The notes beneath the pieces are model-generated. The model saw nothing but the letters and a program-made list of their open reading frames with translations, ran no database searches and was not told the DNA's origin. This document shows, piece after piece, positions 1-64,000 of a stretch of DNA of 64,000 bases. This DNA comes from Nitrospirota bacterium (lineage in GTDB: Bacteria; Nitrospirota; Nitrospiria; Nitrospirales; Nitrospiraceae): the NCBI GenBank assembly GCA_963701855.1, contig CAVPBK010000011.1, positions 64,001 to 128,000 of the forward strand, in the 5' to 3' direction. Position 1 is the stretch's first letter, and every line of letters begins with the position of its first letter. The position numbers were made by a program, and so were the translations under genes.

Positions 1-1214
1 GCGCACTGTCCACCATATAGGTGTCGTCGCCGAACCCACCATCAGGTTATCGTCGCCGCGCCGCCGATCAGAATGTCGTTACCGGCAAGCCCGGAACAGG
101 TCGTCACCATCGCCCCCGCCTCCCCCCCGAAAGAATGTTGTGGCCGATGTTGCCGGTGAGAATATTGGCGAGCGCATTGCCGGTGCCGTTGAGGTTACCT
201 GCGCCAATAAGCGTCAGGTTCTCCACATTGGCACCGAGCGTGAAGCTCGCCGCCGAGCTTTGCACCAGGTCGATGCCAGGCGCAGGGGGCAAGCGATTCG
301 GCGGCGATGTCACCCGACTGTCCACCACATAGATGTCGTTGCCCGCGCCGCCATCCATCGCATGTTGCCTGTACCACCGTTGAGGGTGTGTTACAGCTAG
401 CCCGTGAGCTGTGTCGTTGCCGTCGGCGCCATTGAGGACATTGGCCGCGCTGTTGCCGGTGAGGCCGTTGGCTCCGCCGTCACCGGTGGCATTGATCGCG
501 GCAGTGCCGGTGCTCAGCACATTCTCACTGAGTAAACTGTAGGCAAGGTTGGGGTTCGGACGCTGCGGTTGATGTTCACCTTGTCGGTCCCCTCGTCGGC
601 GTTCTCGGTCACCACGTCGCGGCAGGCTGTCGACCACGTAGATGTCGTTGCCCATCCCTCCGGTCAGGATGTCCTTGCCCGAACCTCCGTCCAGCGTATC
701 GCTCCCCACACCGCCAGTCAGAGTATCGTTACCCCATCCCCGCCCATTGAGAACGTTCATCCGCCCCCACCATCGCTCTCGTGCCTTCGAGCCGATGATG
801 AATTGTCGCCGTCGCTGCCGGTGACCGTCGCTGAACCGCCTATCCCCGAGACAGTGAGGTTCTCGAAGTTGGTTTGCGTGAGGGCGTTCCAGCCACGCCG
901 CCGATTGAGACCGCCTGATCGGTCGACGAGGCCAGATCGACCTCCACTACGTGGTCGCCCGGCACGAACCGTTGAGTACCAGCGTGTCGTCTCCGCTCCG
1001 GCATCAATCGTATCCACGTTGCCGGCCGTGACCAACATGGTGATCTGGTCGTCGCCCGCATCTCCATTAATGGTGTCCTGACCCAAGCCGCCGATGAGCG
1101 TATCGTCGCCGGCACCACCATCCAGCGTGTCGTTTCCCACCGAGGCCGTTCAGTACGTCATTGTCGGGGCCACCGTTGAGCGTGTCAGGTCCCGGCCCGC
1201 GTAATGATTGCCAT
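1..1214 (-). pseudogene. RTX/hemolysin-type Ca2+-binding repeat protein, 5' part, heavily frameshifted, runs off the left edge
   Basis: GGAGG RBS then ATG at 1214 (MAIIT..GPDTLNGGPDNDVLNGLGG). GGxGxD repeats and TLGANVENLTL modules continue across ORFs 757..1140 and 104..760 through many frame changes. May be assembly indels rather than true decay. Confidence 0.85.
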
Positions 1215-1298
1215 AACGCATACCTCCCTCTAAGTATCACGCCACGAATAGAGCAACGCCTGACTTCCTTGCAATCGGTTAACAGCAGCAACTAGTCT

Positions 1299-1364
1299 CG
1301 CTGGAAAGGGAGCTGGGACTACTTAACTTCCTGATCGGGAAGCAGCCCAGAACTAATTACAAAT
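1299..1364 (-). promoter_or_regulatory. Conserved upstream block of RTX genes, copy 1
   Basis: + strand gactacttaacttcctgatcgggaagcagcccagaact matches blocks at 5533 and 10711; about 100 nt upstream of the ATG at 1214. Confidence 0.55.
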
Positions 1365-1817
1365 CGGGCTTGATGGAGCGCTCAACAGCCCCACCACGAA
1401 GTTCCCCATCTCACACTTCCTTCTCGTCATGTCTTTTAATTGCACAAACCTATGCGCTCTGGTTTATTCCATTGTCAAGAATAACCCTCGCCTATTTTAT
1501 AACCCCCCCCATAAGGGGGATATTGATGAATACAGAGGTGCTTATGTCAGCAGAAACCCGACGTTGGTAGACTGCGGCAGTGAAGTAGGAGGCGGTGCGG
1601 AGGGTTCTCAGTCTCGGCTGGGTCGTCATTCCACGCTCGGAGGTACTTCCCATGCCGAGTTCGAGATGAGCCGGCTGTGGCATAGCCGGCTGTCTAGGGA
1701 ATTGGGGAAAGGTTACGAACGGCTCCCCCCTTCTTTGCAGATCACCCAACAGGCTTTTTCATGGTTTACATGTGATCTCTTGCGCCATACTCCTTATCCA
1801 TCATGCCTCACGGCTTC

Positions 1818-4800
1818 TTACTGCCAGCTTGCGGCGAGGACGCCCTGGAACTGGGTTTGCTGTTGTGCGGTACCGACACCCCCGCTTGCATCGTCCCAGC
1901 TCAAGCCGGTATTTGTCGTGAATTGCGCCATGGCTTGGATGAGCTGATCCACTTGCGTGCTGAGCAGCGTTTGCCCATTGCCTGCTTGAATGGTTTCCGT
2001 CCGATTGGCCGTACCGACATACCAGTTCTGCACGGTGATCTGATCGGACGAGCCGTGAATTGCAAGTCGCAGATCGTTCGCCTGGCGGCTGATGACGAGA
2101 TCCAGCGGGTTGATGCCCCCGTCGAACAACACCTTGTCCGCGGCGCCACTATTGTCCTGGATAAGATCCTGCCCATCGCCACTGCCAAAGAGGAAGGTAT
2201 CGTTCCCACTGCCTCCGTTCACCGTGTCATTCCCAAGTCCCCCACGCAGCGTGTCGTTGCCGGCCAGTCCGGAGAGCACGTTGTTGCCGCTGTTGCCGGT
2301 AAGAATGTTGGCCAGCCCATTGCCCGCGCCGTTCAGGTTGTCACTCCCCGTCAGCTCCAGATTTTCTACATTGGCGGTAAGCGTGTAGTTGATGGAAGCA
2401 ACCACTATGTCGCTGCCGGCGGCGAGCCCTTCGCTCACTACATCGGTCAAGGCGTTCACAACGTAGCGGTCACTACCTGTGCCCCCGATTAGCAGGTTGT
2501 TACCCAAGCCCCCGTTTAGGGTGTCGTCGCCGCCACCGCCCTTGAGCACATCGTTGAAATCGGTGCCGATGAGCACGTTCGCGCCCGCGTTGCCGGTAAT
2601 GGATAGCCCGCTATTGAGCGCGGATGCATCCACATTCAGCGCAGCCGTGCCGGTGGTCAGCCCCGTGGCCGTGCCGATCACCACGCTCTCTACCCCCACG
2701 ACATCAGGGCTGAGCACCAAGGTCTCGCCACCGGTGGTGCTGGTGAAGCGGATCACGTCGGCGCCCGCCCCTCCATTGATCACCTCGCCCACGCCATGAT
2801 CGGCGGCATTCCCGATCAGGATGACATCGTTGCCGTCCCCGCCGTTCAAAATATCATCGCTTGCGCCGCCATTCAGCGTGTCGTTGCCCGCACCGCCGTT
2901 CAGCGTGTCCGCGCCATTCGAGCCGATCAGGAGATTGGCGCCGGCACTGCCGGTGACAGTTACTGCATTGCCCAGTCCTAGTCCCGACGCATCCAGATTC
3001 TCGAAGTTCTTCTGGACCAGCGTCTCGAGATTGATCGTGCCGATGCGGGTTACCTGGTCGGTCACGGAGGACAAATCCACCACCACCACACCGTCCCCAT
3101 CGACCGCGCCGCTGAGCGCCAGCGTATCGGTGCCCGCGCCCCCGTCCGCAACGTCCACATCCCCCGCAGTCACCTGCATGACGAGGACGTCGTTCCCTAC
3201 CCCCCCGTCGACAGTGTCTTGCCCCGCGCCGCCAATGAGCGTGTCGTTGCCCGCCAGTCCGAAGAGCACGTTGTTGCCGTTATTGCCGGCTATGCTATTG
3301 TTGAGCGCATTGCCGGTACCGATGAGGCCAGCTCCCGTTAGCTCCAGATTCTCCACATTGGCGGTGAGGGTGTAGTTAAGGGAGGCCACCACGGTGTCGG
3401 TGCCCGCGTTCAGCCCTTCGCTCACCAGATTCGTCGCAGCGTCCACGACATAGTGATCGTTCCCGGTGCCCCCGAGCAGCGTATTGGTGCCGCCTCCGCC
3501 ATTTAAGGTATCATTGCCCGCGCCCCCGTTCAGGATATCGTTTCCACCGGTGCCGGTCAGCACGTTGTCGCCGGCGTTGCCGGTGAGGGAGAGCCCGCTA
3601 CTGAGTGCGGACGCATCCACGTTGAGTGCGGTCGTGCCGGTGGTCAGCCCCGCCGCATTGGCGATCACGACGCTCTCTACCCCCGTGACATCAGGGCTGA
3701 GCACCAAGGTCTCGCCACCGGTGGTGCTGGTGAAGCGGATCACGTCGGCGCCCGCCCCTCCATTGATCACCTCGCCCACGCCATGATCGGCGACATTCCC
3801 GATCAGGATGACATCGTTGCCGTCCCCGCCGTTGAGCGTATCGTCGCCCGCCCCCCCGTTCAGCGTGTCGTTGCCCGCGCCCCCGTTCAGCGTGTCCGCG
3901 CCATTCGAGCCGATCAAGAGATTGGCGCCAGCACTGCCGGTGACAGTCACTGACCCGCCCAGCCCCGACGCATCCAGATTCTCGAAGTTCTTCTGCACCA
4001 GCGTGTCGTCAGGCACACCGCCGATGGACGTGACCTGGTCGATCAGTGAGGACAAATCCACCACCACCACGCCGTCCCCGTCGACCGCGCCGCCAAGCGC
4101 CAGCGTGTCGGTACCTGAGCCCCCGTCCGCGACGTCCACGTTGCCACTGGTGACCAGGATAACGATGCGGTCGTTCCCGGTGCCGCTGATGACCGTATCC
4201 TGACCCGCGCCGCCAATGAGCGTGTCGTTGCCCGCATTGCCGCTGAGTACATCGCCAAAGCCGGTGCCGGTGAGTATGTTTGCGCCATTGTTGCCGGTGA
4301 GGGACAAGCCGCTTCCTACCGCGGAGGCGTCCACGTTCAGCGCGGTCAGTCCCGCGGTCACCCCGGCGGCCGTGCCGATCACCACACTTTCCACCGCAGT
4401 GACGCCCGGAGCCAGCACCAGGGTCTGACCGGCGCTGGTGCTGGTGAAGCGGATCACGTCCGTGCCCGCACCCCCGTCAATTGCCTCGCCCACACCATGG
4501 TCGGTGGCATTCCCGATCAGAATGACATCGTTGCCGTCTCCCCCAATCAGCGTATCGTCGCCCGCGCCGCCATTCAAAATATCATTCCCGGCGCCGCCAT
4601 CGAGGCTATCGTTGCCACCCCCGCCGTTCAGCGTGTCGTTGCCATCCCCGCCGATCAGCATATCCGCGTTGGGTCCGCTGATAGTGATCGTGTCGTTGCC
4701 GGCGCCGCCATAAAACGTCATTCCGGCCCCTGAGCTGTTGGTATAGGCGATGGTGTCATTACCCGACATCTGATTGCCGACGACGGAAAAGAGATCATTG

Positions 4801-5429
4801 ACCGTCGCCAGTTGAGCAGAAGCGAGTGCTGCCTCAACCACATCGATCGACAGCGATAAGCCGGTCATCTTGATCGTATTGAGACCTGAGACAACCGAGA
4901 TCCCAGTTACCGTGCCCGTCAGGTCCGCCGCTACGTCGTCGCCCGTTATCCTGATGTTTCCGCTGAACGTTGCCGTGGCCGAACCAATTACTGCCACAAG
5001 CGATGTGACCGTGCCGGAATAGGTATCATTCGAGAAGATCGTGAAGTTGCCGTTGATCTTCTCTAAGTAACCCGTGGAGCCAAATGTAGTCAACGTGAGC
5101 AGCTCATTGCCGATTCCATCGAAGAAGCCCGTATATCTCAGGACCTCGCCAGTAGCGCTGTTGGTGAAGTCAAATGCAGTCAAAGAGTTAATGAACGATG
5201 GGAAGTTGTCCATCCCTGTACCAGCGAGCCGCAGTCTTCCTCCAGAAACAAGATCTACGACCAGCAAGGTTGGAGTTCGAGAGACAATGGAATAATTGGC
5301 AGAGTTATCTAGCTCCGTAGTTATCTGCTCAGAGCGATTGTTAATCTGTGTGATGTGGGCGGCAAAATCCACCTGACTGAGCGAGATCGTCGACCAATCG
5401 ATTGAGGATGAGCCAGTGATGAGTGCCAT
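1818..5429 (-). CDS. Intact 1203-aa RTX-type Ca2+-binding secreted protein with HCBP-like C-terminal T1SS signal region
   Basis: Dozens of GGxGNDxL nonapeptides; repeated VENLELTG modules; C-terminus ISRQANDLRLAIHGSSDQITVQNWY...QLIQAMAQF; no Sec signal; GGGAG RBS. Confidence 0.93.
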   Translation of the reverse strand: MALITGSSSIDWSTISLSQVDFAAHITQINNRSEQITTELDNSANYSIVSRTPTLLVVDLVSGGRLRLAGTGMDNFPSFINSLTAFDFTNSATGEVLRYTGFFDGIGNELLTLTTFGSTGYLEKINGNFTIFSNDTYSGTVTSLVAVIGSATATFSGNIRITGDDVAADLTGTVTGISVVSGLNTIKMTGLSLSIDVVEAALASAQLATVNDLFSVVGNQMSGNDTIAYTNSSGAGMTFYGGAGNDTITISGPNADMLIGGDGNDTLNGGGGNDSLDGGAGNDILNGGAGDDTLIGGDGNDVILIGNATDHGVGEAIDGGAGTDVIRFTSTSAGQTLVLAPGVTAVESVVIGTAAGVTAGLTALNVDASAVGSGLSLTGNNGANILTGTGFGDVLSGNAGNDTLIGGAGQDTVISGTGNDRIVILVTSGNVDVADGGSGTDTLALGGAVDGDGVVVVDLSSLIDQVTSIGGVPDDTLVQKNFENLDASGLGGSVTVTGSAGANLLIGSNGADTLNGGAGNDTLNGGAGDDTLNGGDGNDVILIGNVADHGVGEVINGGAGADVIRFTSTTGGETLVLSPDVTGVESVVIANAAGLTTGTTALNVDASALSSGLSLTGNAGDNVLTGTGGNDILNGGAGNDTLNGGGGTNTLLGGTGNDHYVVDAATNLVSEGLNAGTDTVVASLNYTLTANVENLELTGAGLIGTGNALNNSIAGNNGNNVLFGLAGNDTLIGGAGQDTVDGGVGNDVLVMQVTAGDVDVADGGAGTDTLALSGAVDGDGVVVVDLSSVTDQVTRIGTINLETLVQKNFENLDASGLGLGNAVTVTGSAGANLLIGSNGADTLNGGAGNDTLNGGASDDILNGGDGNDVILIGNAADHGVGEVINGGAGADVIRFTSTTGGETLVLSPDVVGVESVVIGTATGLTTGTAALNVDASALNSGLSITGNAGANVLIGTDFNDVLKGGGGDDTLNGGLGNNLLIGGTGSDRYVVNALTDVVSEGLAAGSDIVVASINYTLTANVENLELTGSDNLNGAGNGLANILTGNSGNNVLSGLAGNDTLRGGLGNDTVNGGSGNDTFLFGSGDGQDLIQDNSGAADKVLFDGGINPLDLVISRQANDLRLAIHGSSDQITVQNWYVGTANRTETIQAGNGQTLLSTQVDQLIQAMAQFTTNTGLSWDDASGGVGTAQQQTQFQGVLAASWQ

Positions 5430-5512
5430 AATGCATACTCTCCCGTGGATGTCATGTCATCAGCATGCTTACGTCCGGCTTACTTCCGGCTAACGTGCGA
5501 CAGTAATTATCT

Positions 5513-5582
5513 ATGCTGGAGCGGGTGACGAAGACTACTTCACGTTATGATCGGGAAGCTGCCAGAACTGGGTACAGATACA
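5513..5582 (-). promoter_or_regulatory. Conserved upstream block of RTX genes, copy 2
   Basis: gactacttcacgttatgatcgggaagctgccagaactgggtacagataca, about 104 nt upstream of the ATG at 5429. Confidence 0.55.
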
Positions 5583-6066
5583 GTTCCATCAAATAGCTAC
5601 ATGCCCCCGCGACGTTTCCCTCTCCCGCCGCTCTTCCCTTCTGTCATTGCGTGAGCCTCTATGCTCCAATTTCATTCATCGCCAAGTACTAGAAGCCTGC
5701 ATTGATTTGCGTGCAATGCGGGGGCCGATGCATTCGATGAGGAGCACCGTCAGTGCGAGGGTAAGATTGGCTCCTCAGAGTGTCGTCATGCAGGACATCT
5801 TCAACGTTCACTTGGCCTCACTATACTCTGTTGACGGCACAGGCCCAATTCCTCGGTGGGGGGGAGTTCTCCTCGGTGGGGGGAATTCAAGGAACAGAGA
5901 GGCAGGAATCTATTCTGATCACGCCGCTGCCGGCTTCATGGGTCGGCTTTGCAAACTGCAGAAAACTGAAAGGAATATCGTGGCACGCCATAGTTTCAAG
6001 GGCCTGCACGTCTTGCGCAACAGGAGAACCCTACCGAAGGGTAACCAAGTAAAACTGGCTGGATTG

Positions 6067-6204
6067 GCGAGACGGGCGGGGTTCGAGGTCCGAAGGTCGA
6101 GGTTTTCGGAACTTCGAACCTCGAACTTCAGATCGCGCTTTTCTCGCATCTCTCGCGCTTCACGCGCCACGGTCTGTGTCCCTGGCGGGTTGCTTCAACA
6201 TCCC
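6067..6204 (+). repeat. Modular intergenic repeat, family B, with 7-mer hairpin core
   Basis: Ends gcgagacgggcggg ... cgcgcttcacgcgccacggtctgt are shared with 36402-36505 and, reversed, 32690-32813; core ggttcgaggtccgaagg...cttcgaacctcgaac. Confidence 0.7.
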
Positions 6205-6207
6205 ATG

Positions 6208-7485
6208 CTACTGCCAGTTCGCGGCGAGGATGCCCTGGAACTGCGTTTGGTCACCAGCACCCCCGCTCGCATCGTCCCAGCTCACGCCGGTATTTATCGT
6301 GAATTGAGCCATGGCTTGAATCAACTGATCGACTTGCGTGCTGAGCAGCACATCGCCATTGCCAGCCTGGATCGTCTCCGTCCGATTGACCGAACCTGTG
6401 TACCAGTTCTGCACGGTGATTTGGTCAGACGTGCCATGAATTGCAATCCGCAGATCGTTGGCTTGGCGGCTGATCACGAGGTCCAGCGGATTGATGTTAG
6501 TGTCGAATGATATCTGGTCGGCCGTGCCACTGCTGTCCTTGACCACATCTTGTCCATCGCCGCGGCTAAAGAGGAAGGTATCTTGGCCGCTACCACCGTT
6601 TACGGTGTCGTTCCCCAGACCGCCACGCAGGATGTCGTTGCCGGCCAGTCCAGAGAGTGTGTTGTCGCCGCTGTTGCCGGTGATGCTGTTATTGAGCGTG
6701 TTGCCGGTGCCATTCAGGTTCTCCAACCCGGTCAGCGTCAGGTGCTCGACATTGGCCCCCAGCGTATAGTTGACCGAGGATTGCACCGTGTCGTCGGTGC
6801 CGGCGTTCAGCGCTTCCGTAACAACGTCGGTGGTCACATCCACAAAATAGGTGTCGTCACCCAGGCCCCCGGCCATCTTGTCCGCGCCGGCTCCACCATC
6901 GAGGGTATCATCGCCCGCCCCGCCGAGGAGCTGGTCGTTGCCGTCCAGGCCCATGAGCTGGTTGTTCCCGCTGTTGCCGGTGAGAATGTTGGCGAGTTCG
7001 TTGCCGCTGCCGTTAATGTTAGCGATGCCAAGCAGGGTCAGGTTCTCAATATTGGAATTGGCCTCCAGCGTGAAATTTGCCGCAGAGCTTTGCACGAGAT
7101 CCTTGCCCCCGGCGGCGCCGACCCCTGTTTCGCGAGCCCAATCACCGGGGCTGTCCACCACGTAGGTATCATTGCCCGCGCCGCCATCCATCACATCGTT
7201 GCCTGTCCCGCCGTTGAGGGTGTCATTGCCCAAGCCGCCATTCATCGTGTCGCCGCCGTCCGAACCAATGAGACTATTGGCGCCGGCGCTCCCAGTGACG
7301 TGCACTGAACTGCCCAGCCCCGAGGCATCGAAGTTCTCGAAGCCATCCTGCACCAGCGTGTCGTCTGGTGTGCCGCCGATGAACACCACCTGATCGGCCA
7401 CCGACAGATCGACATCCACGACGCCGGTGAGGGGCCCCCCCACTGAGCACGAGTGTGTCGATGCCCACCCCGCCGTGGGCCACAT
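6208..7485 (-). CDS. RTX paralog 3, C-terminal fragment with T1SS signal region
   Basis: GGxGxD repeats; C-terminus nearly identical to that of 1818..5429. Confidence 0.85.
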   Translation of the reverse strand: MWPTAGWASTHSCSVGGPLTGVVDVDLSVADQVVFIGGTPDDTLVQDGFENFDASGLGSSVHVTGSAGANSLIGSDGGDTMNGGLGNDTLNGGTGNDVMDGGAGNDTYVVDSPGDWARETGVGAAGGKDLVQSSAANFTLEANSNIENLTLLGIANINGSGNELANILTGNSGNNQLMGLDGNDQLLGGAGDDTLDGGAGADKMAGGLGDDTYFVDVTTDVVTEALNAGTDDTVQSSVNYTLGANVEHLTLTGLENLNGTGNTLNNSITGNSGDNTLSGLAGNDILRGGLGNDTVNGGSGQDTFLFSRGDGQDVVKDSSGTADQISFDTNINPLDLVISRQANDLRIAIHGTSDQITVQNWYTGSVNRTETIQAGNGDVLLSTQVDQLIQAMAQFTINTGVSWDDASGGAGDQTQFQGILAANWQ

Positions 7486-8630
7486 CCACGTCGCCAGTCG
7501 TGACCTCCATCACGACGAAGTCGTTCCCCACACTCCCGTCGACGGTGTCTTCACCTGTGCCGCCCACCAAAAAGTCGTTCCCTGCGCCGCCATTCAGGGT
7601 ATCCGCATCCCCATTGCCGAACAACAAGTCGTTCCCGCCCAACCCGTTCAACGTTTCGTTCGTACTGGATCCGGCGATCAGATCTTGTTGGGCGCCGCCG
7701 GTATGGTTGGGGTCTGTGTTGAGCAGATACAACCCAGTCCCTGGTCCATACCCGGCAAACGATGCACCCCCCTCGAATCGGGACCCTCGACCTTGCTGCC
7801 CGTGTATTGGTCTACTATGGTCACTGAGCCCCCGAGTCCTGAGCCGACAAGATTATTCCCACTTTCTCGAAGTTCAGCCCGGGCAGGTCAGCGCGGTTCG
7901 CCACAATGACAATCGTGTCGGTCCCACCGCTCTCCGTGATCGTGTCGTTGCCTTCAAACACGTTGAAACGATACGTATCATCCCCCTCCCCGCCGTTGAG
8001 CGCGTTGCTGCCTGCTGGCCCCCCGTTGAGAATATCATTGCCCAAGCCGCCATTTATCGTGTCGTCGCCGAGCGAGCCGGTGAGGATATTGGCGCCGTCG
8101 CTCCCAGTGACGTTCACGGAACTGATGTAATTCAGCCCTGAGGCATCGAGGTTCTCAAAGCCATCCTGCACCAGCGGGTCCGCCACGCCGCCGATGGACA
8201 CCACCTGATCGGCCACCGACAGATCGACCTCCGTGACGCCGGTGGTGAGGAAATCTCCCCCACTGAGCACGAGCGTGTCGGTGCCCGTCCCGCCGTGGGC
8301 CTCATCCATGTCGCTGGTCGTGCCCTCCATGACAATGAAGTCATTCCCCACACTCCCGTCGACGGTGTCGTGACCTGTGCCGCCCACCAAGAAGTCGTTC
8401 CCCGCGCCGCCATTCAGGGTATCTGTATTCCCATTGCCGAACAACAAGTCGTTCCCGCCCAACCCATTCAACGTCTCGTTCGTATTGTCCCCGGCGATCA
8501 GATCTTGTTGGGCGCCGCCAATATCGTCGGGGTGTGTTGAGCAGATACGACGCCGTCCCTGCTCCATACCCGGCAAACGAGGCACCCCCCTCAATTCGGA
8601 GACTCTCGACCTTGCCGCCGGGCCCAGCAT
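7274..8630 (-). pseudogene. RTX paralog 3, frameshifted middle part (ORFs 7274..7732 and 7821..8630)
   Basis: Two copies of GGAQQDLIAG..NETLNGLGGNDLLFGNG; continuity with the flanking ORFs needs several frame changes. Confidence 0.8.
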
Positions 8631-10560
8631 ATTGGCCCACCATAGTCGTTGTGGTTCCGAGTAGCGAGGCGACCAGATCAGTTCCGGTTTGCTCGAAGTT
8701 CAGCCCGCGCAGGTCCACGCCGTTCGCCACAATAACACTCGTGTCGGTCCCACCGCTCTCCGTGATCGTGTCGTCGCCTCCACCCGGGAAGATCAGGTTG
8801 AGACGATACTTATTAATTCCCTTTTCCCCGCCGTTGAGCGCGTCGTTGCCCGCCCCCCCGTTGAGAATATCATTGCCGGCATTTCCCGTGAGCGTGTCAT
8901 TGCCACCGCCCCCGTTGAGGATATTGGCCGCGCTGTTGCCGGTGAGAAGATTGTCGCCGGCATCCCCGGTCGCGTTGATTGCTGCAACGCCGGTCAGCAC
9001 CACATTCTCAATCGCCGTAAAGGGCTCGACGTTCAGATCAACCGTGCGGTTAATCTGAATCGTGTCGGTGCCTTCATCGGCCTGCTCCCTGATGCCGTCG
9101 CCGAGGTTGTCAATCACGTACGTATCGTTGCCCAGCCCGCCGATCATGTAGTCGGCCCCGAGTCCCCCATCGAGCTGGTCGTCACCCGCGCGGCCTGTGA
9201 AGGTGTCGTTACCGGCCAGGCCAGAGAGTGCGTTGTTGCCGCTGTTGCCGGTGAGGATGTTATTGAGCGTGTTGCCGGTGCCGCTGCTGGCCGCTCCTGT
9301 GAGCGTCAGGTTCTCCAGGTTGGCCCCCAGTGTGTAGTTCAGCGTGGCCACCACCGTGTCGGTACCTGCATTGAGCCCCTCAGTGACCACCTCGCCCGCC
9401 CTCTCCACCATGTAAAGGTCATCGCCCCCGCCCCCGACCATGATGTCATTACCACCGGCCCCTCCATCAATGATGTCGTTGCCCTTCGAGCCGATGATGC
9501 TATTGTCGCCCGCGCTGCCGATGACGTTCACTGAACCGCCGATCCCCGAGGCATTGAGATTCTCGAAGTTGATCTGCGTAAGGGCAGCAGCCACGCCGCC
9601 GATCGAGACCACCTGGTCGGTCGACAAGGAGAGATCAACCACTGCCACCTGGTCGCCAGGGACTATCCCACTGAGCACAAGTGTGTCGTTGCCATCCTCG
9701 GCATCGATGGTGTCCACGTTGCCGCCCGTGACCAGCATGGAGATCCGGTCATCGCCTGCACCTCCGGTGACGGTATCCTGACCCAGGCCACCGAACAGTG
9801 TGTCATTGCCATCGCCACCGTTCAGCGTATCTGCGTTGGGTCCGTTAATGGTAATCGTATCGTTGCCGGCGCCGCCGAAGAAGGTCATCCCGGCGCTTGA
9901 GTTGTTGGTATAGGTGATGGTGTCATTGCCCAGCATCTGGTTACCGACGACAGAGAAAAGGTCGTTCGCCGTGGCGACCGAGTCGAGCGCGTCGTATGGC
10001 AGCGACAGTCCGCTCATCACGATCACGTTGGTTCCCGACAGGACCGAGATCTCGGTAACAGTTCCGCTAATATTGAAATTTGTGTCCGCGACTAAGCTGC
10101 CCTTGAAGGTCGCTGTGTCAGCGCCAAGTTTTTCCTGTAACTGGGTAATGCTCCCTGAGGCATTGCCGTTTGTATCGATCACGATGTGTCCGATGATCGT
10201 TCCTTGAAAGCCCGGGAAGCCGACCTTGAGGCTATGAATGAATCCACTGGCGTCGATATTAATTCTGCCAGTGAAACTGATAACGTCGCCGGTCGAGGGA
10301 TTGCGGAAGTTGAACGAATTGATGATCAGGTCATTCGCGCCGAACCCGGATCCACTGGCGGTTAGTATTCCCCCAGAATTCAGTGTTAGCGAAAGAAATG
10401 TCGAAGTGGGCGGCGAGTTAAAATGGAACAAGCCGGCATCAATTTCACTTGCCACCTGATCAAACCGACTGGAAAACTCGTCAAGGTCCTGTTGGATGTC
10501 GATGGGATCCAGGGCGACGTCCGACCAATCGATCGTGGATGAGCCAGTGATTTGTGCCAT
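8341..10560 (-). CDS. RTX paralog 3, N-terminal part; the full gene is probably 6208..10560
   Basis: Start MAQITGSSTIDWS parallels MALITGSSSIDWS of 1818..5429; AAGGAG RBS; RTX repeats; frame lost near 8530. Confidence 0.88.
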   Translation of the reverse strand: MAQITGSSTIDWSDVALDPIDIQQDLDEFSSRFDQVASEIDAGLFHFNSPPTSTFLSLTLNSGGILTASGSGFGANDLIINSFNFRNPSTGDVISFTGRINIDASGFIHSLKVGFPGFQGTIIGHIVIDTNGNASGSITQLQEKLGADTATFKGSLVADTNFNISGTVTEISVLSGTNVIVMSGLSLPYDALDSVATANDLFSVVGNQMLGNDTITYTNNSSAGMTFFGGAGNDTITINGPNADTLNGGDGNDTLFGGLGQDTVTGGAGDDRISMLVTGGNVDTIDAEDGNDTLVLSGIVPGDQVAVVDLSLSTDQVVSIGGVAAALTQINFENLNASGIGGSVNVIGSAGDNSIIGSKGNDIIDGGAGGNDIMVGGGGDDLYMVERAGEVVTEGLNAGTDTVVATLNYTLGANLENLTLTGAASSGTGNTLNNILTGNSGNNALSGLAGNDTFTGRAGDDQLDGGLGADYMIGGLGNDTYVIDNLGDGIREQADEGTDTIQINRTVDLNVEPFTAIENVVLTGVAAINATGDAGDNLLTGNSAANILNGGGGNDTLTGNAGNDILNGGAGNDALNGGEKGINKYRLNLIFPGGGDDTITESGGTDTSVIVANGVDLRGLNFEQTGTDLVASLLGTTTTMVGQYAGPGGKVESLRIEGGASFAGYGAGTASYLLNTPRRYWRRPTRSDRRGQYERDVEWVGRERLVVRQWEYRYPEWRRGERLLGGRHRSRHRRRECGE

Positions 10561-10690
10561 AACGCCTACTCCTTGTCGGTCTCAGGCCGTGAGGATGCTA
10601 CGCTTGAGCTACTTCAACAGATCCCCCTCGATAGTGGCACGCCGTGAAGACCCTAAATGGCTACGTCAGGTCCCCTATCAGCAACCATCT

Positions 10691-10760
10691 ACGCTAGAAC
10701 GCGTGTCTAAGACTGCTTCACGTCAGGATCGGGGGACAGGCAGCACGGGTTACAAATACA
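10691..10760 (-). promoter_or_regulatory. Conserved upstream block of RTX genes, copy 3
   Basis: gactgcttcacgtcaggatcgggggacaggcagcacgggttacaaataca, about 150 nt upstream of the ATG at 10560. Confidence 0.5.
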
Positions 10761-11026
10761 GCGCCACAGCCCCATCACAAGGCTTTCCATCTTTAGCCTC
10801 GTTTCCCTTCATCTTGCAGAAATTGAGATACGAACTAACTCATCCTCCAGCAATCCACATGCCTAATCTGAAATGCACTTGTCCTCGGTCACAGACTGCG
10901 GTTTTTCCCAAAACTGTGCCTGTGCTGATTTCCTACACGAGGATGGAACCAGTCCACATGAATCGAAAGCGATTCGATGGTGAATCAAATTTGATTAGAT
11001 GGGACACTCAAAAACTCGCGTCCTAG

Positions 11027-11235
11027 CGTGGGCGCACCCTTGCTGACGTAATCCTGCCGGATGGCATCCACATCAACCACACGCTAGTCAAAGAGGGCTG
11101 GTGCTGGTGGTACCGGAAGTATGCGGCCGGTGATACGGTGCTGGAAGGGGTAGAGGAAGATGCCAGAGAGGCGAGGAGAAAGCTCTGGGCCGACCTGCGG
11201 CCGGTGGCGCCATCGAGTGGAAAAAGAAGAACTGA
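11027..11235 (+). pseudogene. Thermonuclease (SNase) family C-terminal fragment
   Basis: Startless frame reads RGRTLADVILPDGIHINHTLVKEGWCWWYRKYA...AREARRKLWAD, matching SNase GRxLA, LVxxG and ARxxxxGLW motifs. Confidence 0.75.
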
Positions 11236-11258
11236 CCTGCTCCTTATGTTTATACCAG

Positions 11259-12036
11259 CTTGAGTTCTAACTCCAAGTACAACACTTCACGCCCGAATGG
11301 GCTACGGTGTTGCCATGCAAACGAGATCCTACAGACACCTGAGTGCCGAAGGACGTGAGACCTTGAGTCTGGGCCTGGCCCACGGCCAATCGCTCCTGAC
11401 GATGGCGACGGTGTTGGGACGGGCGCCCAGCACCCTGAGCCGCGAGTCGGCCCGCGACGCCACGAGTGGCCGCCCCTATCGGGCCTGCACGGCGCAGACG
11501 TTGGCGACTGGTCGGGCCCGTCAGCCGCGGCGGCGACGCAAACTCTTGGACCCCTGGCTGTGGCAGTATGTGAGGACCCATTTGGCTCAGGGCTGCTCGC
11601 CCGAACAGATTGCCGGGTGGCTCCGACGCTCGTATCCTGACGACATGCAGAAACAGCTCTCGGCCGAGACCATCTATGTGGGCCTGTATGTGCTGCCACG
11701 CGGCATGTTGCGGAGCGCACGGCTGGCGCCACTGCGTCAGGCGCGCAAGGCGCGTCGGCCTCGGGCGCGAGGAACGGATCGACGGGGCCACAGCCCCAAC
11801 ATGACGCCAATGGCCGAGCGCCTCGCCGAGGTGGCCACCGCACGGTGCCCGGCCACTGGGAAGGCGACCTGATCAAGGGGGCACGGATCTGTCGGGCTAC
11901 ACCCAGCGCGAGTTGAACGCCATTGCCCATCGGCTGAACACCCGCCCACGTCATTGTCTGAACTTTGCCACGCCGCTGGAAGTCTATGCGCACCTGCGCC
12001 CTCATGCACCCGTTGCACTTGGAACTTGAAACCGCC
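11259..12036 (+). mobile_element. IS30-family element, internally deleted (~780 bp)
   Basis: Imperfect IRs (ctccaagtacaac at left; gttgcacttggaacttgaaaccgcc at right); transposase HTH start YRHLSAEGR, SPEQIAG, ETIY, GHWEGDL, and C-terminal LNTRPR..L.FATPLE. Confidence 0.9.
11315..12029 (+). pseudogene. IS30 transposase pseudogene
   Basis: Frameshift near 11840; GHWEGDLIKG is fused directly to GTDLSGYTQRELN, so the catalytic core is absent. Confidence 0.88.
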
Positions 12037-12039
12037 CCT

Positions 12040-12103
12040 TATTAACTTGTGCAAGCGATATATCCGACCAATCAGTCGTGGATGAGCCAGTGATTGTTGC
12101 CAT
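12040..12103 (-). pseudogene. 5' stub of a fourth RTX paralog
   Basis: ATG at 12103 encodes MATITGSSTTDWSDISLAQVN and ends at the IS30 right IR; its leader resembles that upstream of 10560. Confidence 0.8.
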
Positions 12104-12616
12104 AACACATACCTTTCCCTCGGTTTCATGCCATCAGGATCCTATGCTTGACATACTTCAATGGATCTCCCCCATATGGATACCCCCCTCAGAATGGAGG
12201 TGTCCGCCCATACATAACGATGTTTCATGCCCCGTCCTCCGGATGACCTGATCGAAATGCTCAGACAGTACGGCGTCAAGCTACAGATTTCTCTTCTCAC
12301 GACCAAGACTCGTGCCAGGACTTTCGTAGAAGGCGCTGGTATTTTCAAACAGGCGGAAATCGTGCAGCTGTCGGTGATATGGCGCGGTTCACGGCGACGG
12401 TGGCGCGCAGAGTAGCGAAGGGGAAGAGCAGTTTGTTATGAACGGTGAGTCATAGCGATGGAACCGTTGTTCCTATTTTTGCTTCACCGTTGAGGGTCAA
12501 CGTCTCCTCGAGGCTTTCGTCCAGACTGGCGACGGCCGAGACGTTGAGGCCCCGCTGCTGTCCATATGCTCTTATCCCCAACAAGATACGTTTCACGCCA
12601 ACCGTTTCAGGGTTAA

Positions 12617-15600
12617 CTACTGCCAGCTCGCGGCCAAGACGGTCTGTACCTCCTGTGGCCGTTGATCGATCGCCTGATCCCACGTGAGGTTGGTTTGTAT
12701 GGAGAACCCGGCCATGGCCTGAATCAATTGATCAACTTGTGCGCTGAGCAGCGTTTGGCCATTGCCGGCCTGCAGCGTTTCGATCCGACTGCTCGTGCCG
12801 ACATACCAGTTCTGCACCGTGATCTGGTCGGACGAACCATGAATCTTGATGCGCAGATCGTTGGCCTGGCGGCTGATCACTAGATCCAGGGGATTGATCG
12901 TGGCTCCAAAGAGCGCTCGGTCTTGGTTTCCCGAGGACGAATCGACATCACAGATCCTGTCTTGGCCATCGCCTCGTGCGAAGTTGTAGAGATCGTTGCC
13001 AGACCCGCCCGTTAGCTGATCGTTGCCTGTACCGCCCGTAAATTGGTCAGCCCCACTGTCGCCAGTGAGCACATCGTTGCCCATTCCGCCGAGCAGCTGA
13101 TCCTCGCCCGATCCACCGTCGAGCGTATCTGTGCCGTCGCCGCCATTGAGCAGATCGTTCCCGCTGCCGGCGTTCAGTGAATCGTTGCCAAGTCCGCCTA
13201 GGAGCTGGTCGTCACCGCTGCCACCAAAGAGGCTGTCATTGCCATCGCCGCCATCCAGCATGTCGTTGCCTGAACCGCTATCGAGGCTGTTATTCCCGCT
13301 GTTGCCGATAAGGATATTGTTGGTCGAACTCCCTGTACCGTTGATGTTCGGCGTGCCCGTCAGGGTGAGGTTTTCCACGTTATTCCCCAATGTCCAGGTC
13401 ACCGAGCTTTGGACCGTATCGGTTCCGCCATTGAGATTCTCCACGACCGTGTCTCCAGCCCCAACGACATAAGTATCGTTGCCAGCGCCGCCAGTCAGCA
13501 CATTGGTCCCACGATTGCCTGTGAGGATGTTGTCCAACGCGTTGCCAGTCCCGTTCAGATTGGCCGTGCCGGTGAGGGTGAGATTTTCCATATTGGCGCC
13601 AAGGGTATAAGTGATGCTGCTCTGCACTGTATCTGTGCCTCCGTTGGCCAATTCGGTCACGACATCGCCGGCCAGGTTGACGACATAGGTGTCGTTGCCG
13701 ATCCCGCCAACCATGCTATCGTTGCCGGTCCCGCCGTCAAGTAGGTCGTTGCCGTCGCCTCCTTGCAACCTGTCATTAGCGGCCAACCCAAACAGCTGAT
13801 CGTTGCCGGCTCCACCCGTAAGCACATCACTTCCGGCAGTCCCCGTCAGAACCTGGTCTTGAATCGTCACGGTCAAGTCGAAGAGATCGGACACGCTCAG
13901 GCTCCCGGCATCGGTTGCGGTGACCTTGATATTCAGCAATCCTGCGTCTCCGCTGCTCGGTGTCCCGTTGAAAGTGCGGGTTGTACTGTTGAAGCTCAAC
14001 CAGGCCGGCAAGGCGCTGCCATTGGCCAAGGTGGCACTGTAGGTCAGCATGTCGCCCAGATCGACGTCAGCAAAAGTGTTCGTCGACACCGTGAAGGTGA
14101 AGGCCGCTCCTGTGGGTGCGGACCGGTCCACGATCGGATTCGCCACCGTGGGCGCATCGTTCACGTTTTGGACGGCCAGGGTGAAGCCGGTCGAGGCACT
14201 CAAGTTGCCTTGGTCGGTCACCGCCACCGTGAGGGCGAGTGTGCCGACGTGTGTATTGCCAGGCGTACCGCTGAACGTACGGGTGATCGAATCAAAACTG
14301 AGCCACGACGGGAGGAGCGCACCACCGGCGAGCGTGGCGCTGTACGTCAGCGCATCCCCAGTATCCACATCCGTAAAGGTGCCGGCCGGTACGACAAAGC
14401 TAAACTGCGCATCTTCCACTGCGGTTTGATTGGCCAACGGAACAGCTACCGTCGGCGCTTCATTTACATTCGTCACGGTGAGATGGAATACATCGGACGC
14501 ACTCAGGTTTTCGCGATCCCTCGCCGTCACACGCAGATCGAGCGCGCCGACCTGGGCGTCGTCAGGCGTGCCGCTGAAGGTGGCTGTCGTCGCATTGAAG
14601 TTCAGCCAGGCAGGCAACAAGGTACCGTCAGCCAGACTGGCGCTCAGCGCGAGCACATCGTCGACATCCTGATCGGCAAAGGTGCCGGCGGGTATCAACA
14701 CGCTGAACGGTGTATCCTCCTGGACTGTCTGATCTGCTAAGGGATTGACAAGGGACGGCGCATGGTTGACGGCGGTCGGAAACAGATCGGCTAGGTTCAT
14801 GGAACTTCCATCGGCAAAGGCCAGCGTTCCCACCACCAGCGAACCATTTGCCCCGGTCGGACCGAAGTTGTTCAGCCGTAGCTGGTCTGTTCCGCTGCTA
14901 CCGACTTGGATTGTGAGCGTCCGTGCAGCTTCATCGCGTGTGAACGTCAGATTGCTTTGAGCGATCCCCGCGCCAAAGAGAATACGATTGCCTTCCCCTC
15001 CACCTGCCACATCCTGAATCGTGTCGTTGCCGTCGCCCAGATTGAACACATAGGTGTCATTGCCCACACCACCAATCAGCAGGTCATCTCCTTGACCTCC
15101 TTCGAGCACATCCGCGCCAAGGCCGCTCTGAAGGGTATCGTTTCCGCCGAGCCCCTTGATGCGATCCGTCGCGCTGCTGCCAGTCAACACGTTGGGTTCG
15201 TTATTCCCTAAAATATCAAATCCCAGATCGATCAACTGTTGATACGTCAATGTCCGGTCGGTGAATTGGAACGTGCCAATGCCCGGATTCGCATACGCAT
15301 CATTCGGATCGAACCCTTCAATGTGGAGTTCGCCTCCCTCTGATCCATAGCGGATTAAGAGTGAGCCAAATCCCAAATTGGGATTGAAGGAGCTGTAGCC
15401 TCCTCCGAAGACAACCGTATTTGAAGCAGGTGCGCCTAGAGCGTGGACGGTATTACTGCTCGACCCTCCTGGGATCACAAGCGTATTCGAACCAGAGCCG
15501 AAAAAGATCAGGTTGTTGGCTGCCGATTGACTATAGAACGTGGTATGGCCGGTTCCCCCAATCAGTGTGTTGTTCCCCCCACCACCAATCAGGACACTGT

Positions 15601-18600
15601 TCCCTGCGCCACCATGTAGGGTATCGTTCCCGACTCCACCGATGAGCGTGTCATTACCAGGACCGGCAAAGAGATTCTGATCAACCCGGACAAGACTTGC
15701 GGCGTAATAATTGAAGAGGTCGAGGGTGAGGCCGTCGGCGAACGAGATAGTGCGGAGACCCGCTGGAGCATTGGCAACGTTGGGTAAAATGATTTGTTCA
15801 TCAGTCGCCTCAACTGAATCCAGTACGATATTTATGCGTTGGACCATGGTTGAGTACAAATCAACCGGGACGAAAGAAAGGTCTGATGGAGTGATCCCAG
15901 GCCCAAAGAGCAGACGATTGCTCTCTCCACTCTCGGCACGGTCACGGATCGTATCGTTGCCATCGCCCCGATTGAAGACATACACATCGATGCCGGCACC
16001 TCCATCTAAGAGATCGTCGCCGATTCCTCCAGTCAGTGTATCGTTGCCATATCCTCCGCCCAGCTCATCAACGCCGCTGCCTCCGTCTAATTGGTCATTG
16101 CCTGATCCTCCGAATAGCTGATCATCTCCCGCGTCTCCCTCTAGGTCGTCATGGCCTGATCCACCCAATAGCAGATCATTACCGCCTCCGCCTGTGACCA
16201 CATCATTCCCGCCTTTCCCGTTATATCGGTCAGGTCCATCAGTCCCGACGAACGTGTCGTTTCCGTCTGTCCCTCCAGGGAAATTCAGCAACTCGTCCAA
16301 GCTCAGATGAATGCCATTCGTAAAGGTGACGCTACCGATGACCGAAGATCCAGCCTGCCCTGTCGGATCATAGTTGGACAGCACAATAGCATCTCCGTTT
16401 GATCCAACTTGGAGAGTCAGGGAATTCGTTCCCTGTACCACCTCAAGATCCCCGAGATTCAGACCACTTCCGAACCGGATTTCATTCATGGCACCAGCCA
16501 CGGCTGTATCTACAATCGTGTCCGCCCCATCTCCACGATCATAGAAATAGATATCGTTGCGCGCACTACCAATCAACGTGTCATTACCCGCACCAGCATG
16601 AAACCGGTTCGAGGCATTTGTCCCGGTGACGACGTTGTTTTGATCCGTGGCGTAAACGTCAATGCCACGATCAATAAGCTGGCTATATGTCAGAGTCGTT
16701 TCAATGCCAAAGTTGTCAAAGGTAAATAGATCGATCGCATGGCGGCCATAGGCGTCATTGGGATCAAAGTTGGGGATGCGAAGCTCGTGCGTCTTTTCAA
16801 CAACCGAGGAATCATTGACCCCGCTAAATACGAGGGTCAAGGCATTCTCTTTCAAGGCCAAGGAGAGATGATCTGAATCGCTCGACAGATTTCCGGCCAC
16901 AACTCGATTCACATCTCCCGTCGAGGAATCGTCAAGGATAGTATCCACCCCTCTCCACTCCCCATAGATATAGGTGTCGTTTCCCGTTCCTCCGTCCAGA
17001 ATGTCGACAACAGATTCGTCAATGGTCGTCCCAAAACCTATTGCTGAGGTTCCGCCGTCGAGGGTGTCATCTCCAGCGCCACCGGTGATGACGTTGGCAT
17101 CGGAACTACCGCTAAGGAAATTATCAAGGGCATTCCCTGTGGCAGCGTGAGGTCCAGATATGATGAGATCTTCAACATTGTCTGGCAGAGTAAAGTCGAC
17201 AGAGCTATGGACAGTATCGTGGCCTTCGTCGGGCGCTTCCTCCACCACATCTCCGAGATCGTTTACACCATAAACATCGTCGCCGGCTAATCCAATGAGC
17301 TCATCGGGAAATCCGTTATACCCGGGCAAGTAATCCGCTCCACTGGTCCCCACCTGCCGGCTATCCCCGGCTTGATTGTGAATGGTAGTCGAGTCCCACA
17401 CCGTTCCATCGGCAAATTGCACTTGGAAGAAATGATTCACATAGAACGAGGGAAGCGTGAGGGTATCCAGGCCGCCACTAAGATTGAGCGTGATGGTTTG
17501 GTCAACACGCCCGACAATCACATCGCTGGGCAAGACACCAGCAGACATCTGAATGGTATAGGTTCCGCCCTGACTGGTGTCGATGATGTCTTGCCCGCTG
17601 CCAGCACCGAATGCATACGTGTAGGAGCCGGGTGCGCCAACGAACAGATCGTTCCCTGTTCCGCCATCGACAACATCGGTTCCGCCTTCGCCATACATGA
17701 CATCATCGCCCACGCCCCCAAAGAACTGATCGTTTCCGCTGCCGCCACGGAGTGTATCGTTCCCCTCACCGCCGACCAACGAATCATCGCCGGCGCCACC
17801 ACGCAGGAAGTCGTTGCCATCGCCACCCAGTACTGAATCGTTGCCATCTCCGGCATCGACAGAATCGTCTCCAGTGCCTGCGTCAATGGTATCGCCGCCG
17901 GCCTCCCCTTCAAGACTATCGTTCCCAGCATCGCCGTTTAGTACATCATTCCCATCGCCGCCCTGCATGATGTCGTCACCCGTCCCCCCGGACAACTGGT
18001 CGACGCCTCCGTTGCCAACGATCACATCATTGCCGCCGCCCCCATCGAGAACATTGTCGATGGCTCCTCCGGTGAGTGCATCGTTTCCATCCAGACCAAA
18101 AATCCCGCGGTAGATTTCACCGCCGTTCAACACATCATCGCCGGCTGTCCCCAGCAGATCGAATCCGCGTGCGATGAGCTCGGTATGGGTCAGTGTCGTG
18201 CCGTCGGCGAACTCGAATCGCTCGATGCCTGTCGGGACGGAGGGATTGGCCAGGTCGAATCCTTGAATGTGAATAGCATCGCCATTCGAGCCCACGCGTA
18301 TCAGCAACGACCCACTGCCGATACTGATATCCTGTTCCGTAATGCCGGCTCCGAACACCAGCCTGTCTCCCTCCCCTTCGGTATCCTGAATCGTTTCGAT
18401 CCCATCACCGAGGTTGAAGACATAGGTATCGGCGCCGGTGCCCCCGATCAATGTATCGATACCAACTCCACCGACCAGCACATCGTTTCCATCACCGCCA
18501 ACCAGTGTATCGAACCCATCTCCACCAAACAGAGTGTCGTTCCCTTCCTCTCCAAACAGCTGATCATCTTCGGTCCCGCCCCACAGCACATCGTCGTCCG

Positions 18601-19198
18601 AACCTCCGTATAGTTGATCGATGCCGCTCCCGCCATCCAGCACGTCCGTGCCCTCATTGCCTCGCAGGAGATCCTGATCGGCTCCGCCAAAGAGCACATC
18701 GTCGCCGCGTCCTCCAGCTAGTGTGTCGTTGCCAGTTCCGCCATCCAGCCAATCGTTTGCTCCAGTCGGATCGTCGAGGAAATCTCCGTATAGGGTGTCG
18801 TTGTCCGCCCCACCGATGAGCGTGTCTGCATTGCCTCCACCATACAGTCGGTCGTCGCCCGCTCCTCCATCCAGGAGATCCTTGCCGGCCTCGACCCCGT
18901 CAATCGTCTGATCATCTCCATAGAGCGTATCGTCCTCCGAGCCACCGAGCAGCACATCATCTCCCGCATCGCCTTGGAGATAGTCATCGCCTTCGCCGCC
19001 GTCGAGATAATCGGTCCCGCCTGTAACACTGTTGAATACTGTCCCCGGCAACGGCGTCACAATTCCAGGGTACTGGAGAAAGATGTAGGAATGCGTCGGA
19101 GGCTTGGTCGCCGTAGAGATGGTCTGCCCCGCTGCCACCAAAGAGCACGTCGTTGCCGCGCAGTCCGGCAAGCCAATCGTCCCCAGCTTCGCCGGCAA
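12617..19198 (-). CDS. Giant RTX protein, C-terminal part: RTX blocks, HCBP domains, three cadherin-like/He_PIG Ig repeats, T1SS signal region
   Basis: Many GGxGxD repeats; YxFxxGDGxDTI...F.FADGT units; three ~100-aa VNxAPTV...F.D.D..D.L.YSATLA.G..LP.WL.F...T.TF.GTP repeats at ~13860-14770. Confidence 0.92.
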   Translation of the reverse strand: MPAKLGTIGLPDCAATTCSLVAAGQTISTATKPPTHSYIFLQYPGIVTPLPGTVFNSVTGGTDYLDGGEGDDYLQGDAGDDVLLGGSEDDTLYGDDQTIDGVEAGKDLLDGGAGDDRLYGGGNADTLIGGADNDTLYGDFLDDPTGANDWLDGGTGNDTLAGGRGDDVLFGGADQDLLRGNEGTDVLDGGSGIDQLYGGSDDDVLWGGTEDDQLFGEEGNDTLFGGDGFDTLVGGDGNDVLVGGVGIDTLIGGTGADTYVFNLGDGIETIQDTEGEGDRLVFGAGITEQDISIGSGSLLIRVGSNGDAIHIQGFDLANPSVPTGIERFEFADGTTLTHTELIARGFDLLGTAGDDVLNGGEIYRGIFGLDGNDALTGGAIDNVLDGGGGNDVIVGNGGVDQLSGGTGDDIMQGGDGNDVLNGDAGNDSLEGEAGGDTIDAGTGDDSVDAGDGNDSVLGGDGNDFLRGGAGDDSLVGGEGNDTLRGGSGNDQFFGGVGDDVMYGEGGTDVVDGGTGNDLFVGAPGSYTYAFGAGSGQDIIDTSQGGTYTIQMSAGVLPSDVIVGRVDQTITLNLSGGLDTLTLPSFYVNHFFQVQFADGTVWDSTTIHNQAGDSRQVGTSGADYLPGYNGFPDELIGLAGDDVYGVNDLGDVVEEAPDEGHDTVHSSVDFTLPDNVEDLIISGPHAATGNALDNFLSGSSDANVITGGAGDDTLDGGTSAIGFGTTIDESVVDILDGGTGNDTYIYGEWRGVDTILDDSSTGDVNRVVAGNLSSDSDHLSLALKENALTLVFSGVNDSSVVEKTHELRIPNFDPNDAYGRHAIDLFTFDNFGIETTLTYSQLIDRGIDVYATDQNNVVTGTNASNRFHAGAGNDTLIGSARNDIYFYDRGDGADTIVDTAVAGAMNEIRFGSGLNLGDLEVVQGTNSLTLQVGSNGDAIVLSNYDPTGQAGSSVIGSVTFTNGIHLSLDELLNFPGGTDGNDTFVGTDGPDRYNGKGGNDVVTGGGGNDLLLGGSGHDDLEGDAGDDQLFGGSGNDQLDGGSGVDELGGGYGNDTLTGGIGDDLLDGGAGIDVYVFNRGDGNDTIRDRAESGESNRLLFGPGITPSDLSFVPVDLYSTMVQRINIVLDSVEATDEQIILPNVANAPAGLRTISFADGLTLDLFNYYAASLVRVDQNLFAGPGNDTLIGGVGNDTLHGGAGNSVLIGGGGNNTLIGGTGHTTFYSQSAANNLIFFGSGSNTLVIPGGSSSNTVHALGAPASNTVVFGGGYSSFNPNLGFGSLLIRYGSEGGELHIEGFDPNDAYANPGIGTFQFTDRTLTYQQLIDLGFDILGNNEPNVLTGSSATDRIKGLGGNDTLQSGLGADVLEGGQGDDLLIGGVGNDTYVFNLGDGNDTIQDVAGGGEGNRILFGAGIAQSNLTFTRDEAARTLTIQVGSSGTDQLRLNNFGPTGANGSLVVGTLAFADGSSMNLADLFPTAVNHAPSLVNPLADQTVQEDTPFSVLIPAGTFADQDVDDVLALSASLADGTLLPAWLNFNATTATFSGTPDDAQVGALDLRVTARDRENLSASDVFHLTVTNVNEAPTVAVPLANQTAVEDAQFSFVVPAGTFTDVDTGDALTYSATLAGGALLPSWLSFDSITRTFSGTPGNTHVGTLALTVAVTDQGNLSASTGFTLAVQNVNDAPTVANPIVDRSAPTGAAFTFTVSTNTFADVDLGDMLTYSATLANGSALPAWLSFNSTTRTFNGTPSSGDAGLLNIKVTATDAGSLSVSDLFDLTVTIQDQVLTGTAGSDVLTGGAGNDQLFGLAANDRLQGGDGNDLLDGGTGNDSMVGGIGNDTYVVNLAGDVVTELANGGTDTVQSSITYTLGANMENLTLTGTANLNGTGNALDNILTGNRGTNVLTGGAGNDTYVVGAGDTVVENLNGGTDTVQSSVTWTLGNNVENLTLTGTPNINGTGSSTNNILIGNSGNNSLDSGSGNDMLDGGDGNDSLFGGSGDDQLLGGLGNDSLNAGSGNDLLNGGDGTDTLDGGSGEDQLLGGMGNDVLTGDSGADQFTGGTGNDQLTGGSGNDLYNFARGDGQDRICDVDSSSGNQDRALFGATINPLDLVISRQANDLRIKIHGSSDQITVQNWYVGTSSRIETLQAGNGQTLLSAQVDQLIQAMAGFSIQTNLTWDQAIDQRPQEVQTVLAASWQ

Positions 19199-20609
19199 GA
19201 TAATCGTTTCCGATGGTAGTCGCCCCTAACTCAATCGATTCTCCCGAGAGGCTATCATTCCCAATCCCACCGAAAACCACATCGTCGCCCGAGCCGCCAT
19301 CGAGAAAATCGTTGCCGAGCCCGCCATATAGCACATCCTGCCCAAGGCCACCTTTTATCAAGTCAATGTCAGCCCCGCCGTCGACAACGTCATCCCCTTC
19401 AACGGCGAAAATGAGATCCCGCCCTGCTTCGCCATAGATCCGGTCATTCCCTTTTCCCCCGTGCAGTTCATCATGCCCGCCACCGCCAAAAATTTGGTGA
19501 TTGAAGAGCGCGCTGCTGACTTCGAGATCGAGAATATCGTTCCCGCCGAACCCGTGTACAATGTGATTGGCCGCCGCGGTAAAGAAGGGCGTGTTATCCG
19601 TCTCATCGCCGTCATAGGTCACCGTCGGTTGCCCATTCTCATAATTAATCACCGATGGGGTGGCATCGGGAAGCGCAGACAGATCCCGTAGCGTGATGTC
19701 GAGATCGCCCGGTTGCCAATCTTGAATGGTGACGTGCCCATTGATCGTGAGCGTGCTGCCACTTTGCACAAATGTATATTGACCATCCGAACTCTTGTAC
19801 GTGTTGGCCGCTTCACCCACGCGTCGGATACCACCGACCATCATCTGCCCATTGACCAATAGTCGGCCCTGGTCATCACCGTCTTCAATGGTATCGGTCC
19901 CATCGGCATTGAGCACATAGGTGTCGAAGCCCAGGCCTCCGTTCAACCGATCGCTCCCGGTGGTGCCGTCGAGCCAATCATTGCCACTGTCCCCTTGGAG
20001 ATAGTCATTCCCGCCATAGCCAAGAAGCTGATCGGTCCCCTCACCGCCATAGAGATGATCGTCGGTCAGATCATGCCCACCCAGCGTATCAGTATCGGCT
20101 CCCCCGAAGAGATACTCGCGTTGGAAAAGTGGAGCGATTACAGCGGATGATGGCACGTCAGATCCCGACGCGATATCTTGGTAATGGCTAATGGCCAATA
20201 GGTCGCTTGGGTATTGCTGATTGTTGATCGTGAGATCGAGTTTGGCGAGGAGAAAGGCCGCGCGATCCGTCAGGTACTGATCCGTCATATCGCCGAAGCC
20301 GGTCGCGGAATCATTGAGCGCCAGAACGCCATTCGCTGTATGGCCTAAGCCGACGTAATCGACGCCGATGATCGCAAAGGGGTTGAGCGCCCGCAGAGCA
20401 TACCGATAGGCAAGGCCACTATCTCCGGGATCTTGCGCGGCGGCTTTTAGCTCAGCCGCCGTGAGGCGTGGAACGACCTGCCCCTGGCTATCCACCTGCA
20501 CCAGTGGCTCAATGGAGAAGGTTTGATTCGCCGACAGCCGCTTGCACCTCTGCCAGATGCGTGTAAAACTCCGTGCGCGCACCGAGATCGCCAAACCCGC
20601 CGGTGTCAT
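18984..20609 (-). CDS. Giant lipase-RTX protein, middle fragment
   Basis: LAYRYAL..LNPF..G, YL.DRAAFL and then RTX repeats; joins neighbours via frameshifts near 20535 and 19075. Confidence 0.85.
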   Translation of the reverse strand: MTPAGLAISVRARSFTRIWQRCKRLSANQTFSIEPLVQVDSQGQVVPRLTAAELKAAAQDPGDSGLAYRYALRALNPFAIIGVDYVGLGHTANGVLALNDSATGFGDMTDQYLTDRAAFLLAKLDLTINNQQYPSDLLAISHYQDIASGSDVPSSAVIAPLFQREYLFGGADTDTLGGHDLTDDHLYGGEGTDQLLGYGGNDYLQGDSGNDWLDGTTGSDRLNGGLGFDTYVLNADGTDTIEDGDDQGRLLVNGQMMVGGIRRVGEAANTYKSSDGQYTFVQSGSTLTINGHVTIQDWQPGDLDITLRDLSALPDATPSVINYENGQPTVTYDGDETDNTPFFTAAANHIVHGFGGNDILDLEVSSALFNHQIFGGGGHDELHGGKGNDRIYGEAGRDLIFAVEGDDVVDGGADIDLIKGGLGQDVLYGGLGNDFLDGGSGDDVVFGGIGNDSLSGESIELGATTIGNDYLAGEAGDDWLAGLRGNDVLFGGSGADHLYGDQASDAFLHLSPVPWNCDAVAGDSIQQCYRRDRLSRRRRRR

Positions 20610-21835
20610 CGTTGAAGTCGGTCTTTTTGTCTGACCGCATTCGGCACAAAGAGCATCCGAAGCCCATCCAAGGCCCGCTCCAAGGTATCGCCCTCGGCCG
20701 TATGCTCTTCAACGGCGAGGGCCAACGTATCGGCCCGCGCCGCTGACGCGGCTTTGAAGATATTCTCAATATCCGTTTGTATCAAATCCTGGTCGAGGCT
20801 CTCATAGAGCACTTGCAGGGATAAGGAATCGACGAGCAAGGTAATACTGTGGGCGTTGCCATAGTCGCGAAAGGGGTTTGGGAGACCTTCTACAAGCGGC
20901 TGGCCTTCAATCAGCACAGCCTGTACCGGCCCATGTACGCCGGAATTGGCGACAAGCTGCACGTCGCCACCCGTGACACTGGACCCAAAGAATTGGGTGA
21001 TCTTTTGAAACGCCCCGTCGGTCCGCGTCACGCCTCCTGTCAATCCACCTGTTGGCAAACTGGCCGTCCCCGTCGTCTGAAACTGCCCCGCAACCTGAAT
21101 CACGGCCGGCTGATACCAGGACAGCGTTTGCACGTTGGCCGGTGACCCACTGCGTGTGAGATTACCCGCAGGGTCGAACTCCACAAACTTCGCGTCCATC
21201 GCGTCGATGAGCTGTTTGATACGGATCTCTTCCGTGAGCACCGGGGTCACGCCGCCAACCTGCCCTATACCTGCTCCATTAAAGATGTATGTGTGTTGAA
21301 TGTCGTTCGTGTGGAGTTCGGTAAAGACCGTTGCGAGATGCCCGCCAAGGGAATAACCCGTCACGTTGAGAATGGCGCCAGGCGGAAGTTTCAGCGGATT
21401 CGCTTTCAGCTCCTGATAGTACCGCTCCATACTCACCAATTGCCCTAAGGCAAACCCTCCTCCAGCGATCTCACCTGCCGCACCCCCTTGCCCATCCCGC
21501 TCATAGTCGCCACCCTGTGCTTGGTTCTGGTACTCCAAACTGCGGAAGGACAGGGTGTACGTGTTGGTCGTGGTATCTTTCAGCAGCGTGGCCGAAAATC
21601 CTGTGGCATCGTTGGCGTGGTGGTCGATGATGTCGTATTTCGTGATAAATCGGTCAGCAAGCACGTTGGTAAACCGGGTAGCTCCAAGAAGCGGTCCAGT
21701 AGGCGGATCAAAACCGAATCTGTTATTCCCTCGAGTCAATTGCGATTGGAGACCGCCAGGATCATTCAAGTAGCTCTCGGCAGCCATTTGCTGAAGCGCG
21801 AAGTCTAGCCAAGTAGAAATCTGTGACTGTGGCAT
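20606..21835 (-). CDS. Giant lipase-RTX protein, N-terminal alpha/beta-hydrolase (lipase class 3-like) domain
   Basis: Nucleophile elbow VTGYSLGGHLA, upstream LSFRSLE, downstream FNGAG, candidate His in NAHSI; no signal peptide; RBS GGGGGTG before the ATG at 21835. Confidence 0.85.
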   Translation of the reverse strand: MPQSQISTWLDFALQQMAAESYLNDPGGLQSQLTRGNNRFGFDPPTGPLLGATRFTNVLADRFITKYDIIDHHANDATGFSATLLKDTTTNTYTLSFRSLEYQNQAQGGDYERDGQGGAAGEIAGGGFALGQLVSMERYYQELKANPLKLPPGAILNVTGYSLGGHLATVFTELHTNDIQHTYIFNGAGIGQVGGVTPVLTEEIRIKQLIDAMDAKFVEFDPAGNLTRSGSPANVQTLSWYQPAVIQVAGQFQTTGTASLPTGGLTGGVTRTDGAFQKITQFFGSSVTGGDVQLVANSGVHGPVQAVLIEGQPLVEGLPNPFRDYGNAHSITLLVDSLSLQVLYESLDQDLIQTDIENIFKAASAARADTLALAVEEHTAEGDTLERALDGLRMLFVPNAVRQKDRLQR

Positions 21836-21847
21836 GGTGAGCACCCC

Positions 21848-22771
21848 CTACTTTTGCTCGGCGATCGGTCTCAAGATTTTTTGAATAAACTGCGAGGAGC
21901 TCAATGCTTTCTTGACAGGACATACCTGTCCCCCCAGCCACCAAATACCCGTGAGATTTCGTACGCCACCGCTGCGAATGAATCCACGGCGGACGCCTAG
22001 GACATCATTGGTTTGAAGATCCATTACTAATAGTTCTCCTCCCACAATTCCAAGCTCTCGATCATGCGGGCGTGGAATCCCTCTCCAAATGTAGCCATAC
22101 CGGCTTTTCAGCGAAAGCACACCTTCCGTTTTCACAATGTAGGGGACACGATGACTTCGTGTTCCATCCATGTAGACATAGTCTTTCTTACTTTCTTTCT
22201 CGGAGCCTCGAAAATACCGCACGTATGGCTGTGAAGAGTCCTTCTCATCCTTTGTGTGCGGTAATTCCATGAACTGGTACTGACCAAACGGCGGCTGCAC
22301 GAAATAGTCATGTGGATTGGGGTCATCAGTAGCATCATATGGGTCCTCCAACGCGTACAGATGCTCCAACTCATAATCTGACGCCTCTTTTCGCGGTCGC
22401 ATCATATAAATCCCTTCCACATTCTCCACCGTCTTGTAGATAAACTCCCCCGCTTCCGTCTTGCAGAGATGGTCGAAGTACTCCTGTGGCGTCATGCCCG
22501 GCTTGTAGCCACTGTCCTCCGGCACGGGGTTGGGAATCTTGATCGAATGCGCGAAGCGCCCTTCTTCCGTCGCCAGAGGATCGGCGGGCTTGAGCTTCAG
22601 GATGTCACACCGCCGATTGGCCGTATCGATCTTGTGCGTCGCGCAGTACTCGGCCTTCTTCTTCATCGCCTTCTCGAATCGCTCGCCAGGTGTCTCACCG
22701 TTCGCCACATTGACTTGACCAAGTAGCGTGAGTAGGCATCCGAGTACGAACAAACTGGCAATCTTATGCAT
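21848..22771 (-). CDS. Exported protein directly upstream of the lipase-RTX gene; candidate immunity or anchor protein
   Basis: Sec signal MHKIASLFVLGCLLTLLGQVNVANG; several Cys; motifs LCKTEAGEFIYKTVENVEG and LEDPY; 12-bp gap to the lipase gene. Confidence 0.8.
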   Translation of the reverse strand: MHKIASLFVLGCLLTLLGQVNVANGETPGERFEKAMKKKAEYCATHKIDTANRRCDILKLKPADPLATEEGRFAHSIKIPNPVPEDSGYKPGMTPQEYFDHLCKTEAGEFIYKTVENVEGIYMMRPRKEASDYELEHLYALEDPYDATDDPNPHDYFVQPPFGQYQFMELPHTKDEKDSSQPYVRYFRGSEKESKKDYVYMDGTRSHRVPYIVKTEGVLSLKSRYGYIWRGIPRPHDRELGIVGGELLVMDLQTNDVLGVRRGFIRSGGVRNLTGIWWLGGQVCPVKKALSSSQFIQKILRPIAEQK

Positions 22772-22815
22772 GGTCACCCCATCATCGAAATAGAAGTATT
22801 TCGGAACCAATACTG

Positions 22816-23223
22816 TCGGAACCTAAACGGTGTCAGGAACAGTTTTCTACGAGTACTTTCCGGGGACGGCCTTCATTGCGTATCGTGGAGACGAGACCGA
22901 ACCGCTCGATCGTCGCGGCCACCCATTCCAGTTCGCCGAATGGCTGACTGCGGACCACACTCTGCCGCAGACGCCTCAGCTCCTCTCCCGCTTCGTCCGC
23001 ATTCACCCAGCCCACCCAATCGGAACCTAAACGGTGTCAGGAACAGTTTTCCATGAGTACTTTCCGGGGACGGCCTTCATTGCGTATCGTGGAGACGAGA
23101 CCGAACCGCTCGATCGTCGCGGCCACCCATTTCAGTTCGCCGAATGGCTGACTGCGGACCACACTCTGCCGCAGACGCCTCAGCTCCTCTCCCGCTTCGT
23201 CCGCATTCACCCAGCCCACCCAA
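22816..23223. repeat. 204-bp tandem duplication of the transposase 3' end plus terminal repeat
   Basis: 22816-23019 and 23020-23223 are near-identical, with a few substitutions (ttctac/ttccat, cattcc/catttc). Confidence 0.95.
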
Positions 23224-23782
23224 TCAGTCGGTCGCGCGATTGGCCACTCACTCACCAAGGTGTGCTGCTGGGTGCCTCCGTTGGTCTTTCGCCACAGGCT
23301 ACTCCACTGCCACGCTTCCGCTCGCTCAACCAGTCCAGCTCGGAGTGCGTTGCGCTCCACGTAGCGACACACTGTCACCAGATGCTCGTCCGTCTGGACT
23401 ACGAAGGATTTGAACCGGCCTTGATAGAGATGTCCTGTTCCCACCGTCTGCCGATGGGTATGCCACCGCTGCGTATGGGTGAGCGTGAGCCAGTTCATAA
23501 ATCGCGACAGGTCGCCATCCTGTTGTGGCCAGACGACGAGATGCCAGTGGTTGGGCATGACACAGTAGGCCAACAGTCGCATCGACACGCGTTCACAGGC
23601 CTGCATCAAGACCCGTTCAAATGCACTAAAGTCGCCGTCGTCGTCGAACAGACGCTGTCGCCCATTCGCGCGATTCAGCACGTGATAGACCAGCCCGCCA
23701 GGTGCAACTCGTAAGGGGCGTCCCATTGTGATCGCTACGCCATCTTCCTTAGGCAGTTAGAAAACTGTTCCTGACACCGTTT
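23029..23782 (-). mobile_element. RAYT-type element bounded by 22-bp inverted repeats
   Basis: AAACGGTGTCAGGAACAGTTTT at 23029-23050 (and 22825-22846); exact reverse complement at 23761-23782. Confidence 0.85.
23037..23726 (-). CDS. REP-associated tyrosine transposase (Y1 HUH, IS200-like fold)
   Basis: YHVLNR, YCVMPNHWH (HUH), GHLYQGRFKS, YVERN (catalytic Tyr) and WQWSS motifs. Confidence 0.92.
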   Translation of the reverse strand: MGRPLRVAPGGLVYHVLNRANGRQRLFDDDGDFSAFERVLMQACERVSMRLLAYCVMPNHWHLVVWPQQDGDLSRFMNWLTLTHTQRWHTHRQTVGTGHLYQGRFKSFVVQTDEHLVTVCRYVERNALRAGLVERAEAWQWSSLWRKTNGGTQQHTLVSEWPIARPTDWVGWVNADEAGEELRRLRQSVVRSQPFGELKWVAATIERFGLVSTIRNEGRPRKVLMENCS

Positions 23783-23787
23783 CTTTG

Positions 23788-24813
23788 TCATTGGCCTCCT
23801 ATACACACATTCATGACCTGTACTCGATATCGTGGATCACGCAGATTGGGATCCCATGGATTCTTGATAAAAGCAAGCTTGCAGCCATCCGGGGAGACAA
23901 TGCCCCAGTCCACGACGTAAGGAAGAATCCTGGCAACGTTCTCCACCTGTATCTGATAGAGACCGGCCTTCCCGACATTCCCCAAACCAGGGTGGCTGCG
24001 GGAGATGAAATAAAGGCCCCCTTTTGTCAAAAGAAACTGCGTCCATCCAATTTGTGCCCAAGGCTTGCCGTCTGGGGAGAAAATCTGCTCTAGCTTGCCA
24101 CTCGGATGAAGCAACCAGAGGGGGGGAGCATCAGGCGTACTCCTATCACCACGAAGTAGATAGGCATCCATAAAAGGATAATATGTGATGCTGGGATTGA
24201 CATAGCGACTTTCCAAGCCCAGCGAGATCGGCTGTGTGGCATCAGTTCGATAATAGAGCATGGGCAACTTACTCCGACGGTCCTCCCCGTCGACCCCCCG
24301 ATCGATGTAACCATGCTCATCGAGCAGCGGAACCTTGGAGGTTGATGTGTGCCCATTAACAACCCAGAGAGGCGGGTGAGTTGTCGCAGGACGACAACTG
24401 ATCGGATGAATCCATACTCCCTCAGGAAGCGTGACTTCCTCTCCACCGACAAACGCCCGGCGTTTTGAGCTTTTCCCATCCGCCGAATAACGCACAACAT
24501 AGGACTTGGTATGGCCATTGATGCATTCCGGCGAAGCGTGTTCGAACCGTGGATCCTTTTCCACTGTGTCACGCTCGATATCCCAGACGTAGTAACCGTG
24601 GTTGAGCAACCGTATTTCCGTTCCAGGGCCAAACTCACGCCCTGTAAATCCGAGAAACAGCACGTGGGTATTGTCGAGCCAGTACGGCTGCCTATCATCT
24701 GCTGAGATGGCTGCTTCTTTAACAGGAAACGTCATGGCGGTCGCTCCCCAGGCACAGGACCACAAGTTGAGACAGCACACTCCGATTACGACGCGCATGG
24801 TCTGTAGTGTCAT
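23788..24813 (-). CDS. Exported hypothetical protein, possibly beta-propeller-like
   Basis: N-terminal hydrophobic signal-like segment; C-terminal VSPDGCKLAF TolB-like motif; GAGGA RBS; same strand as the lipase operon. Confidence 0.75.
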   Translation of the reverse strand: MTLQTMRVVIGVCCLNLWSCAWGATAMTFPVKEAAISADDRQPYWLDNTHVLFLGFTGREFGPGTEIRLLNHGYYVWDIERDTVEKDPRFEHASPECINGHTKSYVVRYSADGKSSKRRAFVGGEEVTLPEGVWIHPISCRPATTHPPLWVVNGHTSTSKVPLLDEHGYIDRGVDGEDRRSKLPMLYYRTDATQPISLGLESRYVNPSITYYPFMDAYLLRGDRSTPDAPPLWLLHPSGKLEQIFSPDGKPWAQIGWTQFLLTKGGLYFISRSHPGLGNVGKAGLYQIQVENVARILPYVVDWGIVSPDGCKLAFIKNPWDPNLRDPRYRVQVMNVCIGGQ

Positions 24814-25166
24814 TGCATCCTCTGTCTGTAGTGATGTCAGTCATCGATGACGACCATCTGAGAAATACTTCCATTTATTCGATGTCCTATCTTAAAAAGT
24901 GGCGCACTTGTAAGTAATGCCAGCCCATACTGTCAAACCCCCACGCCAACCAATTGCTGGCCGGTTTCATCCAACCTGTCGTCAAAGCTGAGCGTCGGAT
25001 GATTCGCATAATCGTTGACGAGCACGTTAATCATTGCCTCCCCCATCCAGTGGCACTAGAATCTGGAACAATTTACTCGCACAACCCTGGACCTGATCGC
25101 TGTCGATTCGTTGTCTACTCACGTATTCAATATCTCTCATCCTCGGTGTACAGACAGACGATCAGT

Positions 25167-26858
25167 CTATGAGCGCAGTGAAACTGGTTGCTCCATGTGG
25201 AGCAACAGCGACTCGCACTCCTGCGCGTCGTGTTCGCCTTTCCCTCTTCCTATGTTCCCCTGGCCGCTCTCCTCGCTCGCGCCTTGTTCGCCCGTGAGCT
25301 GCTCGATCACAGAATGGGCACGCGTCCGAAACGTCTGGTACGCGTGCATGTGCTGCCTCGCCAAATCCTTGACTGTGGTCACCTGCCTATTCTGTAGGTC
25401 GCGATTTAAGGCCACGGTAAGGGGCCCGAAGGCTGACGACGGCGTGCTCACACTCACTAGGCGGCGATGCAATTCCGCCAAGGTGTCCGTCGCCGGCCGG
25501 AGGGCCGACAGTGACACCTCCTGTTGAGTCAGGTGGACAAGATGCGCTGCCTGGGCTACCAGCTGGTCGACAATCGGACTTAGGGCTCGGAAGCAGTCCT
25601 GCTGATCGGACAGGTCCGGCGGCCCCTCTGTCTGAGCGACGTAACTTCGTCGTCCGCCCAACGTTTCATACCAGAAGCGCCGCCAGAACGTTCGATACCA
25701 GAGGGAACTCTCATCGTGTCGGCCGGCCCGTTGACGATAGTCGTTCAGTCCGTCGGCATCGAGCTCCGATTCATAGACCTGGACACCTGCCCAAGACGAT
25801 GGAAACGGAGCGTGGCCGAGCACATGCAACGCTAGCTCCGCTACCTGTTCGGGGACGATCTGATCCTGACTAGCCGTTTGCGAGTGAAGAGGATCTGGTT
25901 GGATGACCCAATGCCCTGGCCCATAGGGCCCTGTCTCCCAAAATGAAATGGGGCCCAGCGACAGGTTGAGCACTCGGACTCCAACGGCTGCCGCCATGTG
26001 CATGGTGCCTGTATCATTCGTGAGAAGGAGGTGGCAATGCCGGAGCAGCGCGGCCAATTGGGCGAGATCCGTCCGTCCTGTCCTGTCATCGATCGTTCCA
26101 GTTCCTCCGGCTGCCCGGTACGTCAGGGCTGCCTGCTTGGTCATACCCGCCTCGTTCTCTGTTCCAGACAACACAAATTGGACTGGTATGCGTCGGCTGA
26201 TCGCAGCCATCGTGCGTCCGAATGACTCTGGTCTCCACGCTTTCACCGCCTGGCTTGCCCCCACTTGCACAGCGACCCGGAGCAGTCCACTCTCGTTCTT
26301 TGGGAATTCGACACGAGCCCAGTTCTCGGCGGAGGGAGGGATCGACAGATGAAGCGGTGTGGATGGACCGTGGCTGCTGCCGCCCAAGGCAAATAAATCC
26401 ACAAGATTGAACCGATTGACTCGCCTGTACTGCAAAATATCCGCAACATAGGTGAACCAGGGATTCCGTACCACCGACGTGCCTGCTGGGGTCATTACGA
26501 CGCCTCTGGTATCCGCAACGCCAAGCGCGGCGGCGAGCCACCCACTTCTCCTTGTGAAGGTCAGGTTGATGACGCAGTCATATTGGACGGCTCTGAAGGG
26601 TTCTGCCCAGCACGTCACCGTGTGCTTCAGCGCGCGGTGATCATTGCCATCTGGAACGTGTCCCAGCTGAGTGTGCATGTCATCAGAGAAAATCTGGCGT
26701 ATCCCAGGCAATAGTGCGGCCATGGGGGCACAGGGTCGATTCACCACCAGGTCGATGGCGCAGTCCGGACATTCTTCTCGTAATCGGTCCAGCAACGGCA
26801 CTGTCTGGACCAGATCCCCGATCCGGTTCATATTGAGAATGAGGATTTGTGTAGTCAC
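25167..26858 (-). CDS. Glycosyltransferase family 9 (heptosyltransferase-like) with C-terminal extension
   Basis: RIGDLVQTVP, GAS..VKAW, LLTNDTGTMHMAAAVG; GAGG RBS before a GTG start. Confidence 0.9.
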   Translation of the reverse strand: MTTQILILNMNRIGDLVQTVPLLDRLREECPDCAIDLVVNRPCAPMAALLPGIRQIFSDDMHTQLGHVPDGNDHRALKHTVTCWAEPFRAVQYDCVINLTFTRRSGWLAAALGVADTRGVVMTPAGTSVVRNPWFTYVADILQYRRVNRFNLVDLFALGGSSHGPSTPLHLSIPPSAENWARVEFPKNESGLLRVAVQVGASQAVKAWRPESFGRTMAAISRRIPVQFVLSGTENEAGMTKQAALTYRAAGGTGTIDDRTGRTDLAQLAALLRHCHLLLTNDTGTMHMAAAVGVRVLNLSLGPISFWETGPYGPGHWVIQPDPLHSQTASQDQIVPEQVAELALHVLGHAPFPSSWAGVQVYESELDADGLNDYRQRAGRHDESSLWYRTFWRRFWYETLGGRRSYVAQTEGPPDLSDQQDCFRALSPIVDQLVAQAAHLVHLTQQEVSLSALRPATDTLAELHRRLVSVSTPSSAFGPLTVALNRDLQNRQVTTVKDLARQHMHAYQTFRTRAHSVIEQLTGEQGASEESGQGNIGRGKGEHDAQECESLLLHMEQPVSLRS

Positions 26859-27053
26859 TGCGGTAGTGACCTCCTCTCGTCTGTTGAGTTTCTATCACGA
26901 GTACTTGACGGATAAGATCTGCGTATCAAGTATCTCCTCAGATCACCAACTATTAGGTGCGCACTCCTGCTTCCAGCGTTCTCCAATACGACCGATGTCT
27001 GTCACATCTTGCGCGACATCGCTCATGCACGAGACGGCTTACGTCGCCACTCC

Positions 27054-28289
27054 TTAGGACCGATTGACCCCCGTGGTTGTGAAACTTCCGGCATTACTCG
27101 TGACCTTCTCCATCAACGACAGAAATTGAGGGGTCGTGCGGTCAAGGCTGTGTTCACGCTCGATCAGCGCACGTCCCGCTTGACCCAGCTTGCGATACTG
27201 CATGGGGTCGCGCAAGACTCGGATCGCATGATCGGCTAGACCGTCCACGTCGAAAAAATCTCCAAGCAAGCCGGTGTGCCCGTGCTCGATGACTTCCCGG
27301 ACTGGCGCCACATCCGAAGCTAACACGGTACATTCACAGGCCAGCGCATTGAGCAACGACCATGAGAGGACGAAGGGCACCGTGAGATAAATGTGCAGAT
27401 CGCTCAACGACAGAAGGTCGGCGAGCTGTGCTTTCTGGAGCATACCCAGAAAGCGAAAGCGCGTCAGATCAGGCTGTTCGGTTTGAATGACGTGCTCGCG
27501 GAATGTCTTCGTCTTGATATGGTTCAGATCGTTGCCGTAGCAGACCCGATCGGATCCCACGACGACGAACAGCACATTGCGCATCTCCTGCGCAATCCGG
27601 TTGGCGACGCGCACAAAAATATCGAACCCGCGCATCGCTTCAAGCCCGCGGGCGACGTAGGTCACGATGCGCACATCGTCGTCGATCACTTCGTCTCCGA
27701 TGCGCCGAGGGACCGCTCTCCGCTTCCACTGCTCCGTATCAATGCCGTCATGCAGCACCTCAAGTTTGGGCTGCCACTCTTTAGGAAACAGGCTCTTTTG
27801 CCAGGCCGAAGAGGCATACCCCGCGATACAGCTTTGTAGGTCGAGGAGAATCATGGCGTTCCGCGCATAGGCACGGAGCCTGGAGATTTCTGAAGGGGGA
27901 AAGTCAGGACGGAAATCGAGATCGGACTGGTGGGCGTGATAGTAATATTCGAAGAGATTCACGATCGGGCAGCGATACAACTCCTGCAAGAATACCGTCG
28001 TTCCAAACCCGCTGTGCCCAATGATCACGTTTGGATTGAGCTGCGCCGATTCACACGCCTCGTAGATTGCGTGAGAAGACCAGACGGCATTCTCAAACGT
28101 GCGCGAGCAATAATGTGTCGACTCCGTAGCACCGCCGCGTAATGCAAAGGGAATACATATCACGCCATCACGCATGTCGCTCGCATTGTTCGAGAGGAAG
28201 ATACAGTCCAGATCCGGCTGTTTGGAGAGCCGAGATAGTAATGGGCCAAATTGGCCAGGAAAGTTTGGATGGACAAACGGGAGTTGCAT
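27054..28289 (-). CDS. Glycosyltransferase family 4 (HxNFPGQF subfamily)
   Basis: FVHPNFPGQF, IIGHSGFG, RGLEAMRGF, HIYLTVPFVLSWSLL.A.AC, ASDVAPVREVI. Confidence 0.92.
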   Translation of the reverse strand: MQLPFVHPNFPGQFGPLLSRLSKQPDLDCIFLSNNASDMRDGVICIPFALRGGATESTHYCSRTFENAVWSSHAIYEACESAQLNPNVIIGHSGFGTTVFLQELYRCPIVNLFEYYYHAHQSDLDFRPDFPPSEISRLRAYARNAMILLDLQSCIAGYASSAWQKSLFPKEWQPKLEVLHDGIDTEQWKRRAVPRRIGDEVIDDDVRIVTYVARGLEAMRGFDIFVRVANRIAQEMRNVLFVVVGSDRVCYGNDLNHIKTKTFREHVIQTEQPDLTRFRFLGMLQKAQLADLLSLSDLHIYLTVPFVLSWSLLNALACECTVLASDVAPVREVIEHGHTGLLGDFFDVDGLADHAIRVLRDPMQYRKLGQAGRALIEREHSLDRTTPQFLSLMEKVTSNAGSFTTTGVNRS

Positions 28290-28382
28290 GCCGATTATTC
28301 GTCCGCTCTCTGCAAGTTGGCTTCCGGGCACCCTCTAGATTCGCCGTCGTTCATCCTCCTGACACAATGACGGGCGTGCGCC

Positions 28383-28703
28383 CTATTTCGACTGGGGCTG
28401 ACTGGCCTCACGCACACCGACTAATACTTGCTGAATCTGCTGATGCAATCGCGCCAGCACATCCACGCCCATCGCCACGCGGGTGACGAGCGTACCGTCC
28501 AATCCTTTGGGCGCGGCTTGGCCATCCTTCGCCGTCTTGGCGATGGCGGCAAGCAGCGTAGGCTCGATGAAGCCAAAATCCACATAGGCGATCCCCTGCG
28601 CCACGCCGACGTTTGTATAGTTCGTTGCGCGCGGATGCGCGGAGGACTCGCTAGGTTTCAATCGAACATTCAACGCGATGGTCTTATCTTTGGTTTCACT
28701 CAT
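28383..28703 (-). CDS. Small conserved protein, DUF3467-like
   Basis: AAGGAG RBS; ATNYTNV..AQGIAYVDFGF...VTRVAM pattern. Confidence 0.75.
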   Translation of the reverse strand: MSETKDKTIALNVRLKPSESSAHPRATNYTNVGVAQGIAYVDFGFIEPTLLAAIAKTAKDGQAAPKGLDGTLVTRVAMGVDVLARLHQQIQQVLVGVREASQPQSK

Positions 28704-29023
28704 GCGAGTTGGCTCCTTGTGTGGGTGACGAGGGGGCGGGAGCGCTGTCGATGCGATGGCGGGTGATCAGGAAATACATGTATTTACTCTGTCTTCCTAA
28801 GTTAAAGGCAGGCGAATGTAACGAGGCATATGACCCTTGTCAAGAATTATTTCATGAGGTTCTTTCCGCTCACAGTGATAGCGATTTCGATGAACTGGAA
28901 AGAGTGGAAGGATGAAGAGAGTACCTGTATTTCACACCCATGCTAAAACCTTGTTGGCAATCGTCCTGTAGTGTCGTAAGATTTGTCCACCAACAGATAT
29001 CGCCTATTGGTCACATCTCCCCT

Positions 29024-29320
29024 ATGATGCCATCTGACCCAACAATGCTTGAGCGCTTTGCGCGAAAATACGTCTGGTGGACGACCGCGGATGTCGCGGT
29101 TACCATGCCGGAGCGCGTTGTGGCCCACGTCATGAACATTGGTGATTACGACGATGTGCAGACTCTGGCGACAGTCATGGGAGATGACTATCTCCGCGCG
29201 GTGTTGCAGCACGCGGAAATCGGTCAATTCACGCCCCGGTCATGGGCCTACTGGCATTACCGGCTTGGTTTGGCGGCGTCAAGCCATCTGCCTGCTATGC
29301 CCACACGGACATTCGCATGA
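29024..29320 (+). CDS. Putative antitoxin partner of the AbiEii nucleotidyltransferase
   Basis: ARKYVWW, VMNIGDYDD, SWAYWHYRL; ATGA overlap with the next gene. Start uncertain. Confidence 0.75.
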   Translation: MMPSDPTMLERFARKYVWWTTADVAVTMPERVVAHVMNIGDYDDVQTLATVMGDDYLRAVLQHAEIGQFTPRSWAYWHYRLGLAASSHLPAMPTRTFA

Positions 29321-30006
29321 TCGGCATCTTCACGCCTTGCCTGGAGATCTTGCCGAATGCGCAACGAGCGTTGTGGCCGGCGCTCCGTTCAGCATCGCGA
29401 CTGGGACTTGTGTTATACGGCGGGACCGCGATTGCCTTGAGGCTCGGCCATCGTTCGTCCGTCGATTATGACTTTTTCACAGACCAGCCGTTGAATAGGC
29501 AGGCGCTATATACGGCCTTTCCCTTTCTACATCAGGCCACGCTCCTCCAAGACACGCCAGATGCCCTGACGGCCCTCGTGCCCCCGAGTGCACCGACCGA
29601 TCAACACGTAAAGATTTCCTTCTTTGGGGCGCTGTCGTTTGGTCGAGTGGGTGTGCCGCAGTTGACCGATGATAGGATTGTACAAGTTGCTGCGTTCGAT
29701 GATCTGATGGCCACCAAAGTCAAGGTGATCTTGCAGCGGATCGAGGCCAAAGACTACCAAGATATCGCCGCGATGATCAGGTTCGGTATCAGCCTTTCAG
29801 AAGGACTTGCCGGTGCCCGAGCTTTGTACGGGCCTTCATTTCAACCAAGTGAAAGCCTGAAGGCCCTTGTGTATTTTGAAGGGGGCGACCTTCACCGGCT
29901 CACACAAGAAGAGCGGACACTTCTCATTGAGGCCGCCAGTTCTGTGCGTGCGCTGCCATCGGTCGGCATCCGAGGACATGCGCTGGCTCTCTCCGATGCC
30001 CTGTAA
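29317..30006 (+). CDS. AbiEii/AbiGii-family nucleotidyltransferase toxin (type IV TA)
   Basis: LYGGTAIALRLGHRSSVDYDFF, K...I.QR...KDY.DI. Confidence 0.9.
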   Translation: MIGIFTPCLEILPNAQRALWPALRSASRLGLVLYGGTAIALRLGHRSSVDYDFFTDQPLNRQALYTAFPFLHQATLLQDTPDALTALVPPSAPTDQHVKISFFGALSFGRVGVPQLTDDRIVQVAAFDDLMATKVKVILQRIEAKDYQDIAAMIRFGISLSEGLAGARALYGPSFQPSESLKALVYFEGGDLHRLTQEERTLLIEAASSVRALPSVGIRGHALALSDAL

Positions 30007-30096
30007 GACTCCCGTGCTTTTTCCTTATCATCTGCGATTACAGCGGAACGGCAATTGCTGAACAACTCGATCGAGAATTTCCATGAGTGAACGTGC

Positions 30097-30924
30097 ATGA
30101 TGCTTTTAAAGGAATGGTGGCGGTGGTTTAGGCGGCAAAGCCGGCTCAACAAATTTATCATCGTTGGTTTTTCTGCCTCGTTGGTGCTGTTTCTCATTCC
30201 ATTGGTTGTGTCCTGGTTCAAGCCGACCCCTATCCATGTCGGTGTCGCCTTCTACACATACGAGCGTGCCTTTGTTCTGGAGGGGAACAACAAGGTCTAT
30301 TTTTATGAAAATCGTAACCTGGTATCCGATTGCAGTCTCCGGCGAATCGAGCAGACAGTGCCGAAAGGCCGGGCCAAGACCCCTGATCCGCAGTCCTGGG
30401 TCTTGATCAAGTTTCTCGTTGAAAATGTGACGGATCATTCCCTCACGAACCTCCGCATGGCCATCAGGTCTCCTCTCCTGCGTCCCACCACAACACTGTT
30501 CACGACATCGAATCTGGAAGCGACTGGGGAATGGGACAGTACGGCGAAGGATGCCCCACGCTCGTATGTCATTTCTATACCAGCCATCGAATCAATGACC
30601 TCAGCGGTCATCAGTCTGAAGACTCCAATCGACGAGACATTGCGTCAATTTATTTATACGGATCGAGGTCGAATGACGATCCAGGTGCCCTATTGGTCAG
30701 CGGACCAGATCGGAACCTATCCACTCAAAGTCTCTCGCCTCAATGCTATGAAGATTTTGAACCGGGAGAGTGTGTTACGAGCCGGCGACGAAACGTTCGC
30801 GAATGAAAAGATTGAATTTACGATGCTTCGCCCCGACGAGCCCGATCTGAAAGATGAAACCGTGTCCTATCAACTGCTCTCAAAGGCACACGACTGCCCG
30901 GAAGGAACAGCGGGCGACTGGTAG
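30097..30924 (+). CDS. Hypothetical protein with N-terminal membrane anchor
   Basis: 275-aa ORF with basic N-terminus then one hydrophobic helix. Confidence 0.7.
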   Translation: MMLLKEWWRWFRRQSRLNKFIIVGFSASLVLFLIPLVVSWFKPTPIHVGVAFYTYERAFVLEGNNKVYFYENRNLVSDCSLRRIEQTVPKGRAKTPDPQSWVLIKFLVENVTDHSLTNLRMAIRSPLLRPTTTLFTTSNLEATGEWDSTAKDAPRSYVISIPAIESMTSAVISLKTPIDETLRQFIYTDRGRMTIQVPYWSADQIGTYPLKVSRLNAMKILNRESVLRAGDETFANEKIEFTMLRPDEPDLKDETVSYQLLSKAHDCPEGTAGDW

Positions 30925-31015
30925 GTGTCGGCTAAACATACAAGAGGAAGCGCAGGTGTTAATTGGGAAAGCACTCGCGAAAGCACGCAACTAAGCTGGA
31001 GAGGGAGGATGTTCT

Positions 31016-32638
31016 CTACCCGGAATTGTCCCCTCTTGATGAAACTCGCCGCTCGCCAATTCCGAGTTGAAGCGCCTCCACATCCAATTCGTGCTCGATA
31101 CGATGCAGCACGTCATCACTAATGGCGCCGTCGTTTCGCAGACCGATTACCGCAAGGCGTTCTGCCGTCAACGTCTCATGCCGCAAACGCCGGAATATCT
31201 CGATGGCTTCTGCCGTACACTCAGGAGCAGTTCCATCCTTGGCGTAGCGCTGTGCGCGGTCGCCATAGTGAGCACGCATCTGATCGAGGTGTTCAGGAAT
31301 AGGCCATCCTTCGTTCGCGACTTCATCCAGGCGCACAAGAGCAGCCGTCGCCGCATGTTCGCGCGCCTGCATCTCCTCACGTTCCAGAGCCCTGTCTTCC
31401 TGTAAATTCAGGGCGCGGATCAGAGGTGCGAGTGACAAGCCCTGTAAAACCAACGTGGCGAAAATCACAGAGAAGGTGATCAGGATGATCTCCGCACGAA
31501 AGGGAAACGGCGCTCCGGCGGCAGTTGTCAGCGGGAGCGCTAGTGCCGCCGCGAGAGACACGATTCCGCGCATGCCGGTCCAGCCGATAATAAACAGACT
31601 CGACCAAGCCGGCATCGGATCGCGTGCCCGCAGCGAGGGGCTGACCAGTCTCGGAATCCACGCGGCCAGTGGCACCCATATCATGCGCACCACGATCGCG
31701 GTGACGCTCACGAGTGCCCCGGTGAGCATAAGCGGGACAAACATTTCAGAGGGGATGGCGTCACGGAGCGCGCCGAGCTGCAGGCCGATGAGAATAAAAA
31801 TGACGCCGTTGAGCACGAACACAAGGAAGTCCCACACGGCCCTCGCTTGAATCCTGGTCGTAGGCGCAACGGCCTCACTGAAATGTTGGCGAAGATAGAG
31901 ACCTCCGGCCACGCAGGCCAGTACGCCGGACGCGTGAGCCTGTTCGGCCAAGACCCAGGCGATATACGGGGATAAGAGCGTGATTGCAATCTCGCTGAAA
32001 CTGTCTTTCATCAATCTCAGCCCCCAGCGGGCCACCACGCCGACCAAGAGTCCGACCACGACACCCACTCCCGCCGCCATGAAGAAGTCCAGCACTGTGT
32101 CGCTGAAGATGAAGGTGCCACTGACCGCCGCCATGACCGCGGCGCGATACAGAATGAGCGCCGTCGCATCGTTCACGAGACTCTCCCCTTCCAGGATCGT
32201 CACAGCACGACGTGGAAGGCCTAATCGCTTTGCGACCGCAGTAGCTGACACGGCGTCGGGCGGTGAAACAATTGCCCCCAACGCAATGGCTCCAGCCCAA
32301 CCCAATCCCGGAAGGCAGATATATGCGACTACCGCTACGGCTGCGGTGGTTGCCAACACGAGGCCGACAGCCAGCAGGGTAATCGGGCGAAGATTTGAAC
32401 GAAAATCGCGCCACGAGGTGAAGTAGGCTGCTGACCAGAGAATAGGAGGAAGGAAGACCAGGAACACGATGTCAGGATCGAGTCGCAGTGTGGGCACGCC
32501 GGGAATAAGGCCCAAGACCAACCCTCCGATCACCAGCAAGATGGGGTAAGGGATCACGAGTTTGCGCGCGAACGCCGCAAGGGCGAGTACGGCTATCAAC
32601 AGCAAAATTACCGTTTCGAGTTGATGAAGGCTTTCCAT
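31016..32638 (-). CDS. Na+/H+ antiporter, CPA1 family
   Basis: FLPPIL, GAIVSPPDAV, ILEGESLVNDATAL, GMRGIVSLAAAL; multiple TM helices. Confidence 0.93.
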   Translation of the reverse strand: MESLHQLETVILLLIAVLALAAFARKLVIPYPILLVIGGLVLGLIPGVPTLRLDPDIVFLVFLPPILWSAAYFTSWRDFRSNLRPITLLAVGLVLATTAAVAVVAYICLPGLGWAGAIALGAIVSPPDAVSATAVAKRLGLPRRAVTILEGESLVNDATALILYRAAVMAAVSGTFIFSDTVLDFFMAAGVGVVVGLLVGVVARWGLRLMKDSFSEIAITLLSPYIAWVLAEQAHASGVLACVAGGLYLRQHFSEAVAPTTRIQARAVWDFLVFVLNGVIFILIGLQLGALRDAIPSEMFVPLMLTGALVSVTAIVVRMIWVPLAAWIPRLVSPSLRARDPMPAWSSLFIIGWTGMRGIVSLAAALALPLTTAAGAPFPFRAEIILITFSVIFATLVLQGLSLAPLIRALNLQEDRALEREEMQAREHAATAALVRLDEVANEGWPIPEHLDQMRAHYGDRAQRYAKDGTAPECTAEAIEIFRRLRHETLTAERLAVIGLRNDGAISDDVLHRIEHELDVEALQLGIGERRVSSRGDNSG

Positions 32639-32689
32639 ATTGTGTCAATGGTACGCGAATCGCACGTGCAAATAACAGGGTTCTCCGTC

Positions 32690-32813
32690 ACTGACCGTGG
32701 CGCGTGAAGCGCGAGATCCGGGTGGTTTCTCTTGTTTGTCTGGTCTATTTGGTTTGTGTACTGGAAGTAGATTAACCAGATGAACAACACAAACCGGATC
32801 AACCCGTTTCGGC
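32690..32813 (-). repeat. Family B repeat (reverse) with 9-mer palindromic core
   Basis: gaccgtggcgcgtgaagcgcg is the reverse complement of the family B end; the core is tttgtctgg/tctatttgg ... aaccagatg/aacaacaca. Confidence 0.7.
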
Positions 32814-32868
32814 AGTCTATCTGGGTTATCTTGCAGGTGATGTAGAAGAATGAGTGACGAAACGGAAC

Positions 32869-33546
32869 TTACTTGGAACGAGGAGAGATCGTGATTCGCC
32901 GAAAGACCTCTGCATATACACCCGCCGGAGCGCTGGCCTTGGGATCGGCGAATACGGCTCGCCAGCGGTTTAATCCCAGGACTCCTTCCCCATAGGGGAT
33001 CGTGGCCACCTGACTTTGATGCTGTGCTATGGCCGTCATCTTCTTGGCCACATAGCGGTCGATGTACTCAAGGCGATCCCAGGTTGCAAAGGGGCCCCAG
33101 ACTTCGTACGCCCACATGCCACCACTTAGATAGATGTCGGCTTCAAGGACGCTTTCTCTCGCCAGCTTGCCGGCAAGGCGATGGGCCGGATGCCGGTCGA
33201 GTTCCTCATCCAGCGTATAGACCTCAGCCGGTTGGAGGCGAGCGAGTATTTCGACCAGTCTCCGTTTGATAGCCGTAACATTGACCTCGTCCGCATCGTC
33301 CGGTTCGTCACAAAAGATCACGTCTTTCACGCCCAAGACGCCGGCGGCACGGAGAGCCTCCTCTCTTCTCACTTCAGCCATCCGCTGTTCCGTCAACGCA
33401 AATGGATTCGATGACCGGCCACCGTTCGTGATGACGACGGACGTTAGTACGGCCATGGACTCCGCCAGTTGGGCAACGGTCCCGCCCATGCCGATTTCCA
33501 TGTCATCCGGATGAGCGCTGATGATGACGACGTTGTGGTGGCTCAT
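32869..33546 (-). CDS. PIG-L family deacetylase
   Basis: SAHPDDMEIGMGG, HPAH, H.SQ motifs; start trimmed to exclude the repeat-derived extension. Confidence 0.9.
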   Translation of the reverse strand: MSHHNVVIISAHPDDMEIGMGGTVAQLAESMAVLTSVVITNGGRSSNPFALTEQRMAEVRREEALRAAGVLGVKDVIFCDEPDDADEVNVTAIKRRLVEILARLQPAEVYTLDEELDRHPAHRLAGKLARESVLEADIYLSGGMWAYEVWGPFATWDRLEYIDRYVAKKMTAIAQHQSQVATIPYGEGVLGLNRWRAVFADPKASAPAGVYAEVFRRITISPRSK

Positions 33547-33652
33547 CTTGTTCATTTGGTCTGTCTGGTTTGTCTGGGTGAACAAGACCAACGAAATGAA
33601 CGAAACAAACCAGATCGACCAGAGAAACTAGATGAACCAGGCAAACCGGATT
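33547..33652. repeat. 9-mer imperfect palindromic tandem array
   Basis: ttcatttgg tctgtctgg tttgtctgg followed by aacgaaatg aacgaaaca aaccagatc gaccagaga ... Confidence 0.75.
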
Positions 33653-33711
33653 TGTCCCAGACGTGCCAACCATCGAAGTTCTCTCGTACCCACATAGTTT
33701 TCCTCGGCCTG

Positions 33712-34641
33712 TTAAAGGGCTACTTGCTGCTCTGCATGGTAGGAACTGCGGACGAGCGGACCTGATTCGACGTGGGTGAATCCGAGTGCCCTCCCCTCCT
33801 CCTTTAACATGGCAAACTCGCTGGGATCGTAGAAGCGTGCAACCGGCAGATGCTCTCTCGCCGGTTGGAGATATTGCCCGATGGTCATGATGTCGCAGCC
33901 GACGGAACGGAGGTCGCGCATGACTTCGCGCGCCTCATCCATCGTTTCTCCCATTCCAAGGATCAACCCGGACTTGGTGCGCATGCCCAACTGCTTTGCC
34001 TTGCCGAGTAATTCGATCGACCGCTGATATTTTCCTTGTGGTCTGATGGCAGGAAACAGCCGCCGGACCGTTTCGATGTTGTGATTCAGAATTTCCGGCT
34101 TTTCGGCACAGACCATCGCAAGGGCTTTCTCGTTCCCTTCGAAATCAGGAATCAAGACTTCAATCGTGCAGTTAGGGCTGAGCTGTCTGGCCTGCCGGAT
34201 CGTTTCGGAAAAGATTTCGGCGCCTCCATCTTCCAGTTCATCCCGGTTCACCGATGTGATCACGGCATGTCGAAGACCCAACGCCTGGATTGCCTCTGCG
34301 ACTCGCCTCGGTTCCTCAAGGTCAATCGCCAACGGTCGGCCTGTCTCGACTGAACAGTAGTGGCAACGTCTGGTGCAGATGTCGCCAAGGATGAGGAACG
34401 TCGCGGTGCGTGCATTCCAACATTCCCATCGGTTCGGGCAGCGCGCTTCTTCGCAAATGGTATGGAGCTTGAGCCGGTCCATCGTCTGCTTGATGTCGAA
34501 GTAGTCCGGACCGGTTTTCGCTTGGACTTTGAACCAGGGCGGAAGACGCCTGGAAGAACTGATGGCCGACGGCTGAAGGCTGATAGCCTTAGGTGAATCA
34601 GAGGACGAAGACCGGAGCTGGTCGAGCGGGATAAAGCTCAT
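33712..34641 (-). CDS. lipA: Lipoyl synthase
   Basis: CEEARCPNRWEC, CTRRCHYC, VRSSY. Confidence 0.97.
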   Translation of the reverse strand: MSFIPLDQLRSSSSDSPKAISLQPSAISSSRRLPPWFKVQAKTGPDYFDIKQTMDRLKLHTICEEARCPNRWECWNARTATFLILGDICTRRCHYCSVETGRPLAIDLEEPRRVAEAIQALGLRHAVITSVNRDELEDGGAEIFSETIRQARQLSPNCTIEVLIPDFEGNEKALAMVCAEKPEILNHNIETVRRLFPAIRPQGKYQRSIELLGKAKQLGMRTKSGLILGMGETMDEAREVMRDLRSVGCDIMTIGQYLQPAREHLPVARFYDPSEFAMLKEEGRALGFTHVESGPLVRSSYHAEQQVAL

Positions 34642-35840
34642 GGAGCTTCCTTCGATGAGAGTAACTCCGAGGGATGTTCAAGGACGCGTTTGAACTCTTT
34701 CAGGAAGACGGCCCCCTGCACACCATCCAGAGCCCGGTGGTCGCAGGACAACGTGACTTTCATACGCCGGCCCGCCTTGACCGTGCCGTCTCTGACGACA
34801 GGCGCGTCGCGGATGGCGCCTACAGCGATAGATGCTGCTTGAGGGGGCATGAGGACCGCAATGAAGTTTTCCACGTCAAACATTCCCAAGTTTGAGATCG
34901 AAAACGTAGCGTCGGTGTATTCCTGCGGCTGTAAGCGTTTGTCCCTGGCCCGGTCGATCAGTGACCGCGATTCAGTCGCGATATTCTCCAGCGATTTCTC
35001 GGCGCAATCACGGACGACCGGCGTGATCAAGCCGTCATCGATGCCGACGGCGATGCCGATATCGATGCGCGCATGTCGCCTGATCGCATGGCCGGTAAAG
35101 GACACATTGATTTCCGGATGGCGGATGAGCGCGATTGCTGCAGCTTTGATCAGCAAGTCGGTGACGGAGGGATGCGTGGTTCGGTTCTGTTTGAATTGAT
35201 CGCGGAACTGCTCTGCCTTCTCCATATCGATCTCGCTCGTCAGATAAAAATGCGGCACCGGCCCTTTGCTCTGGATCGTCGCTCGCGCGATGGCTTTCCG
35301 CATCTGGCTCAGCGGCTGGTCTGTTCCAGCCGGAAGCATCTGCGTCGGCAGCGCCTTGGTTTTCACGACATCCTCTTCTACGATTCGCCCGCCAGGACCG
35401 GTTCCAGTGATGGTGGAGAGATCGATTCCCCGGTCGGCAGCAAGCGCTTTAGCACGAGGTGAGGCGATAACACGAGTATCCTGTGGATTTCCTGATGAGG
35501 TAGGGGCCGGACCCGCGGCAGGAGACGAGCTTGCTTTCGTTCCGCCGCCGACCGATGGCGCGGCAGTGATCCGGTCGGTCAATGCCGCGGTGATATCCTC
35601 ATCCGCTCCACCGATGACGCCGATCAACGTTCCGGACATCACGGTTGCGCCGTCCTGCACCAGGATCTTGCGTAGGATGCCGGAGGCGAAGGCCTCAAGA
35701 TCCATGATGGCCTTGTCGGTTTCGATTTCAGCAAGTGACTCCCCTGCCTGCACTGAATCTCCTTCGCGCTTTTTCCACGCAAGAAGGACACCCTCTTCCA
35801 TCGTGTCGGTTAATTTTGGCATCACGACGCGACTAGCCAT
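34638..35840 (-). CDS. pdhC: Pyruvate dehydrogenase E2, dihydrolipoamide acetyltransferase
   Basis: Lipoyl ETDKA, E3-binding ASPRAK..GTGPGGRI, catalytic DHRALDG. Confidence 0.93.
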   Translation of the reverse strand: MASRVVMPKLTDTMEEGVLLAWKKREGDSVQAGESLAEIETDKAIMDLEAFASGILRKILVQDGATVMSGTLIGVIGGADEDITAALTDRITAAPSVGGGTKASSSPAAGPAPTSSGNPQDTRVIASPRAKALAADRGIDLSTITGTGPGGRIVEEDVVKTKALPTQMLPAGTDQPLSQMRKAIARATIQSKGPVPHFYLTSEIDMEKAEQFRDQFKQNRTTHPSVTDLLIKAAAIALIRHPEINVSFTGHAIRRHARIDIGIAVGIDDGLITPVVRDCAEKSLENIATESRSLIDRARDKRLQPQEYTDATFSISNLGMFDVENFIAVLMPPQAASIAVGAIRDAPVVRDGTVKAGRRMKVTLSCDHRALDGVQGAVFLKEFKRVLEHPSELLSSKEAP

Positions 35841-35853
35841 AAAACTCCCTCAC

Positions 35854-35974
35854 GGATGCTGAAAAAGTCCTCCAACTTCGTTCTCGGGTCGACACAATCC
35901 TCAACGTAGCTGTGAAGCTACGCCTCCAGTTGTGTCATCCCTGCGGCCTCGCTGGATGGCCTTTTTGAGCATCC
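35854..35974 (+). repeat. Structured ~120-bp repeat, family A, copy 1
   Basis: Terminal IR ggatgctgaaaaag...ctttttgagcatcc; central hairpin cgtagct-GTGA-agctacg; homologous to 46894-47020. Confidence 0.85.
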
Positions 35975-36011
35975 TTAAGATTTGGGGTTGTCTTTCAATC
36001 ATCATCACTAT

Positions 36012-36377
36012 TTAACTACTAGTAGTAGAACGGCTAAACCATGAGAACAACTTGCCGATCAATCCATCTGGCGTTTCAGACTGCCTCGCGGGGTCTGGAT
36101 ACTCAATCCAAGGCTCCTGTGAACCCAAATAGAGGCCTTGTCGGACGCTCAGTTGGCTGCGGAGTTGCGAGTAGCCTTGTCCTTGGAGCGTTCGGATTAA
36201 CTCCTCAAGCGCCGCCCCAGGCGTGGCTTGTGCGGTGGTCACCACGCGCGTCGTTTCATATCGCAGAATGGCTTGATAGCCTCCGTTGGCTTGCTCATAC
36301 ACAACTAGTCTACTAAAGCCCCGTTCGCGTGCATCGAAGCCCGCTAATTGATGTTTCTCTTGTACTTCGTCCGACAT
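36012..36377 (-). CDS. Hypothetical protein
   Basis: Co-oriented within the pdh cluster; start moved to MSDEVQ because the upstream extension is repeat-derived. Confidence 0.7.
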   Translation of the reverse strand: MSDEVQEKHQLAGFDARERGFSRLVVYEQANGGYQAILRYETTRVVTTAQATPGAALEELIRTLQGQGYSQLRSQLSVRQGLYLGSQEPWIEYPDPARQSETPDGLIGKLFSWFSRSTTSS

Positions 36378-36401
36378 AGCAAATTCCGGATAGAAAGCCG
36401 T

Positions 36402-36505
36402 GCGAGACGGGCGGGACGAGCGAGATGAGCACACGAGGTGGAAATCTAATCTGTCCACGTCGCGCCTTTCTCGCATGTCGCGCGCTTCACGCGCCATGGT
36501 CTGTC
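36402..36505 (+). repeat. Family B repeat
   Basis: gcgagacgggcggg ... tttctcgcat..cgcgcttcacgcgccatggtctgt, as at 6067-6180. Confidence 0.7.
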
Positions 36506-36872
36506 AGAGAGCCCGGAACACGGCCAAAAGATCGCTCAAGGCAATGGTTTTGTTCCGCAGGATGGCACGCTGCGCCTGCATCGGCTCCATCGCCGAGGCT
36601 CGTTCATGGCCGCCTTTCAAGACTGCGGCTCCAAGGGCGAGCACGTCCTTGCATTCCTTCTCGACCTTGCTTTTGACCACGGGATTCACCGCGAGAATGT
36701 CCGCCATCATTGCGCGCGTCGTGGAGAGATGCGCGTGCAGTTCCTCGTCCGGGTATGCCTTCCTGGCCGCCTCATCGAGGCAGCGATCGAGGTACTGTGT
36801 CAGGAACACATAGAGGCGAACGAGTATTTCCGTGATCTCAATATGACCGTGAGCCTGGACTTGTAATGACAT
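36504..36872 (-). CDS. Hypothetical helical protein
   Basis: AGGAGG RBS; directly downstream of pdhB. Confidence 0.8.
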   Translation of the reverse strand: MSLQVQAHGHIEITEILVRLYVFLTQYLDRCLDEAARKAYPDEELHAHLSTTRAMMADILAVNPVVKSKVEKECKDVLALGAAVLKGGHERASAMEPMQAQRAILRNKTIALSDLLAVFRAL

Positions 36873-36893
36873 CGGTAATCGTGCCTCCTGTGT

Positions 36894-37871
36894 TTACTGT
36901 GTGCCGCACACTACTTTGACGGCTTCGATGACGCGCGGTTTGTCCGGGATGGCGGCATCTTCCAAGGGACGACTATAGGGCATTGGCACTTCTTCGCCGG
37001 TGACGCGTTGGATGGGGGCGTCCAAGTAGTCGAATGCTGCCGCGTACACGCTCTCCGCTATCTGAGCGCCTAACCCGCAGAAACGCCAGCCCTCTTCGAC
37101 GATCACGAGGCGTCCCGTCTTTTTGACTGATGCCACAATCGTCGTGAGGTCCAACGGTTTGAGGGTGCGGGGATCGATGACCTCGACCTCGATGCCTTCC
37201 CGGCTCAACTGTTCGGCTGCCTCCAGCGCCAGCAGGAGCATCTTCGAATAGGCGACGATGGTCGCATCGTGTCCGGCACGTTTGACCTCTGCGACACCGA
37301 TGGGGATCGTGTATTCACCATCGCTGACTTCCCCCTTCGTTCCGTACAGTAATTGCGCTTCGATGAAGATGACAGGATTGTTGTCCCGGACTGCACTCTT
37401 CAGCAGGCCCTTTGCATCGTGCGGCGTGGCCGGTGCAATCACTTTCAATCCCGGGACGTGACAGAACCAGGCCTCCAGACTTTGCGAATGCTGCGCGCCT
37501 AACTGGTGCGCGGCGCTCCCCGGTCCGCGAATCACCAGCGGCACCGACAGCTGCCCCCCCGACATGTAACGAATTTTTGCGGCGTTGTTGACGATTTGAT
37601 CCAAGGCCAGAATGCCGAAATTCATAGTCATGAGTTCAACGATGGGATGCAGTCCCGCCATCGCGGCGCCGATTGCCAGACCAGTGAATCCGGCTTCCGT
37701 AATTGGAGTATCCACCACCCGTTGCGGACCGAATTCTTCCACGAACCCCTTGCTGACCTTAAAGGCGCCCTGGTAGTAGCCCACTTCCTCGCCGATCAGA
37801 AAAATGCGCGAGTCTCGACGCATTTCCTCTCGCATGGCCTGGTTCAGAGCTTCGCGATAGGAGATCATCAT
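36894..37871 (-). CDS. pdhB: Pyruvate dehydrogenase E1 beta subunit
   Basis: GEEVGYYQGAFK, DTPITEAGF, GAQHSQS. Confidence 0.96.
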   Translation of the reverse strand: MMISYREALNQAMREEMRRDSRIFLIGEEVGYYQGAFKVSKGFVEEFGPQRVVDTPITEAGFTGLAIGAAMAGLHPIVELMTMNFGILALDQIVNNAAKIRYMSGGQLSVPLVIRGPGSAAHQLGAQHSQSLEAWFCHVPGLKVIAPATPHDAKGLLKSAVRDNNPVIFIEAQLLYGTKGEVSDGEYTIPIGVAEVKRAGHDATIVAYSKMLLLALEAAEQLSREGIEVEVIDPRTLKPLDLTTIVASVKKTGRLVIVEEGWRFCGLGAQIAESVYAAAFDYLDAPIQRVTGEEVPMPYSRPLEDAAIPDKPRVIEAVKVVCGTQ

Positions 37872-37879
37872 AGATTATC

Positions 37880-38860
37880 TTAGTCCGCCCGCATCACGTG
37901 GGTGTGCAAGTCCGATGGGGTCGGGAACGGGCTCTCATCCGCGAACTTGACGGCAGCCGTCACGACTTCGCCGATTTCCCGCTCAAGCTGTATGAAATCG
38001 GTCTCGGCGCCTAGGTTGTTGCTCTGGATCGTCTGCTTCAGCAACAGCAGCGGGTCGCGTGTGCGGTGCTCCTCCACTTCTTCTTTGGTTCGGTAGTGCC
38101 CATGTGCCGGGTCGGACATTGAGTGCCCCATGAACCGATAGGTCATCGCCTCGATGAAAAATGGTCCCTGCCCCGCGCGTACCTGCTCGACGACGTGGCG
38201 CATCACATCGCGCACGGCCAGCACATCCATGCCATCTACGCGTTCAGCCTTGATGCCATAGGAGCGGGCCGTTTCTGCCACGTCCGCATAGAGTGCGATG
38301 GCCCGTTCAGCCGGTGTCCCCATACCGTAGCGGTTGTTTTCGCAGACGAAGATCACAGGAAGTTTCCACAAGGCTGCCAAGTTGAGCGCCTCGTGCGCCT
38401 GGCCGCTCGGAATCGCTCCTTCGCCGAAGAAGCAGACGGTCACGAGGTCGAGTGATTGATACTTTGTGGCGAACGCGAGGCCTGTGGCAAGGGGAATATG
38501 GCCGCCGACAATAGCGTAGCCGCCCATGAACCGGCGCGGGGCATCCACCAGGTGCATGGAGCCCCCTTTGCCGTGGCACAGGCCCGTCGCTTTGCCGAAC
38601 ATCTCGGCCATCACGTGGCCGGGGTCGGAACCTCGTGCAAGACAATGTCCGTGATCGCGGTACGCGCTGATCGCGTAGTCATCCGGTCGAAGCGCGGCGA
38701 TAATCCCGACCGCAATGGCCTCTTCGCCGATATAGAGATGCAGGAATCCGGCAATTTTTGCGAGGGCGTACATCTCCGCCGATTTTTCTTCGAAACGGCG
38801 GATCAGCAGCATTTGACGATAGAGGAATAAGACGTCGCTCCGGTCCATAGTTGGCATCAT
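37880..38860 (-). CDS. pdhA: Pyruvate dehydrogenase E1 alpha subunit
   Basis: GFLHLYIGEEA, GKGGSMH, TPP motif GEGA...ENN, YRFMGHSMSD. Start uncertain. Confidence 0.95.
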   Translation of the reverse strand: MMPTMDRSDVLFLYRQMLLIRRFEEKSAEMYALAKIAGFLHLYIGEEAIAVGIIAALRPDDYAISAYRDHGHCLARGSDPGHVMAEMFGKATGLCHGKGGSMHLVDAPRRFMGGYAIVGGHIPLATGLAFATKYQSLDLVTVCFFGEGAIPSGQAHEALNLAALWKLPVIFVCENNRYGMGTPAERAIALYADVAETARSYGIKAERVDGMDVLAVRDVMRHVVEQVRAGQGPFFIEAMTYRFMGHSMSDPAHGHYRTKEEVEEHRTRDPLLLLKQTIQSNNLGAETDFIQLEREIGEVVTAAVKFADESPFPTPSDLHTHVMRAD

Positions 38861-38900
38861 AAAGAGCCTAGAAACCGGACTCAACCCCGACCACCAGAGA

Positions 38901-39206
38901 TCAGACAAGCACCTTCACGTCCGTGCCCTCGACCTTCACTTCATACCGTTCCACTTTCGCCGCGGGATTCGCCACGCAGGCGCCCGTGGTGACATCGTAT
39001 TGCCAGCCATGCCAGGGACAGGTCACGACGGATCCTTCGAGTTCCCCTTCGCCGAGCGGGCCGCCTCGATGAATACAGGTGTTGCTGATTGCGTGGAAGG
39101 TGCCATCCACATTGAAGACTGCGAAGGTTTTTCCGTTCACTTCTGCGACGATCCCCTGGCCCGGTTTCACGTCGGTTGTGCCTGTCACCCGCACGAATGC
39201 TCCCAT
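38901..39206 (-). CDS. Rieske [2Fe-2S] ferredoxin
   Basis: CIHRGGPL...CPWHGW. Confidence 0.93.
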   Translation of the reverse strand: MGAFVRVTGTTDVKPGQGIVAEVNGKTFAVFNVDGTFHAISNTCIHRGGPLGEGELEGSVVTCPWHGWQYDVTTGACVANPAAKVERYEVKVEGTDVKVLV

Positions 39207-39233
39207 CGCCAATCCCGTCCTTTCGTCCGTCAG

Positions 39234-40109
39234 TTATGCTTTCGCAAATGGATTCTTGATTTTGCTCAGCAGGCTTTCGATCGGCGGAACTCCCTTTGTG
39301 GCGCCGGTGACTCCCGCGATAATTTTCTGTGCGATCTCTCGAAACGCGGCTGATTGTGGGGACGCCGGATCGGCTACGACGATCGGATTGCCAGAATCGC
39401 CGCCGTCGCGAATTGCCGGGTCGATCGGCACGCGGCCGAGAAATGGGATCCCGAGTGTGGCGGCGGCCCGCTCCCCTCCCCCATGCGAAAATATTTCGGT
39501 CCGCTCGCCGCAGTGACCGCAGAGGAAGTAACTCATGTTCTCCACAATGCCAAGGAGCGGCACATTCACCTTCTGGAACATCATCATGCCTTTGCGGACA
39601 TCGTGCAGGGCGACTTCTTGTGGCGTCGTGACGGTGACGGCGCCAGTCAGTGGGACCAACTGGGTCAGCGTAAGCTGCGCGTCTCCGGTGCCGGGTGGCA
39701 GATCGATCAGCAGATAATCCAGCTCACCCCACAACACGTCCCGGAAAAGCTGTTGAATAGCAGTATGGACCATTGGACCTCGCCAGACTACGGCGGTGTC
39801 TTCCGGGACAAAAAATCCCATGGAAATGAGTTTGACGCCGTGGCTTTCAGCTGGAACGATCTTGCCGTCTTGCTGTTCCGGGGGCTTGCTCACGCCCATC
39901 ATCATGGGAATGTTCGGACCATAGATATCCGCATCCAGCAGGCCGACCTTGGCGCCGCTTAGGGCCATAGCCACGGCAAGATTGACGGAGACCGTGGATT
40001 TGCCGACCCCGCCTTTGCCGCTGCTGACGGCAATGACATATTTGACGCCGGGAATAAGATTGTCTTTCCCGTGACCAGTCTGGGATTCAGCGGGATGTTG
40101 ATCTGCCAT
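39234..40109 (-). CDS. apbC: Mrp/ApbC/NBP35 Fe-S cluster carrier ATPase
   Basis: [33 protein letters not shown]..CxxC. Confidence 0.94.
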
Positions 40110-40285
40110 AACGTGCTCCTCTCTACGTGCATAATCGAATTGGACTGGCTCTCAAGCCGGTCACTCCATCATAAGCGAATGAACGGGTGAAAGAAAATGG
40201 GGCTAATGCGCTACAGACGATAGCACAATGGGGGAATGTAACCAGGATGGTGAAACTGGCAGTCGAGCAGGTTCTTACAGGTCCA

Positions 40286-41146
40286 TTACCCGACGGTGGG
40301 ATCGTTGCGGCGGAGATTACTTGCGAGGCCGATCAGCGAAAGACTGAATATGATCCATTTCGAGGGGTCGAAATTGTACCACTGCGGTCCATTGCGAAAG
40401 TCGCGCGCATAGGTGTGATGAAAATTGTGATACCCCTCGCCAAAGCTGACGAAAGAGACCAGCCAGCTATCGCGGCTGCTATCTTTCTTGCTGTAGGGCT
40501 GTGACCCAACCATGTGACAGAGTGAATTGATGGTGAAGGTTGAGTTCAGCACCATGAACATCCGGAAGAGACCACCCAAGAGAAAGGCGCTGATGCCGCC
40601 CTGCAGGCCGCCGTGCCAAATACCAAGGACGAAAGGGAGCAGCAGCCCCGTGACCACAATCGGCCAGTAGTAGCGATCTTGCCATATGACGACAGGGTCG
40701 CGGCGCAAACGGATCTCGTATTTATCCTTGCGATGAATGCTATTGTAAAAGAGCCAGCCACAGTGGCTGTGCCAGAATCCCTTGCTTGCATTGTAGGGAT
40801 CTTCTTCTTCGTCCGTCTTGGCATGATGGCGGATATGGTCGCTGCCCCACTTGAGGGCAGAATTTTGCAGCGCCCAACCTCCGGCGACGAGAATACAGGC
40901 CTTGACCCAGTTCGGGCATTCGAAGCTCTGATGCGACACCAGCCGATGATAGCCGACGGTGATGCCCATGCCTGTGACGACGTACATGACAAAGAACAGT
41001 ATCCAATCGAAGCGGCTGAATCCGTAGTAGTAACCGTAGAGTGGGAGACCGATAGTCGAAGCGGCCACGATGGCACAGAATAGAGCAAAGTTTCCCACCG
41101 AAAACGGAGACCTGACCGGTATGGCTTCAGTTGTTGTCGCGAGCAT
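40286..41146 (-). CDS. Delta-9-type membrane fatty acid desaturase
   Basis: His boxes HRLVSH, HIRHH, GEGYHNFHH. Confidence 0.93.
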   Translation of the reverse strand: MLATTTEAIPVRSPFSVGNFALFCAIVAASTIGLPLYGYYYGFSRFDWILFFVMYVVTGMGITVGYHRLVSHQSFECPNWVKACILVAGGWALQNSALKWGSDHIRHHAKTDEEEDPYNASKGFWHSHCGWLFYNSIHRKDKYEIRLRRDPVVIWQDRYYWPIVVTGLLLPFVLGIWHGGLQGGISAFLLGGLFRMFMVLNSTFTINSLCHMVGSQPYSKKDSSRDSWLVSFVSFGEGYHNFHHTYARDFRNGPQWYNFDPSKWIIFSLSLIGLASNLRRNDPTVG

Positions 41147-41307
41147 GACCTCTCCTTAAAATACACACATCTTTCGTAGCATTAGGCTGAGCTATGGGAA
41201 GGCTGTACTAGGCGTAGTGCAGCATACCGAAATCTTGAGAATGTTTCAAGCGAATGTTCACAGTGTATACTGACGGTACCCCCAGCCTTATTGCCAGTGA
41301 GGTGCAG

Positions 41308-44271
41308 ATGCCGGAAATTTCCTCACCCTTCGAACCTATCGTGTACCGTATCGGTGAACAGCTCGCCCGGCTCTCTGCCGGTCGAACTCCAACACTTTTT
41401 GAGGGCCGCTGGTGGTCGCACACTGCGCTCAACCTGGCCATGCAAGACAGCCTCTTCAAGGCCCAGCTGTTTCGATTCATCGATGTCCTGCCTTCGATCA
41501 CAGAAGACGAACAGGTGGTCACGCTGGCTCGCGAGTACTTGGGGGATGGAGCTCCACCGCTCTTCGGCGGCCAATGGGGCCTCAAAGCCATTTCCGCCAC
41601 CAGCCTGGGGGCTCGGCTCACTGGAAAAGCGATCAGAAGCCAGGTCGAGCACATGGCGCGCACCTTCATTGCCGGAGCGACAGTCGAGGAAGCAGCGCCG
41701 CGGTTGACCGATCTGTGGCACCATGGACGAGCCTGGTCGGTTGATTTGCTGGGCGAGGCCACCATCAGCGATCGTGAAGCTGATCAGTACCGCGACCGCT
41801 GTATGGATGCCCTGACTCTGCTTGCGCGAGATGCGGCCTCGTGGCCGCCCATTCCTTTACTGGAGCGGGACCATCTCGGACCGGTACCGCGGGTCCAGCT
41901 CTCCATAAAAATCTCCGCCCTCTCTCCGCATCTTGACCCGATCGACCCGGAAGGAAGTTACCGTTCGGTAGGGATGCGGCTTCGACCTATTCTCGATCTG
42001 GCAATGCGCCTCCCCGCTTCATTGATCTTCGATATGGAACAAGCCGATACGAAAACCTTGCTGGTGGAGATTTTTACCAGGCTCTTCACGGAGCCTTCCT
42101 ACAAGGACTATCCCTATGCGGGGCTCGCGTTGCAGGCCTACCATCTTGAAACAAAACGCGATATCGAAAAACTTCTGGGTTGGGTTCGCCGACGTGGGAC
42201 GCCCATTACCATTCGATTGGTGAAAGGGGCCTACTGGGACTCGGACACGATCCGCTATCGGCAACGAGGCTGGACTACTCCTCTCTTTGAACATAAGGTG
42301 GAGACGGATGCCAACTATGAGTCGCTCGCATATCTCATGTTATCCCAGTCATCGCTCATTCGACCGGCCTTCGGGACGCATAATCTTCGTACGCTGGCAT
42401 ATATAGAGGCGGTTGCGGAATCGCTCAAGCTCCCTCCAGAGACATGGGAATATCAGATGATCTTCGGCATGGCCGAACCCTTTCAGCATGCCGTCATGCA
42501 GTATGGGAGGAGATTGCGGCTCTATACCCCGGTGGGCGAGCTGCTTCCAGGCATGGCCTATCTCGTACGGCGATTACTGGAAAATACCTCGAACGAATCA
42601 TTCCTACGCAAGGAGTATGTAGAATCTCACCCATTGAGCACGTTGCTGGCTCCGCCCGTTCTTGCGGAGCCGAGTCAGAAGCAGCCCCTCGTGTCTCATT
42701 GCGCCGAGATGCAGGAGTTTCGAAATGAACCGCAGCGGAATTTTGCGCAGGCCGATAGCCGCGCGGCAATGCAGCAAGCCCTGGCGACCGTGCGGTCGCA
42801 ACTGGGCCGACAATGGACTTTGTCGCCCCGGGGGCTGAGCCTGACGGGGCCTCTTATCGAGTCGCGCAACCCGGGACGTCCGGATGAAGTCGTGGGCCGG
42901 TTGTCTAGTGCGAGTTCTGTGGATGTCGAACAGGCAATCCACCGAGCGGTTCAAGCAAGGGAATCCTGGCGTGACGCCACAACAGAGCGACGGGTGGACA
43001 TTCTGCGTGCTGCAGCTACGCTCATGCGGACGCGGCGCGATGAATTGGCGGCATGGGAAATAATGGAATGTGGGAAGCCCTGGAGGGAGGCAGATGCGGA
43101 TGTTGCGGAGGCGATCGACTTTCTGGAATTTTATGCCGCGGACTGGCGCAGGCTCGCCTCCCCAAAGCGGTTAGGACAAGAGCCTGGTGAGCTGAACCAG
43201 CGTCTTTATAGCCCTCGCGGGGTGACGGCCGTTATCGCTCCGTGGAATTTTCCGCTGGCGATTCCCACCGGCATGGTGTCGGCGGCGCTCGTGACCGGGA
43301 ATCCCGTCATCTTCAAACCCTCCGAGCGCTCGCCAATGATGGGACATTGGCTCACGGAGATCTTGCAGGAGGCCGGTCTGCCTGAAGGAGTACTCTGCTG
43401 TCTGCAGGGCGGACCGGATATCGGACGCGCGCTGCTGCACCATCTCGATATAGCCACGATTGCCTTTACCGGTTCGAAAGACGTGGGGCTCGGCCTTCTG
43501 AAAGATGCCGGTACTCTGATGCCGGACCAACATATGATCAAACGCGTGCTGGCCGAGATGGGAGGAAAAAATGCGATCATTGTGGATGAGACGGCGGATC
43601 TCGATGACGCGATCACCGGAGTGGTCTCCTCGTTCACTGGCTATTCAGGACAGAAATGTTCAGCTTGCTCGCGGGCGATCGTACACACTGCGATCTATGA
43701 TAGTTTTCTGGATCGTCTCAAGGAGGCGGTGTTGAGCCTAAAGGTTGGAAACCCTGAAGAGCCCGGGACGCAAGTCGGACCGGTGATCGACCGGCGCGCG
43801 CAATCGAAGATTCAGGACTATATCGAGATTGGGAAAAAGGAAGCCCGTCTGCTGATAGAAGGAGCGGTGACGGAACCCGGCTGGTATATCGGGCCGACGG
43901 TGTTCGCGGATGTGGCGCCGGCACATCGAATAGCCCAGGAGGAAATCTTTGGGCCGATCCTTTCCGTCATGAAAGCCGCTTCCTTTGAGGAGGCGCTGGC
44001 CCTGGCGAATTCAACAGCCTATGCCCTCACCGGCGGAGTCTATTCACGAAGCCCGGCTAATCTGGAACAGGCACGGCGGCAATTCGATGTCGGGAATCTC
44101 TACCTGAATCGTCCAATCACCGGCGCGTTAGTCGGCCGGCAACCGTTTGGGGGCCATCGGCTCTCCGGAGTCGGAGCGAAGGCCGGAGGTGAAGAGTACC
44201 TGACGCAATTCGTGGTTACCCGTGTGATCAGCGAGCAGACCCTCCGTCGAGGATTCGCGCCGCCCGAGTGA
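41308..44271 (+). CDS. putA: Bifunctional proline dehydrogenase / P5C dehydrogenase
   Basis: DLLGE, RLVKGAYWD, YLVRRLLENTSN, PWNFP, EMGGKN, GQKCSACS, EEIFGP; GAGG RBS before the ATG at 41308. Confidence 0.96.
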   Translation: MPEISSPFEPIVYRIGEQLARLSAGRTPTLFEGRWWSHTALNLAMQDSLFKAQLFRFIDVLPSITEDEQVVTLAREYLGDGAPPLFGGQWGLKAISATSLGARLTGKAIRSQVEHMARTFIAGATVEEAAPRLTDLWHHGRAWSVDLLGEATISDREADQYRDRCMDALTLLARDAASWPPIPLLERDHLGPVPRVQLSIKISALSPHLDPIDPEGSYRSVGMRLRPILDLAMRLPASLIFDMEQADTKTLLVEIFTRLFTEPSYKDYPYAGLALQAYHLETKRDIEKLLGWVRRRGTPITIRLVKGAYWDSDTIRYRQRGWTTPLFEHKVETDANYESLAYLMLSQSSLIRPAFGTHNLRTLAYIEAVAESLKLPPETWEYQMIFGMAEPFQHAVMQYGRRLRLYTPVGELLPGMAYLVRRLLENTSNESFLRKEYVESHPLSTLLAPPVLAEPSQKQPLVSHCAEMQEFRNEPQRNFAQADSRAAMQQALATVRSQLGRQWTLSPRGLSLTGPLIESRNPGRPDEVVGRLSSASSVDVEQAIHRAVQARESWRDATTERRVDILRAAATLMRTRRDELAAWEIMECGKPWREADADVAEAIDFLEFYAADWRRLASPKRLGQEPGELNQRLYSPRGVTAVIAPWNFPLAIPTGMVSAALVTGNPVIFKPSERSPMMGHWLTEILQEAGLPEGVLCCLQGGPDIGRALLHHLDIATIAFTGSKDVGLGLLKDAGTLMPDQHMIKRVLAEMGGKNAIIVDETADLDDAITGVVSSFTGYSGQKCSACSRAIVHTAIYDSFLDRLKEAVLSLKVGNPEEPGTQVGPVIDRRAQSKIQDYIEIGKKEARLLIEGAVTEPGWYIGPTVFADVAPAHRIAQEEIFGPILSVMKAASFEEALALANSTAYALTGGVYSRSPANLEQARRQFDVGNLYLNRPITGALVGRQPFGGHRLSGVGAKAGGEEYLTQFVVTRVISEQTLRRGFAPPE

Positions 44272-45057
44272 AGCCTTCGGCGGCTTGATGTCATACGATT
44301 CCAATTCCTCCGTGATGTCCGTCACCACACCCCGGTCTTCCACCTGCGAAAGTTCCTGCCGCTCGACATACTTGACCAAGCCCACGCCCTTGGCGAACCA
44401 TGCGGTCATCACATCGGTTCCGATGGCTGTCTTCTTCTCGCCGGAGAGATGAATCTGCATCTGCATGCGCGCTTCCACCTTCACGGCATCCTTGAACGTG
44501 CCGGCCGGCACGGTGACCGATTCCAGCCCTAGTACTGTCGCGTCACCATGCGCTTCGGCCTTTTCGTTGATGCCGTCTCGATCCAGATCTGTGCCGAAGT
44601 CCAGATCTTTGCGGTTGAATTGCGGGAAGGACGACGAGACCATCAGCGGGAAGCGCACGATCTGATAAGGGACAAGCTGTTTCTCAAAAGGCGTACCCGG
44701 TTCCGAGCCATAATAGACGATGCCGACGATATCGCGCCGGTAGAAACTATCCGAAGGGCCATGGTTGCCTGGATTAGTATCGTGAAATACGGTGACCGTC
44801 ATGCCCTTGATAGTTTTTGTGCCGGTGACCGAGGACACGTTGGAGAAAAACTTATGCTCGATCGTTTGTAGAGGCCCTTCAGTAATCTGGCCACGATAAT
44901 GCCATTCGTTTCCGATTTGATCGGGGAAATAGTCGGCGGATTGGGCAATGACGCCGGCGTTTTCCGTTGCACGGGATACTGAAAAGGGAGCACAACTGAG
45001 CAGCAGCGCTGTGCCCACGAGAACAGCCCATCGGTATCCCGGTTTCTTCAGCGGCAT
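44128..45057 (-). CDS. Exported hypothetical protein, beta-rich, possible lipoprotein
   Basis: Signal-like segment ending LLSC; YFP...GNEWHY, E.VTVPAGTF and WFAKGVGLVK motifs. Confidence 0.8.
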   Translation of the reverse strand: MPLKKPGYRWAVLVGTALLLSCAPFSVSRATENAGVIAQSADYFPDQIGNEWHYRGQITEGPLQTIEHKFFSNVSSVTGTKTIKGMTVTVFHDTNPGNHGPSDSFYRRDIVGIVYYGSEPGTPFEKQLVPYQIVRFPLMVSSSFPQFNRKDLDFGTDLDRDGINEKAEAHGDATVLGLESVTVPAGTFKDAVKVEARMQMQIHLSGEKKTAIGTDVMTAWFAKGVGLVKYVERQELSQVEDRGVVTDITEELESYDIKPPKASLGRRESSTEGLLADHTGNHELRQVLFTSGLRSDSGEPMAPKRLPAD

Positions 45058-45346
45058 GTGCGAGATCCTCCACTGGTTACACTCTAGGAGCCTGTCCGGC
45101 ATAGACCGTTCTACTGCGGCGAACGCTCCGCAACCATCTGCGTCGTTCTCGGCCCTGAAAAACCCTCAATGTATTCCAGTGAATACGCTTCCGGTTTTTG
45201 CTGGCCTTGCGCCGTTCATCTGGCCGCATCTCCTTCGCCTCGTCACGAAGGCAATATCGGACAGGCTCCTTGGTGACCGTACCATAGCAATCCTGGAGGC
45301 GGCAAGGGAATGAGTCGTCCGGTAGTGGGTCAGTAATAAAATCTGT

Positions 45347-45928
45347 TCAAGAATTGGCAGCCCTGTGTTCCTCACGCGCTGCGCTCCAGACTTCCCGTGC
45401 GGCATCGGCGTTCATCGCCGCGATGCCGAGCCCAACGATCAGATCGGGCCATCCCGAAAGCGTATAGGCCGTGACAAACCCCGTCGCGATGATTGCGACA
45501 TTTGCCAAGGCATCATTTCGAGCTGACAGGAACGCCGCTCGTGTCAAACTGCCGCTATGTGCCCGCAAATGTACCAGCATGAACGCGCACGACAGATTGA
45601 TAGCCAGGGCACCGGCACCAGCCAGCGACAGGGGAAGCGCGGCAGGCGGCAACGGCGCCAAGAACTTCTCCCATGCCATCCAGAATGTAGCGATGCCGGG
45701 TATCAACAGGATGCCGGCAAGGGCCATTCCCACACGAGCCCGGTTGGTTGCACTCCATCCAAGCGCTATGGCAATCAAAAAATTAACTGAGGCATCTTCT
45801 AAAAAATCGACGCTATCCGCAAACAGCGCGACTGAGCTGATGGCGAGGGCCACAGCGAACTCGACTCCAAAATAGGCCAGGTTCAGAATAGCAACAATAA
45901 TGACAGCTTTTCGTAGATTCGCGATCAT
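45347..45928 (-). CDS. Short cation diffusion facilitator (CDF) family transporter
   Basis: SVALFADSVDFLED, AAFLSARNDALAN, WPDLIVG. Confidence 0.88.
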   Translation of the reverse strand: MIANLRKAVIIVAILNLAYFGVEFAVALAISSVALFADSVDFLEDASVNFLIAIALGWSATNRARVGMALAGILLIPGIATFWMAWEKFLAPLPPAALPLSLAGAGALAINLSCAFMLVHLRAHSGSLTRAAFLSARNDALANVAIIATGFVTAYTLSGWPDLIVGLGIAAMNADAAREVWSAAREEHRAANS

Positions 45929-46058
45929 TCCCCAGCTCCAGCAACGTCCTTCGTTTAGAAGGCCGACAATACAGTCGAGGTCGCCAGATATCAAACTGAC
46001 CCACTATCAATCGTCCCTGCAGACTTGCCTTCACGCGATATCCCACCCATAATCAACC

Positions 46059-46180
46059 GGTCTATTTGGTCTATCTGGTCTGTCTAATTTGTCTTGTTTA
46101 ACCAAATAAACGAAATAGACCAGATAGACCAAATCAACCAAATAGACCAGATCAACCAGATGAACCAAACAAACCAAAGA
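46059..46180. repeat. 9-mer imperfect palindromic tandem array
   Basis: tctatttgg tctatctgg ... then nine units of (a/g)acca(a/g)at(a/c)-like sequence. Confidence 0.85.
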
Positions 46181-46894
46181 GATGCGGTGCTAGTGACCGG
46201 CGCGTCCGGAGGGATTGGTCGAGCGATTTGCCTGGCTTTTGCGGCGGCCGGCTGGTCTGTCGGGATTCACTATCATCGAAACAAGGCAGCAGCTGAGAGA
46301 ACACTCACACAGGTGGTAGCCATCGGTGCAACCGGAGCGCTCTATGAAACCGATATTCGCGAATGGCATGCGGTGGAACAAATGGTGGAAGCTTCCTGCC
46401 GCCAGGTGCCTGCACCATCGGTGTTTATCTGCAATGCCGGAATTGGAGGGAGTCATCTCCTGCTTCGACAACGGGAAGAAGATTGGGCTGAGGTGATCGC
46501 CACGAATCTGACCGGAACATTTCACTGCCTTCGCGCGATGGCCCCTCCCCTCCTCCTTCGCGGCGGTGGATCGATCGTCGTGATTGGCTCGCACACCGGA
46601 TTCCATGGTTCGATTGGGCAGTCCGCCTACGCAGCATCAAAAGCCGGTCTCATTGGTCTGGTACACACCGCCGCCCAAGAGTGGGGAGCAGGCAACATCC
46701 GTGTGAATCTCCTCTTGCCTGGCTGGCAGAAGACGGAGCTATCCAAAGGCGCCATGCCGGCAGACAATAGCTGGAGCGGCCATGCGTTGGGCCGGCCACC
46801 GTCACGAGAAGAAGTAGCCAAAACGGTGTTGCATCTGGCGCAACTTAACGATGTGTCGGGACAGGTTTGGAACTGTGATAGCCGACTCCTCTAG
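46160..46894 (+). CDS. SDR oxidoreductase, FabG-like
   Basis: TGASGGIG, NAG, YAASK. Confidence 0.9.
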   Translation: MNQTNQRDAVLVTGASGGIGRAICLAFAAAGWSVGIHYHRNKAAAERTLTQVVAIGATGALYETDIREWHAVEQMVEASCRQVPAPSVFICNAGIGGSHLLLRQREEDWAEVIATNLTGTFHCLRAMAPPLLLRGGGSIVVIGSHTGFHGSIGQSAYAASKAGLIGLVHTAAQEWGAGNIRVNLLLPGWQKTELSKGAMPADNSWSGHALGRPPSREEVAKTVLHLAQLNDVSGQVWNCDSRLL

Positions 46895-47020
46895 CAGAAT
46901 GCTGAAAAAGCCCGCCAGCTTCGTTCTCGCATCGTTCAGGTCCTCAACGTACCCGAGAGGGTACGCCTCCGGTCCTTCACTCGCTGCGGCCTTGCTGGAC
47001 GGACTTTTTGAGCATTCTGC
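46894..47020 (+). repeat. Structured repeat, family A, copy 2
   Basis: Terminal IR gcagaatgct...agcattctgc; central hairpin cgtaccc-GAGA-gggtacg. Confidence 0.85.
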
Positions 47021-47062
47021 GGGAGAACTTCAGTTGTGCAAGACTGATGGGCCAAGGAAGAT

Positions 47063-47884
47063 ATGCTTCTAGCCAAACGACACCCTCACGATTCTGTCCC
47101 GCGAGGAGTCTTTATCACAGCGACCGATACTGGCGTCGGAAAAACGCTCATCACCTCTGCGCTCGCGATATGTCTGACTCGACGGGGGATTGATGTCGGG
47201 GTCATGAAGCCGATTGAGACAGGGGTCTCGCGATCGGCCAAGGCTCAGTCTGATGGAGCGCGGTTGCGAAGTGCGGCTGGAAGCCATGATCCGATGGCAG
47301 AAGTCAGTCCCTATGTCTTCCGACTTCCAGTGGCGCCACTCTCTGCCGCGCGAGCGGAAGGGAAAGCCGTGCTGGTGGCGACCATCATGCGGGCCTTCCA
47401 TGCCCTGCGTCAGAAACATACATTTGTGGCTGTAGAGGGAGTTGGCGGCATAGAGGTACCTATCACACAGTCACTTAACGTATTGGACCTCATCTATCAG
47501 ATGAAGTTGTCGGCCATTGTGGTTGGACAATCTGGCTTGGGGGGAATCAATCACGCGTTGTTGACGCTTCACGCGCTCCGCCGACAAAAGATTCCGATCG
47601 TGGCGTTGGTATTGAATCAACGTCACCCGGTGCGTACGAAGATTGCTCGCCTGCAAGAACAGTCGACCGTGAATCTCCTCAGCCTACTTGCTGGGATTCC
47701 AGTGGTAGGTCCGCTCCCTTACAGCCAGCACCTGAATCGCAATTGGAACGATGGGCTGGTCCGCCTTGCGGGAACTGCTCCGATTACTAGGCTGGCGAGG
47801 CTAGTCCTAGCCCGCATTATTCATGAAGGTTCCTCGCGAACGCGTGCAGAAGCGAAACGGGCACTCGAAGGCGTGAAGCCCTGA
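47063..47884 (+). CDS. bioD: Dethiobiotin synthase
   Basis: FITATDTGVGKT, KPIETG, EGVGG, LGGINHALLT. Confidence 0.94.
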   Translation: MLLAKRHPHDSVPRGVFITATDTGVGKTLITSALAICLTRRGIDVGVMKPIETGVSRSAKAQSDGARLRSAAGSHDPMAEVSPYVFRLPVAPLSAARAEGKAVLVATIMRAFHALRQKHTFVAVEGVGGIEVPITQSLNVLDLIYQMKLSAIVVGQSGLGGINHALLTLHALRRQKIPIVALVLNQRHPVRTKIARLQEQSTVNLLSLLAGIPVVGPLPYSQHLNRNWNDGLVRLAGTAPITRLARLVLARIIHEGSSRTRAEAKRALEGVKP

Positions 47885-47985
47885 GGCATAATCGTGCAGT
47901 ATATCGTCGAAGGGCTGAACGGCGAAACCGCCTGTCACAGCCGCGTATCCGCGCTTGCAGCAGAAGCGTCAAGAATCATGCGGGC

Positions 47986-48618
47986 TCACATCTGGGCGAG
48001 GAACGTTTTCACAGCGTGGCTGATATCCGGGGCCTTGAGAATTGCCGAGATAACCGCAACGCCATTTGCGCCGGCTCGCATCACCTCACCAAACTGGTCG
48101 ATCTGAATGCCACCAATCGCAAAAACGGGTAGTGATGTGAGCGACCGTATCGCACGTAATCCCTCAAGCCCAACCACCGGGTCGTGATCCTGTTTGGAGC
48201 CGGGTGTGAAGATGGGACCAAAGCCAAGATAGTCCGGTTTCCCGGCAGTGGCTTCCCGCACCTGATCGGGATTATGCGTGGAGATCCCAATCAGTTTGTC
48301 CGGGCCCATCACCTTCCTCGCCAAGTCGAGAGGCAAGTCTCCCTGACCCAGGTGTACGCCATCGGCATCCACGGCCAGAGCCAAGTCACAGCGATCGTTC
48401 ACGATGAAAAGCGCGCCTGCCTTCGCAGCAGCTTGTCGGAGCGCCAAGGCCTCCGCATAGGCTTGCTTCATCGATGCGGACTTGTTGCGGTATTGAAAGA
48501 GGGAGGCGCCGGCCTCAGCTGCAGTTCTCAGCACCTCGACCAAGGGACGCGAAGGATAGACCGACGGATCGAGAATGATATAGAGGCCAGAGAGGGAGTG
48601 AGAACGGGCGGCATTCAT
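47986..48618 (-). CDS. thiE: Thiamine phosphate synthase
   Basis: QYRNK, IVNDR.D.A, GVHLGQGD, STH, AIGGI, AVISAI. Confidence 0.95.
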   Translation of the reverse strand: MNAARSHSLSGLYIILDPSVYPSRPLVEVLRTAAEAGASLFQYRNKSASMKQAYAEALALRQAAAKAGALFIVNDRCDLALAVDADGVHLGQGDLPLDLARKVMGPDKLIGISTHNPDQVREATAGKPDYLGFGPIFTPGSKQDHDPVVGLEGLRAIRSLTSLPVFAIGGIQIDQFGEVMRAGANGVAVISAILKAPDISHAVKTFLAQM

Positions 48619-48631
48619 GAAGATCGTTATG

Positions 48632-48712
48632 TAGTTTATATCGTTTGTCTGGTTTCTCTGGGTCAAGCAACAGGCCAGACCCGATAGACCAGAGAAACTG
48701 GATAAAGCAAGC
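48632..48712. repeat. Degenerate 9-mer palindromic array
   Basis: tttatatcg tttgtctgg tttctctgg ... gaccagaga aactggata. Confidence 0.6.
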
Positions 48713-48744
48713 GAACCCATCGCGCACGAGCGTAAAGAGCAGGA

Positions 48745-49233
48745 TCACTTCTTACTGCAGGCCACTTTCCAAAGAGATCGATTGATGGTACGCGGTACAG
48801 CCGGTTCCCAGGGCAATTGCTCAGTGGTACTGTACACCACGTTACCGTTTCCCATGTTGCCCGAGAACCACGTATACCCAAGCATGCGTGTGCGCTCTTC
48901 TGCGCAATCGTATTCATTAAATCGCTTGATAGACAAGAACGAATCGCCCGCCACCGTTTGAACGGTTTTGTAGTCGTACAATTGCCACATCTTCGCCAGA
49001 TTTCCATTGCGGCGAAGGGTAGCGGGATCGACATATACGGCCAATCCGGCTTCGTCGTCGCCACTCGTCAACACCCACTCCGCATACACTGGCCCGCTAC
49101 TCAGCGCCAGGAGCGCGATCAGGAACCAGAAACTCAACAAGCAGGCCTGTGACAACTTGAGGAATAGGCTCGCGCTGTAGACTGCAGCGCAGGGAACAGG
49201 GACGCGACGGTAGGTGCCAATCGTAAAAGGCAT
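48745..49233 (-). CDS. Surface-adhesin E-like exported protein
   Basis: Hydrophobic signal ending VYA-EW; YVDP.T.RR.G...KMW.L.D and EYDC; terminal Cys. Start uncertain. Confidence 0.75.
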   Translation of the reverse strand: MPFTIGTYRRVPVPCAAVYSASLFLKLSQACLLSFWFLIALLALSSGPVYAEWVLTSGDDEAGLAVYVDPATLRRNGNLAKMWQLYDYKTVQTVAGDSFLSIKRFNEYDCAEERTRMLGYTWFSGNMGNGNVVYSTTEQLPWEPAVPRTINRSLWKVACSKK

Positions 49234-49366
49234 AGGGGCCTCGTAGGGTGGCGTATTCTAAGAGGGTCGAGATCGAGGATGCAAGGATCAATAAATAACT
49301 CTACGCAACTTGGCTGGGCTGCTGGTATAGTAGGAGCAGAAACTCCGTCGTTAAAGGAGGGAGCCC

Positions 49367-49591
49367 ATGAAAACCAAACATTCTGATGCTCAGCATGTGG
49401 TGGGGCGGAACCTGTCGCCTGAGCCTGAGTCCATGCAGAAATATTCGGACAAGGTGAGGGAGTTGATTGCGAAGAAAGCCTACGAACTCTATGAGCAACG
49501 AGGGCGGCAGGGAGAACGCGACCTGGAAGACTGGTTACAAGCTGAGGAACTAGTCCGCAAGGAAATGAACACCCGCCGTACTACTCCCTAG
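49367..49591 (+). CDS. DUF2934-domain protein
   Basis: IAKKAYELYEQRG......DWLQAE; AGGAGG RBS. Confidence 0.88.
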   Translation: MKTKHSDAQHVVGRNLSPEPESMQKYSDKVRELIAKKAYELYEQRGRQGERDLEDWLQAEELVRKEMNTRRTTP

Positions 49592-49678
49592 CTCCCTGAT
49601 TGGAGTATAGGACGGAGCTCTTTGGATGATGTCCTATCCTCACACAACGCGCATAACTCATGACAGATTGAGTGATGA

Positions 49679-50650
49679 TTACCAGGCGTAGGCTTCTGGT
49701 GCGGACCCGCCTGGGCCGGGAAAGATCGCATCAAGCCGTTTCAGTGTTTCCTGACTCAATGTAAGACTCAGAACCGACATCGTGCCGTTCAATTGCTCCA
49801 TTGTGCGTGGTCCGATGATCGGCGCTGTCACGGCCTTTTGGTGCAACAGCCAGGCGAGCGCCACATCGGCCGGGCGTTCTCCGAGTTGTGCGCAGAGCGC
49901 CTCATAGGCTTCCAGCTTAGGGCGATATGTCTCGATATCTTTCTTCAAATCTTCGTTCGCGCGTCGACCGATCTTCGCCGGTTCCAAGGCCCCGGCCAAT
50001 AGTCCGCGTGCAAGCGGACTCCAGGGAATCAGACCGATGCCATAGGCCTCACAGGCAGGAATCACTTCTAACTCGATCGTCCGCTCGTTCAAATTATAGA
50101 GACTCTGCTCCGACACGAGGCCGACAAAGTGGCGGCTTCGCGCCAGCTCTTGCGCCTGAGCTACGTGCCAGCCGGCAAAATTGCTGCTGCCGACGTATAA
50201 AACCTTGCCTTCCCTGACCAACTGTTCCATTGCCTGCCAGATTTCCTCCCACGGCGTCTCCCGATCGACGTGATGCATCTGATACAAGTCGATGCAGTCA
50301 GTCTGAAGGCGCCGCAGGCTCGCCTCGCAAGCCCGCTTGATGTGCAGGGCCGACAAGCGAGACTGATTCGGCCATGCGCCCATCCGGCCGAACACCTTCG
50401 TTGCCAGCACGACTTTCTCACGCCGTCCCCCGCCCTGGGCGAACCAACGCCCCACAATCTGCTCCGTCCACCCCTCCCCTACCTTCCATCCATAGACGTC
50501 CGCCGTATCGAAAAAGTTAAGGCCCAGCTCCAGCGCCCGGTCCATGATGGCAAAACTATCCGCCTCGTTCGTCTCCGGCCCGAAGTTCATCGTGCCAAGG
50601 CAGAGGCGGCTGACTTTCACTCCTGACCGACCAAGATGAACGTATTGCAT
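49679..50650 (-). CDS. Aldo/keto reductase
   Basis: LGTMNFG, FDTADVYG, SLRRLQTD.IDLYQMH, PWSPLARG. Confidence 0.95.
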   Translation of the reverse strand: MQYVHLGRSGVKVSRLCLGTMNFGPETNEADSFAIMDRALELGLNFFDTADVYGWKVGEGWTEQIVGRWFAQGGGRREKVVLATKVFGRMGAWPNQSRLSALHIKRACEASLRRLQTDCIDLYQMHHVDRETPWEEIWQAMEQLVREGKVLYVGSSNFAGWHVAQAQELARSRHFVGLVSEQSLYNLNERTIELEVIPACEAYGIGLIPWSPLARGLLAGALEPAKIGRRANEDLKKDIETYRPKLEAYEALCAQLGERPADVALAWLLHQKAVTAPIIGPRTMEQLNGTMSVLSLTLSQETLKRLDAIFPGPGGSAPEAYAW

Positions 50651-50715
50651 AAGCAAGATTCCTTCTCACAGAGGCGAATGAGATATCGTGCACAGATGGA
50701 ACGGAGGGAGAACAC

Positions 50716-50865
50716 TCACGGCTCTTCCTCTTCAATGTCCTCGATCGACTGTTTGAGCGCCGCAACAAAGGCCACCGGCTGAGCCAGAGCGTTCTCCGTC
50801 AATTGGAATTCAGAGACCAGCACACCGGCCTTGTCGACAATGATCAATCGATAGCCTGGTTTCAC
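50716..50865 (-). CDS. Small hypothetical protein
   Basis: GTG start after AGAGGG; 49 aa with acidic tail; co-oriented upstream of the AKR gene. Confidence 0.55.
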   Translation of the reverse strand: MKPGYRLIIVDKAGVLVSEFQLTENALAQPVAFVAALKQSIEDIEEEEP

Positions 50866-51011
50866 AGACAAGCCCTCTCTTGATGTGATGCAATGCGCCA
50901 CAAACCTAGCATAGCGGGAAAGAGACTTCACGCCGGGGCATTGAGCATGGACGGATCCTTTGTGAGACCTGTGGTAATGAATCCAGATATCGTTTCATGT
51001 TTCTCGTTGAT

Positions 51012-51368
51012 TCATTTAGTCACACCACTGGCCTGGAGCCGAATCTTCTCTTCTATGCTCGCCATGAGTTCAGCAAATCGTTCAGGCTCTGGGGCCGTTC
51101 TCGGATCGAAACAGCCGGCATCCCGTAACATGCGCAAATATTCGAACTCAGTGAGCCACTTACTTTTGTTGGTTCTTTCTTCCGCGAGAGCATAGTAAAT
51201 ATCATAGAGCGCGGTTTCAGGCGCTGAATGTTGCATGGCGTGAACATCGTTGAGTATGGTTGACACCGTCTTGTTGCGAACGAGTTGCATTCCCCTTGAT
51301 GAACTCAGGAAATAGACCACGGCTGCACCAGCAGCGATGACCGTGAGAATGATCAAGAGGAATTCCAT
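51012..51368 (-). CDS. Hypothetical protein with N-terminal TM helix
   Basis: MEFLLIILTVIAAGAAVVYFL after GGGAG. Confidence 0.65.
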   Translation of the reverse strand: MEFLLIILTVIAAGAAVVYFLSSSRGMQLVRNKTVSTILNDVHAMQHSAPETALYDIYYALAEERTNKSKWLTEFEYLRMLRDAGCFDPRTAPEPERFAELMASIEEKIRLQASGVTK

Positions 51369-51764
51369 TGGATGTAGCCTACTCCCGGCAAGTAGAACGG
51401 CACAAGTAGCTGCAGACGCCAGATGCGCATCCTCAGCCATTCCTTTTGAGAAACGATTGCGAGATTGGAAAGGCGTCGCTCCGGCTAATGGCAATACTCG
51501 GGTTATCGATTGCGATGCAATCGGAAGCAGGACGGATGAAAAATATCTGCCAAGTCGGTGGGTGGGTAAGAAAGTCGCGCGGAGTGGGACCAAGCATGAG
51601 AGGCTTTGTCGGCAGATTGGGGCAAGGATGGCTGCAATTTTCTGTCCAAACTCTTAGTGTGGTAGTACAATTGGAGCGGTTTAGCAGGCTGCGGAAAAAC
51701 TCAGCTAATACGAAACGCACGGTTGAAATACTCTCATATGGTGCTGGAGGCCTGAATTGCCTCA

Positions 51765-51925
51765 GGATGCTCAAAAGGCCATCCAGCAAAGCCGCAGCAA
51801 CTTATCATTTTATAAGGGGTGGCTGGGATGATTCCAACTGCGCGCGTCCAACGAGGGCCTTCTGTGGCTGCGCGTTGCGCGAGCACGGGGATCGTTCCAG
51901 CCATCCCGCCCATTTTTCAGCATCC
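51765..51925 (-). repeat. Family A repeat (reverse) with a different core
   Basis: ggatgctcaaaaggccatccagcaaagccgcag is the reverse complement of the family A 3' end; closes with tttttcagcatcc. Confidence 0.75.
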
Positions 51926-52053
51926 AGCTGGAGGCCGCAACGGATAGGCTCCGTACGCATGCGTCGTTAGGGCTGAACAGCCGAACGAATTGGTCGCGAC
52001 CATCCGAGGATTTCTTGGTACGCAAGAGTCATCGATAGAGAGAAGGAGACAGC

Positions 52054-52398
52054 ATGACCGAGTTCATCTTGCGAAAGGGTCAACGGCTCAAGACATTTGC
52101 GACGATGCGCTACTTTGGGGACGGGGTTGCTGGTGAAGGAATCATCAAAGATCTTTCGCTGAACGGGAGTTACATTACCGGGAACAGGCCGGTCTCCATC
52201 GGGATGGTGCTCGCCCTACATATTTTTGTGCCGGGAGAGGCCACGCTGTTACTGATTGAACGCGCCACCGTGAAATGGGTCAAGAGGGCTGATTTCGGGG
52301 TGGACTTCGACACGCACGAGCCGAAGGTGGCCGAGCATATCACACGGGTCATCTCCAAGCTGGTCAAGACACAACATGGCTCATCCCGTGATGAATAA
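52054..52398 (+). CDS. PilZ-domain protein
   Basis: RKGQR (RxxxR) and DLSLNG (DxSxxG); AAGGAG RBS. Confidence 0.88.
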   Translation: MTEFILRKGQRLKTFATMRYFGDGVAGEGIIKDLSLNGSYITGNRPVSIGMVLALHIFVPGEATLLLIERATVKWVKRADFGVDFDTHEPKVAEHITRVISKLVKTQHGSSRDE

Positions 52399-52593
52399 GA
52401 AAACCTGGCAAATGTATTGCTCCACTTGTGCCCTCCTTGCTCGCAGAACGCACACGATAACACGGTGCTCATCCGATGCGCGCAGTCGAGGGCAGTCTTG
52501 GTCGCTCCCTTAGAGAGAGTAACGAGAATTGGAAGGCCTGTGCACGATGCGCGTAGTGGAAGATGAATCGGACCACTCCTGCATGCGCAGTGA

Positions 52594-52965
52594 TTATTTC
52601 GACTCGCGAACCGGGAGTAGCCGGCGCACCGGGCCTGTGGGTTTATTCTGATACCGTGCGACAAACATCTCTCCCGCGGTGCGGGCATGATCCTCGGCAT
52701 CCTCTCGCGTTGAAAAACGCGCCTCCCCCACCTGCCACCACTGGCTCGCACTCACGCTCTCCCCTAACAACTCCGTGACCGACACCCTCAGCGCCTTCGC
52801 CAATCGCACCAGCGTGCTAAGCGTCGGGTCGTGCTCCCCTTGCTCCAGCTTGGTCACATAGAATGAGACTAGCCCTGCTTTCACCGCGAGCTGTTCGGGC
52901 GTCAGACCCCGGCGAGTTCGCAGTCGCTGGAGCTGTTTACCGAAACGTTGAATCGCACGCATCAC
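52594..52965 (-). CDS. XRE-family HTH regulator
   Basis: LRTRRGLT.EQLA.KAG.....VTKLEQG...PTL.TL..LAKAL. Confidence 0.88.
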   Translation of the reverse strand: MMRAIQRFGKQLQRLRTRRGLTPEQLAVKAGLVSFYVTKLEQGEHDPTLSTLVRLAKALRVSVTELLGESVSASQWWQVGEARFSTREDAEDHARTAGEMFVARYQNKPTGPVRRLLPVRESK

Positions 52966-53044
52966 ACCTCCGGTACGAATGCAGGAGACAACGGGGTGAG
53001 TCTACACCGCCGGCAGAGAAAAAGAGATGGAGCCTGATGATCTT

Positions 53045-53200
53045 CTGTGCTCGTGCAACGCGCGGCGTCCACAGAGGAAGGTTAAGGTTGCGGCTCAGGT
53101 TGAGCACTGACCACTTCGACTCGGCGTTTGTTCAACCCTTAACCTAAGCCTTGGCCTTCCAATAAGACACGCGCAGTGGAAGATCAATCAGCCCCCACCC
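53045..53200 (+). repeat. Composite repeat with 6-mer hairpin core
   Basis: gtgctcgtgcaacgcgc matches the reverse complement of the 51870-51887 core; gaaggttaaggttg...caacccttaacct hairpin; gcgcagtggaagat also near 52550. Confidence 0.55.
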
Positions 53201-53309
53201 CCAGAAAGGGAACGAGCGACAAAAAAAGATTCTCGACCCCTTTGATGTCCCCGAATTCGGCTGAGACAGACCACCCGCGCGTGGGGTTGACGAAAAGTCA
53301 TCCTGCCGG

Positions 53310-53672
53310 CTAATGCGCCAAATCGTCTCGAACGGCATCGAGTAATTTCCCCACATCTAAGGGCTTTTGAAACGTCTGACGCGTACCCAACAGCTTGGCC
53401 GCGTCGAGCCAACCCTGGCTCCCTCGACCACCGGACATGGCGATGACGTTGACGTTAGGACATTTCCTGGTCAGCTCTAATAACATGTCAAGGCCGTTCA
53501 TCTCCGGCATGACCATATCGGTAATGATCAAGTCCGCTGGTCGCTTCCGATACAACTCAAGACCAAGACGACCGTTAGCCGCTTCAAAGACTTCGTGGCC
53601 GTCCCCTTCCAGCGAATCACGGAGGAGCGCCCGTATTGGTTCCTGATCATCAACGACGAGTATGGTTGCCAT
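53310..53672 (-). CDS. Single-domain response regulator (receiver)
   Basis: ILVVDD, LIITDMVMPEMNG, AMSG, KP; AAGGAGG RBS. Confidence 0.92.
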   Translation of the reverse strand: MATILVVDDQEPIRALLRDSLEGDGHEVFEAANGRLGLELYRKRPADLIITDMVMPEMNGLDMLLELTRKCPNVNVIAMSGGRGSQGWLDAAKLLGTRQTFQKPLDVGKLLDAVRDDLAH

Positions 53673-54388
53673 CTGAGCACCTCCTTAATTCTCCGCTGTG
53701 ACTTCCTGGTTCGGGGGACAGGTCCACTAGAGTGAAGCGTAGAGGACGCCTTGGAAACGGGGCAGACCACAAGGAAGTAACTCCGAAGAGGGGAAAGTAC
53801 AGTCAAGATTTTTATAGACACTCGTTGTTTCAGGGCTTTGTGGTCAGGCGCGTGCCGCTGTAAGTGACGCCCGATAAGTCTTGGCGCAGCTGGCCGAGCC
53901 GTCTTCTCCCTGCACTCCTCTGTTTCTGCCAGAAGAATGATGGCAGAGTATGGTAGCTGTTTTCAGATCGTGAAGTAGCTGGACATCTGGATCACACAGC
54001 CCGAAGAGCACGGGCCTGCCATATATCTGGCCGGGGAGGTTGAGAGGGCATAGCGTGAACAGAGAACCGAACTTGTTTGTCTCATATATCTGAACTATTG
54101 GGTCTGTCTTGTTGGCCGGCCAGGCAAATCAACCAGAGAATCAGACAGGCCAGAGAGACCGGCGGGATTCGCGCTCAGCTTGCCGAGATCTTCCGTGTGG
54201 ACGGTACGAGGAAGGGTCGGTAACAGGAGCAGAAGGGAGAAGACAACCTACATGGTGAGTCTCTGACAAACGGAACAATCCGTGGGTACAGTTACTCCCT
54301 GCCTCAAGATGAGCGCAAAGGGTCGGAAAGTATTCCTGACACCGTACTGTCTTCCCAAATGAATTGAGGAAAGAACGCCTATTCTTCT

Positions 54389-55609
54389 TCACTCACATTG
54401 CACGAACTGAGTTTCCCGGCAGCGCCGCGCCATCTCCTGCGCCTGCTCAATCTGTTCGGCGGTCATGTCTGAGGCCAGAGTGGTTTGATTCCTGATAGCA
54501 GTCTTCACATCATCGCCTCTCGACCCTGGGATCGCAAGGGTGAGCCACATGTACGCGCGGATCACATCCTTCGGCAGGCCCTGCCCATTGGCATACAACA
54601 CGCCGAGATTGCTCTGCGCCCGTGCATGTCCCTGTTGCGCCGCCCGACGATACCACCGCGCGGCCTCTTTATAACTCTGCGACACCCCCTGCCCGTTGTC
54701 ATACCTCACACCAAGATTGAACTGCGCCGATACATCCCCCTGCTCAGCCGCGCGCCGGTACCACAAGACGGCCTCCTCATAGTTCCGCGCCACGCCTTGT
54801 CCATTGGCATACAGTACACCCAGCTGAAACTGTGCCAGCGCATCTCCCAGGTCAGCCGCCCGCCGGTACCATTGTATGGCCAGGCGATAGTCCTTCGGTA
54901 GGCCCTGCCCGCGGGCATACAACAAGCCCAAATGGCTCTGCGCCCGCGCATGTCCTTGGTCAGCCGCCTGCTGGTACCACTGAATTGCCTCCTCGTAGCT
55001 CTGCGGCACGCCTTGTCCATTGGCATACAGCACACCCAGCTGAAACTGTGCTGGCGCATGTCTTTGATCAGCTGCCCGCCGATACCACCGCCCGGCCTCT
55101 TCATAACTCTGCGACACCCCCTGCCCGCCGACATACAGCATACCCAGCTGGAACTGTGCCGCAGCGACTCTCTGGTCAGCCGCCCGCCGGTACCACTGCC
55201 CGGCCTCTTCATAACTCTGCGACACCCCCTGCCCGCCGACATACAGCATACCCAGCTGGAACTGTGCCGCAGCATCTCCCTGTTCCGCTGCCCGCCGATA
55301 CCACCGTCCAGCCATCTCATAATTCTGCAGAACGCCCTGCCCGTTGGCATAGAGCACACCCAGAAAACTCTGTGCCCCGGCATGTCCCTGTTCAGCCAGA
55401 GGACGGAAGAGTCGCGCCGCAAGGTCATAGTTATCACGATGAACCGCAGAGACGGCATCTGTATAGGAATCGGCCCCCGAGACGGTCGCAGAAGCCGCAA
55501 CCAAGAACAGGGCAAAGAGAACTCCCCGCATCAATGAGCTGCCTTTCAACATACCCACAGCATCAACAGCCGGAGCGCCGCAAAAGGGACAGGTGAAGGA
55601 GTATTCCAC
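54389..55609 (-). CDS. Sel1-repeat protein; true start probably near 55549 or 55528
   Basis: Eight to nine 36-aa AQF.LG..Y..GQGV...Y.EA..WYRRAA.QG repeats; signal-like segment after MRGVLF. Confidence 0.92.
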   Translation of the reverse strand: MEYSFTCPFCGAPAVDAVGMLKGSSLMRGVLFALFLVAASATVSGADSYTDAVSAVHRDNYDLAARLFRPLAEQGHAGAQSFLGVLYANGQGVLQNYEMAGRWYRRAAEQGDAAAQFQLGMLYVGGQGVSQSYEEAGQWYRRAADQRVAAAQFQLGMLYVGGQGVSQSYEEAGRWYRRAADQRHAPAQFQLGVLYANGQGVPQSYEEAIQWYQQAADQGHARAQSHLGLLYARGQGLPKDYRLAIQWYRRAADLGDALAQFQLGVLYANGQGVARNYEEAVLWYRRAAEQGDVSAQFNLGVRYDNGQGVSQSYKEAARWYRRAAQQGHARAQSNLGVLYANGQGLPKDVIRAYMWLTLAIPGSRGDDVKTAIRNQTTLASDMTAEQIEQAQEMARRCRETQFVQCE

Positions 55610-55620
55610 GACAGCCGAAC

Positions 55621-56052
55621 CTATCGACCTTCAATTCGCAGGCCGCGGCCATAAGGATTGGTGGGACTACTGGGGCTATAGGGATTTCCGTCGCCGTAGG
55701 GATTCTTGATCGAGTCCGGCGAGAACGGAGAGCCGTAGCGGCCGTAGGGGTTACTCGTCGAATCAGGATCATACGGGTTCGCGCTCAGCTTACCGCGATA
55801 GTTTCCCTGTTGATCGTAGAGCCTTGGAGCGTCAGTCGCATAGGGATTCGTGGCCGATTGATTGCTGAAGGGACTGCCGTAGGGACTGAAGGGATTGTTG
55901 ATGCCGTCCGGCTTGAAGGGACTTCCAGCTCCGAATGGATTGGACGTGGAATCGGGATTGTAAGGATTCGCGCTCAGTTCGCCGAGGTCTTCCGCATGGA
56001 CGGGGAGAGGCAGTGGCAGCAGCAGGAGCAACAGAAGGAAGACAACCCACAT
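55621..56052 (-). CDS. Secreted NP(Y/F)G-repeat protein
   Basis: Signal peptide ending VHA; two LSANPY.PDSTSNP.G halves. Confidence 0.8.
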   Translation of the reverse strand: MWVVFLLLLLLLPLPLPVHAEDLGELSANPYNPDSTSNPFGAGSPFKPDGINNPFSPYGSPFSNQSATNPYATDAPRLYDQQGNYRGKLSANPYDPDSTSNPYGRYGSPFSPDSIKNPYGDGNPYSPSSPTNPYGRGLRIEGR

Positions 56053-56124
56053 GGCGAGTCTCCGACAAGCGGAAGAACTAGTGAGCTCAGCCTACTCCCC
56101 AACTGGAGATCAGCGCAAGGTGGC

Positions 56125-56148
56125 TAGAAACTGTTCCTGACACCGTTT
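56125..56148. repeat. Solo copy of the RAYT terminal repeat
   Basis: tagaaactgttcctgacaccgttt matches 23758-23782; a partial copy ttcctgacaccgt lies at 54333-54345. Confidence 0.8.
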
Positions 56149-56298
56149 CCTTCTCCGAACGTCCGGTCGAGGCACTTGTCACGAAAAACTGATATTGTAA
56201 CGTCGAGGGTTTTGCCGGCAGACGACATCGAGAACGGAACTGGTGGTTTACTGAATGGCAGGGATCCCGCTCCCGCACCATAGACTAGGAGGTGCCGT

Positions 56299-56421
56299 AT
56301 GGATCTATTTGATAAGTCTAGACGGGACATGGCGGACGAAGTCAATAAATCGGTCAAGTGGGTCGTGTTAGTCGCCATCTTCGGACTCATGTTGATGACG
56401 TTGTATATCATGGTCACGTGA
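56299..56421 (+). CDS. 40-aa single-pass membrane peptide (absent from the ORF track)
   Basis: AGGAGGT RBS; MDLFDKSRRDMADEVNKSVKWVVLVAIFGLMLMTLYIMVT. Confidence 0.65.
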   Translation: MDLFDKSRRDMADEVNKSVKWVVLVAIFGLMLMTLYIMVT

Positions 56422-56468
56422 GCCCGGCCAGGGAATGGATGTGTGGAAGAAGCAAAACGGGAAAGGAG

Positions 56469-56858
56469 TTATAGCGGTTCCTGAAGCTGGAGCGGAGCGT
56501 ACTTTCGATCTTTCGGCAGCGTGAATTTGAAATGCCAATCCTGTTGCCCACCTTCTGGTGCGACGCGGAACGAGCCTTCTGCGGCGAGATGCTCGCCTGA
56601 TTTGGACTTACCCTCCGGATAGAACTTGAACTGCAAATGTCCCTGTTGATTTCCTTTTACATCACCGGAGTCGAGCTTTCCCATGATTTCGATGTGGTCT
56701 TCAAGTCTATCGAATGCTTGGTTGAGAAGTGAACGGAGGAGACTCGTGGTCAACCCCTGTTGGAAGGGTGCCTCCGGGTCGAACGGTTCAACCTCAGCGG
56801 CCCACACCGGACCTGCCGCACACACCAAGAAAAATGCTATCGCGACAGCACGTACCAT
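56469..56858 (-). CDS. Exported hypothetical protein
   Basis: Signal peptide ending VWA. Confidence 0.75.
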   Translation of the reverse strand: MVRAVAIAFFLVCAAGPVWAAEVEPFDPEAPFQQGLTTSLLRSLLNQAFDRLEDHIEIMGKLDSGDVKGNQQGHLQFKFYPEGKSKSGEHLAAEGSFRVAPEGGQQDWHFKFTLPKDRKYAPLQLQEPL

Positions 56859-57195
56859 GCGATCACTCTATTACCCAAACCCTGCGCCGTCAAGGGCTCG
56901 CCTCCTGAATTTCCGTATTGCTCCATACTGCTTACCGCGAGGGACGCGGCAAGGAATTCACAGCGACAAAGGACCCGGTCCCATAAAGTAGCCTATCCCC
57001 GTTTCTTCCCGCTCACAATGTCCAGCAGTCTTTGTGAATACGTCGGACACTTAGAGGTAGAGGCCGAGGAGCCCCAGCGGAAGCAAAAACATGGTAGTGA
57101 GGAGGATAATCATGCTGACTCAACCTTATCGTCCGTCAACACCACGATGATCGGATATCGACGGACGTAAAGCGCAGTGTCTTGGGAGTGAAAGC

Positions 57196-57753
57196 TTACG
57201 CCTTCTCCTTCACCGTCAGATCGTTCTTCACCGACTTCACGCCGGGAACCTGCCAGACAGTCCAAGACGCTTGGGCACTGGTCATCAGGCTCGACACTTC
57301 ACCGCTCAACGCCACCACGCCCGCATTGGTCTGGGCATGGATACCGGCATCCTTCAAATAGGAGTCTTTCGCGATCTGCGCATTGACCCGTGTCGTAATT
57401 GAGGCATCTTTGTCATCGATCGCCTCGCGTTTGGCAGGGGCGACGACTTGGAGCTCGTTCTTCACCGTCTTGACACCGTCGATCCCTTTGGCGATCCCTT
57501 CGGCCGCCTGTTTCGCCTCATCAGAATCAACCTTGCCACGGATGATCACCGAGCCCTGGGAGGTCTCGACATTGATCTCGCTCCCTTTGACCCGGGCATC
57601 GGCAAACAGCGCAATCTTGGTCTTCGCCGTCATCCATGTGTCATTGATCGGCGTCTTCTCGTCGGCCTTGCTGACCGCGTGGGCCGAACCGGTGATGAGT
57701 GCTCCACCGATAACCAGAGCCGTGCAGAGTGTCAGTACATAGCGTGTGTTCAT
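57196..57753 (-). CDS. Dual BON-domain (OsmY-like) protein
   Basis: Two D..IT..V/K...L...I.V.T..G.V.L.G.V...V.GVK.VKN.L units; signal peptide; AAGGAG RBS. Confidence 0.92.
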   Translation of the reverse strand: MNTRYVLTLCTALVIGGALITGSAHAVSKADEKTPINDTWMTAKTKIALFADARVKGSEINVETSQGSVIIRGKVDSDEAKQAAEGIAKGIDGVKTVKNELQVVAPAKREAIDDKDASITTRVNAQIAKDSYLKDAGIHAQTNAGVVALSGEVSSLMTSAQASWTVWQVPGVKSVKNDLTVKEKA

Positions 57754-57816
57754 AGTCTTCTCCTTAACCGACATGTAAAAGTGTCTTGTCAAACGTCTAT
57801 CGCGGGTGGAATCCAC

Positions 57817-58047
57817 TCAGCGAGACTTCTTCTCCACGACTTTCGGCGCGGCAGGCTTCGCATGCCACGCGTCCGCCCACTTCATCAGCTCGACCTTTTT
57901 CCCGGCATACCGTTCTTGAACTTTGCCGATAAATTTCTCGATGTTTCCTTCAATCTGCTTCAAGTCATCATCGGTAAACTCGCCCCACTGCTGTTTCAAG
58001 TCGCCTTTGAAATGGGTCCATTGTCCTTTGAGTTGTTCCGCATTCAT
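57817..58047 (-). CDS. CsbD-family stress protein
   Basis: MN.EQLKGQW..FKG..KQQWG..TDDDL..IEG.....GK.QERY. Confidence 0.92.
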   Translation of the reverse strand: MNAEQLKGQWTHFKGDLKQQWGEFTDDDLKQIEGNIEKFIGKVQERYAGKKVELMKWADAWHAKPAAPKVVEKKSR

Positions 58048-58104
58048 TGCATCGCCCTCCTTATGTGAAACATCGATACCTCAGCGTCACCGTGCAGCTT
58101 CCGG

Positions 58105-58272
58105 TCATGCAGCCCGAGCGGAGCGCCCTGTGATGAGATGGATCGCAACCAACACGATCCCGACCAAGAACAGCACCCAGGAAATCTGAACCGCAACCGC
58201 AGACACCCCGGCAAGATTCAGGGCGCCGGCAATCACACCGACCACCAGGAACACCAGTGCGTAGTAGAGCAT
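58105..58272 (-). CDS. DUF1328 (YtjA-like) small membrane protein (absent from the ORF track)
   Basis: MLYYALVFLVVGVIAGALNLAGVSAVAVQISWVLFLVGIVL...; AAGGAG RBS. Confidence 0.88.
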   Translation of the reverse strand: MLYYALVFLVVGVIAGALNLAGVSAVAVQISWVLFLVGIVLVAIHLITGRSARAA

Positions 58273-58778
58273 GGCTCACTCCTTTCTATGGAATGCGAGC
58301 GTGAGTCGAATAGTCCTCTGAAGCATGGCCGGCGCCCTGGCTGCCTCCATCAGCAGACCACGACACAACGGCATTCAGCCGTTCAGAGCAACTCTGACAA
58401 CGAAACGGAGGAGACTGGAGAATCGGTCACGCCCGGAAGGATCAGGAAGCGCAAGAGATGGGACAGTCAGCGAGCTTCATACCTCGCAACATCACCTTGG
58501 GCGCAATGAGTACAGGAGTCAAGCAATATAAATGCGGACCTGGATAGATCAATGACAACACTGGCTTGCACATATCGCGTCAGCCTTTCCTGGCCTAGCG
58601 CATGGCCTCCAGGCGTTCCTCATTCATCGACCTCTTGTCATCATGTGTGATGGGTTTCACCGGGGAACCGTTTGAGCGCATCTCCTGCTTCGCGGTGGAA
58701 GGATCGCTGGAGAACGCGCAGCCAGTCGCGATGAGCAAGAGCCGTCACAATAGACATGGGCTCCCTTGATCTAATCAG

Positions 58779-58955
58779 CTACTCGAGACACTTGGCCTCG
58801 AACTCAGCCAGGGCATCGTCTTCGACGGTGTAACGGATTTCGAGGGGGTTGCAGCAGACCTCACAGTCTTCGACATAGCTGTGCCGGTGAACCGAGAGGT
58901 CCAGGACCATCGAGATCTCTTCGCCGCAAAATGGACAGGTGAAGGAGTGTTCCAC
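58779..58955 (-). CDS. CPXCG-motif cysteine-rich protein (58 aa)
   Basis: VEHSFTCPFCGEEI..VLDLS....YVEDCEVCCNP; different frame from the listed ORF 58775..58960. Confidence 0.88.
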   Translation of the reverse strand: MEHSFTCPFCGEEISMVLDLSVHRHSYVEDCEVCCNPLEIRYTVEDDALAEFEAKCLE

Positions 58956-59015
58956 GACACTAATACGCTACCGCAAACCCCTCTCGCATAACAAATGGAG
59001 CGGGAAGAACGGCCC

Positions 59016-59762
59016 TTATGCTTTATTCAATGCGCGTGTGAACAGCTCCAGCACCATGCCGTAACAGATCCTGGCTGCAGCCGGATCGTAGCGGGGACCT
59101 TCGTCGCGAAGAAAGGCGTGTGCGGCGTTGAACTCATGCCATTGGAAATACACACCGGCATCACTCAGCGCGTTGTAGATCAGCGCCCGTCCCTCTCGGG
59201 GAATGTGTGGATCCTGCCTGCCCCAGATCATCAGCAGCTCGCCCGTGATCTCGCCGATCCGGTCCAGGCTGTTGTCGTGCATGCCCGCTCCCAGGCTGCG
59301 CTTGTGGATGTCGGTCGCGTAGCAACAGGTGGCGGCCAGCACGTCAGGCTGCATCGCCGCACGAAACGCCAAATGTCCCCCAAGACAAATCCCCATCGCG
59401 CCCAGCTTGCCCGTGCAATGCGGTGAGGACGTGAGAAAGTCCAGCGCCGCGCGCGCGTCGGCATCGTAGCTCGACAATGTCTTGGTGATCTTGTGCCGGT
59501 TGCCGCGCTCCGCGCCGGCCTCGTCATAGGCCAACACCGTTCCGGCCGGCTCCAGCTCGTGATAAATCTCCGGAACCGCCACCACAAATCCGTGGCTTGC
59601 CAACATCGCCGCAGCGCGTCGGATGGGCCCCGTCACCTGGAAGATCTCCGAAAACAGCAGCAGGCCCGGATACCGCCCCTCAGCCACCGGACGAAAGAGG
59701 TACGTGCGCATGGGCCCAGTGGACGTGTGGATATCAACCGACTCGGTATCTTTAATAATCAT
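59016..59762 (-). CDS. Dienelactone hydrolase family protein
   Basis: SEIFQV, GICLGG, QDPH, HAFLRD. Confidence 0.93.
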   Translation of the reverse strand: MIIKDTESVDIHTSTGPMRTYLFRPVAEGRYPGLLLFSEIFQVTGPIRRAAAMLASHGFVVAVPEIYHELEPAGTVLAYDEAGAERGNRHKITKTLSSYDADARAALDFLTSSPHCTGKLGAMGICLGGHLAFRAAMQPDVLAATCCYATDIHKRSLGAGMHDNSLDRIGEITGELLMIWGRQDPHIPREGRALIYNALSDAGVYFQWHEFNAAHAFLRDEGPRYDPAAARICYGMVLELFTRALNKA

Positions 59763-59826
59763 CCCGTTCTCTATTGAGCCCCTACAAAGTGCGGACGCCG
59801 AACACAGACCTTGCTATACTGTGTCG

Positions 59827-60027
59827 ATGCTCAAACGTTCTCTGAACAGAACCAATCCCTGTCTTGTCGATCCGGCAAAACGCCATGCCATGTTTCGGAT
59901 GACCGTCTACACCTCCACAGATATTGAAGGCGTCAAACTCACCCCGTCCGACCTGCTTGCTGGAACGAGAGCCGCGCGCCGCATTACTTCCCGTGAATCT
60001 GCAAAGTCCTCTCGATCACCACGATAA
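59827..60027 (+). CDS. Putative Fic antitoxin with SxxxEG inhibitory motif
   Basis: 66 aa containing TSTDIEG; extended -10-like TGCTATACT at 59812-59820; tail overlaps a convergent Fic remnant. Confidence 0.6.
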   Translation: MLKRSLNRTNPCLVDPAKRHAMFRMTVYTSTDIEGVKLTPSDLLAGTRAARRITSRESAKSSRSPR

Positions 60028-60106
60028 ATTGTTTCGTCATTGGTTCGTAATTGCAGGCTAGGCCAGCGCGAACTGCGGCAAAATACTCCTGCCGCATTCG
60101 ACCTGC
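59984..60106 (-). pseudogene. Probable C-terminal remnant of a Fic-family protein
   Basis: Reads GRMRQEYFAAVRAGLACNYEPMTKQFIVVIERTLQIHGK*, resembling class I Fic C-terminal helices (from recall); begins 3 bp after the hsdM stop. Confidence 0.55.
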
Positions 60107-60109
60107 CTA

Positions 60110-61636
60110 TCAAACCTTCTTTTCTTGTGGTTCACTGCCTAGATCATTCGCAATCAGTCGGAATTGTTCCAAAGCTGCTTCGAGGTCGTCGACGATTTCT
60201 TGGGCGATGATGTCGGGGTTAGGAAGATTTGCGGAGTCTTCTAGGGAGTCGTCTTTGAGCCAGAAGATGTCGAGGCTGGCTTTGTCGCGGCCGATGAGCT
60301 CGTCGTAGTCGTAGGCACGCCAACGGCCATCTAGTTTCTTGTCGGACCAGGTGGCTTTGCGGGTGTGGCGGTTGCCGGCCTGTTTGTCGGGCCGGTCGTG
60401 ATGGCCGTTGTAGCATTTCACGAATTCGTCCAGGTCTTCGCGCTTGAGCGGATCGGTCTTGAGCGTGAAGTGCTGGTTGGTGCGGAGGTCGTAGATCCAG
60501 AGCTTCTTGGTCCAGGGACTCTCGCTCGCCGGTTTTTTGTCGAAGAAGAGCACGTTGGCTTTCACACCCTGCGCATAGAAGAGGCCGGTCGGCAGGCGCA
60601 GGAGTGTGTGCACGTCGCACTCGTGCAAAAGCTTGCGCCGGACGGTTTCTCCCGCGCCACCTTCGAAGAGAACGTTGTCAGGCACCACGACTGCGGCGCG
60701 GCCATTCTGCTTCAGCAACGTTTTGACATGCTGGACGAAGTTGAGTTGCTTGTTGGAGGTCGTCGCCCAGAAGTCGTCACGCTCGACGATGTCCCGTTCC
60801 TTAGAGACCTGCCCTTCTTCCCCCACAATGGTCGTGCTGCTTTTCTTCCCAAAGGGTGGATTAGTCATCACGATGTCGAACCGATCGCCCGGATCAGCGG
60901 CCAAGGAATCGGCCACAACGATGGGCAGGTCTTTGTCGCTTCCGATCCCGTGGAGCATCATGTTCATCGCGCAGAGTCGTGCAGTGCTTTGGACCAATTC
61001 CCATCCCTTGAACGTGCCTTGCTTCAGTTGTCGCTTTTCGTCCTTAGTCAGGTTGGGATAATGCTTCACGATGTAGTCATGTGCAGCCAGGAAAAATCCG
61101 CCGGTTCCACAGGCCGGGTCGCAGATGGTCTCGCCGGACTTCGGGGCAATGGCCTCCACCATCGCGGCGATTAGCGGGCGCGGTGTGAAGTACTGTCCCG
61201 CGCCGGACTTGGTGTCTTGCGCGTTCTTTTCCAGCAAGCCCTCGTAGGCATCCCCTTTCACATCGGCGCTCATCGTGGACCAATCTTCTTTGTCGATCAG
61301 ATCCACAATCAGCCGCCGCAGCTTGACGGGGTCTTGAAACTTATTCTGGGCCTTCGTAAAGATCAGGCCGAGCATGCCTTTCCCTTTGCCAAGCTCTTCA
61401 AGGAGATGGCGGTAGTGGTCGAAGAGGTCGTCGCCGTCCCTCTTCAGCAGGCTGGGCCAACTGTACTTGTCGGGAATCTGGCTGGGCTGATTGTACGGCG
61501 GCTTGGTCCGCTCGTCGGCCATCTTGAGAAACAGCAGATACGTCAACTGTTCCACATAGTCGCCGTAGCTCATCCCATCGTCGCGGAGGACGTTGCAGTA
61601 GTTCCAGAGTTTTTGAACGATTTGGTTATTTCTCAT
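60110..61636 (-). CDS. hsdM: Type I R-M methyltransferase subunit
   Basis: IVQKLW..CNVLRDDG, YVEQLTYLLFLKM, GQYFTPR, DPACGTGGF, NPPF. Confidence 0.96.
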   Translation of the reverse strand: MRNNQIVQKLWNYCNVLRDDGMSYGDYVEQLTYLLFLKMADERTKPPYNQPSQIPDKYSWPSLLKRDGDDLFDHYRHLLEELGKGKGMLGLIFTKAQNKFQDPVKLRRLIVDLIDKEDWSTMSADVKGDAYEGLLEKNAQDTKSGAGQYFTPRPLIAAMVEAIAPKSGETICDPACGTGGFFLAAHDYIVKHYPNLTKDEKRQLKQGTFKGWELVQSTARLCAMNMMLHGIGSDKDLPIVVADSLAADPGDRFDIVMTNPPFGKKSSTTIVGEEGQVSKERDIVERDDFWATTSNKQLNFVQHVKTLLKQNGRAAVVVPDNVLFEGGAGETVRRKLLHECDVHTLLRLPTGLFYAQGVKANVLFFDKKPASESPWTKKLWIYDLRTNQHFTLKTDPLKREDLDEFVKCYNGHHDRPDKQAGNRHTRKATWSDKKLDGRWRAYDYDELIGRDKASLDIFWLKDDSLEDSANLPNPDIIAQEIVDDLEAALEQFRLIANDLGSEPQEKKV

Positions 61637-61708
61637 CAATATTCTACAGATAATCCCTTTGCCGCATGGGGGATAGCGTTGCAAAACAGAAACTACGGCA
61701 CTCTGGCC

Positions 61709-62134
61709 CTACCTTGCTCCTGAGAACAAGACTCGCTTGATGAAGCTTTCGTCTACATATGAAAATGACTGCGGCACTTTAAAGCCGCTACGCACTTCTG
61801 TAGGTTCAAGCTCCTTTTTGAGTCTCACAGCACGCCGGAGTGATATGAAGACAGCGGACTCTGACCCAGAAAAGTATGCCTTAAATGCACTCCTGGAAAT
61901 TCCTGCAGCCTGTCTGGTCTGTCTCCATGTCGCCGACACAGATGCCGCTGTTACTCTGACGACCTCAGCTATCCCCACTATCTTCTTCACTGGCGAAGTA
62001 GAGTAGATCACAACGTGCGTTATATCCTGTCGCAACCGAGATCTCCTGAACTCGTATTTCTTGCTTCCCTCAAGAATACGATTTGCATAGATGGGCTTAA
62101 TCGGCAAAAAAGCAATTACCGAGTCGGCACTCAT
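61709..62134 (-). CDS. ASCH-domain protein
   Basis: IKPIYANRILEGSKKYEFRR (GxKxxExR), IYSTSP...IVG, PQSF.Y. Confidence 0.88.
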   Translation of the reverse strand: MSADSVIAFLPIKPIYANRILEGSKKYEFRRSRLRQDITHVVIYSTSPVKKIVGIAEVVRVTAASVSATWRQTRQAAGISRSAFKAYFSGSESAVFISLRRAVRLKKELEPTEVRSGFKVPQSFSYVDESFIKRVLFSGAR

Positions 62135-63578
62135 CCACGACCTTCCGAAACGCTTCATTAGATATTTTTCTGATTGTCTGGATTTGCCCATTCACTACCC
62201 CTTGCTCAGATAACCAGTTAGAGGGAATCACATTCTGAAGGTGAGCTGCTAACCGAAACAATATTACTTTCGTCTTTTTCTCTGCGATCTTCACAATATC
62301 GTCGTAAGAGTACACTGTTCGCTTTGAAACAAGCTGCAAAATTTTGTCGTGATCCTGGTACTCATGGACCGACTCTACAACGCCAATGCTTGTAATGGCT
62401 TGGATATCCTGAGATCTGTAGAAAAACAGAATGTCTCCCGACTTAATACCGCTGATTCTCGCGTGGCAAAGATATGCCTGCTTAATCGCGTGCCCTGCAC
62501 TTGATGGGCCAAAGAGGCTTGGTTGAATTTGGATTTCCGGGAAAAGGACTTTGTGATACTCAGGACGAATAGGCACGATGTACTTACCGACTTCTCTACT
62601 GCTGAGAATATGGGGATAGAAGAGACGATGGTATTCGAGTGGAGGAAGCGCAACCTCAGGTGGGTGTAAGGGATGCTCCTTCACAAAGACATGATCGTTT
62701 TGGTATTCACCAAATATTGTGAAGCCAAAATCGGCACAGAGGTCCTCAAGAAAGTCTTGTTTGCCTGGCCTCATAGTGATGTAGATATGCTTTAGCCGGT
62801 TGTTCGTCGCATAGCGAAACGCTGCTTTTAGTAGAAGTTCGCCGAGCTTACGGCCACGTGCCTGTTCAGCAACTTTGAATGTGCATAGCTTGAGTGTCCT
62901 TCCAGGCAATGCCTGGTTGTCATTGGTCACGATTGGATCGCGCTCTTCCTTGAAGATTGCTATAGCTCCCGGATTTCCATCGGAATCACGATATACCCAA
63001 GCCGTCCGCCCTTCCCTAGCTTTTTCCTGATACCACTTGTCAAATTTGTAATCACTCCTCAGGGAATCGAAAAACGAATTCTCCAAATCAATCTGGTGCA
63101 GCGGAACCTCTTCGATACTGGGCAGAACAACTCCAACGCGCGCGTGGAGGTGTTCTAGGAAGGATGTAGCTTGCTGGATGTAGTGAACTCGGTCAGCAAT
63201 TCCGATTTGCAATGCTTTCTTGTGAAGCTCTCGGTCCTCGGTAATGAGGATGTTGGCAGCATCGCGATAAAGGGCATAGAGGATCTCATTATCGACCCGG
63301 TCGTTGTCATCGCGTTCTATAAGCCCTAGCTTAGACAGTTCTGCGGCAGCTGGTCTTGGCGGATTCCCCAGAGTGGAGTACTTGCGAAGCCGCGACAGGC
63401 TGATGTCGCGGCGCTTCTTGTCTGGGTCACGGGCTATGTCGTCATTGGAGGACGGGTGTGCGAGGAGCTGATGTCCATTCTCGCTTGCAAGACGGACCAG
63501 TTTGCTAAGGCTCTCTTCAAGAACACGAGTTGAATCTTCCAGGGGAATTACAACATTGGTATCAATGAGGATTCTCAA
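62097..63578 (-). CDS. PIN-GNAT-EVE/PUA fusion protein
   Basis: PIN ILIDTNVV...DNEIL...LITEDR; GNAT LKLCTFKV...RGRKLGELLLK; C-terminal PUA-like PIRPEYH..LFPE, KQAYLC, GDILFFYRS. Confidence 0.85.
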   Translation of the reverse strand: MRILIDTNVVIPLEDSTRVLEESLSKLVRLASENGHQLLAHPSSNDDIARDPDKKRRDISLSRLRKYSTLGNPPRPAAAELSKLGLIERDDNDRVDNEILYALYRDAANILITEDRELHKKALQIGIADRVHYIQQATSFLEHLHARVGVVLPSIEEVPLHQIDLENSFFDSLRSDYKFDKWYQEKAREGRTAWVYRDSDGNPGAIAIFKEERDPIVTNDNQALPGRTLKLCTFKVAEQARGRKLGELLLKAAFRYATNNRLKHIYITMRPGKQDFLEDLCADFGFTIFGEYQNDHVFVKEHPLHPPEVALPPLEYHRLFYPHILSSREVGKYIVPIRPEYHKVLFPEIQIQPSLFGPSSAGHAIKQAYLCHARISGIKSGDILFFYRSQDIQAITSIGVVESVHEYQDHDKILQLVSKRTVYSYDDIVKIAEKKTKVILFRLAAHLQNVIPSNWLSEQGVVNGQIQTIRKISNEAFRKVVDECRLGNCFFAD

Positions 63579-63602
63579 AGCCTGAGACTTCCAGGAGCTG
63601 GC

Positions 63603-64000
63603 TCACGTTTCATTGCTTCGCCCAGATAGCAAACGGCCAGCAAAAGCCTGGCTAAGGATTGATTGTCGCAGCCGGTCGGCGCGGGTGAGGTTGGTTTGGA
63701 CGGTGGCTTCGAGTTCCTCGATGACGGATAGGCGGCGCTCGACTTCGGCGATGATTTGCTCTTGCTCTACCACCTGAGGAATATCGAGCGGTAACACTTT
63801 GAGATCACCGCCTGAGATCCCAGATTGTCCAGCCGTGGTCCGAATCTTCGACTCAATGTATTCGCGCGCGCGGCCAGTCGAGGCGAGGATCACCAAGAAC
63901 TCGGGAAGCATCATCAAGCGGGGGACACGAACTCGTATCAGCTTGTCTGGGTAAACCGTGGGAGGCAGGTTTGCCGGCACTCGTGCGCACACGCCAACAT
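63603..64000 (-). CDS. hsdS: Type I R-M specificity subunit, 3' part (runs off the right edge)
   Basis: TTAGQSGIS, EQEQII.EVERRLS...LRQSILSQAFAGRL. Confidence 0.92.
   Translation of the reverse strand, partial: VGVCARVPANLPPTVYPDKLIRVRVPRLMMLPEFLVILASTGRAREYIESKIRTTAGQSGISGGDLKVLPLDIPQVVEQEQIIAEVERRLSVIEELEATVQTNLTRADRLRQSILSQAFAGRLLSGRSNET

Follow-up and report, generated by a model that had tools for sequence, protein, structure and literature searches.

A lipase-tipped RTX giant and its exported upstream partner in a Nitrospirota genome: a candidate exchangeable cassette for type I secretion

The 64,000-nucleotide stretch of Nitrospirota DNA analysed here, hereafter the window, carries on its minus strand a very large RTX gene whose product begins with a lipase-like domain, and directly upstream of it a small gene for an exported protein. 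What is such a pair for in a nitrite-oxidising Nitrospira? Public records label giants of this kind only 'calcium-binding', 'RTX toxin-like' or 'hypothetical'. The first-pass annotation, made from the sequence alone, had proposed a polymorphic-toxin-like system of antibacterial lipase and immunity protein, exported by a type I secretion system (T1SS), or else a giant tethered by its partners.

The giant gene and its domains

The giant RTX gene (12617..21835, minus strand; 3,072 codons plus stop) is spread over four frames in the assembly. The open frames run over 21847-20609 (413 aa), 20781-20512, 20708-18987 (574 aa) and 19225-12620 (2,202 aa), with the coding sense changing frame near 20634, near 20529 and between 19110 and 19030. 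The indels that break the gene were placed at about 20634, 20529 and 19086-19091; they sum to zero, so that the 9,216 nt from the ATG at 21835 to 12620 amount to 3,072 codons. At every break that they cover, the contigs of two further metagenome studies (runs X1 and X2) stay open. Both sets have one base fewer at 20634 and one fewer at 20529, and those of X2 have two bases added at 19086/19091 relative to the window. The best sequencing run shared at most 0.41 of the sampled words, and X3 and X5 had no coverage of the break sites. In relatives, the same domain order is found in a single open frame of about 2,000-3,621 aa. Given these single-frame relatives and the contigs open across the breaks, the four-frame giant is a real gene and not a product of chance: 21835..12617 forms a single gene, 3,072 codons long and close to the 3,070 or so that the first-pass annotation had counted after joining the frames. 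The plus-strand ORFs overlapping it were rejected as non-coding shadows, as was ORF 11250-12038 (262 aa, GC about 0.64), which matches no families.

The copy in this genome could still be a true pseudogene, a decaying remnant with three frameshifts that expresses the 412-aa lipase ORF at most. Three indels within 1.55 kb would fit such decay, as would the position of the extra bases at 20634 and 20529, outside homopolymer runs, and the state of nearby RTX genes, which are broken too (6208-10581, in at least 3 pieces; 104-946; and many short RTX ORFs in L035). We nevertheless regard it as improbable, for the X1 contigs are the same as the window in all else, yet lack both extra bases, and those of X2, about 98% like the window, are open at all three indel sites. 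Moreover, the indels cancel, each displaced segment is stop-free in its own frame, and the housekeeping genes examined in the window are full length. For this last reason the indels seem to be concentrated in RTX DNA rich in repeats, in which polishing from reads probably often fails.

The N-terminal domain (20606..21835, minus strand; residues 1 to about 410) was missed by Pfam: the 412-aa lipase ORF gave no family at E ≤0.01, so PF01764 (Lipase_3) is unmatched. Its structure model (pLDDT 79.6, pTM 0.85) is more telling. A VIA search returned 34 entries at Z 11.2-14.4, all of them class-3-type lipases, PLA1 or feruloyl esterases, before dropping to 5.6 or less; they include a PLA1 (7x0d, Z 14.4), a T1SS lipase (2zj7, 13.4) and a T6SS effector (9cys_A, 12.9), and Foldseek gave a probability of 1.00 to fungal lipases. 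Ser162, the nucleophile in GYSLGG (21350-21352), Asp291 (20963-20965) and His329 (20849-20851), all on the minus strand, are invariant across 26 aligned sequences with identity down to 37%. We infer that they form the catalytic triad, a role assigned by their order rather than by model geometry. The GYSLGG-bearing alpha/beta-hydrolase noticed at first pass is thus, in the model, a class-3 lipase fold with a conserved triad, and a predicted enzyme. The invariant triad and nucleophile elbow argue that the domain has been kept as an enzyme, not only as a plug.

Behind the lipase come a linker and long blocks of RTX nonapeptide and HCBP_related units (14771..20605), which hold all three frame breaks, then three tandem He_PIG domains, cadherin-like and Ig-type (13865..14770; Pfam E 2.5e-58 over 3 stretches), and finally a C-terminal RTX block with the last HCBP_related unit and a tail that is presumably the T1SS signal (12617..13864), all on the minus strand. 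Pfam thereby supports the layout read at first pass, with matches to HemolysinCabind (7 + 34 stretches), HCBP_related (three) and He_PIG (three); the match to RTX_C is weak (E 5.6e-4, below the cut-off), and NCBIfam adds partial RTX-related matches. The tail '...QVDQLIQAMA...SWQ' is common to two RTX paralogs in the window (ORFs 1818-5456 and 6208-7509). A complete T1SS operon, encoding an ABC transporter with a C39 domain, HlyD and a TolC-like protein (OEP), lies 22 kb downstream on the same strand and presumably exports the giant.

This architecture recalls the family I.3 RTX lipases of Pseudomonas and Serratia (PML, LipA, TliA), T1SS substrates that likewise combine an N-terminal lipase, an RTX beta-roll and a C-terminal secretion signal. 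They give the longest alignments to the lipase model (2zj7, 256 residues; 2z8x, Z 11.2, 261 residues), and the giant shares with them the family criterion of RTX repeats together with an ABC/MFP/OMP system, here the operon 22 kb away, with export predicted. At the sequence level, the N-domain did not match family I.3. According to the sections of PMC3034196 used here, family I.3 enzymes are free, measure 476-617 aa and need no additional gene product, unlike the giant with its 3,072 aa, its Ig-like domains and its conserved exported partner upstream.

The upstream partner and its predicted contact with the lipase

The partner gene (21848..22771, minus strand) encodes a 307-aa protein with an N-terminal hydrophobic segment and Cys residues. 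Its stop codon (21848-21850) is separated from the lipase ATG (21835) by 12 nt, just as first annotated. A signal segment was found in 31/31 partner homologs and a lipobox in 13 of the 31; the protein in the window could be a substrate of either signal peptidase I or signal peptidase II. Its family counts 1,303 homologs and is unnamed. Neither Pfam nor NCBIfam matched the window's member, a profile search of the PDB gave no chain at E ≤1, the best Foldseek E was 0.05, a wide VIA search reached Z 4.7 at best, and the ESM Atlas offered only unnamed clusters. The partner is a new family, without a Pfam match or a solved fold.

Its linkage to the lipase is strong. The partner precedes the lipase in 62 of the 75 loci, or in 62/69 where at least 300 nt of room was available, and the two are linked in 29 of 31 genomes (28/30 without the unpublished G006). 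The conserved linkage that had been anticipated is present, in company other than foreseen: homologs of the partner neighbour RTX lipases, and not the T6SS or T4SS lipases that the first-pass annotation had suggested checking. Likewise, a scan of 49 ORFs from the window and the 20 kb that precede it gave no match to a T6SS family (VgrG/Hcp/PAAR).

Modelling of the pair, a check proposed at first pass, gave a complex with a median ipSAE of 0.81, against 0.00 for the best of 3 controls. The partner's pLDDT was at least 81 and at least 50% of contacts agreed between runs. The ipSAE mark had been calibrated on solved complexes, 116/157 of which reach it, and on mismatched pairs, of which 2/215 do. 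Because the partner has no solved relative, the pass is unlikely to be recall. The partner is thus predicted to bind the N-terminal tip of the lipase: the confident contacts fall within residues 23-72 (23-42, 51, 64, 68-72), plus residue 229, and include no catalytic residue, nor the presumed lid region at about 100-128. Inhibition by the partner is therefore something that we infer, and antibacterial use and a route of the lipase to a target periplasm have the same standing. Across genera, partner residues 26-145 are 67-88% identical and include an almost invariant stretch predicted to be unstructured; its conservation outside the predicted interface hints at a second, conserved binding target.

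Lif proteins are foldases/activators of family I.1 and I.2 lipases, and the partner might analogously be a lipase-specific helper of secretion or folding, the giant then being no weapon but a lipase for nutrient scavenging or matrix remodelling. The specific predicted binding and the strict co-occurrence at 62/75 loci suit such a helper, and so does the gene arrangement: the genes overlap or leave almost no gap between them, and, measured from where the partner frame ends, the lipase match is most often offset by -10 nt, which suggests co-translation. There is also the case of Tli from Enterobacter cloacae, which both neutralises and activates its lipase (in the portion of PMC11470151 consulted). 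We find this role very unlikely all the same. Since the partner is exported through Sec and the T1SS substrate out of the cytoplasm, the two are unlikely to meet before export, barring an internal start. In addition, the T1SS lipases of family I.3 need no such helper, as noted above, the partner matches neither Lipase_chap nor anything else in Pfam, and orphan partners would be left unexplained.

Specificity classes, displaced cassettes and an orphan gene

The interface segments fall into three classes, and these are matched between partner and lipase in 19/19 adjacent pairs, including 3 displaced pairs. The pair in the window is itself a mosaic: its partner (residues 146-215 and 275-307) and the first 75 residues of its lipase resemble those of G083/G093 (73-95%), and lipase residues 76-400 resemble G110/P0121 instead (64-94%). 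The matched class and the mosaic tract form one continuous stretch of DNA, so that both could stem from simple co-inheritance or from a single conversion event. Displaced cassettes, made of a partner and a 5' lipase fragment, were found upstream of the gene in three genomes (G083, G052 and G096), and lone partner genes with no giant at three loci (L106, L116, L117). Other lipase classes come with upstream exported proteins of their own. In the class named lipN2 this is a 185-aa protein, a distant homolog of the 307-aa partner (hhalign 97.3%), and in the Lipase_3-like class an unrelated 341-aa family. The N-domains of lipN2 and of the 341-aa-linked giants match the Lipase_3 Pfam weakly, with that of L046 above the cut-off (30.1 bits vs 22). 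Taken together, matched classes, mosaic recombination, displaced copies and lone partners support a locus that behaves like a polymorphic cassette system.

A member of the 341-aa family is present in the window (23788..24813, minus strand), with an N-terminal hydrophobic segment and no match in Pfam or NCBIfam. It lies, as first described, beyond a REP-associated tyrosine transposase (RAYT) of 229 aa (23037..23726, minus strand; Pfam Y1_Tnp E 1.9e-17), which scores just under the model cut-off of 80 for NCBIfam REP_Tyr_transpos (73.6 bits, E 1.4e-20). A search for REP hairpins flanking the RAYT gave one weak inverted repeat only. A 204-nt tandem duplication, 99% identical (22816..23223, no strand assigned), covers the 3' end of the RAYT and fills the spacer ahead of the partner gene.

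The first-pass annotation had taken the 341-aa protein for a second partner of this lipase. This did not hold: in G096, G101, G061 and G100 its homologs stand directly upstream of giants of 2,461-3,424 aa with a different N-domain, Lipase_3/Mbeg1-like in Pfam, and in G096 a homolog is accompanied by a fragment of such an N-domain. Homology between the 341-aa and 307-aa families was considered and rejected (hhalign probability 4.5%). Protein-query searches found no Lipase_3/Mbeg1-like N-domain in the window's own genome, with a positive control of 3/3; because its lipase class was not found there, the 341-aa gene is an orphan here, the partner of a different lipase-RTX class. What is supported of the proposed system is the RTX/Ig giant, the lipase fold, the linkage, the complex model and the cassette behaviour.

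Inhibitor or tether

The reading that we put first, tentatively and at somewhat short of an even chance, is that of an exchangeable cassette of lipase and cognate, immunity-like periplasmic inhibitor carried by a T1SS protein, protecting the producer and its kin. One type-I-secreted giant would bear the class-3-type lipase, the RTX/HCBP beta-roll blocks, the three He_PIG domains and the C-terminal RTX and secretion tail. The product of the upstream gene would be exported, as a lipoprotein in many relatives, and its own variable segments would bind the first ~75 lipase residues. Partner and lipase tip would then make up a cassette that sets specificity and is exchanged as one piece between strains by recombination, with remnants of earlier partners and 5' lipase ends staying upstream. 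The partner would be the cognate periplasmic inhibitor of a membrane-attacking lipase, sparing the producer and its kin, and the 341-aa gene an orphan immunity gene kept from, or against, another lipase class. Among the points against an inhibitor are an interface off the catalytic residues, a degree of partner conservation that is unusual in immunity proteins, the broken reading frame of the giant gene in the assembly, and the fact that T1SS substrates normally bypass the periplasm. We know of no route by which a T1SS lipase would enter a neighbour's periplasm.

The N-terminal domain is the last part of a substrate to leave a T1SS, and an upstream (lipo)protein in the outer membrane or periplasm could hold it there. 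The giant would then remain on the surface as an adhesin or displayed lipase, and the partner would be an anchor rather than an inhibitor. The precedent is Neisseria meningitidis FrpD, a lipoprotein whose gene is directly upstream of the RTX gene frpC and which binds the N-terminal ~400 residues of FrpC (sections of PMC3034196). Gene order (a 12-nt gap here) and N-terminal binding (predicted here) are alike in the two systems. The predicted interface lies at the extreme N-terminus, away from the triad, the lipobox is present in part of the family (13/31), RTX plus Ig-like repeats make an adhesin-like architecture, and the most conserved partner stretch, outside the lipase interface, could bind a conserved envelope component. 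A release protease of the LapG type (PF06035, Peptidase_C93) was not found in the window's genome, which is 97% complete, with a positive control in Caulobacter; in this the locus differs from LapA-type retained adhesins. We nonetheless judge a tether unlikely, though well worth weighing. The N-terminus of the giant, unlike that of FrpC, is a lipase, and its invariant triad and nucleophile elbow speak for an enzyme; lone intact partners and arrays of displaced partner-and-fragment cassettes are hard to square with an anchor, and different lipase classes are tracked by unrelated partner families. Neither the PDB profile search nor VIA revealed any likeness of the partner to FrpD, which has no entry among the VIA matches (best Z 4.7). 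As to an FrpC-type self-processing module, the segment after the lipase, compared by sequence with solved structures, matched only RTX-repeat regions.

For the inhibitor, a close parallel is the Tle/Tli pair of E. cloacae. In the part of PMC11470151 drawn on, Tli is a lipoprotein that neutralises a structurally similar lipase without covering its triad, and Tle (PDB 9CYS) has the same structural neighbours as the giant's lipase, namely fungal class-3 lipases and the PLA1 of plants. The two systems also have in common the GxSxG nucleophile and, encoded next to the lipase, an exported lipoprotein binding off the triad, this binding being predicted in the window. Delivery would differ, by T1SS on an RTX stalk and not by T6SS, and the window's partner is unrelated to the ankyrin-repeat Tli and encoded upstream. 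The serralysin-type T1SS proteases with Inh/AprI offer a second parallel (operons aprX-inh-aprDEF and prtA-inh-tliDEF, in sections of PMC3034196), that of a T1SS hydrolase beside a Sec-exported protein which could neutralise enzyme straying into the periplasm. The enzyme in the window belongs to another class, and we saw no homology, the partner being without a match in Pfam. Comparison with CDI/Rhs systems brings out what the locus shares with polymorphic toxins, namely variable cassettes of toxin tip and cognate protein, displacement leaving orphan modules, lone immunity-like genes and mobile elements. Polymorphism and orphan cassettes are not known for Inh systems. Described polymorphic toxins vary their C-terminal domain and have the immunity gene downstream (portions of PMC3482391 covered here). 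In the locus studied here, the variable tip is N-terminal and the partner lies upstream, the arrangement that a T1SS signal at the C-terminus would demand.

It is possible, if rather doubtful, that Nitrospira and some Beta- and Gammaproteobacteria possess a T1SS-based polymorphic toxin system mirroring CDI/Rhs. The exchangeable toxin would sit at the N-terminus, in several lipase classes, because the C-terminus is reserved for the T1SS secretion signal; the periplasmic immunity gene would be upstream, displaced cassettes would accumulate 5', and orphan immunity genes would guard against the lipases of neighbours. As far as we know, polymorphic effector/immunity systems are not credited with T1SS as a means of delivery. 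Neither our full-text literature searches nor the consulted portions of the 2012 polymorphic-toxin survey (PMC3482391) brought up an account of RTX giants whose N-terminal lipase tips are exchangeable and paired with a cognate protein encoded upstream.

On either reading, the locus offers a pair of proteins open to direct test, for which contact residues are predicted and specificity classes occur naturally. Should the partner be a tether, it would give a widespread, enzymatically defined counterpart to the long-unexplained FrpD/FrpC pairing. If lipase and partner are toxin and immunity protein, they would represent a new secretion route and a new immunity fold for bacterial warfare, and would suggest that Nitrospira, which in soils and wastewater plants are the key nitrite oxidisers, compete at the level of strains. 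A T1SS polymorphic toxin, if true, would be a kin-discriminating weapon of these slow-growing nitrifiers in biofilms and flocs.

Reading frames, body and presumed secretion system of the giant gene

The giant RTX gene (21835..12617, minus strand) is read in four open frames, 21847-20609, 20781-20512, 20708-18987 and 19225-12620, all on the minus strand. Counted from the ATG at 21835, a start backed by the alignment of relatives, and with three indels that sum to zero, it spans 9,216 nt or 3,072 codons, in agreement with the first-pass annotation, which had joined four frames into a protein of ~3,070 codons. Three-frame translations place two shifts of protein sense near 20634 and 20529, and a third between 19110 and 19030. 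Contigs from four public metagenome runs were compared with the window over 18900-21900. Pieces from soil run X1 have one base fewer at 20634 and one at 20529, and are otherwise identical to the window. Contigs from run X2 (freshwater sediment, a separate study), about 98% alike, lack one base at the same two sites and carry two extra bases, at 19086 and 19091; the break sites lie outside the coverage of the X3 and X5 contigs. The differences coincide exactly with the frame breaks, all three for X2, and those at 20634 and 20529 for X1. Relatives encode proteins headed by the N-terminal domain of the giant in one unbroken frame each (2,097-3,621 aa). We read the breaks as indel errors surviving in repeat-rich DNA of the source genome (15 contigs, 4.3 Mb), where other RTX genes near the giant are likewise in pieces. 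The names carried by homologs assign this genome to Nitrospira/Nitrospiraceae. That the gene is instead a real, very recent pseudogene of this strain, a possibility compatible with the other readings discussed below, fits the position of the extra bases outside homopolymer runs; we hold it unlikely, given X1 and X2 contigs free of the indels they cover, the single-frame relatives, and the full length of the housekeeping genes checked in the window.

Pfam detects 41 RTX nonapeptide stretches in the giant, three HCBP_related units, three He_PIG Ig-like domains (14770-13865, minus strand) and a weak RTX_C match under the cut-off (E 5.6e-4); NCBIfam gives partial RTX-type matches only. The last ~60 residues of the giant also occur in two RTX paralogs of the window (1818-5456 and 6208-7509). 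On the same strand, 22 kb beyond the 3' end of the giant, there is a complete T1SS operon (C11:49396-54431), which encodes a 731-aa ABC transporter with a C39 domain, a 463-aa HlyD-type adaptor above the TIGR01843 cut-off, and a 456-aa TolC-like OEP. Further RTX ORFs stand between giant and operon, in a same-strand array covering 104-10581 of the window and G000:C11:54860-63860 (L035:10860-19857). Member 1818-5456 of this array is intact (1,212 aa), a paralog of it is split across three or more frames (6208-7509, 7821-8699, 8341-10581), and many further fragments have 150-350 aa; the N-termini of the array proteins read MAxITGSSxIDWS... and are not lipases. Just past the TolC-like gene, on the opposite strand, is a LAGLIDADG_3-domain ORF (L035:4291-5310, i.e. 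G000:C11:48291-49310). In the interval from the 3' end of the giant to the RTX gene that follows, 11250-12038 holds a 262-aa open frame in GC-rich DNA (about 0.64); biased in composition to Arg, Pro and Gly, and matching no family, it is probably not a gene.

The N-terminal lipase domain and its linkage to an exported partner

No Pfam family matches the N-terminal domain (residues 1 to about 410), whose model, built from a 26-sequence alignment, is confident (pLDDT 79.6, pTM 0.85). Foldseek candidates were re-aligned to obtain Z scores: 34 entries of the class-3 type stand at Z 11.2-14.4, and the next ones at 5.6. The former include plant PLA1 7x0d (14.4), fungal lipases (about 13-14), the T1SS family I.3 lipases 2zj7 and 2z8x (13.4 and 11.2, over 256-261 aligned residues), and the T6SS lipase effector 9cys_A of E. 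cloacae (12.9). Ser162 (of GYSLGG), His166, Asp291, His329, Asp336 and a GGDxxRD motif never vary across the 26 sequences, even at 37% identity. Among 1.84 billion representatives searched, 1,150 relatives were found, 242 of them at E <= 1e-30, with public names going no further than "calcium-binding protein", "RTX toxin-like" or "hypothetical". In the best 150 of the 1,150, which are as long as 4,861 aa, the match starts no later than about residue 175 of the hit.

Directly upstream, the gene 21848..22771 (minus strand) encodes the 307-aa partner. None of its 1,303 homologs is named, and it belongs to neither a Pfam nor an NCBIfam family. A solved relative was found neither by sequence, nor with Foldseek (best E value 0.05), nor by exhaustive alignment (best Z 4.7). 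All 31 aligned members carry a hydrophobic export segment at the N-terminus, and 13 have a lipobox just ahead of the conserved mature start. In the window's partner the Cys lies within the hydrophobic core, so that cleavage by signal peptidase I appears just as likely. Residues ~55-125 are almost invariant, yet modelled without secondary structure. Further upstream, a 204-nt tandem duplication (22816-23223, 99% identical) copies the end of the REP-associated tyrosine transposase (RAYT) gene on its 3' side, along with the stop codon, and the spacer between RAYT and partner consists entirely of copied RAYT coding sequence.

Among 121 sampled genomes of the family, the partner was found in 31 and the lipase domain in 41. 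In 29 of the 31 partner genomes (28/30 without the unpublished G006), a lipase match, either full length or a 5' fragment, follows just downstream on the same strand, with 7-215 nt between matched segments. With one genome per species across GTDB, a sample that shares genomes with the former and is not independent of it, the lipase domain is immediately downstream of the partner in 62 of 75 loci; counting only loci that leave 300 nt or more, the figure is 62 of 69. Measured from where the partner frame stops, the lipase match most often has an offset of -10 nt. Part of the loci come from Burkholderiales and Betaproteobacteria bins. Among the loci with enough room, the exceptions are an IS-disrupted locus (L088), the second copy in G096, which has a 341-aa-type gene behind it (L091), three partners standing alone in proteobacterial MAGs (L106, L116, L117), a partner followed by RAYT 0.7 kb before the contig end (L080), and a locus with only 377 nt of room (L119). 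At L118 (2489-4858, a MAG labelled Bordetella sp.), a partner homolog precedes a 283-aa membrane protein, in which a motif resembling the partner's conserved Cys-containing IYKT stretch was seen by eye, and then a lipase 5' fragment of 112 aa; partner variants may be stacked here as an array.

Predicted interface, specificity classes and displaced cassettes

Modelling of the partner-lipase complex, proposed in the first-pass annotation, came out in favour of the pair: three runs reached ipSAE 0.77, 0.82 and 0.81, with a median of 0.81, and each of the three controls scored 0.00; partner pLDDT was at least 81, and at least 50% of contacts agreed between runs. In calibration, 116 of 157 solved complexes passed the mark used, as did 2 of 215 mismatched pairs, counts that are only rough here because our own alignments were used. 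The model supports, as a prediction, specific binding of the partner to the first ~75 residues of the lipase, with a confidently predicted interface of lipase residues 23-42, 51, 64, 68-72 and 229 and partner residues 148-162, 197-208 and 277-291.

In both alignments, the interface segments are the variable parts, rich in indels. They sort into three classes, which are matched in 16 of 16 full pairs and in three displaced pairs (19/19); going by genus labels, different classes can occur within a single genus. Partner segments 146-215 and 275-307 of the window are respectively 77% and 73% identical to those of G083/G093, 31% and 34% to G110, and 10-34% and 18-34% to other sequences. Partner 26-145 has its highest identity with G110 (88%; 76-78% with G083/G093, 67-84% with others). 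Lipase 1-75 shares 73-95% with G083/G093, 31-77% with G110/P0121 (P0121 is a lipase only, and partner comparisons use G110 alone) and 20-86% with others, the corresponding values for lipase 76-400 being 26-63%, 64-94% and 12-79%. Judged by these identities, the window's pair is a mosaic. As the class-A tract forms one uninterrupted stretch of DNA, a single conversion event could account for it, and the mosaic is suggestive rather than an independent proof.

Displaced cassettes were found in several genomes. Upstream of its full class-A pair, G083 has a partner of class C, a lipase fragment of the same class (235 aa) and a RAYT fragment; G052 has a class-B partner with a 100-aa lipase fragment upstream of a giant headed by the shorter lipase class lipN2; in G096, a frameshifted class-B partner with a fragment comes first, followed by a class-C partner and finally by a 341-type gene with its giant. 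Besides the window, RAYT genes or fragments adjoin a partner or 341-aa-type gene at L005, L015, L016, L044 and L080. The lipN2 class (GHSLGG, about 310 aa) heads giants at nine further loci, preceded, where checked, by a ~185-aa membrane-anchored ORF that is a distant partner homolog (hhalign 97.3%, E 2e-11).

Homologs of the 341-aa protein (23788..24813, minus strand) occur in only 7 of the 121 genomes; kinship of this family with the 307-aa partner was rejected (hhalign 4.5%). In G101, G061, G100 and G096 they stand directly upstream of giants of 2,461-3,424 aa, whose N-domains match Pfam Lipase_3 and Mbeg1-like, above the cut-off in the G100 protein. A second 341-family gene of G096, followed by a 151-aa fragment of a Lipase_3-like N-domain (L017, G096:C6:69934-71225), is by its layout a displaced cassette of the Lipase_3-like class. 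In the source genome, searches with two Lipase_3-like N-domains found none, and the same query was positive in three of three other carriers; on this evidence the 341-aa gene of the window is an orphan. Its frame is intact and keeps all 26 family-conserved positions, in an alignment that includes the protein itself. The window also holds an AbiEii-type nucleotidyltransferase toxin ORF (29188-30006) and a type I restriction-modification HsdM methylase ORF (60110-61708).

How the pair may work

What we observe is a single giant of T1SS type whose lipase tip is conserved, an exported protein strictly linked to it, and polymorphism of a cassette-like kind. The system works like a T1SS lipase of family I.3 that has grown into a giant at the cell surface; in view of its size and its accessory gene, it falls outside that family as described in PMC3034196. 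Its organisation resembles that of FrpD/FrpC and of serralysin/Inh operons, covered in the same review. The pair evolves like polymorphic toxin loci, but with an N-terminal variable domain and an upstream partner; the portion consulted of a 2012 survey of such toxins deals with C-terminal toxins and names T1SS only for classical RTX toxins (PMC3482391). No description of this architecture turned up in the limited collection of full-text literature searched.

Our best reading, put forward tentatively, is that the lipase would attack membranes and the partner would be its cognate inhibitor, with cassettes diversifying through conflict between strains and orphan partners persisting as protection. 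The predicted interface includes no catalytic residue, which is not decisive, since the Tli lipoprotein of E. cloacae, according to PMC11470151, blocks a structurally similar lipase by sequestering its lid, the triad being left exposed. Beyond the interface the partner is extremely conserved, which suggests that it has another target, itself conserved. This conservation weakens the inhibitor reading, as does the fact that, to our knowledge, no route of T1SS substrates into a periplasm has been described. Both points fit the main rival, somewhat less probable in our estimate, of a tether holding the last-exported N-terminus of the giant, in the manner of FrpD: frpD is immediately upstream of frpC, and the FrpD lipoprotein binds FrpC residues 1-414 with very high affinity (PMC3034196). 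A role of the partner as a folding or activation helper seems improbable.

What the first reader, a model, noticed from the sequence alone, without database searches (positions are those of the whole stretch)
61709..63578. PIN-GNAT-EVE/PUA plus ASCH module embedded inside a type I R-M operon
Seen: the order is hsdS, PIN-GNAT-PUA (493 aa), ASCH, hsdM on one strand, with a 24-bp gap, a 38-bp overlap and a 72-bp gap; the two inserted genes look more AT-rich than hsdM. Established: PIN domains are RNases, GNAT toxins acetylate aminoacyl-tRNA, EVE/ASCH (PUA-like) domains bind modified nucleic acids, and type I R-M loci host backup defences such as PrrC. Computational surveys have, as I recall, noted this architecture near R-M genes, but I know of no experimental mechanism. 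Inference: an anti-phage guard that senses modified bases or R-M inhibition and triggers tRNA/RNA attack, with ASCH possibly reversing acetylation as an antitoxin (the E. coli ASCH protein YqfB hydrolyses N4-acetylcytidine).
Basis: partly seen in the sequence, partly recalled or inferred. Interest (0 to 1): 0.82.

Follow-up and report, generated by a model that had tools for sequence, protein, structure and literature searches.

The report
Known defence-candidate pair inside restriction operon
Two overlapping genes wedged between the specificity and methylase genes of a restriction system are a foreign, already catalogued but never tested candidate phage-defence pair, sitting in a slot where related bacteria carry other defence genes.

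Summary
On the minus strand the order is hsdS, a 493-aa PIN-GNAT-PUA-like protein (A, 62097-63578), a 141-aa ASCH protein (B, 61709-62134), then hsdM. The gaps are as reported, and the two genes have GC 0.48 against 0.565 for the window.

It is not new. A and B match PADLOC candidate PDC-M11 (E 1e-140 and 4e-42). The architecture, including its link to type I R-M, was described by Bell, Wolf and Koonin (2020). My searches found no experimental test.

- B follows A in 89 of 92 related loci.
- Only 8 of 21 long-flank loci touch type I R-M. Most of the others sit beside other defence or mobile genes.
- Sister genomes with the same operon (HsdM 93-96% identical) carry DarTG, PDC-M30 or unknown genes in exactly this slot.
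- B belongs to the ZmASCH subfamily (profile E 2e-30). YqfB was not retrieved, so the deacetylase-antitoxin idea gains no support.
- hsdR of this operon is frameshifted.

Most likely this is a mobile anti-phage cassette. PUA-like readers would direct or trigger a PIN RNase and a GNAT acetyltransferase. The mechanism is inferred only.

The parts
63603..64000 (-). 3' part of hsdS. The whole gene is 406 aa and runs to 64823, beyond the window.
   Evidence: PADLOC Specificity_I E 4.6e-29 and NCBIfam PRK09737 E 5.6e-20. The full ORF is L002 3603-4823.
62097..63578 (-). Gene A: PIN-GNAT-PUA-like protein, 493 aa (PDC-M11A)
   Evidence: PADLOC PDC-M11A E 1.1e-140, residues 1-487 on model positions 1-495 of 501. 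1749 relatives at E<=0.001 among 8000 candidates scored. AlphaFold model pLDDT 87.4.
63144..63578 (-). PIN domain of A (about aa 1-145)
   Evidence: VIA-align Z 11.0 to VapC of VapBC2 and Z 10.6 to VapC11. D6, D96 and D115 are invariant; D47, D51 and E114 are invariant or nearly so in the 35- and 28-sequence alignments.
62664..63116 (-). GNAT acetyltransferase domain of A (about aa 155-305)
   Evidence: Pfam Acetyltransf_1 E 4.1e-6, above cut-off. The RGRKLG stretch has G242 and G246 invariant. Foldseek hits to NatD, Naa10/50 and TacT at E 1e-6 to 3e-5.
62139..62606 (-). PUA-like (EVE/ASCH-like) C-terminal domain of A (about aa 325-480)
   Evidence: Foldseek top hits are ZmASCH 5GUQ/5GUS/5Y6B (E 2.6e-7, TMt 0.76-0.82). 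Pfam EVE E 0.003 is below cut-off. Invariant residues include Y369, R388, R420, R442 and H446.
61709..62134 (-). Gene B: ASCH protein, 141 aa (PDC-M11B), overlapping the end of A by 38 bp
   Evidence: PADLOC PDC-M11B E 3.9e-42. Pfam ASCH above cut-off. ZmASCH E 4.5e-13 with the single sequence and 2.2e-30 with the profile. K25, E28, R30, Y44, W70 and P121-Q122-S123 are invariant in 32 sequences.
60110..61636 (-). hsdM, type I m6A DNA methyltransferase, 508 aa
   Evidence: Pfam N6_Mtase E 4.5e-73 and HsdM_N E 9.2e-12. PADLOC MTase_I E 2.8e-203. Orthologues 93-96% identical in six sister genomes.
61629..63636 (.). Variable cargo slot. DNA homology with sister operons stops inside the last codons of hsdS and resumes at hsdM codons 3-5.
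   Evidence: blastn of the operon against L112, L113, L114 and L116. Matches end at window 63628-63661 and restart at 61621-61628. GC and GC3 drop across this stretch.

Best explanation
Shown: genes A and B are an intact member of the (PIN)-GNAT-EVE + ASCH family, catalogued as PADLOC candidate PDC-M11. They were acquired horizontally and fill exactly the hsdS-hsdM slot of an EcoEI-type type I R-M operon. In sister genomes that slot holds other defence cargo.

Inferred, about 0.65: the pair is an anti-phage module that works on its own and is merely lodged in the R-M operon.

Inferred, about 0.3: the mechanism is as follows.
- The two PUA-like modules (the C-terminal domain of A, and B) bind a modified base, either in nucleic acid or as a free nucleotide that appears during infection.
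- This directs or releases the two catalytic domains of A.
- The PIN domain cuts RNA, most plausibly tRNA or rRNA as VapC toxins do.
- The GNAT domain acetylates an amino group on a nucleic acid or on aminoacyl-tRNA.
- Translation stops and the infection aborts.
- B is translationally coupled to A. It acts as the partner that holds A in check or supplies a second reader. It is not a demonstrated deacetylase.
For: Identity:
- PADLOC PDC-M11A and PDC-M11B at E 1.1e-140 and 3.9e-42.
- Bell et al. 2020 describe PIN-GNAT-EVE with ASCH and its association with type I R-M (passages read).

Conserved pairing:
- B lies directly downstream of A in 89 of 92 loci.
- The genes overlap in 85 of 86 loci, using starts picked by a heuristic.

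Sites under selection:
- PIN acidic residues, GNAT motif glycines and basic or aromatic residues of the PUA-like domain are invariant in 35 sequences down to 47% identity.
- The GxKxxExR motif, Y44 and PQS are invariant in B.

Folds:
- PIN domain Z 11.0 to VapC.
- GNAT and ASCH-like hits.

Foreign origin:
- GC 0.48 and GC3 0.50, against 0.565 and 0.74.
- Found in 5 of 401 genomes of the phylum.
- Relatives lie on Burkholderia, rhizobial, actinobacterial and haloarchaeal plasmids.

Defence context:
- Neighbours include CRISPR I-B, AbiEii, a Cap4 nuclease, SIR2, a Gabija-like OLD+UvrD pair, GmrSD and the cargo region of a P2-like prophage.
- Type I R-M genes flank the pair in 8 of 21 long-flank loci.

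Slot:
- Sister operons with HsdM 93-96% identical carry DarT+DarG (E 1e-65 and 4.5e-136), PDC-M30 or unknown ORFs at the same place.
- The breakpoints are sharp.
Against: - No experiment on any member was found (searches; papers checked).
- Three of the 21 long-flank loci lie between housekeeping genes (L046, L052, L081).
- Sixteen of the 21 carry a third gene, an AAA_17 P-loop protein, which is fused to B in 10 of 87 loci. It is missing here, so this copy may be a reduced or incomplete version.
- The EVE assignment is below Pfam's cut-off.
- The substrates of PIN and GNAT are unknown. ZmASCH's RNase activity was weak and measured only in vitro (sections 14 and 16 read).
- Candidates found by embedding often fail when tested: 4 of 8 PDC/HEC candidates protected in one study (passages), and 2 of 2 gave no effect in another.
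Confidence: 0.4

Rival explanations
1. One reading: a guard of the R-M system. It senses inhibition of the type I enzyme (Ocr, ArdA or Stp-like) or modified bases and then attacks tRNA. B reverses acetylation, as YqfB hydrolyses N4-acetylcytidine, and so acts as an enzymatic antitoxin.
For: - The pair is embedded in a type I operon here and in L003, L016, L020 and L083.
- Bell et al. report frequent association with type I R-M.
- A toxin with a reversing-enzyme antitoxin (DarTG) occupies the same slot in a sister genome, so the logic has a precedent at this very site.
Against: - Thirteen of the 21 long-flank loci have no type I gene next to the pair.
- Plasmid copies lack R-M neighbours.
- hsdR is frameshifted here while A and B are intact.
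- B is of the ZmASCH subfamily (E 2.2e-30), and YqfB was not retrieved at E<=10.
- A has no resemblance to PrrC.
Confidence: 0.1
2. A type IV-like, modification-dependent restriction module. The PUA-like domains read hypermodified phage DNA (or its transcripts), and the PIN nuclease and GNAT act directly on the invader without harming the cell. This would complement the type I enzyme, which modified DNA escapes.
For: - PUA-like readers fused to nucleases are the rule in modification-dependent restriction (Bell et al.).
- One locus has GmrSD and another an Mrr-like gene as immediate neighbours (L090; L114).
- B's relative ZmASCH binds nucleic acids.
Against: - The PIN domain's best structural matches are RNA-cutting VapC, SMG6, Utp24 and RNase P-type PINs.
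- A GNAT domain has no known role in restriction.
- No DNA-cutting domain is present.
Confidence: 0.15
3. A nucleic-acid acetylation system (credited to Iyer et al. 2013 by Bell et al.). GNAT writes an acetyl mark on a base in DNA or RNA. The EVE-like domain and ASCH read or remove it, giving a self-mark that parallels the methyl mark of HsdM.
For: - A writer domain is fused to a reader domain, and a second reader is always adjacent.
- The pair sits in a DNA-modification operon.
- Bell et al. quote this proposal.
Against: - The conserved and apparently active PIN nuclease has no role in such a scheme.
- The pair is sporadic and mobile (5 of 401 genomes), unlike a housekeeping mark.
- I could not read Iyer et al. 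2013 (not held).
Confidence: 0.1
4. A plain addiction (toxin-antitoxin) module that stabilises the R-M island or the plasmids it rides on, with no anti-phage role.
For: - PIN and GNAT are classic toxin domains.
- The two genes are tightly coupled.
- Copies occur on plasmids.
- A ParE/antitoxin pair lies in the same operon.
Against: - The gene order and partner differ from VapBC and from TacAT-type pairs. There is no RHH or VapB antitoxin, and the partner lies downstream.
- The cassette occupies prophage cargo regions and defence islands.
Confidence: 0.1

Closest known systems
PADLOC phage-defence candidate PDC-M11 (A+B), one of 145 candidates from the guilt-by-embedding survey of Payne et al. 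2024 (bioRxiv 10.1101/2024.01.29.577857)
   Same: Both proteins match the models end to end. The genes are adjacent on one strand and embedded in a type I R-M operon, which is how those candidates were found.
   Different: Nothing structural. The main text of the preprint does not mention ASCH, GNAT or PDC-M, and its supplements are closed, so the link rests on the PADLOC model names. Untested experimentally.
(PIN)-GNAT-EVE + ASCH (+AAA_17) operons, Bell, Wolf and Koonin 2020, BMC Biol 18:159
   Same: Same three-domain protein, same ASCH neighbour, and the same reported association of the PIN-bearing form with HsdR/M/S operons.
   Different: This copy has no AAA_17 gene. A PIN-bearing form also occurs in a P2-like prophage (L099), so the split between host PIN forms and prophage PIN-less forms is not absolute.
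ZmASCH (ZMO0922; PDB 5GUQ), Kim et al. 2017, Sci Rep 7:12303
   Same: B aligns over its full length (E 4.5e-13 single sequence, 2.2e-30 profile). The equivalents of Tyr47 and Ser128 are invariant in the B family.
   Different: The Lys53 equivalent is K or Q across the family. Whether ZMO0922 has a GNAT-EVE neighbour was not checked. Its RNase activity is weak and shown only in vitro.
VapC PIN toxins and GNAT toxins (TacT, AtaT)
   Same: PIN fold at Z 9-11 with the acidic residues kept. GNAT fold with an intact acetyl-CoA motif, and TacT among the Foldseek hits.
   Different: Here the two are fused in one 493-aa protein with a reader domain. There is no VapB or RHH antitoxin. Eukaryotic N-terminal acetyltransferases score as well as TacT does.
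PrrC and other cargo embedded in type I R-M operons
   Same: Lodged inside an hsd operon.
   Different: No homology. The pair is portable and mostly found without R-M.
DarTG
   Same: Occupies the same hsdS-hsdM slot in a sister genome. It is a precedent for a nucleic-acid-modifying toxin paired with an enzyme partner.
   Different: Unrelated folds. Reversal by B is not shown.
PUA-Cal-HAD defence (bioRxiv 10.64898/2026.01.15.699771; only the start of the abstract seen)
   Same: A PUA-type reader serves as the infection sensor in an anti-phage system.
   Different: Different effectors. The ligand of A and B is unknown.

Membership tests
PADLOC PDC-M11 | Protein A matches a PDC-M11A model | tested here: met
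   E 1.1e-140, residues 1-487 on model positions 1-495 of 501
PADLOC PDC-M11 | Protein B matches a PDC-M11B model and is adjacent on the same strand | tested here: met
   E 3.9e-42. B overlaps A by 38 bp.
PADLOC PDC-M11 | Confers phage resistance | not testable with these tools
   No experimental report found
(PIN)-GNAT-EVE + ASCH operon (Bell et al. 2020) | N-terminal PIN domain with acidic active-site residues | tested here: met
   Pfam PIN_3 alone is below cut-off. The fold matches VapC at Z 11.0, and D6, D96 and D115 are invariant.
(PIN)-GNAT-EVE + ASCH operon (Bell et al. 2020) | Central GNAT domain | tested here: met
   Acetyltransf_1 at 27.5 bits against a 20.7 cut-off. G242 and G246 are invariant.
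(PIN)-GNAT-EVE + ASCH operon (Bell et al. 2020) | C-terminal EVE domain | tested here: inconclusive
   Pfam EVE at 18.1 bits against a 23 cut-off. The best structural match is an ASCH protein. PUA-like is certain; EVE specifically is not.
(PIN)-GNAT-EVE + ASCH operon (Bell et al. 2020) | Separate ASCH gene in the operon | tested here: met
   Pfam ASCH above cut-off. Present in 89 of 92 loci.
(PIN)-GNAT-EVE + ASCH operon (Bell et al. 2020) | AAA_17 ATPase gene (frequent, not invariable) | tested here: not met
   hsdM follows B directly. AAA_17 is present in 16 of 21 long-flank loci elsewhere.
ZmASCH subfamily of ASCH | Full-length sequence similarity and the cleft residues Tyr47 and Ser128 | tested here: met
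   E 2.2e-30 over profile positions 5-139. Y44 and S123 are invariant.
YqfB-type N4-acetylcytidine amidohydrolase | Detectable similarity to YqfB and its catalytic residues | tested here: inconclusive
   YqfB is not among the PDB matches at E<=10 with the single sequence or the profile. The residues could not be compared.
Type II GNAT toxin-antitoxin (TacAT/AtaRT) | Small GNAT toxin with an upstream RHH antitoxin | tested here: not met
   GNAT is the middle domain of a 493-aa protein. The partner lies downstream and is an ASCH protein.
VapBC | Stand-alone PIN toxin with a VapB-type antitoxin | tested here: not met
   The PIN domain is fused to GNAT and a PUA-like domain, and no VapB gene is present.
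PrrC-type R-M guard | Anticodon nuclease related to PrrC, found almost only inside hsd operons | tested here: not met
   No PrrC model among the PADLOC hits. Thirteen of 21 long-flank loci lack type I neighbours.

The most novel reading that the evidence does not exclude
The EVE-like domain of A and the ASCH protein B read the N6-methyladenine mark that the co-encoded HsdM (or any host methylase) writes. One route is methylated nucleotides released when a phage degrades the chromosome, as reported for PUA-Cal-HAD. This would switch on an RNA-cutting and acetylating effector. The restriction system's methylome would then double as the alarm signal for a second, abortive line of defence. Separately, the hsdS-hsdM junction would be a dedicated cassette-exchange site, marked by duplicated hsdM 5' ends.
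Probability: 0.08. Interest if true: 0.8.

Novelty: new member of a known kind. Interest (0 to 1): 0.35.

Why it matters
No published function was found for the family, although it is widespread: at least 523 relatives turned up in one metagenome scan, and copies lie on plasmids of bacteria and archaea. It joins three domains (a nuclease, an acetyltransferase and a modified-base reader) whose joint logic is unexplained. This locus does not change that.

It does offer a clean natural comparison. Near-identical R-M operons carry PDC-M11, DarTG, PDC-M30 or unknown genes in one sharply bounded slot. That supports a defence role. It also points to the untested neighbours (for example the 656-aa and 239-aa ORFs in L112) as further candidates.

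Tried and rejected
- Complex prediction on A (alignment A1) with B (alignment A2) gave no verdict: score 0.00 in two runs, controls not folded. It says nothing either way.
- The profile-profile comparison of B with A put B on A's C-terminal domain (334-494), but only at probability 2.3% and E 0.02. The two are not demonstrably paralogous.
- The promoter and terminator scan of the operon found 0 sigma-70-like sites (4.1 expected) and only weak terminator-like hairpins, 15 against 9.7 expected. There is no evidence for or against a separate promoter for A-B.
Wider context came from metagenome, viral, plasmid and G-handle searches instead.
- Iyer et al. 2013 could not be read. It is cited only through Bell et al.
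- Earlier-findings look-ups by place and by sequence returned nothing.
- YqfB was not retrieved in either PDB sequence search.
- I did not check whether ZMO0922 sits next to a GNAT-EVE gene, because no route to that genome was left.
Full report
**Anatomy.** The minus strand of the window's right end carries four features:
- the last 131 codons of hsdS (stop at 63603);
- a 493-aa ORF, A (62097-63578, TTG start);
- an ASCH ORF, B (ending at 61709);
- hsdM (60110-61636).

- hsdS to A is 24 bp.
- A and B overlap by 38 bp if B starts at ATG 62134. That start has a GGAAGG box 6 nt upstream and gives a protein the length of the PADLOC model.
- B to hsdM is 72 bp to ATG 61636.

Reading beyond the window gives the whole operon: hsdR (EcoEI type), a small toxin-antitoxin pair, hsdS (406 aa), A, B and hsdM. 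A dienelactone hydrolase gene follows.

**Domains.**
- In A, Pfam supports GNAT above its cut-off. PIN_3 and EVE fall below theirs.
- A 35-sequence alignment reaching down to 47% identity keeps the following invariant: D6, D47, D51, D96, E114 and D115 in the N-terminal part; G242 and G246 in RGRKLG; and a set of aromatic and basic residues in the C-terminal part.
- The AlphaFold model of A has pLDDT 87.4 and pTM 0.76.
- Foldseek places its C-terminal domain on the ZmASCH crystal structures (E 2.6e-7, TMt 0.76-0.82). It places the middle domain on N-acetyltransferases, including NatD, Naa10/50 and TacT.
- Folded alone, residues 1-150 (pLDDT 85.6) match VapC toxins at Z 9-11. Nearly all of the top 30 representatives are PIN proteins.
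- B passes Pfam ASCH.
- B is a full-length relative of ZmASCH (E 4.5e-13 as a single sequence; E 2.2e-30 as a 32-sequence profile).
- In that alignment the GxKxxExR residues (K25, E28, R30), Y44, W70, Y87 and P121-Q122-S123 are invariant. Y44 and S123 correspond to Tyr47 and Ser128, which Kim et al. 2017 mutated in ZmASCH (abstract and sections 5, 14 and 16 read).
- YqfB did not appear in either PDB sequence search at E up to 10.

**What it is called.**
- A and B match PADLOC's PDC-M11A and PDC-M11B at E 1.1e-140 and 3.9e-42.
- The PDC candidates come from Payne et al. 2024. They took genes embedded in BREX, DISARM and type I R-M systems, curated 145 candidates and added them to PADLOC (sections 10 and 17 read). 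The preprint's main text does not mention ASCH, GNAT or PDC-M, and its supplements are closed.
- Bell, Wolf and Koonin 2020 (passages read) describe the same thing in detail.
  - EVE is fused to the C-terminus of a GNAT, often with an N-terminal PIN.
  - Almost all operons encode an ASCH protein, and often an AAA_17 ATPase.
  - The PIN-bearing form is frequently associated with HsdR/M/S operons.
  - None of the modules has been characterised experimentally.
  - They credit Iyer et al. 2013, which I could not read, with the idea of DNA-base acetylation.
- Full-text searches found only inventories and those surveys:
  - 'PDC-M11': 3 papers, 2 read at the hit.
  - 'GNAT-EVE': 2 papers, both Bell et al..
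  - ASCH + GNAT + PIN + 'phage defense'.
  - 'ASCH domain' + acetyltransferase + anti-phage.
- Three experimental screens that I checked do not mention the system.
- Earlier notes of this scan on other genomes reached the same filing.

**Conservation of the pair.** I gathered 92 related loci: 80 from metagenomes, 7 viral contigs, 4 from genomes of the phylum and 1 genome contig.
- tblastn finds B directly downstream of A in 89 of the 92.
- The three without B are L096, where A runs into the contig end, and L013 and L085, where it was not found.
- With heuristically chosen B starts, the two genes overlap in 85 of 86 loci, with a median overlap of 29 nt.
- In 10 of 87 loci B is fused to an AAA_17 domain, giving proteins of 320-337 aa.

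**Context.** Twenty-one loci have at least 4.5 kb on both sides. I scanned their ORFs against Pfam at E<=1e-7.
- Type I R-M genes flank the pair in 8 of the 21.
  - Three have exactly the window's arrangement, hsdR-hsdS-A-B-hsdM (L016, L020, L083).
  - In the other five the pair sits at the 3' end of the operon (L031, L035, L058, L066, L095).
- Ten others have defence or mobile neighbours:
  - a Cap4 nuclease (L022);
  - PIN_12, Abi_C and KAP NTPase (L036);
  - SIR2 on a Tn7-like element (L037);
  - an OLD-TOPRIM plus UvrD pair (L040);
  - GmrSD (L090);
  - a reverse transcriptase (L065);
  - MNT/HepT (L034);
  - Dcm/Vsr (L021);
  - an integrase (L057);
  - the cargo region of a P2-like prophage (L099).
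- Three lie between housekeeping genes (L046, L052, L081).
- AAA_17 is present in 16 of the 21. It is absent from L016, L020, L052, L083 and L095, and from the window.
- Annotated plasmids show the pair beside CRISPR-Cas I-B in a haloarchaeon, beside AbiEii and a QueC-like gene in Sinorhizobium, and near integrases in Burkholderia and Rhodococcus.
- In the window's own phylum the protein was found in 5 of 401 genomes searched, and in none of the 12 other genomes of its genus.

**The slot.**
- HsdM has orthologues of 93-96% identity in six genomes of the same family, and of 77-84% in several more. In all, 17 of 81 genomes have a match at E<=1e-60.
- Six of these operons were read in full, and all six have the order hsdR-hsdS-cargo-hsdM. 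The cargo differs in each.
  - L113 carries DarT and DarG (E 1e-65 and 4.5e-136) plus DUF6883.
  - L114 carries an Mrr-like gene plus PDC-M30.
  - L115 carries PDC-M30 plus small DUF2283, DUF6883 and DUF4926 genes.
  - L112 carries unknown ORFs of 656 and 239 aa.
  - L116 carries unknown ORFs.
  - L117 carries small DUF genes and a GIY-YIG gene.
- DNA homology between this operon and four of the sister operons ends at window 63628-63661, in the last codons of hsdS. It resumes at 61621-61628, at hsdM codons 3-5.
- Several sister operons keep copies of the hsdM 5' end, 38-118 bp long, between cargo genes. These look like scars of exchange by recombination.
- A and B have GC 0.48 and GC3 0.50, against 0.564 and 0.74 for hsdM. 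Only 2 of 622 sliding windows are as low.
- A and B are therefore recently acquired cargo in a hotspot that elsewhere holds a proven defence system and further candidates.

**State of the host operon.**
- hsdR is split by one frameshift in a GCGCGC run (L002 about 6255-6270). Relatives are 933-960 aa.
- The ParE-like gene between hsdR and hsdS is broken at a run of five G. Its antitoxin gene is intact.
- A 117-139-bp copy of the hsdR 3' end lies just before hsdS.
- These breaks may be real or may be assembly errors.
- If they are real, restriction is off in this strain while A and B remain intact. That argues against strict dependence of A-B on the restriction enzyme.

**How it most likely works.**
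- Shown: the fold and conserved catalytic signatures of a PIN nuclease and a GNAT, two PUA-like modules, strict pairing and coupling of A and B, mobility, and a defence-rich context.
- Inferred (about 0.65): the pair is an autonomous anti-phage module.
- Inferred (about 0.3): the PUA-like modules recognise a modified base in nucleic acid or a nucleotide that marks infection. This directs or unleashes PIN cleavage of RNA and GNAT acetylation, arresting translation. B acts as the checking or second-reader partner.
- I rank four rivals lower, for the reasons given under each: the R-M-guard and deacetylase model, direct modification-dependent restriction, an acetyl self-mark system, and a plain addiction module.
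- The complex prediction gave no verdict and is not used.

**Verdict.**
- The system is an ordinary member of a kind that is known computationally and uncharacterised experimentally.
- The new points are the variable-cargo comparison with sister operons, the placement of B in the ZmASCH subfamily, and the B-AAA_17 fusions. They are useful but modest.

Noticed in passing
L002 6173-8524 and 5559-6116 (window-equivalent 65559-68524, beyond the window): hsdR of this operon is split by a single frameshift in a GCGCGC run at about L002 6255-6270. Relatives encode one protein of 933-960 aa with the EcoEI_R_C domain fused.
   Followed up: partly
L002 5024-5578 (window-equivalent 65024-65578): An Unstab_antitox gene and a ParE-like gene lie between hsdR and hsdS. 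The ParE-like gene is broken at a run of five G. An intact pair sits at the same place in sister genome L116 (7795-8387).
   Followed up: partly
L002 4820-4957 (window-equivalent 64820-64957): A 117-139-bp copy of the hsdR 3' end lies directly before hsdS. In sister operons the real hsdR end abuts hsdS at this point, so this looks like a scar of the toxin-antitoxin insertion.
   Followed up: partly
L112 11099-11209; L113 11202-11333; L114 10524-10691; L115 10865-11039; L117 4430-4513 and 5318-5533: Short copies of the hsdM 5' end (codons 1-46) lie between cargo genes upstream of the intact hsdM in sister operons. This suggests that cassettes are exchanged by recombination at the start of hsdM.
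   Followed up: partly
L113 9500-11196: DarT (E 1e-65) and DarG (E 4.5e-136) occupy the hsdS-hsdM slot of a sister genome whose HsdM is 95% identical.
   Followed up: yes
L112 9087-11057 and 11275-11994; L116 9918-11327: ORFs of 656, 239, 258 and 204 aa in the same slot of sister operons have no Pfam or PADLOC match. They are untested defence candidates by position.
   Followed up: no
L027, L029, L034, L035, L040, L049, L050, L055, L073, L077: In these loci the ASCH protein is fused to an AAA_17 P-loop domain (320-337 aa). That ties the frequent third gene functionally to B.
   Followed up: partly
L099 4118-6536: A full-length PIN-bearing form with ASCH and AAA_17 sits in a P2-like prophage, between an ogr-like gene and the portal and terminase genes. 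PIN-bearing forms are therefore not confined to chromosomal R-M contexts.
   Followed up: no
window 54389-55609 (-): A 406-aa ORF made of repeated 'AAQFQLGxLYxxGQGV' units (Sel1/TPR-like by eye). Long overlapping ORFs in other frames are a by-product of the repeats.
   Followed up: no
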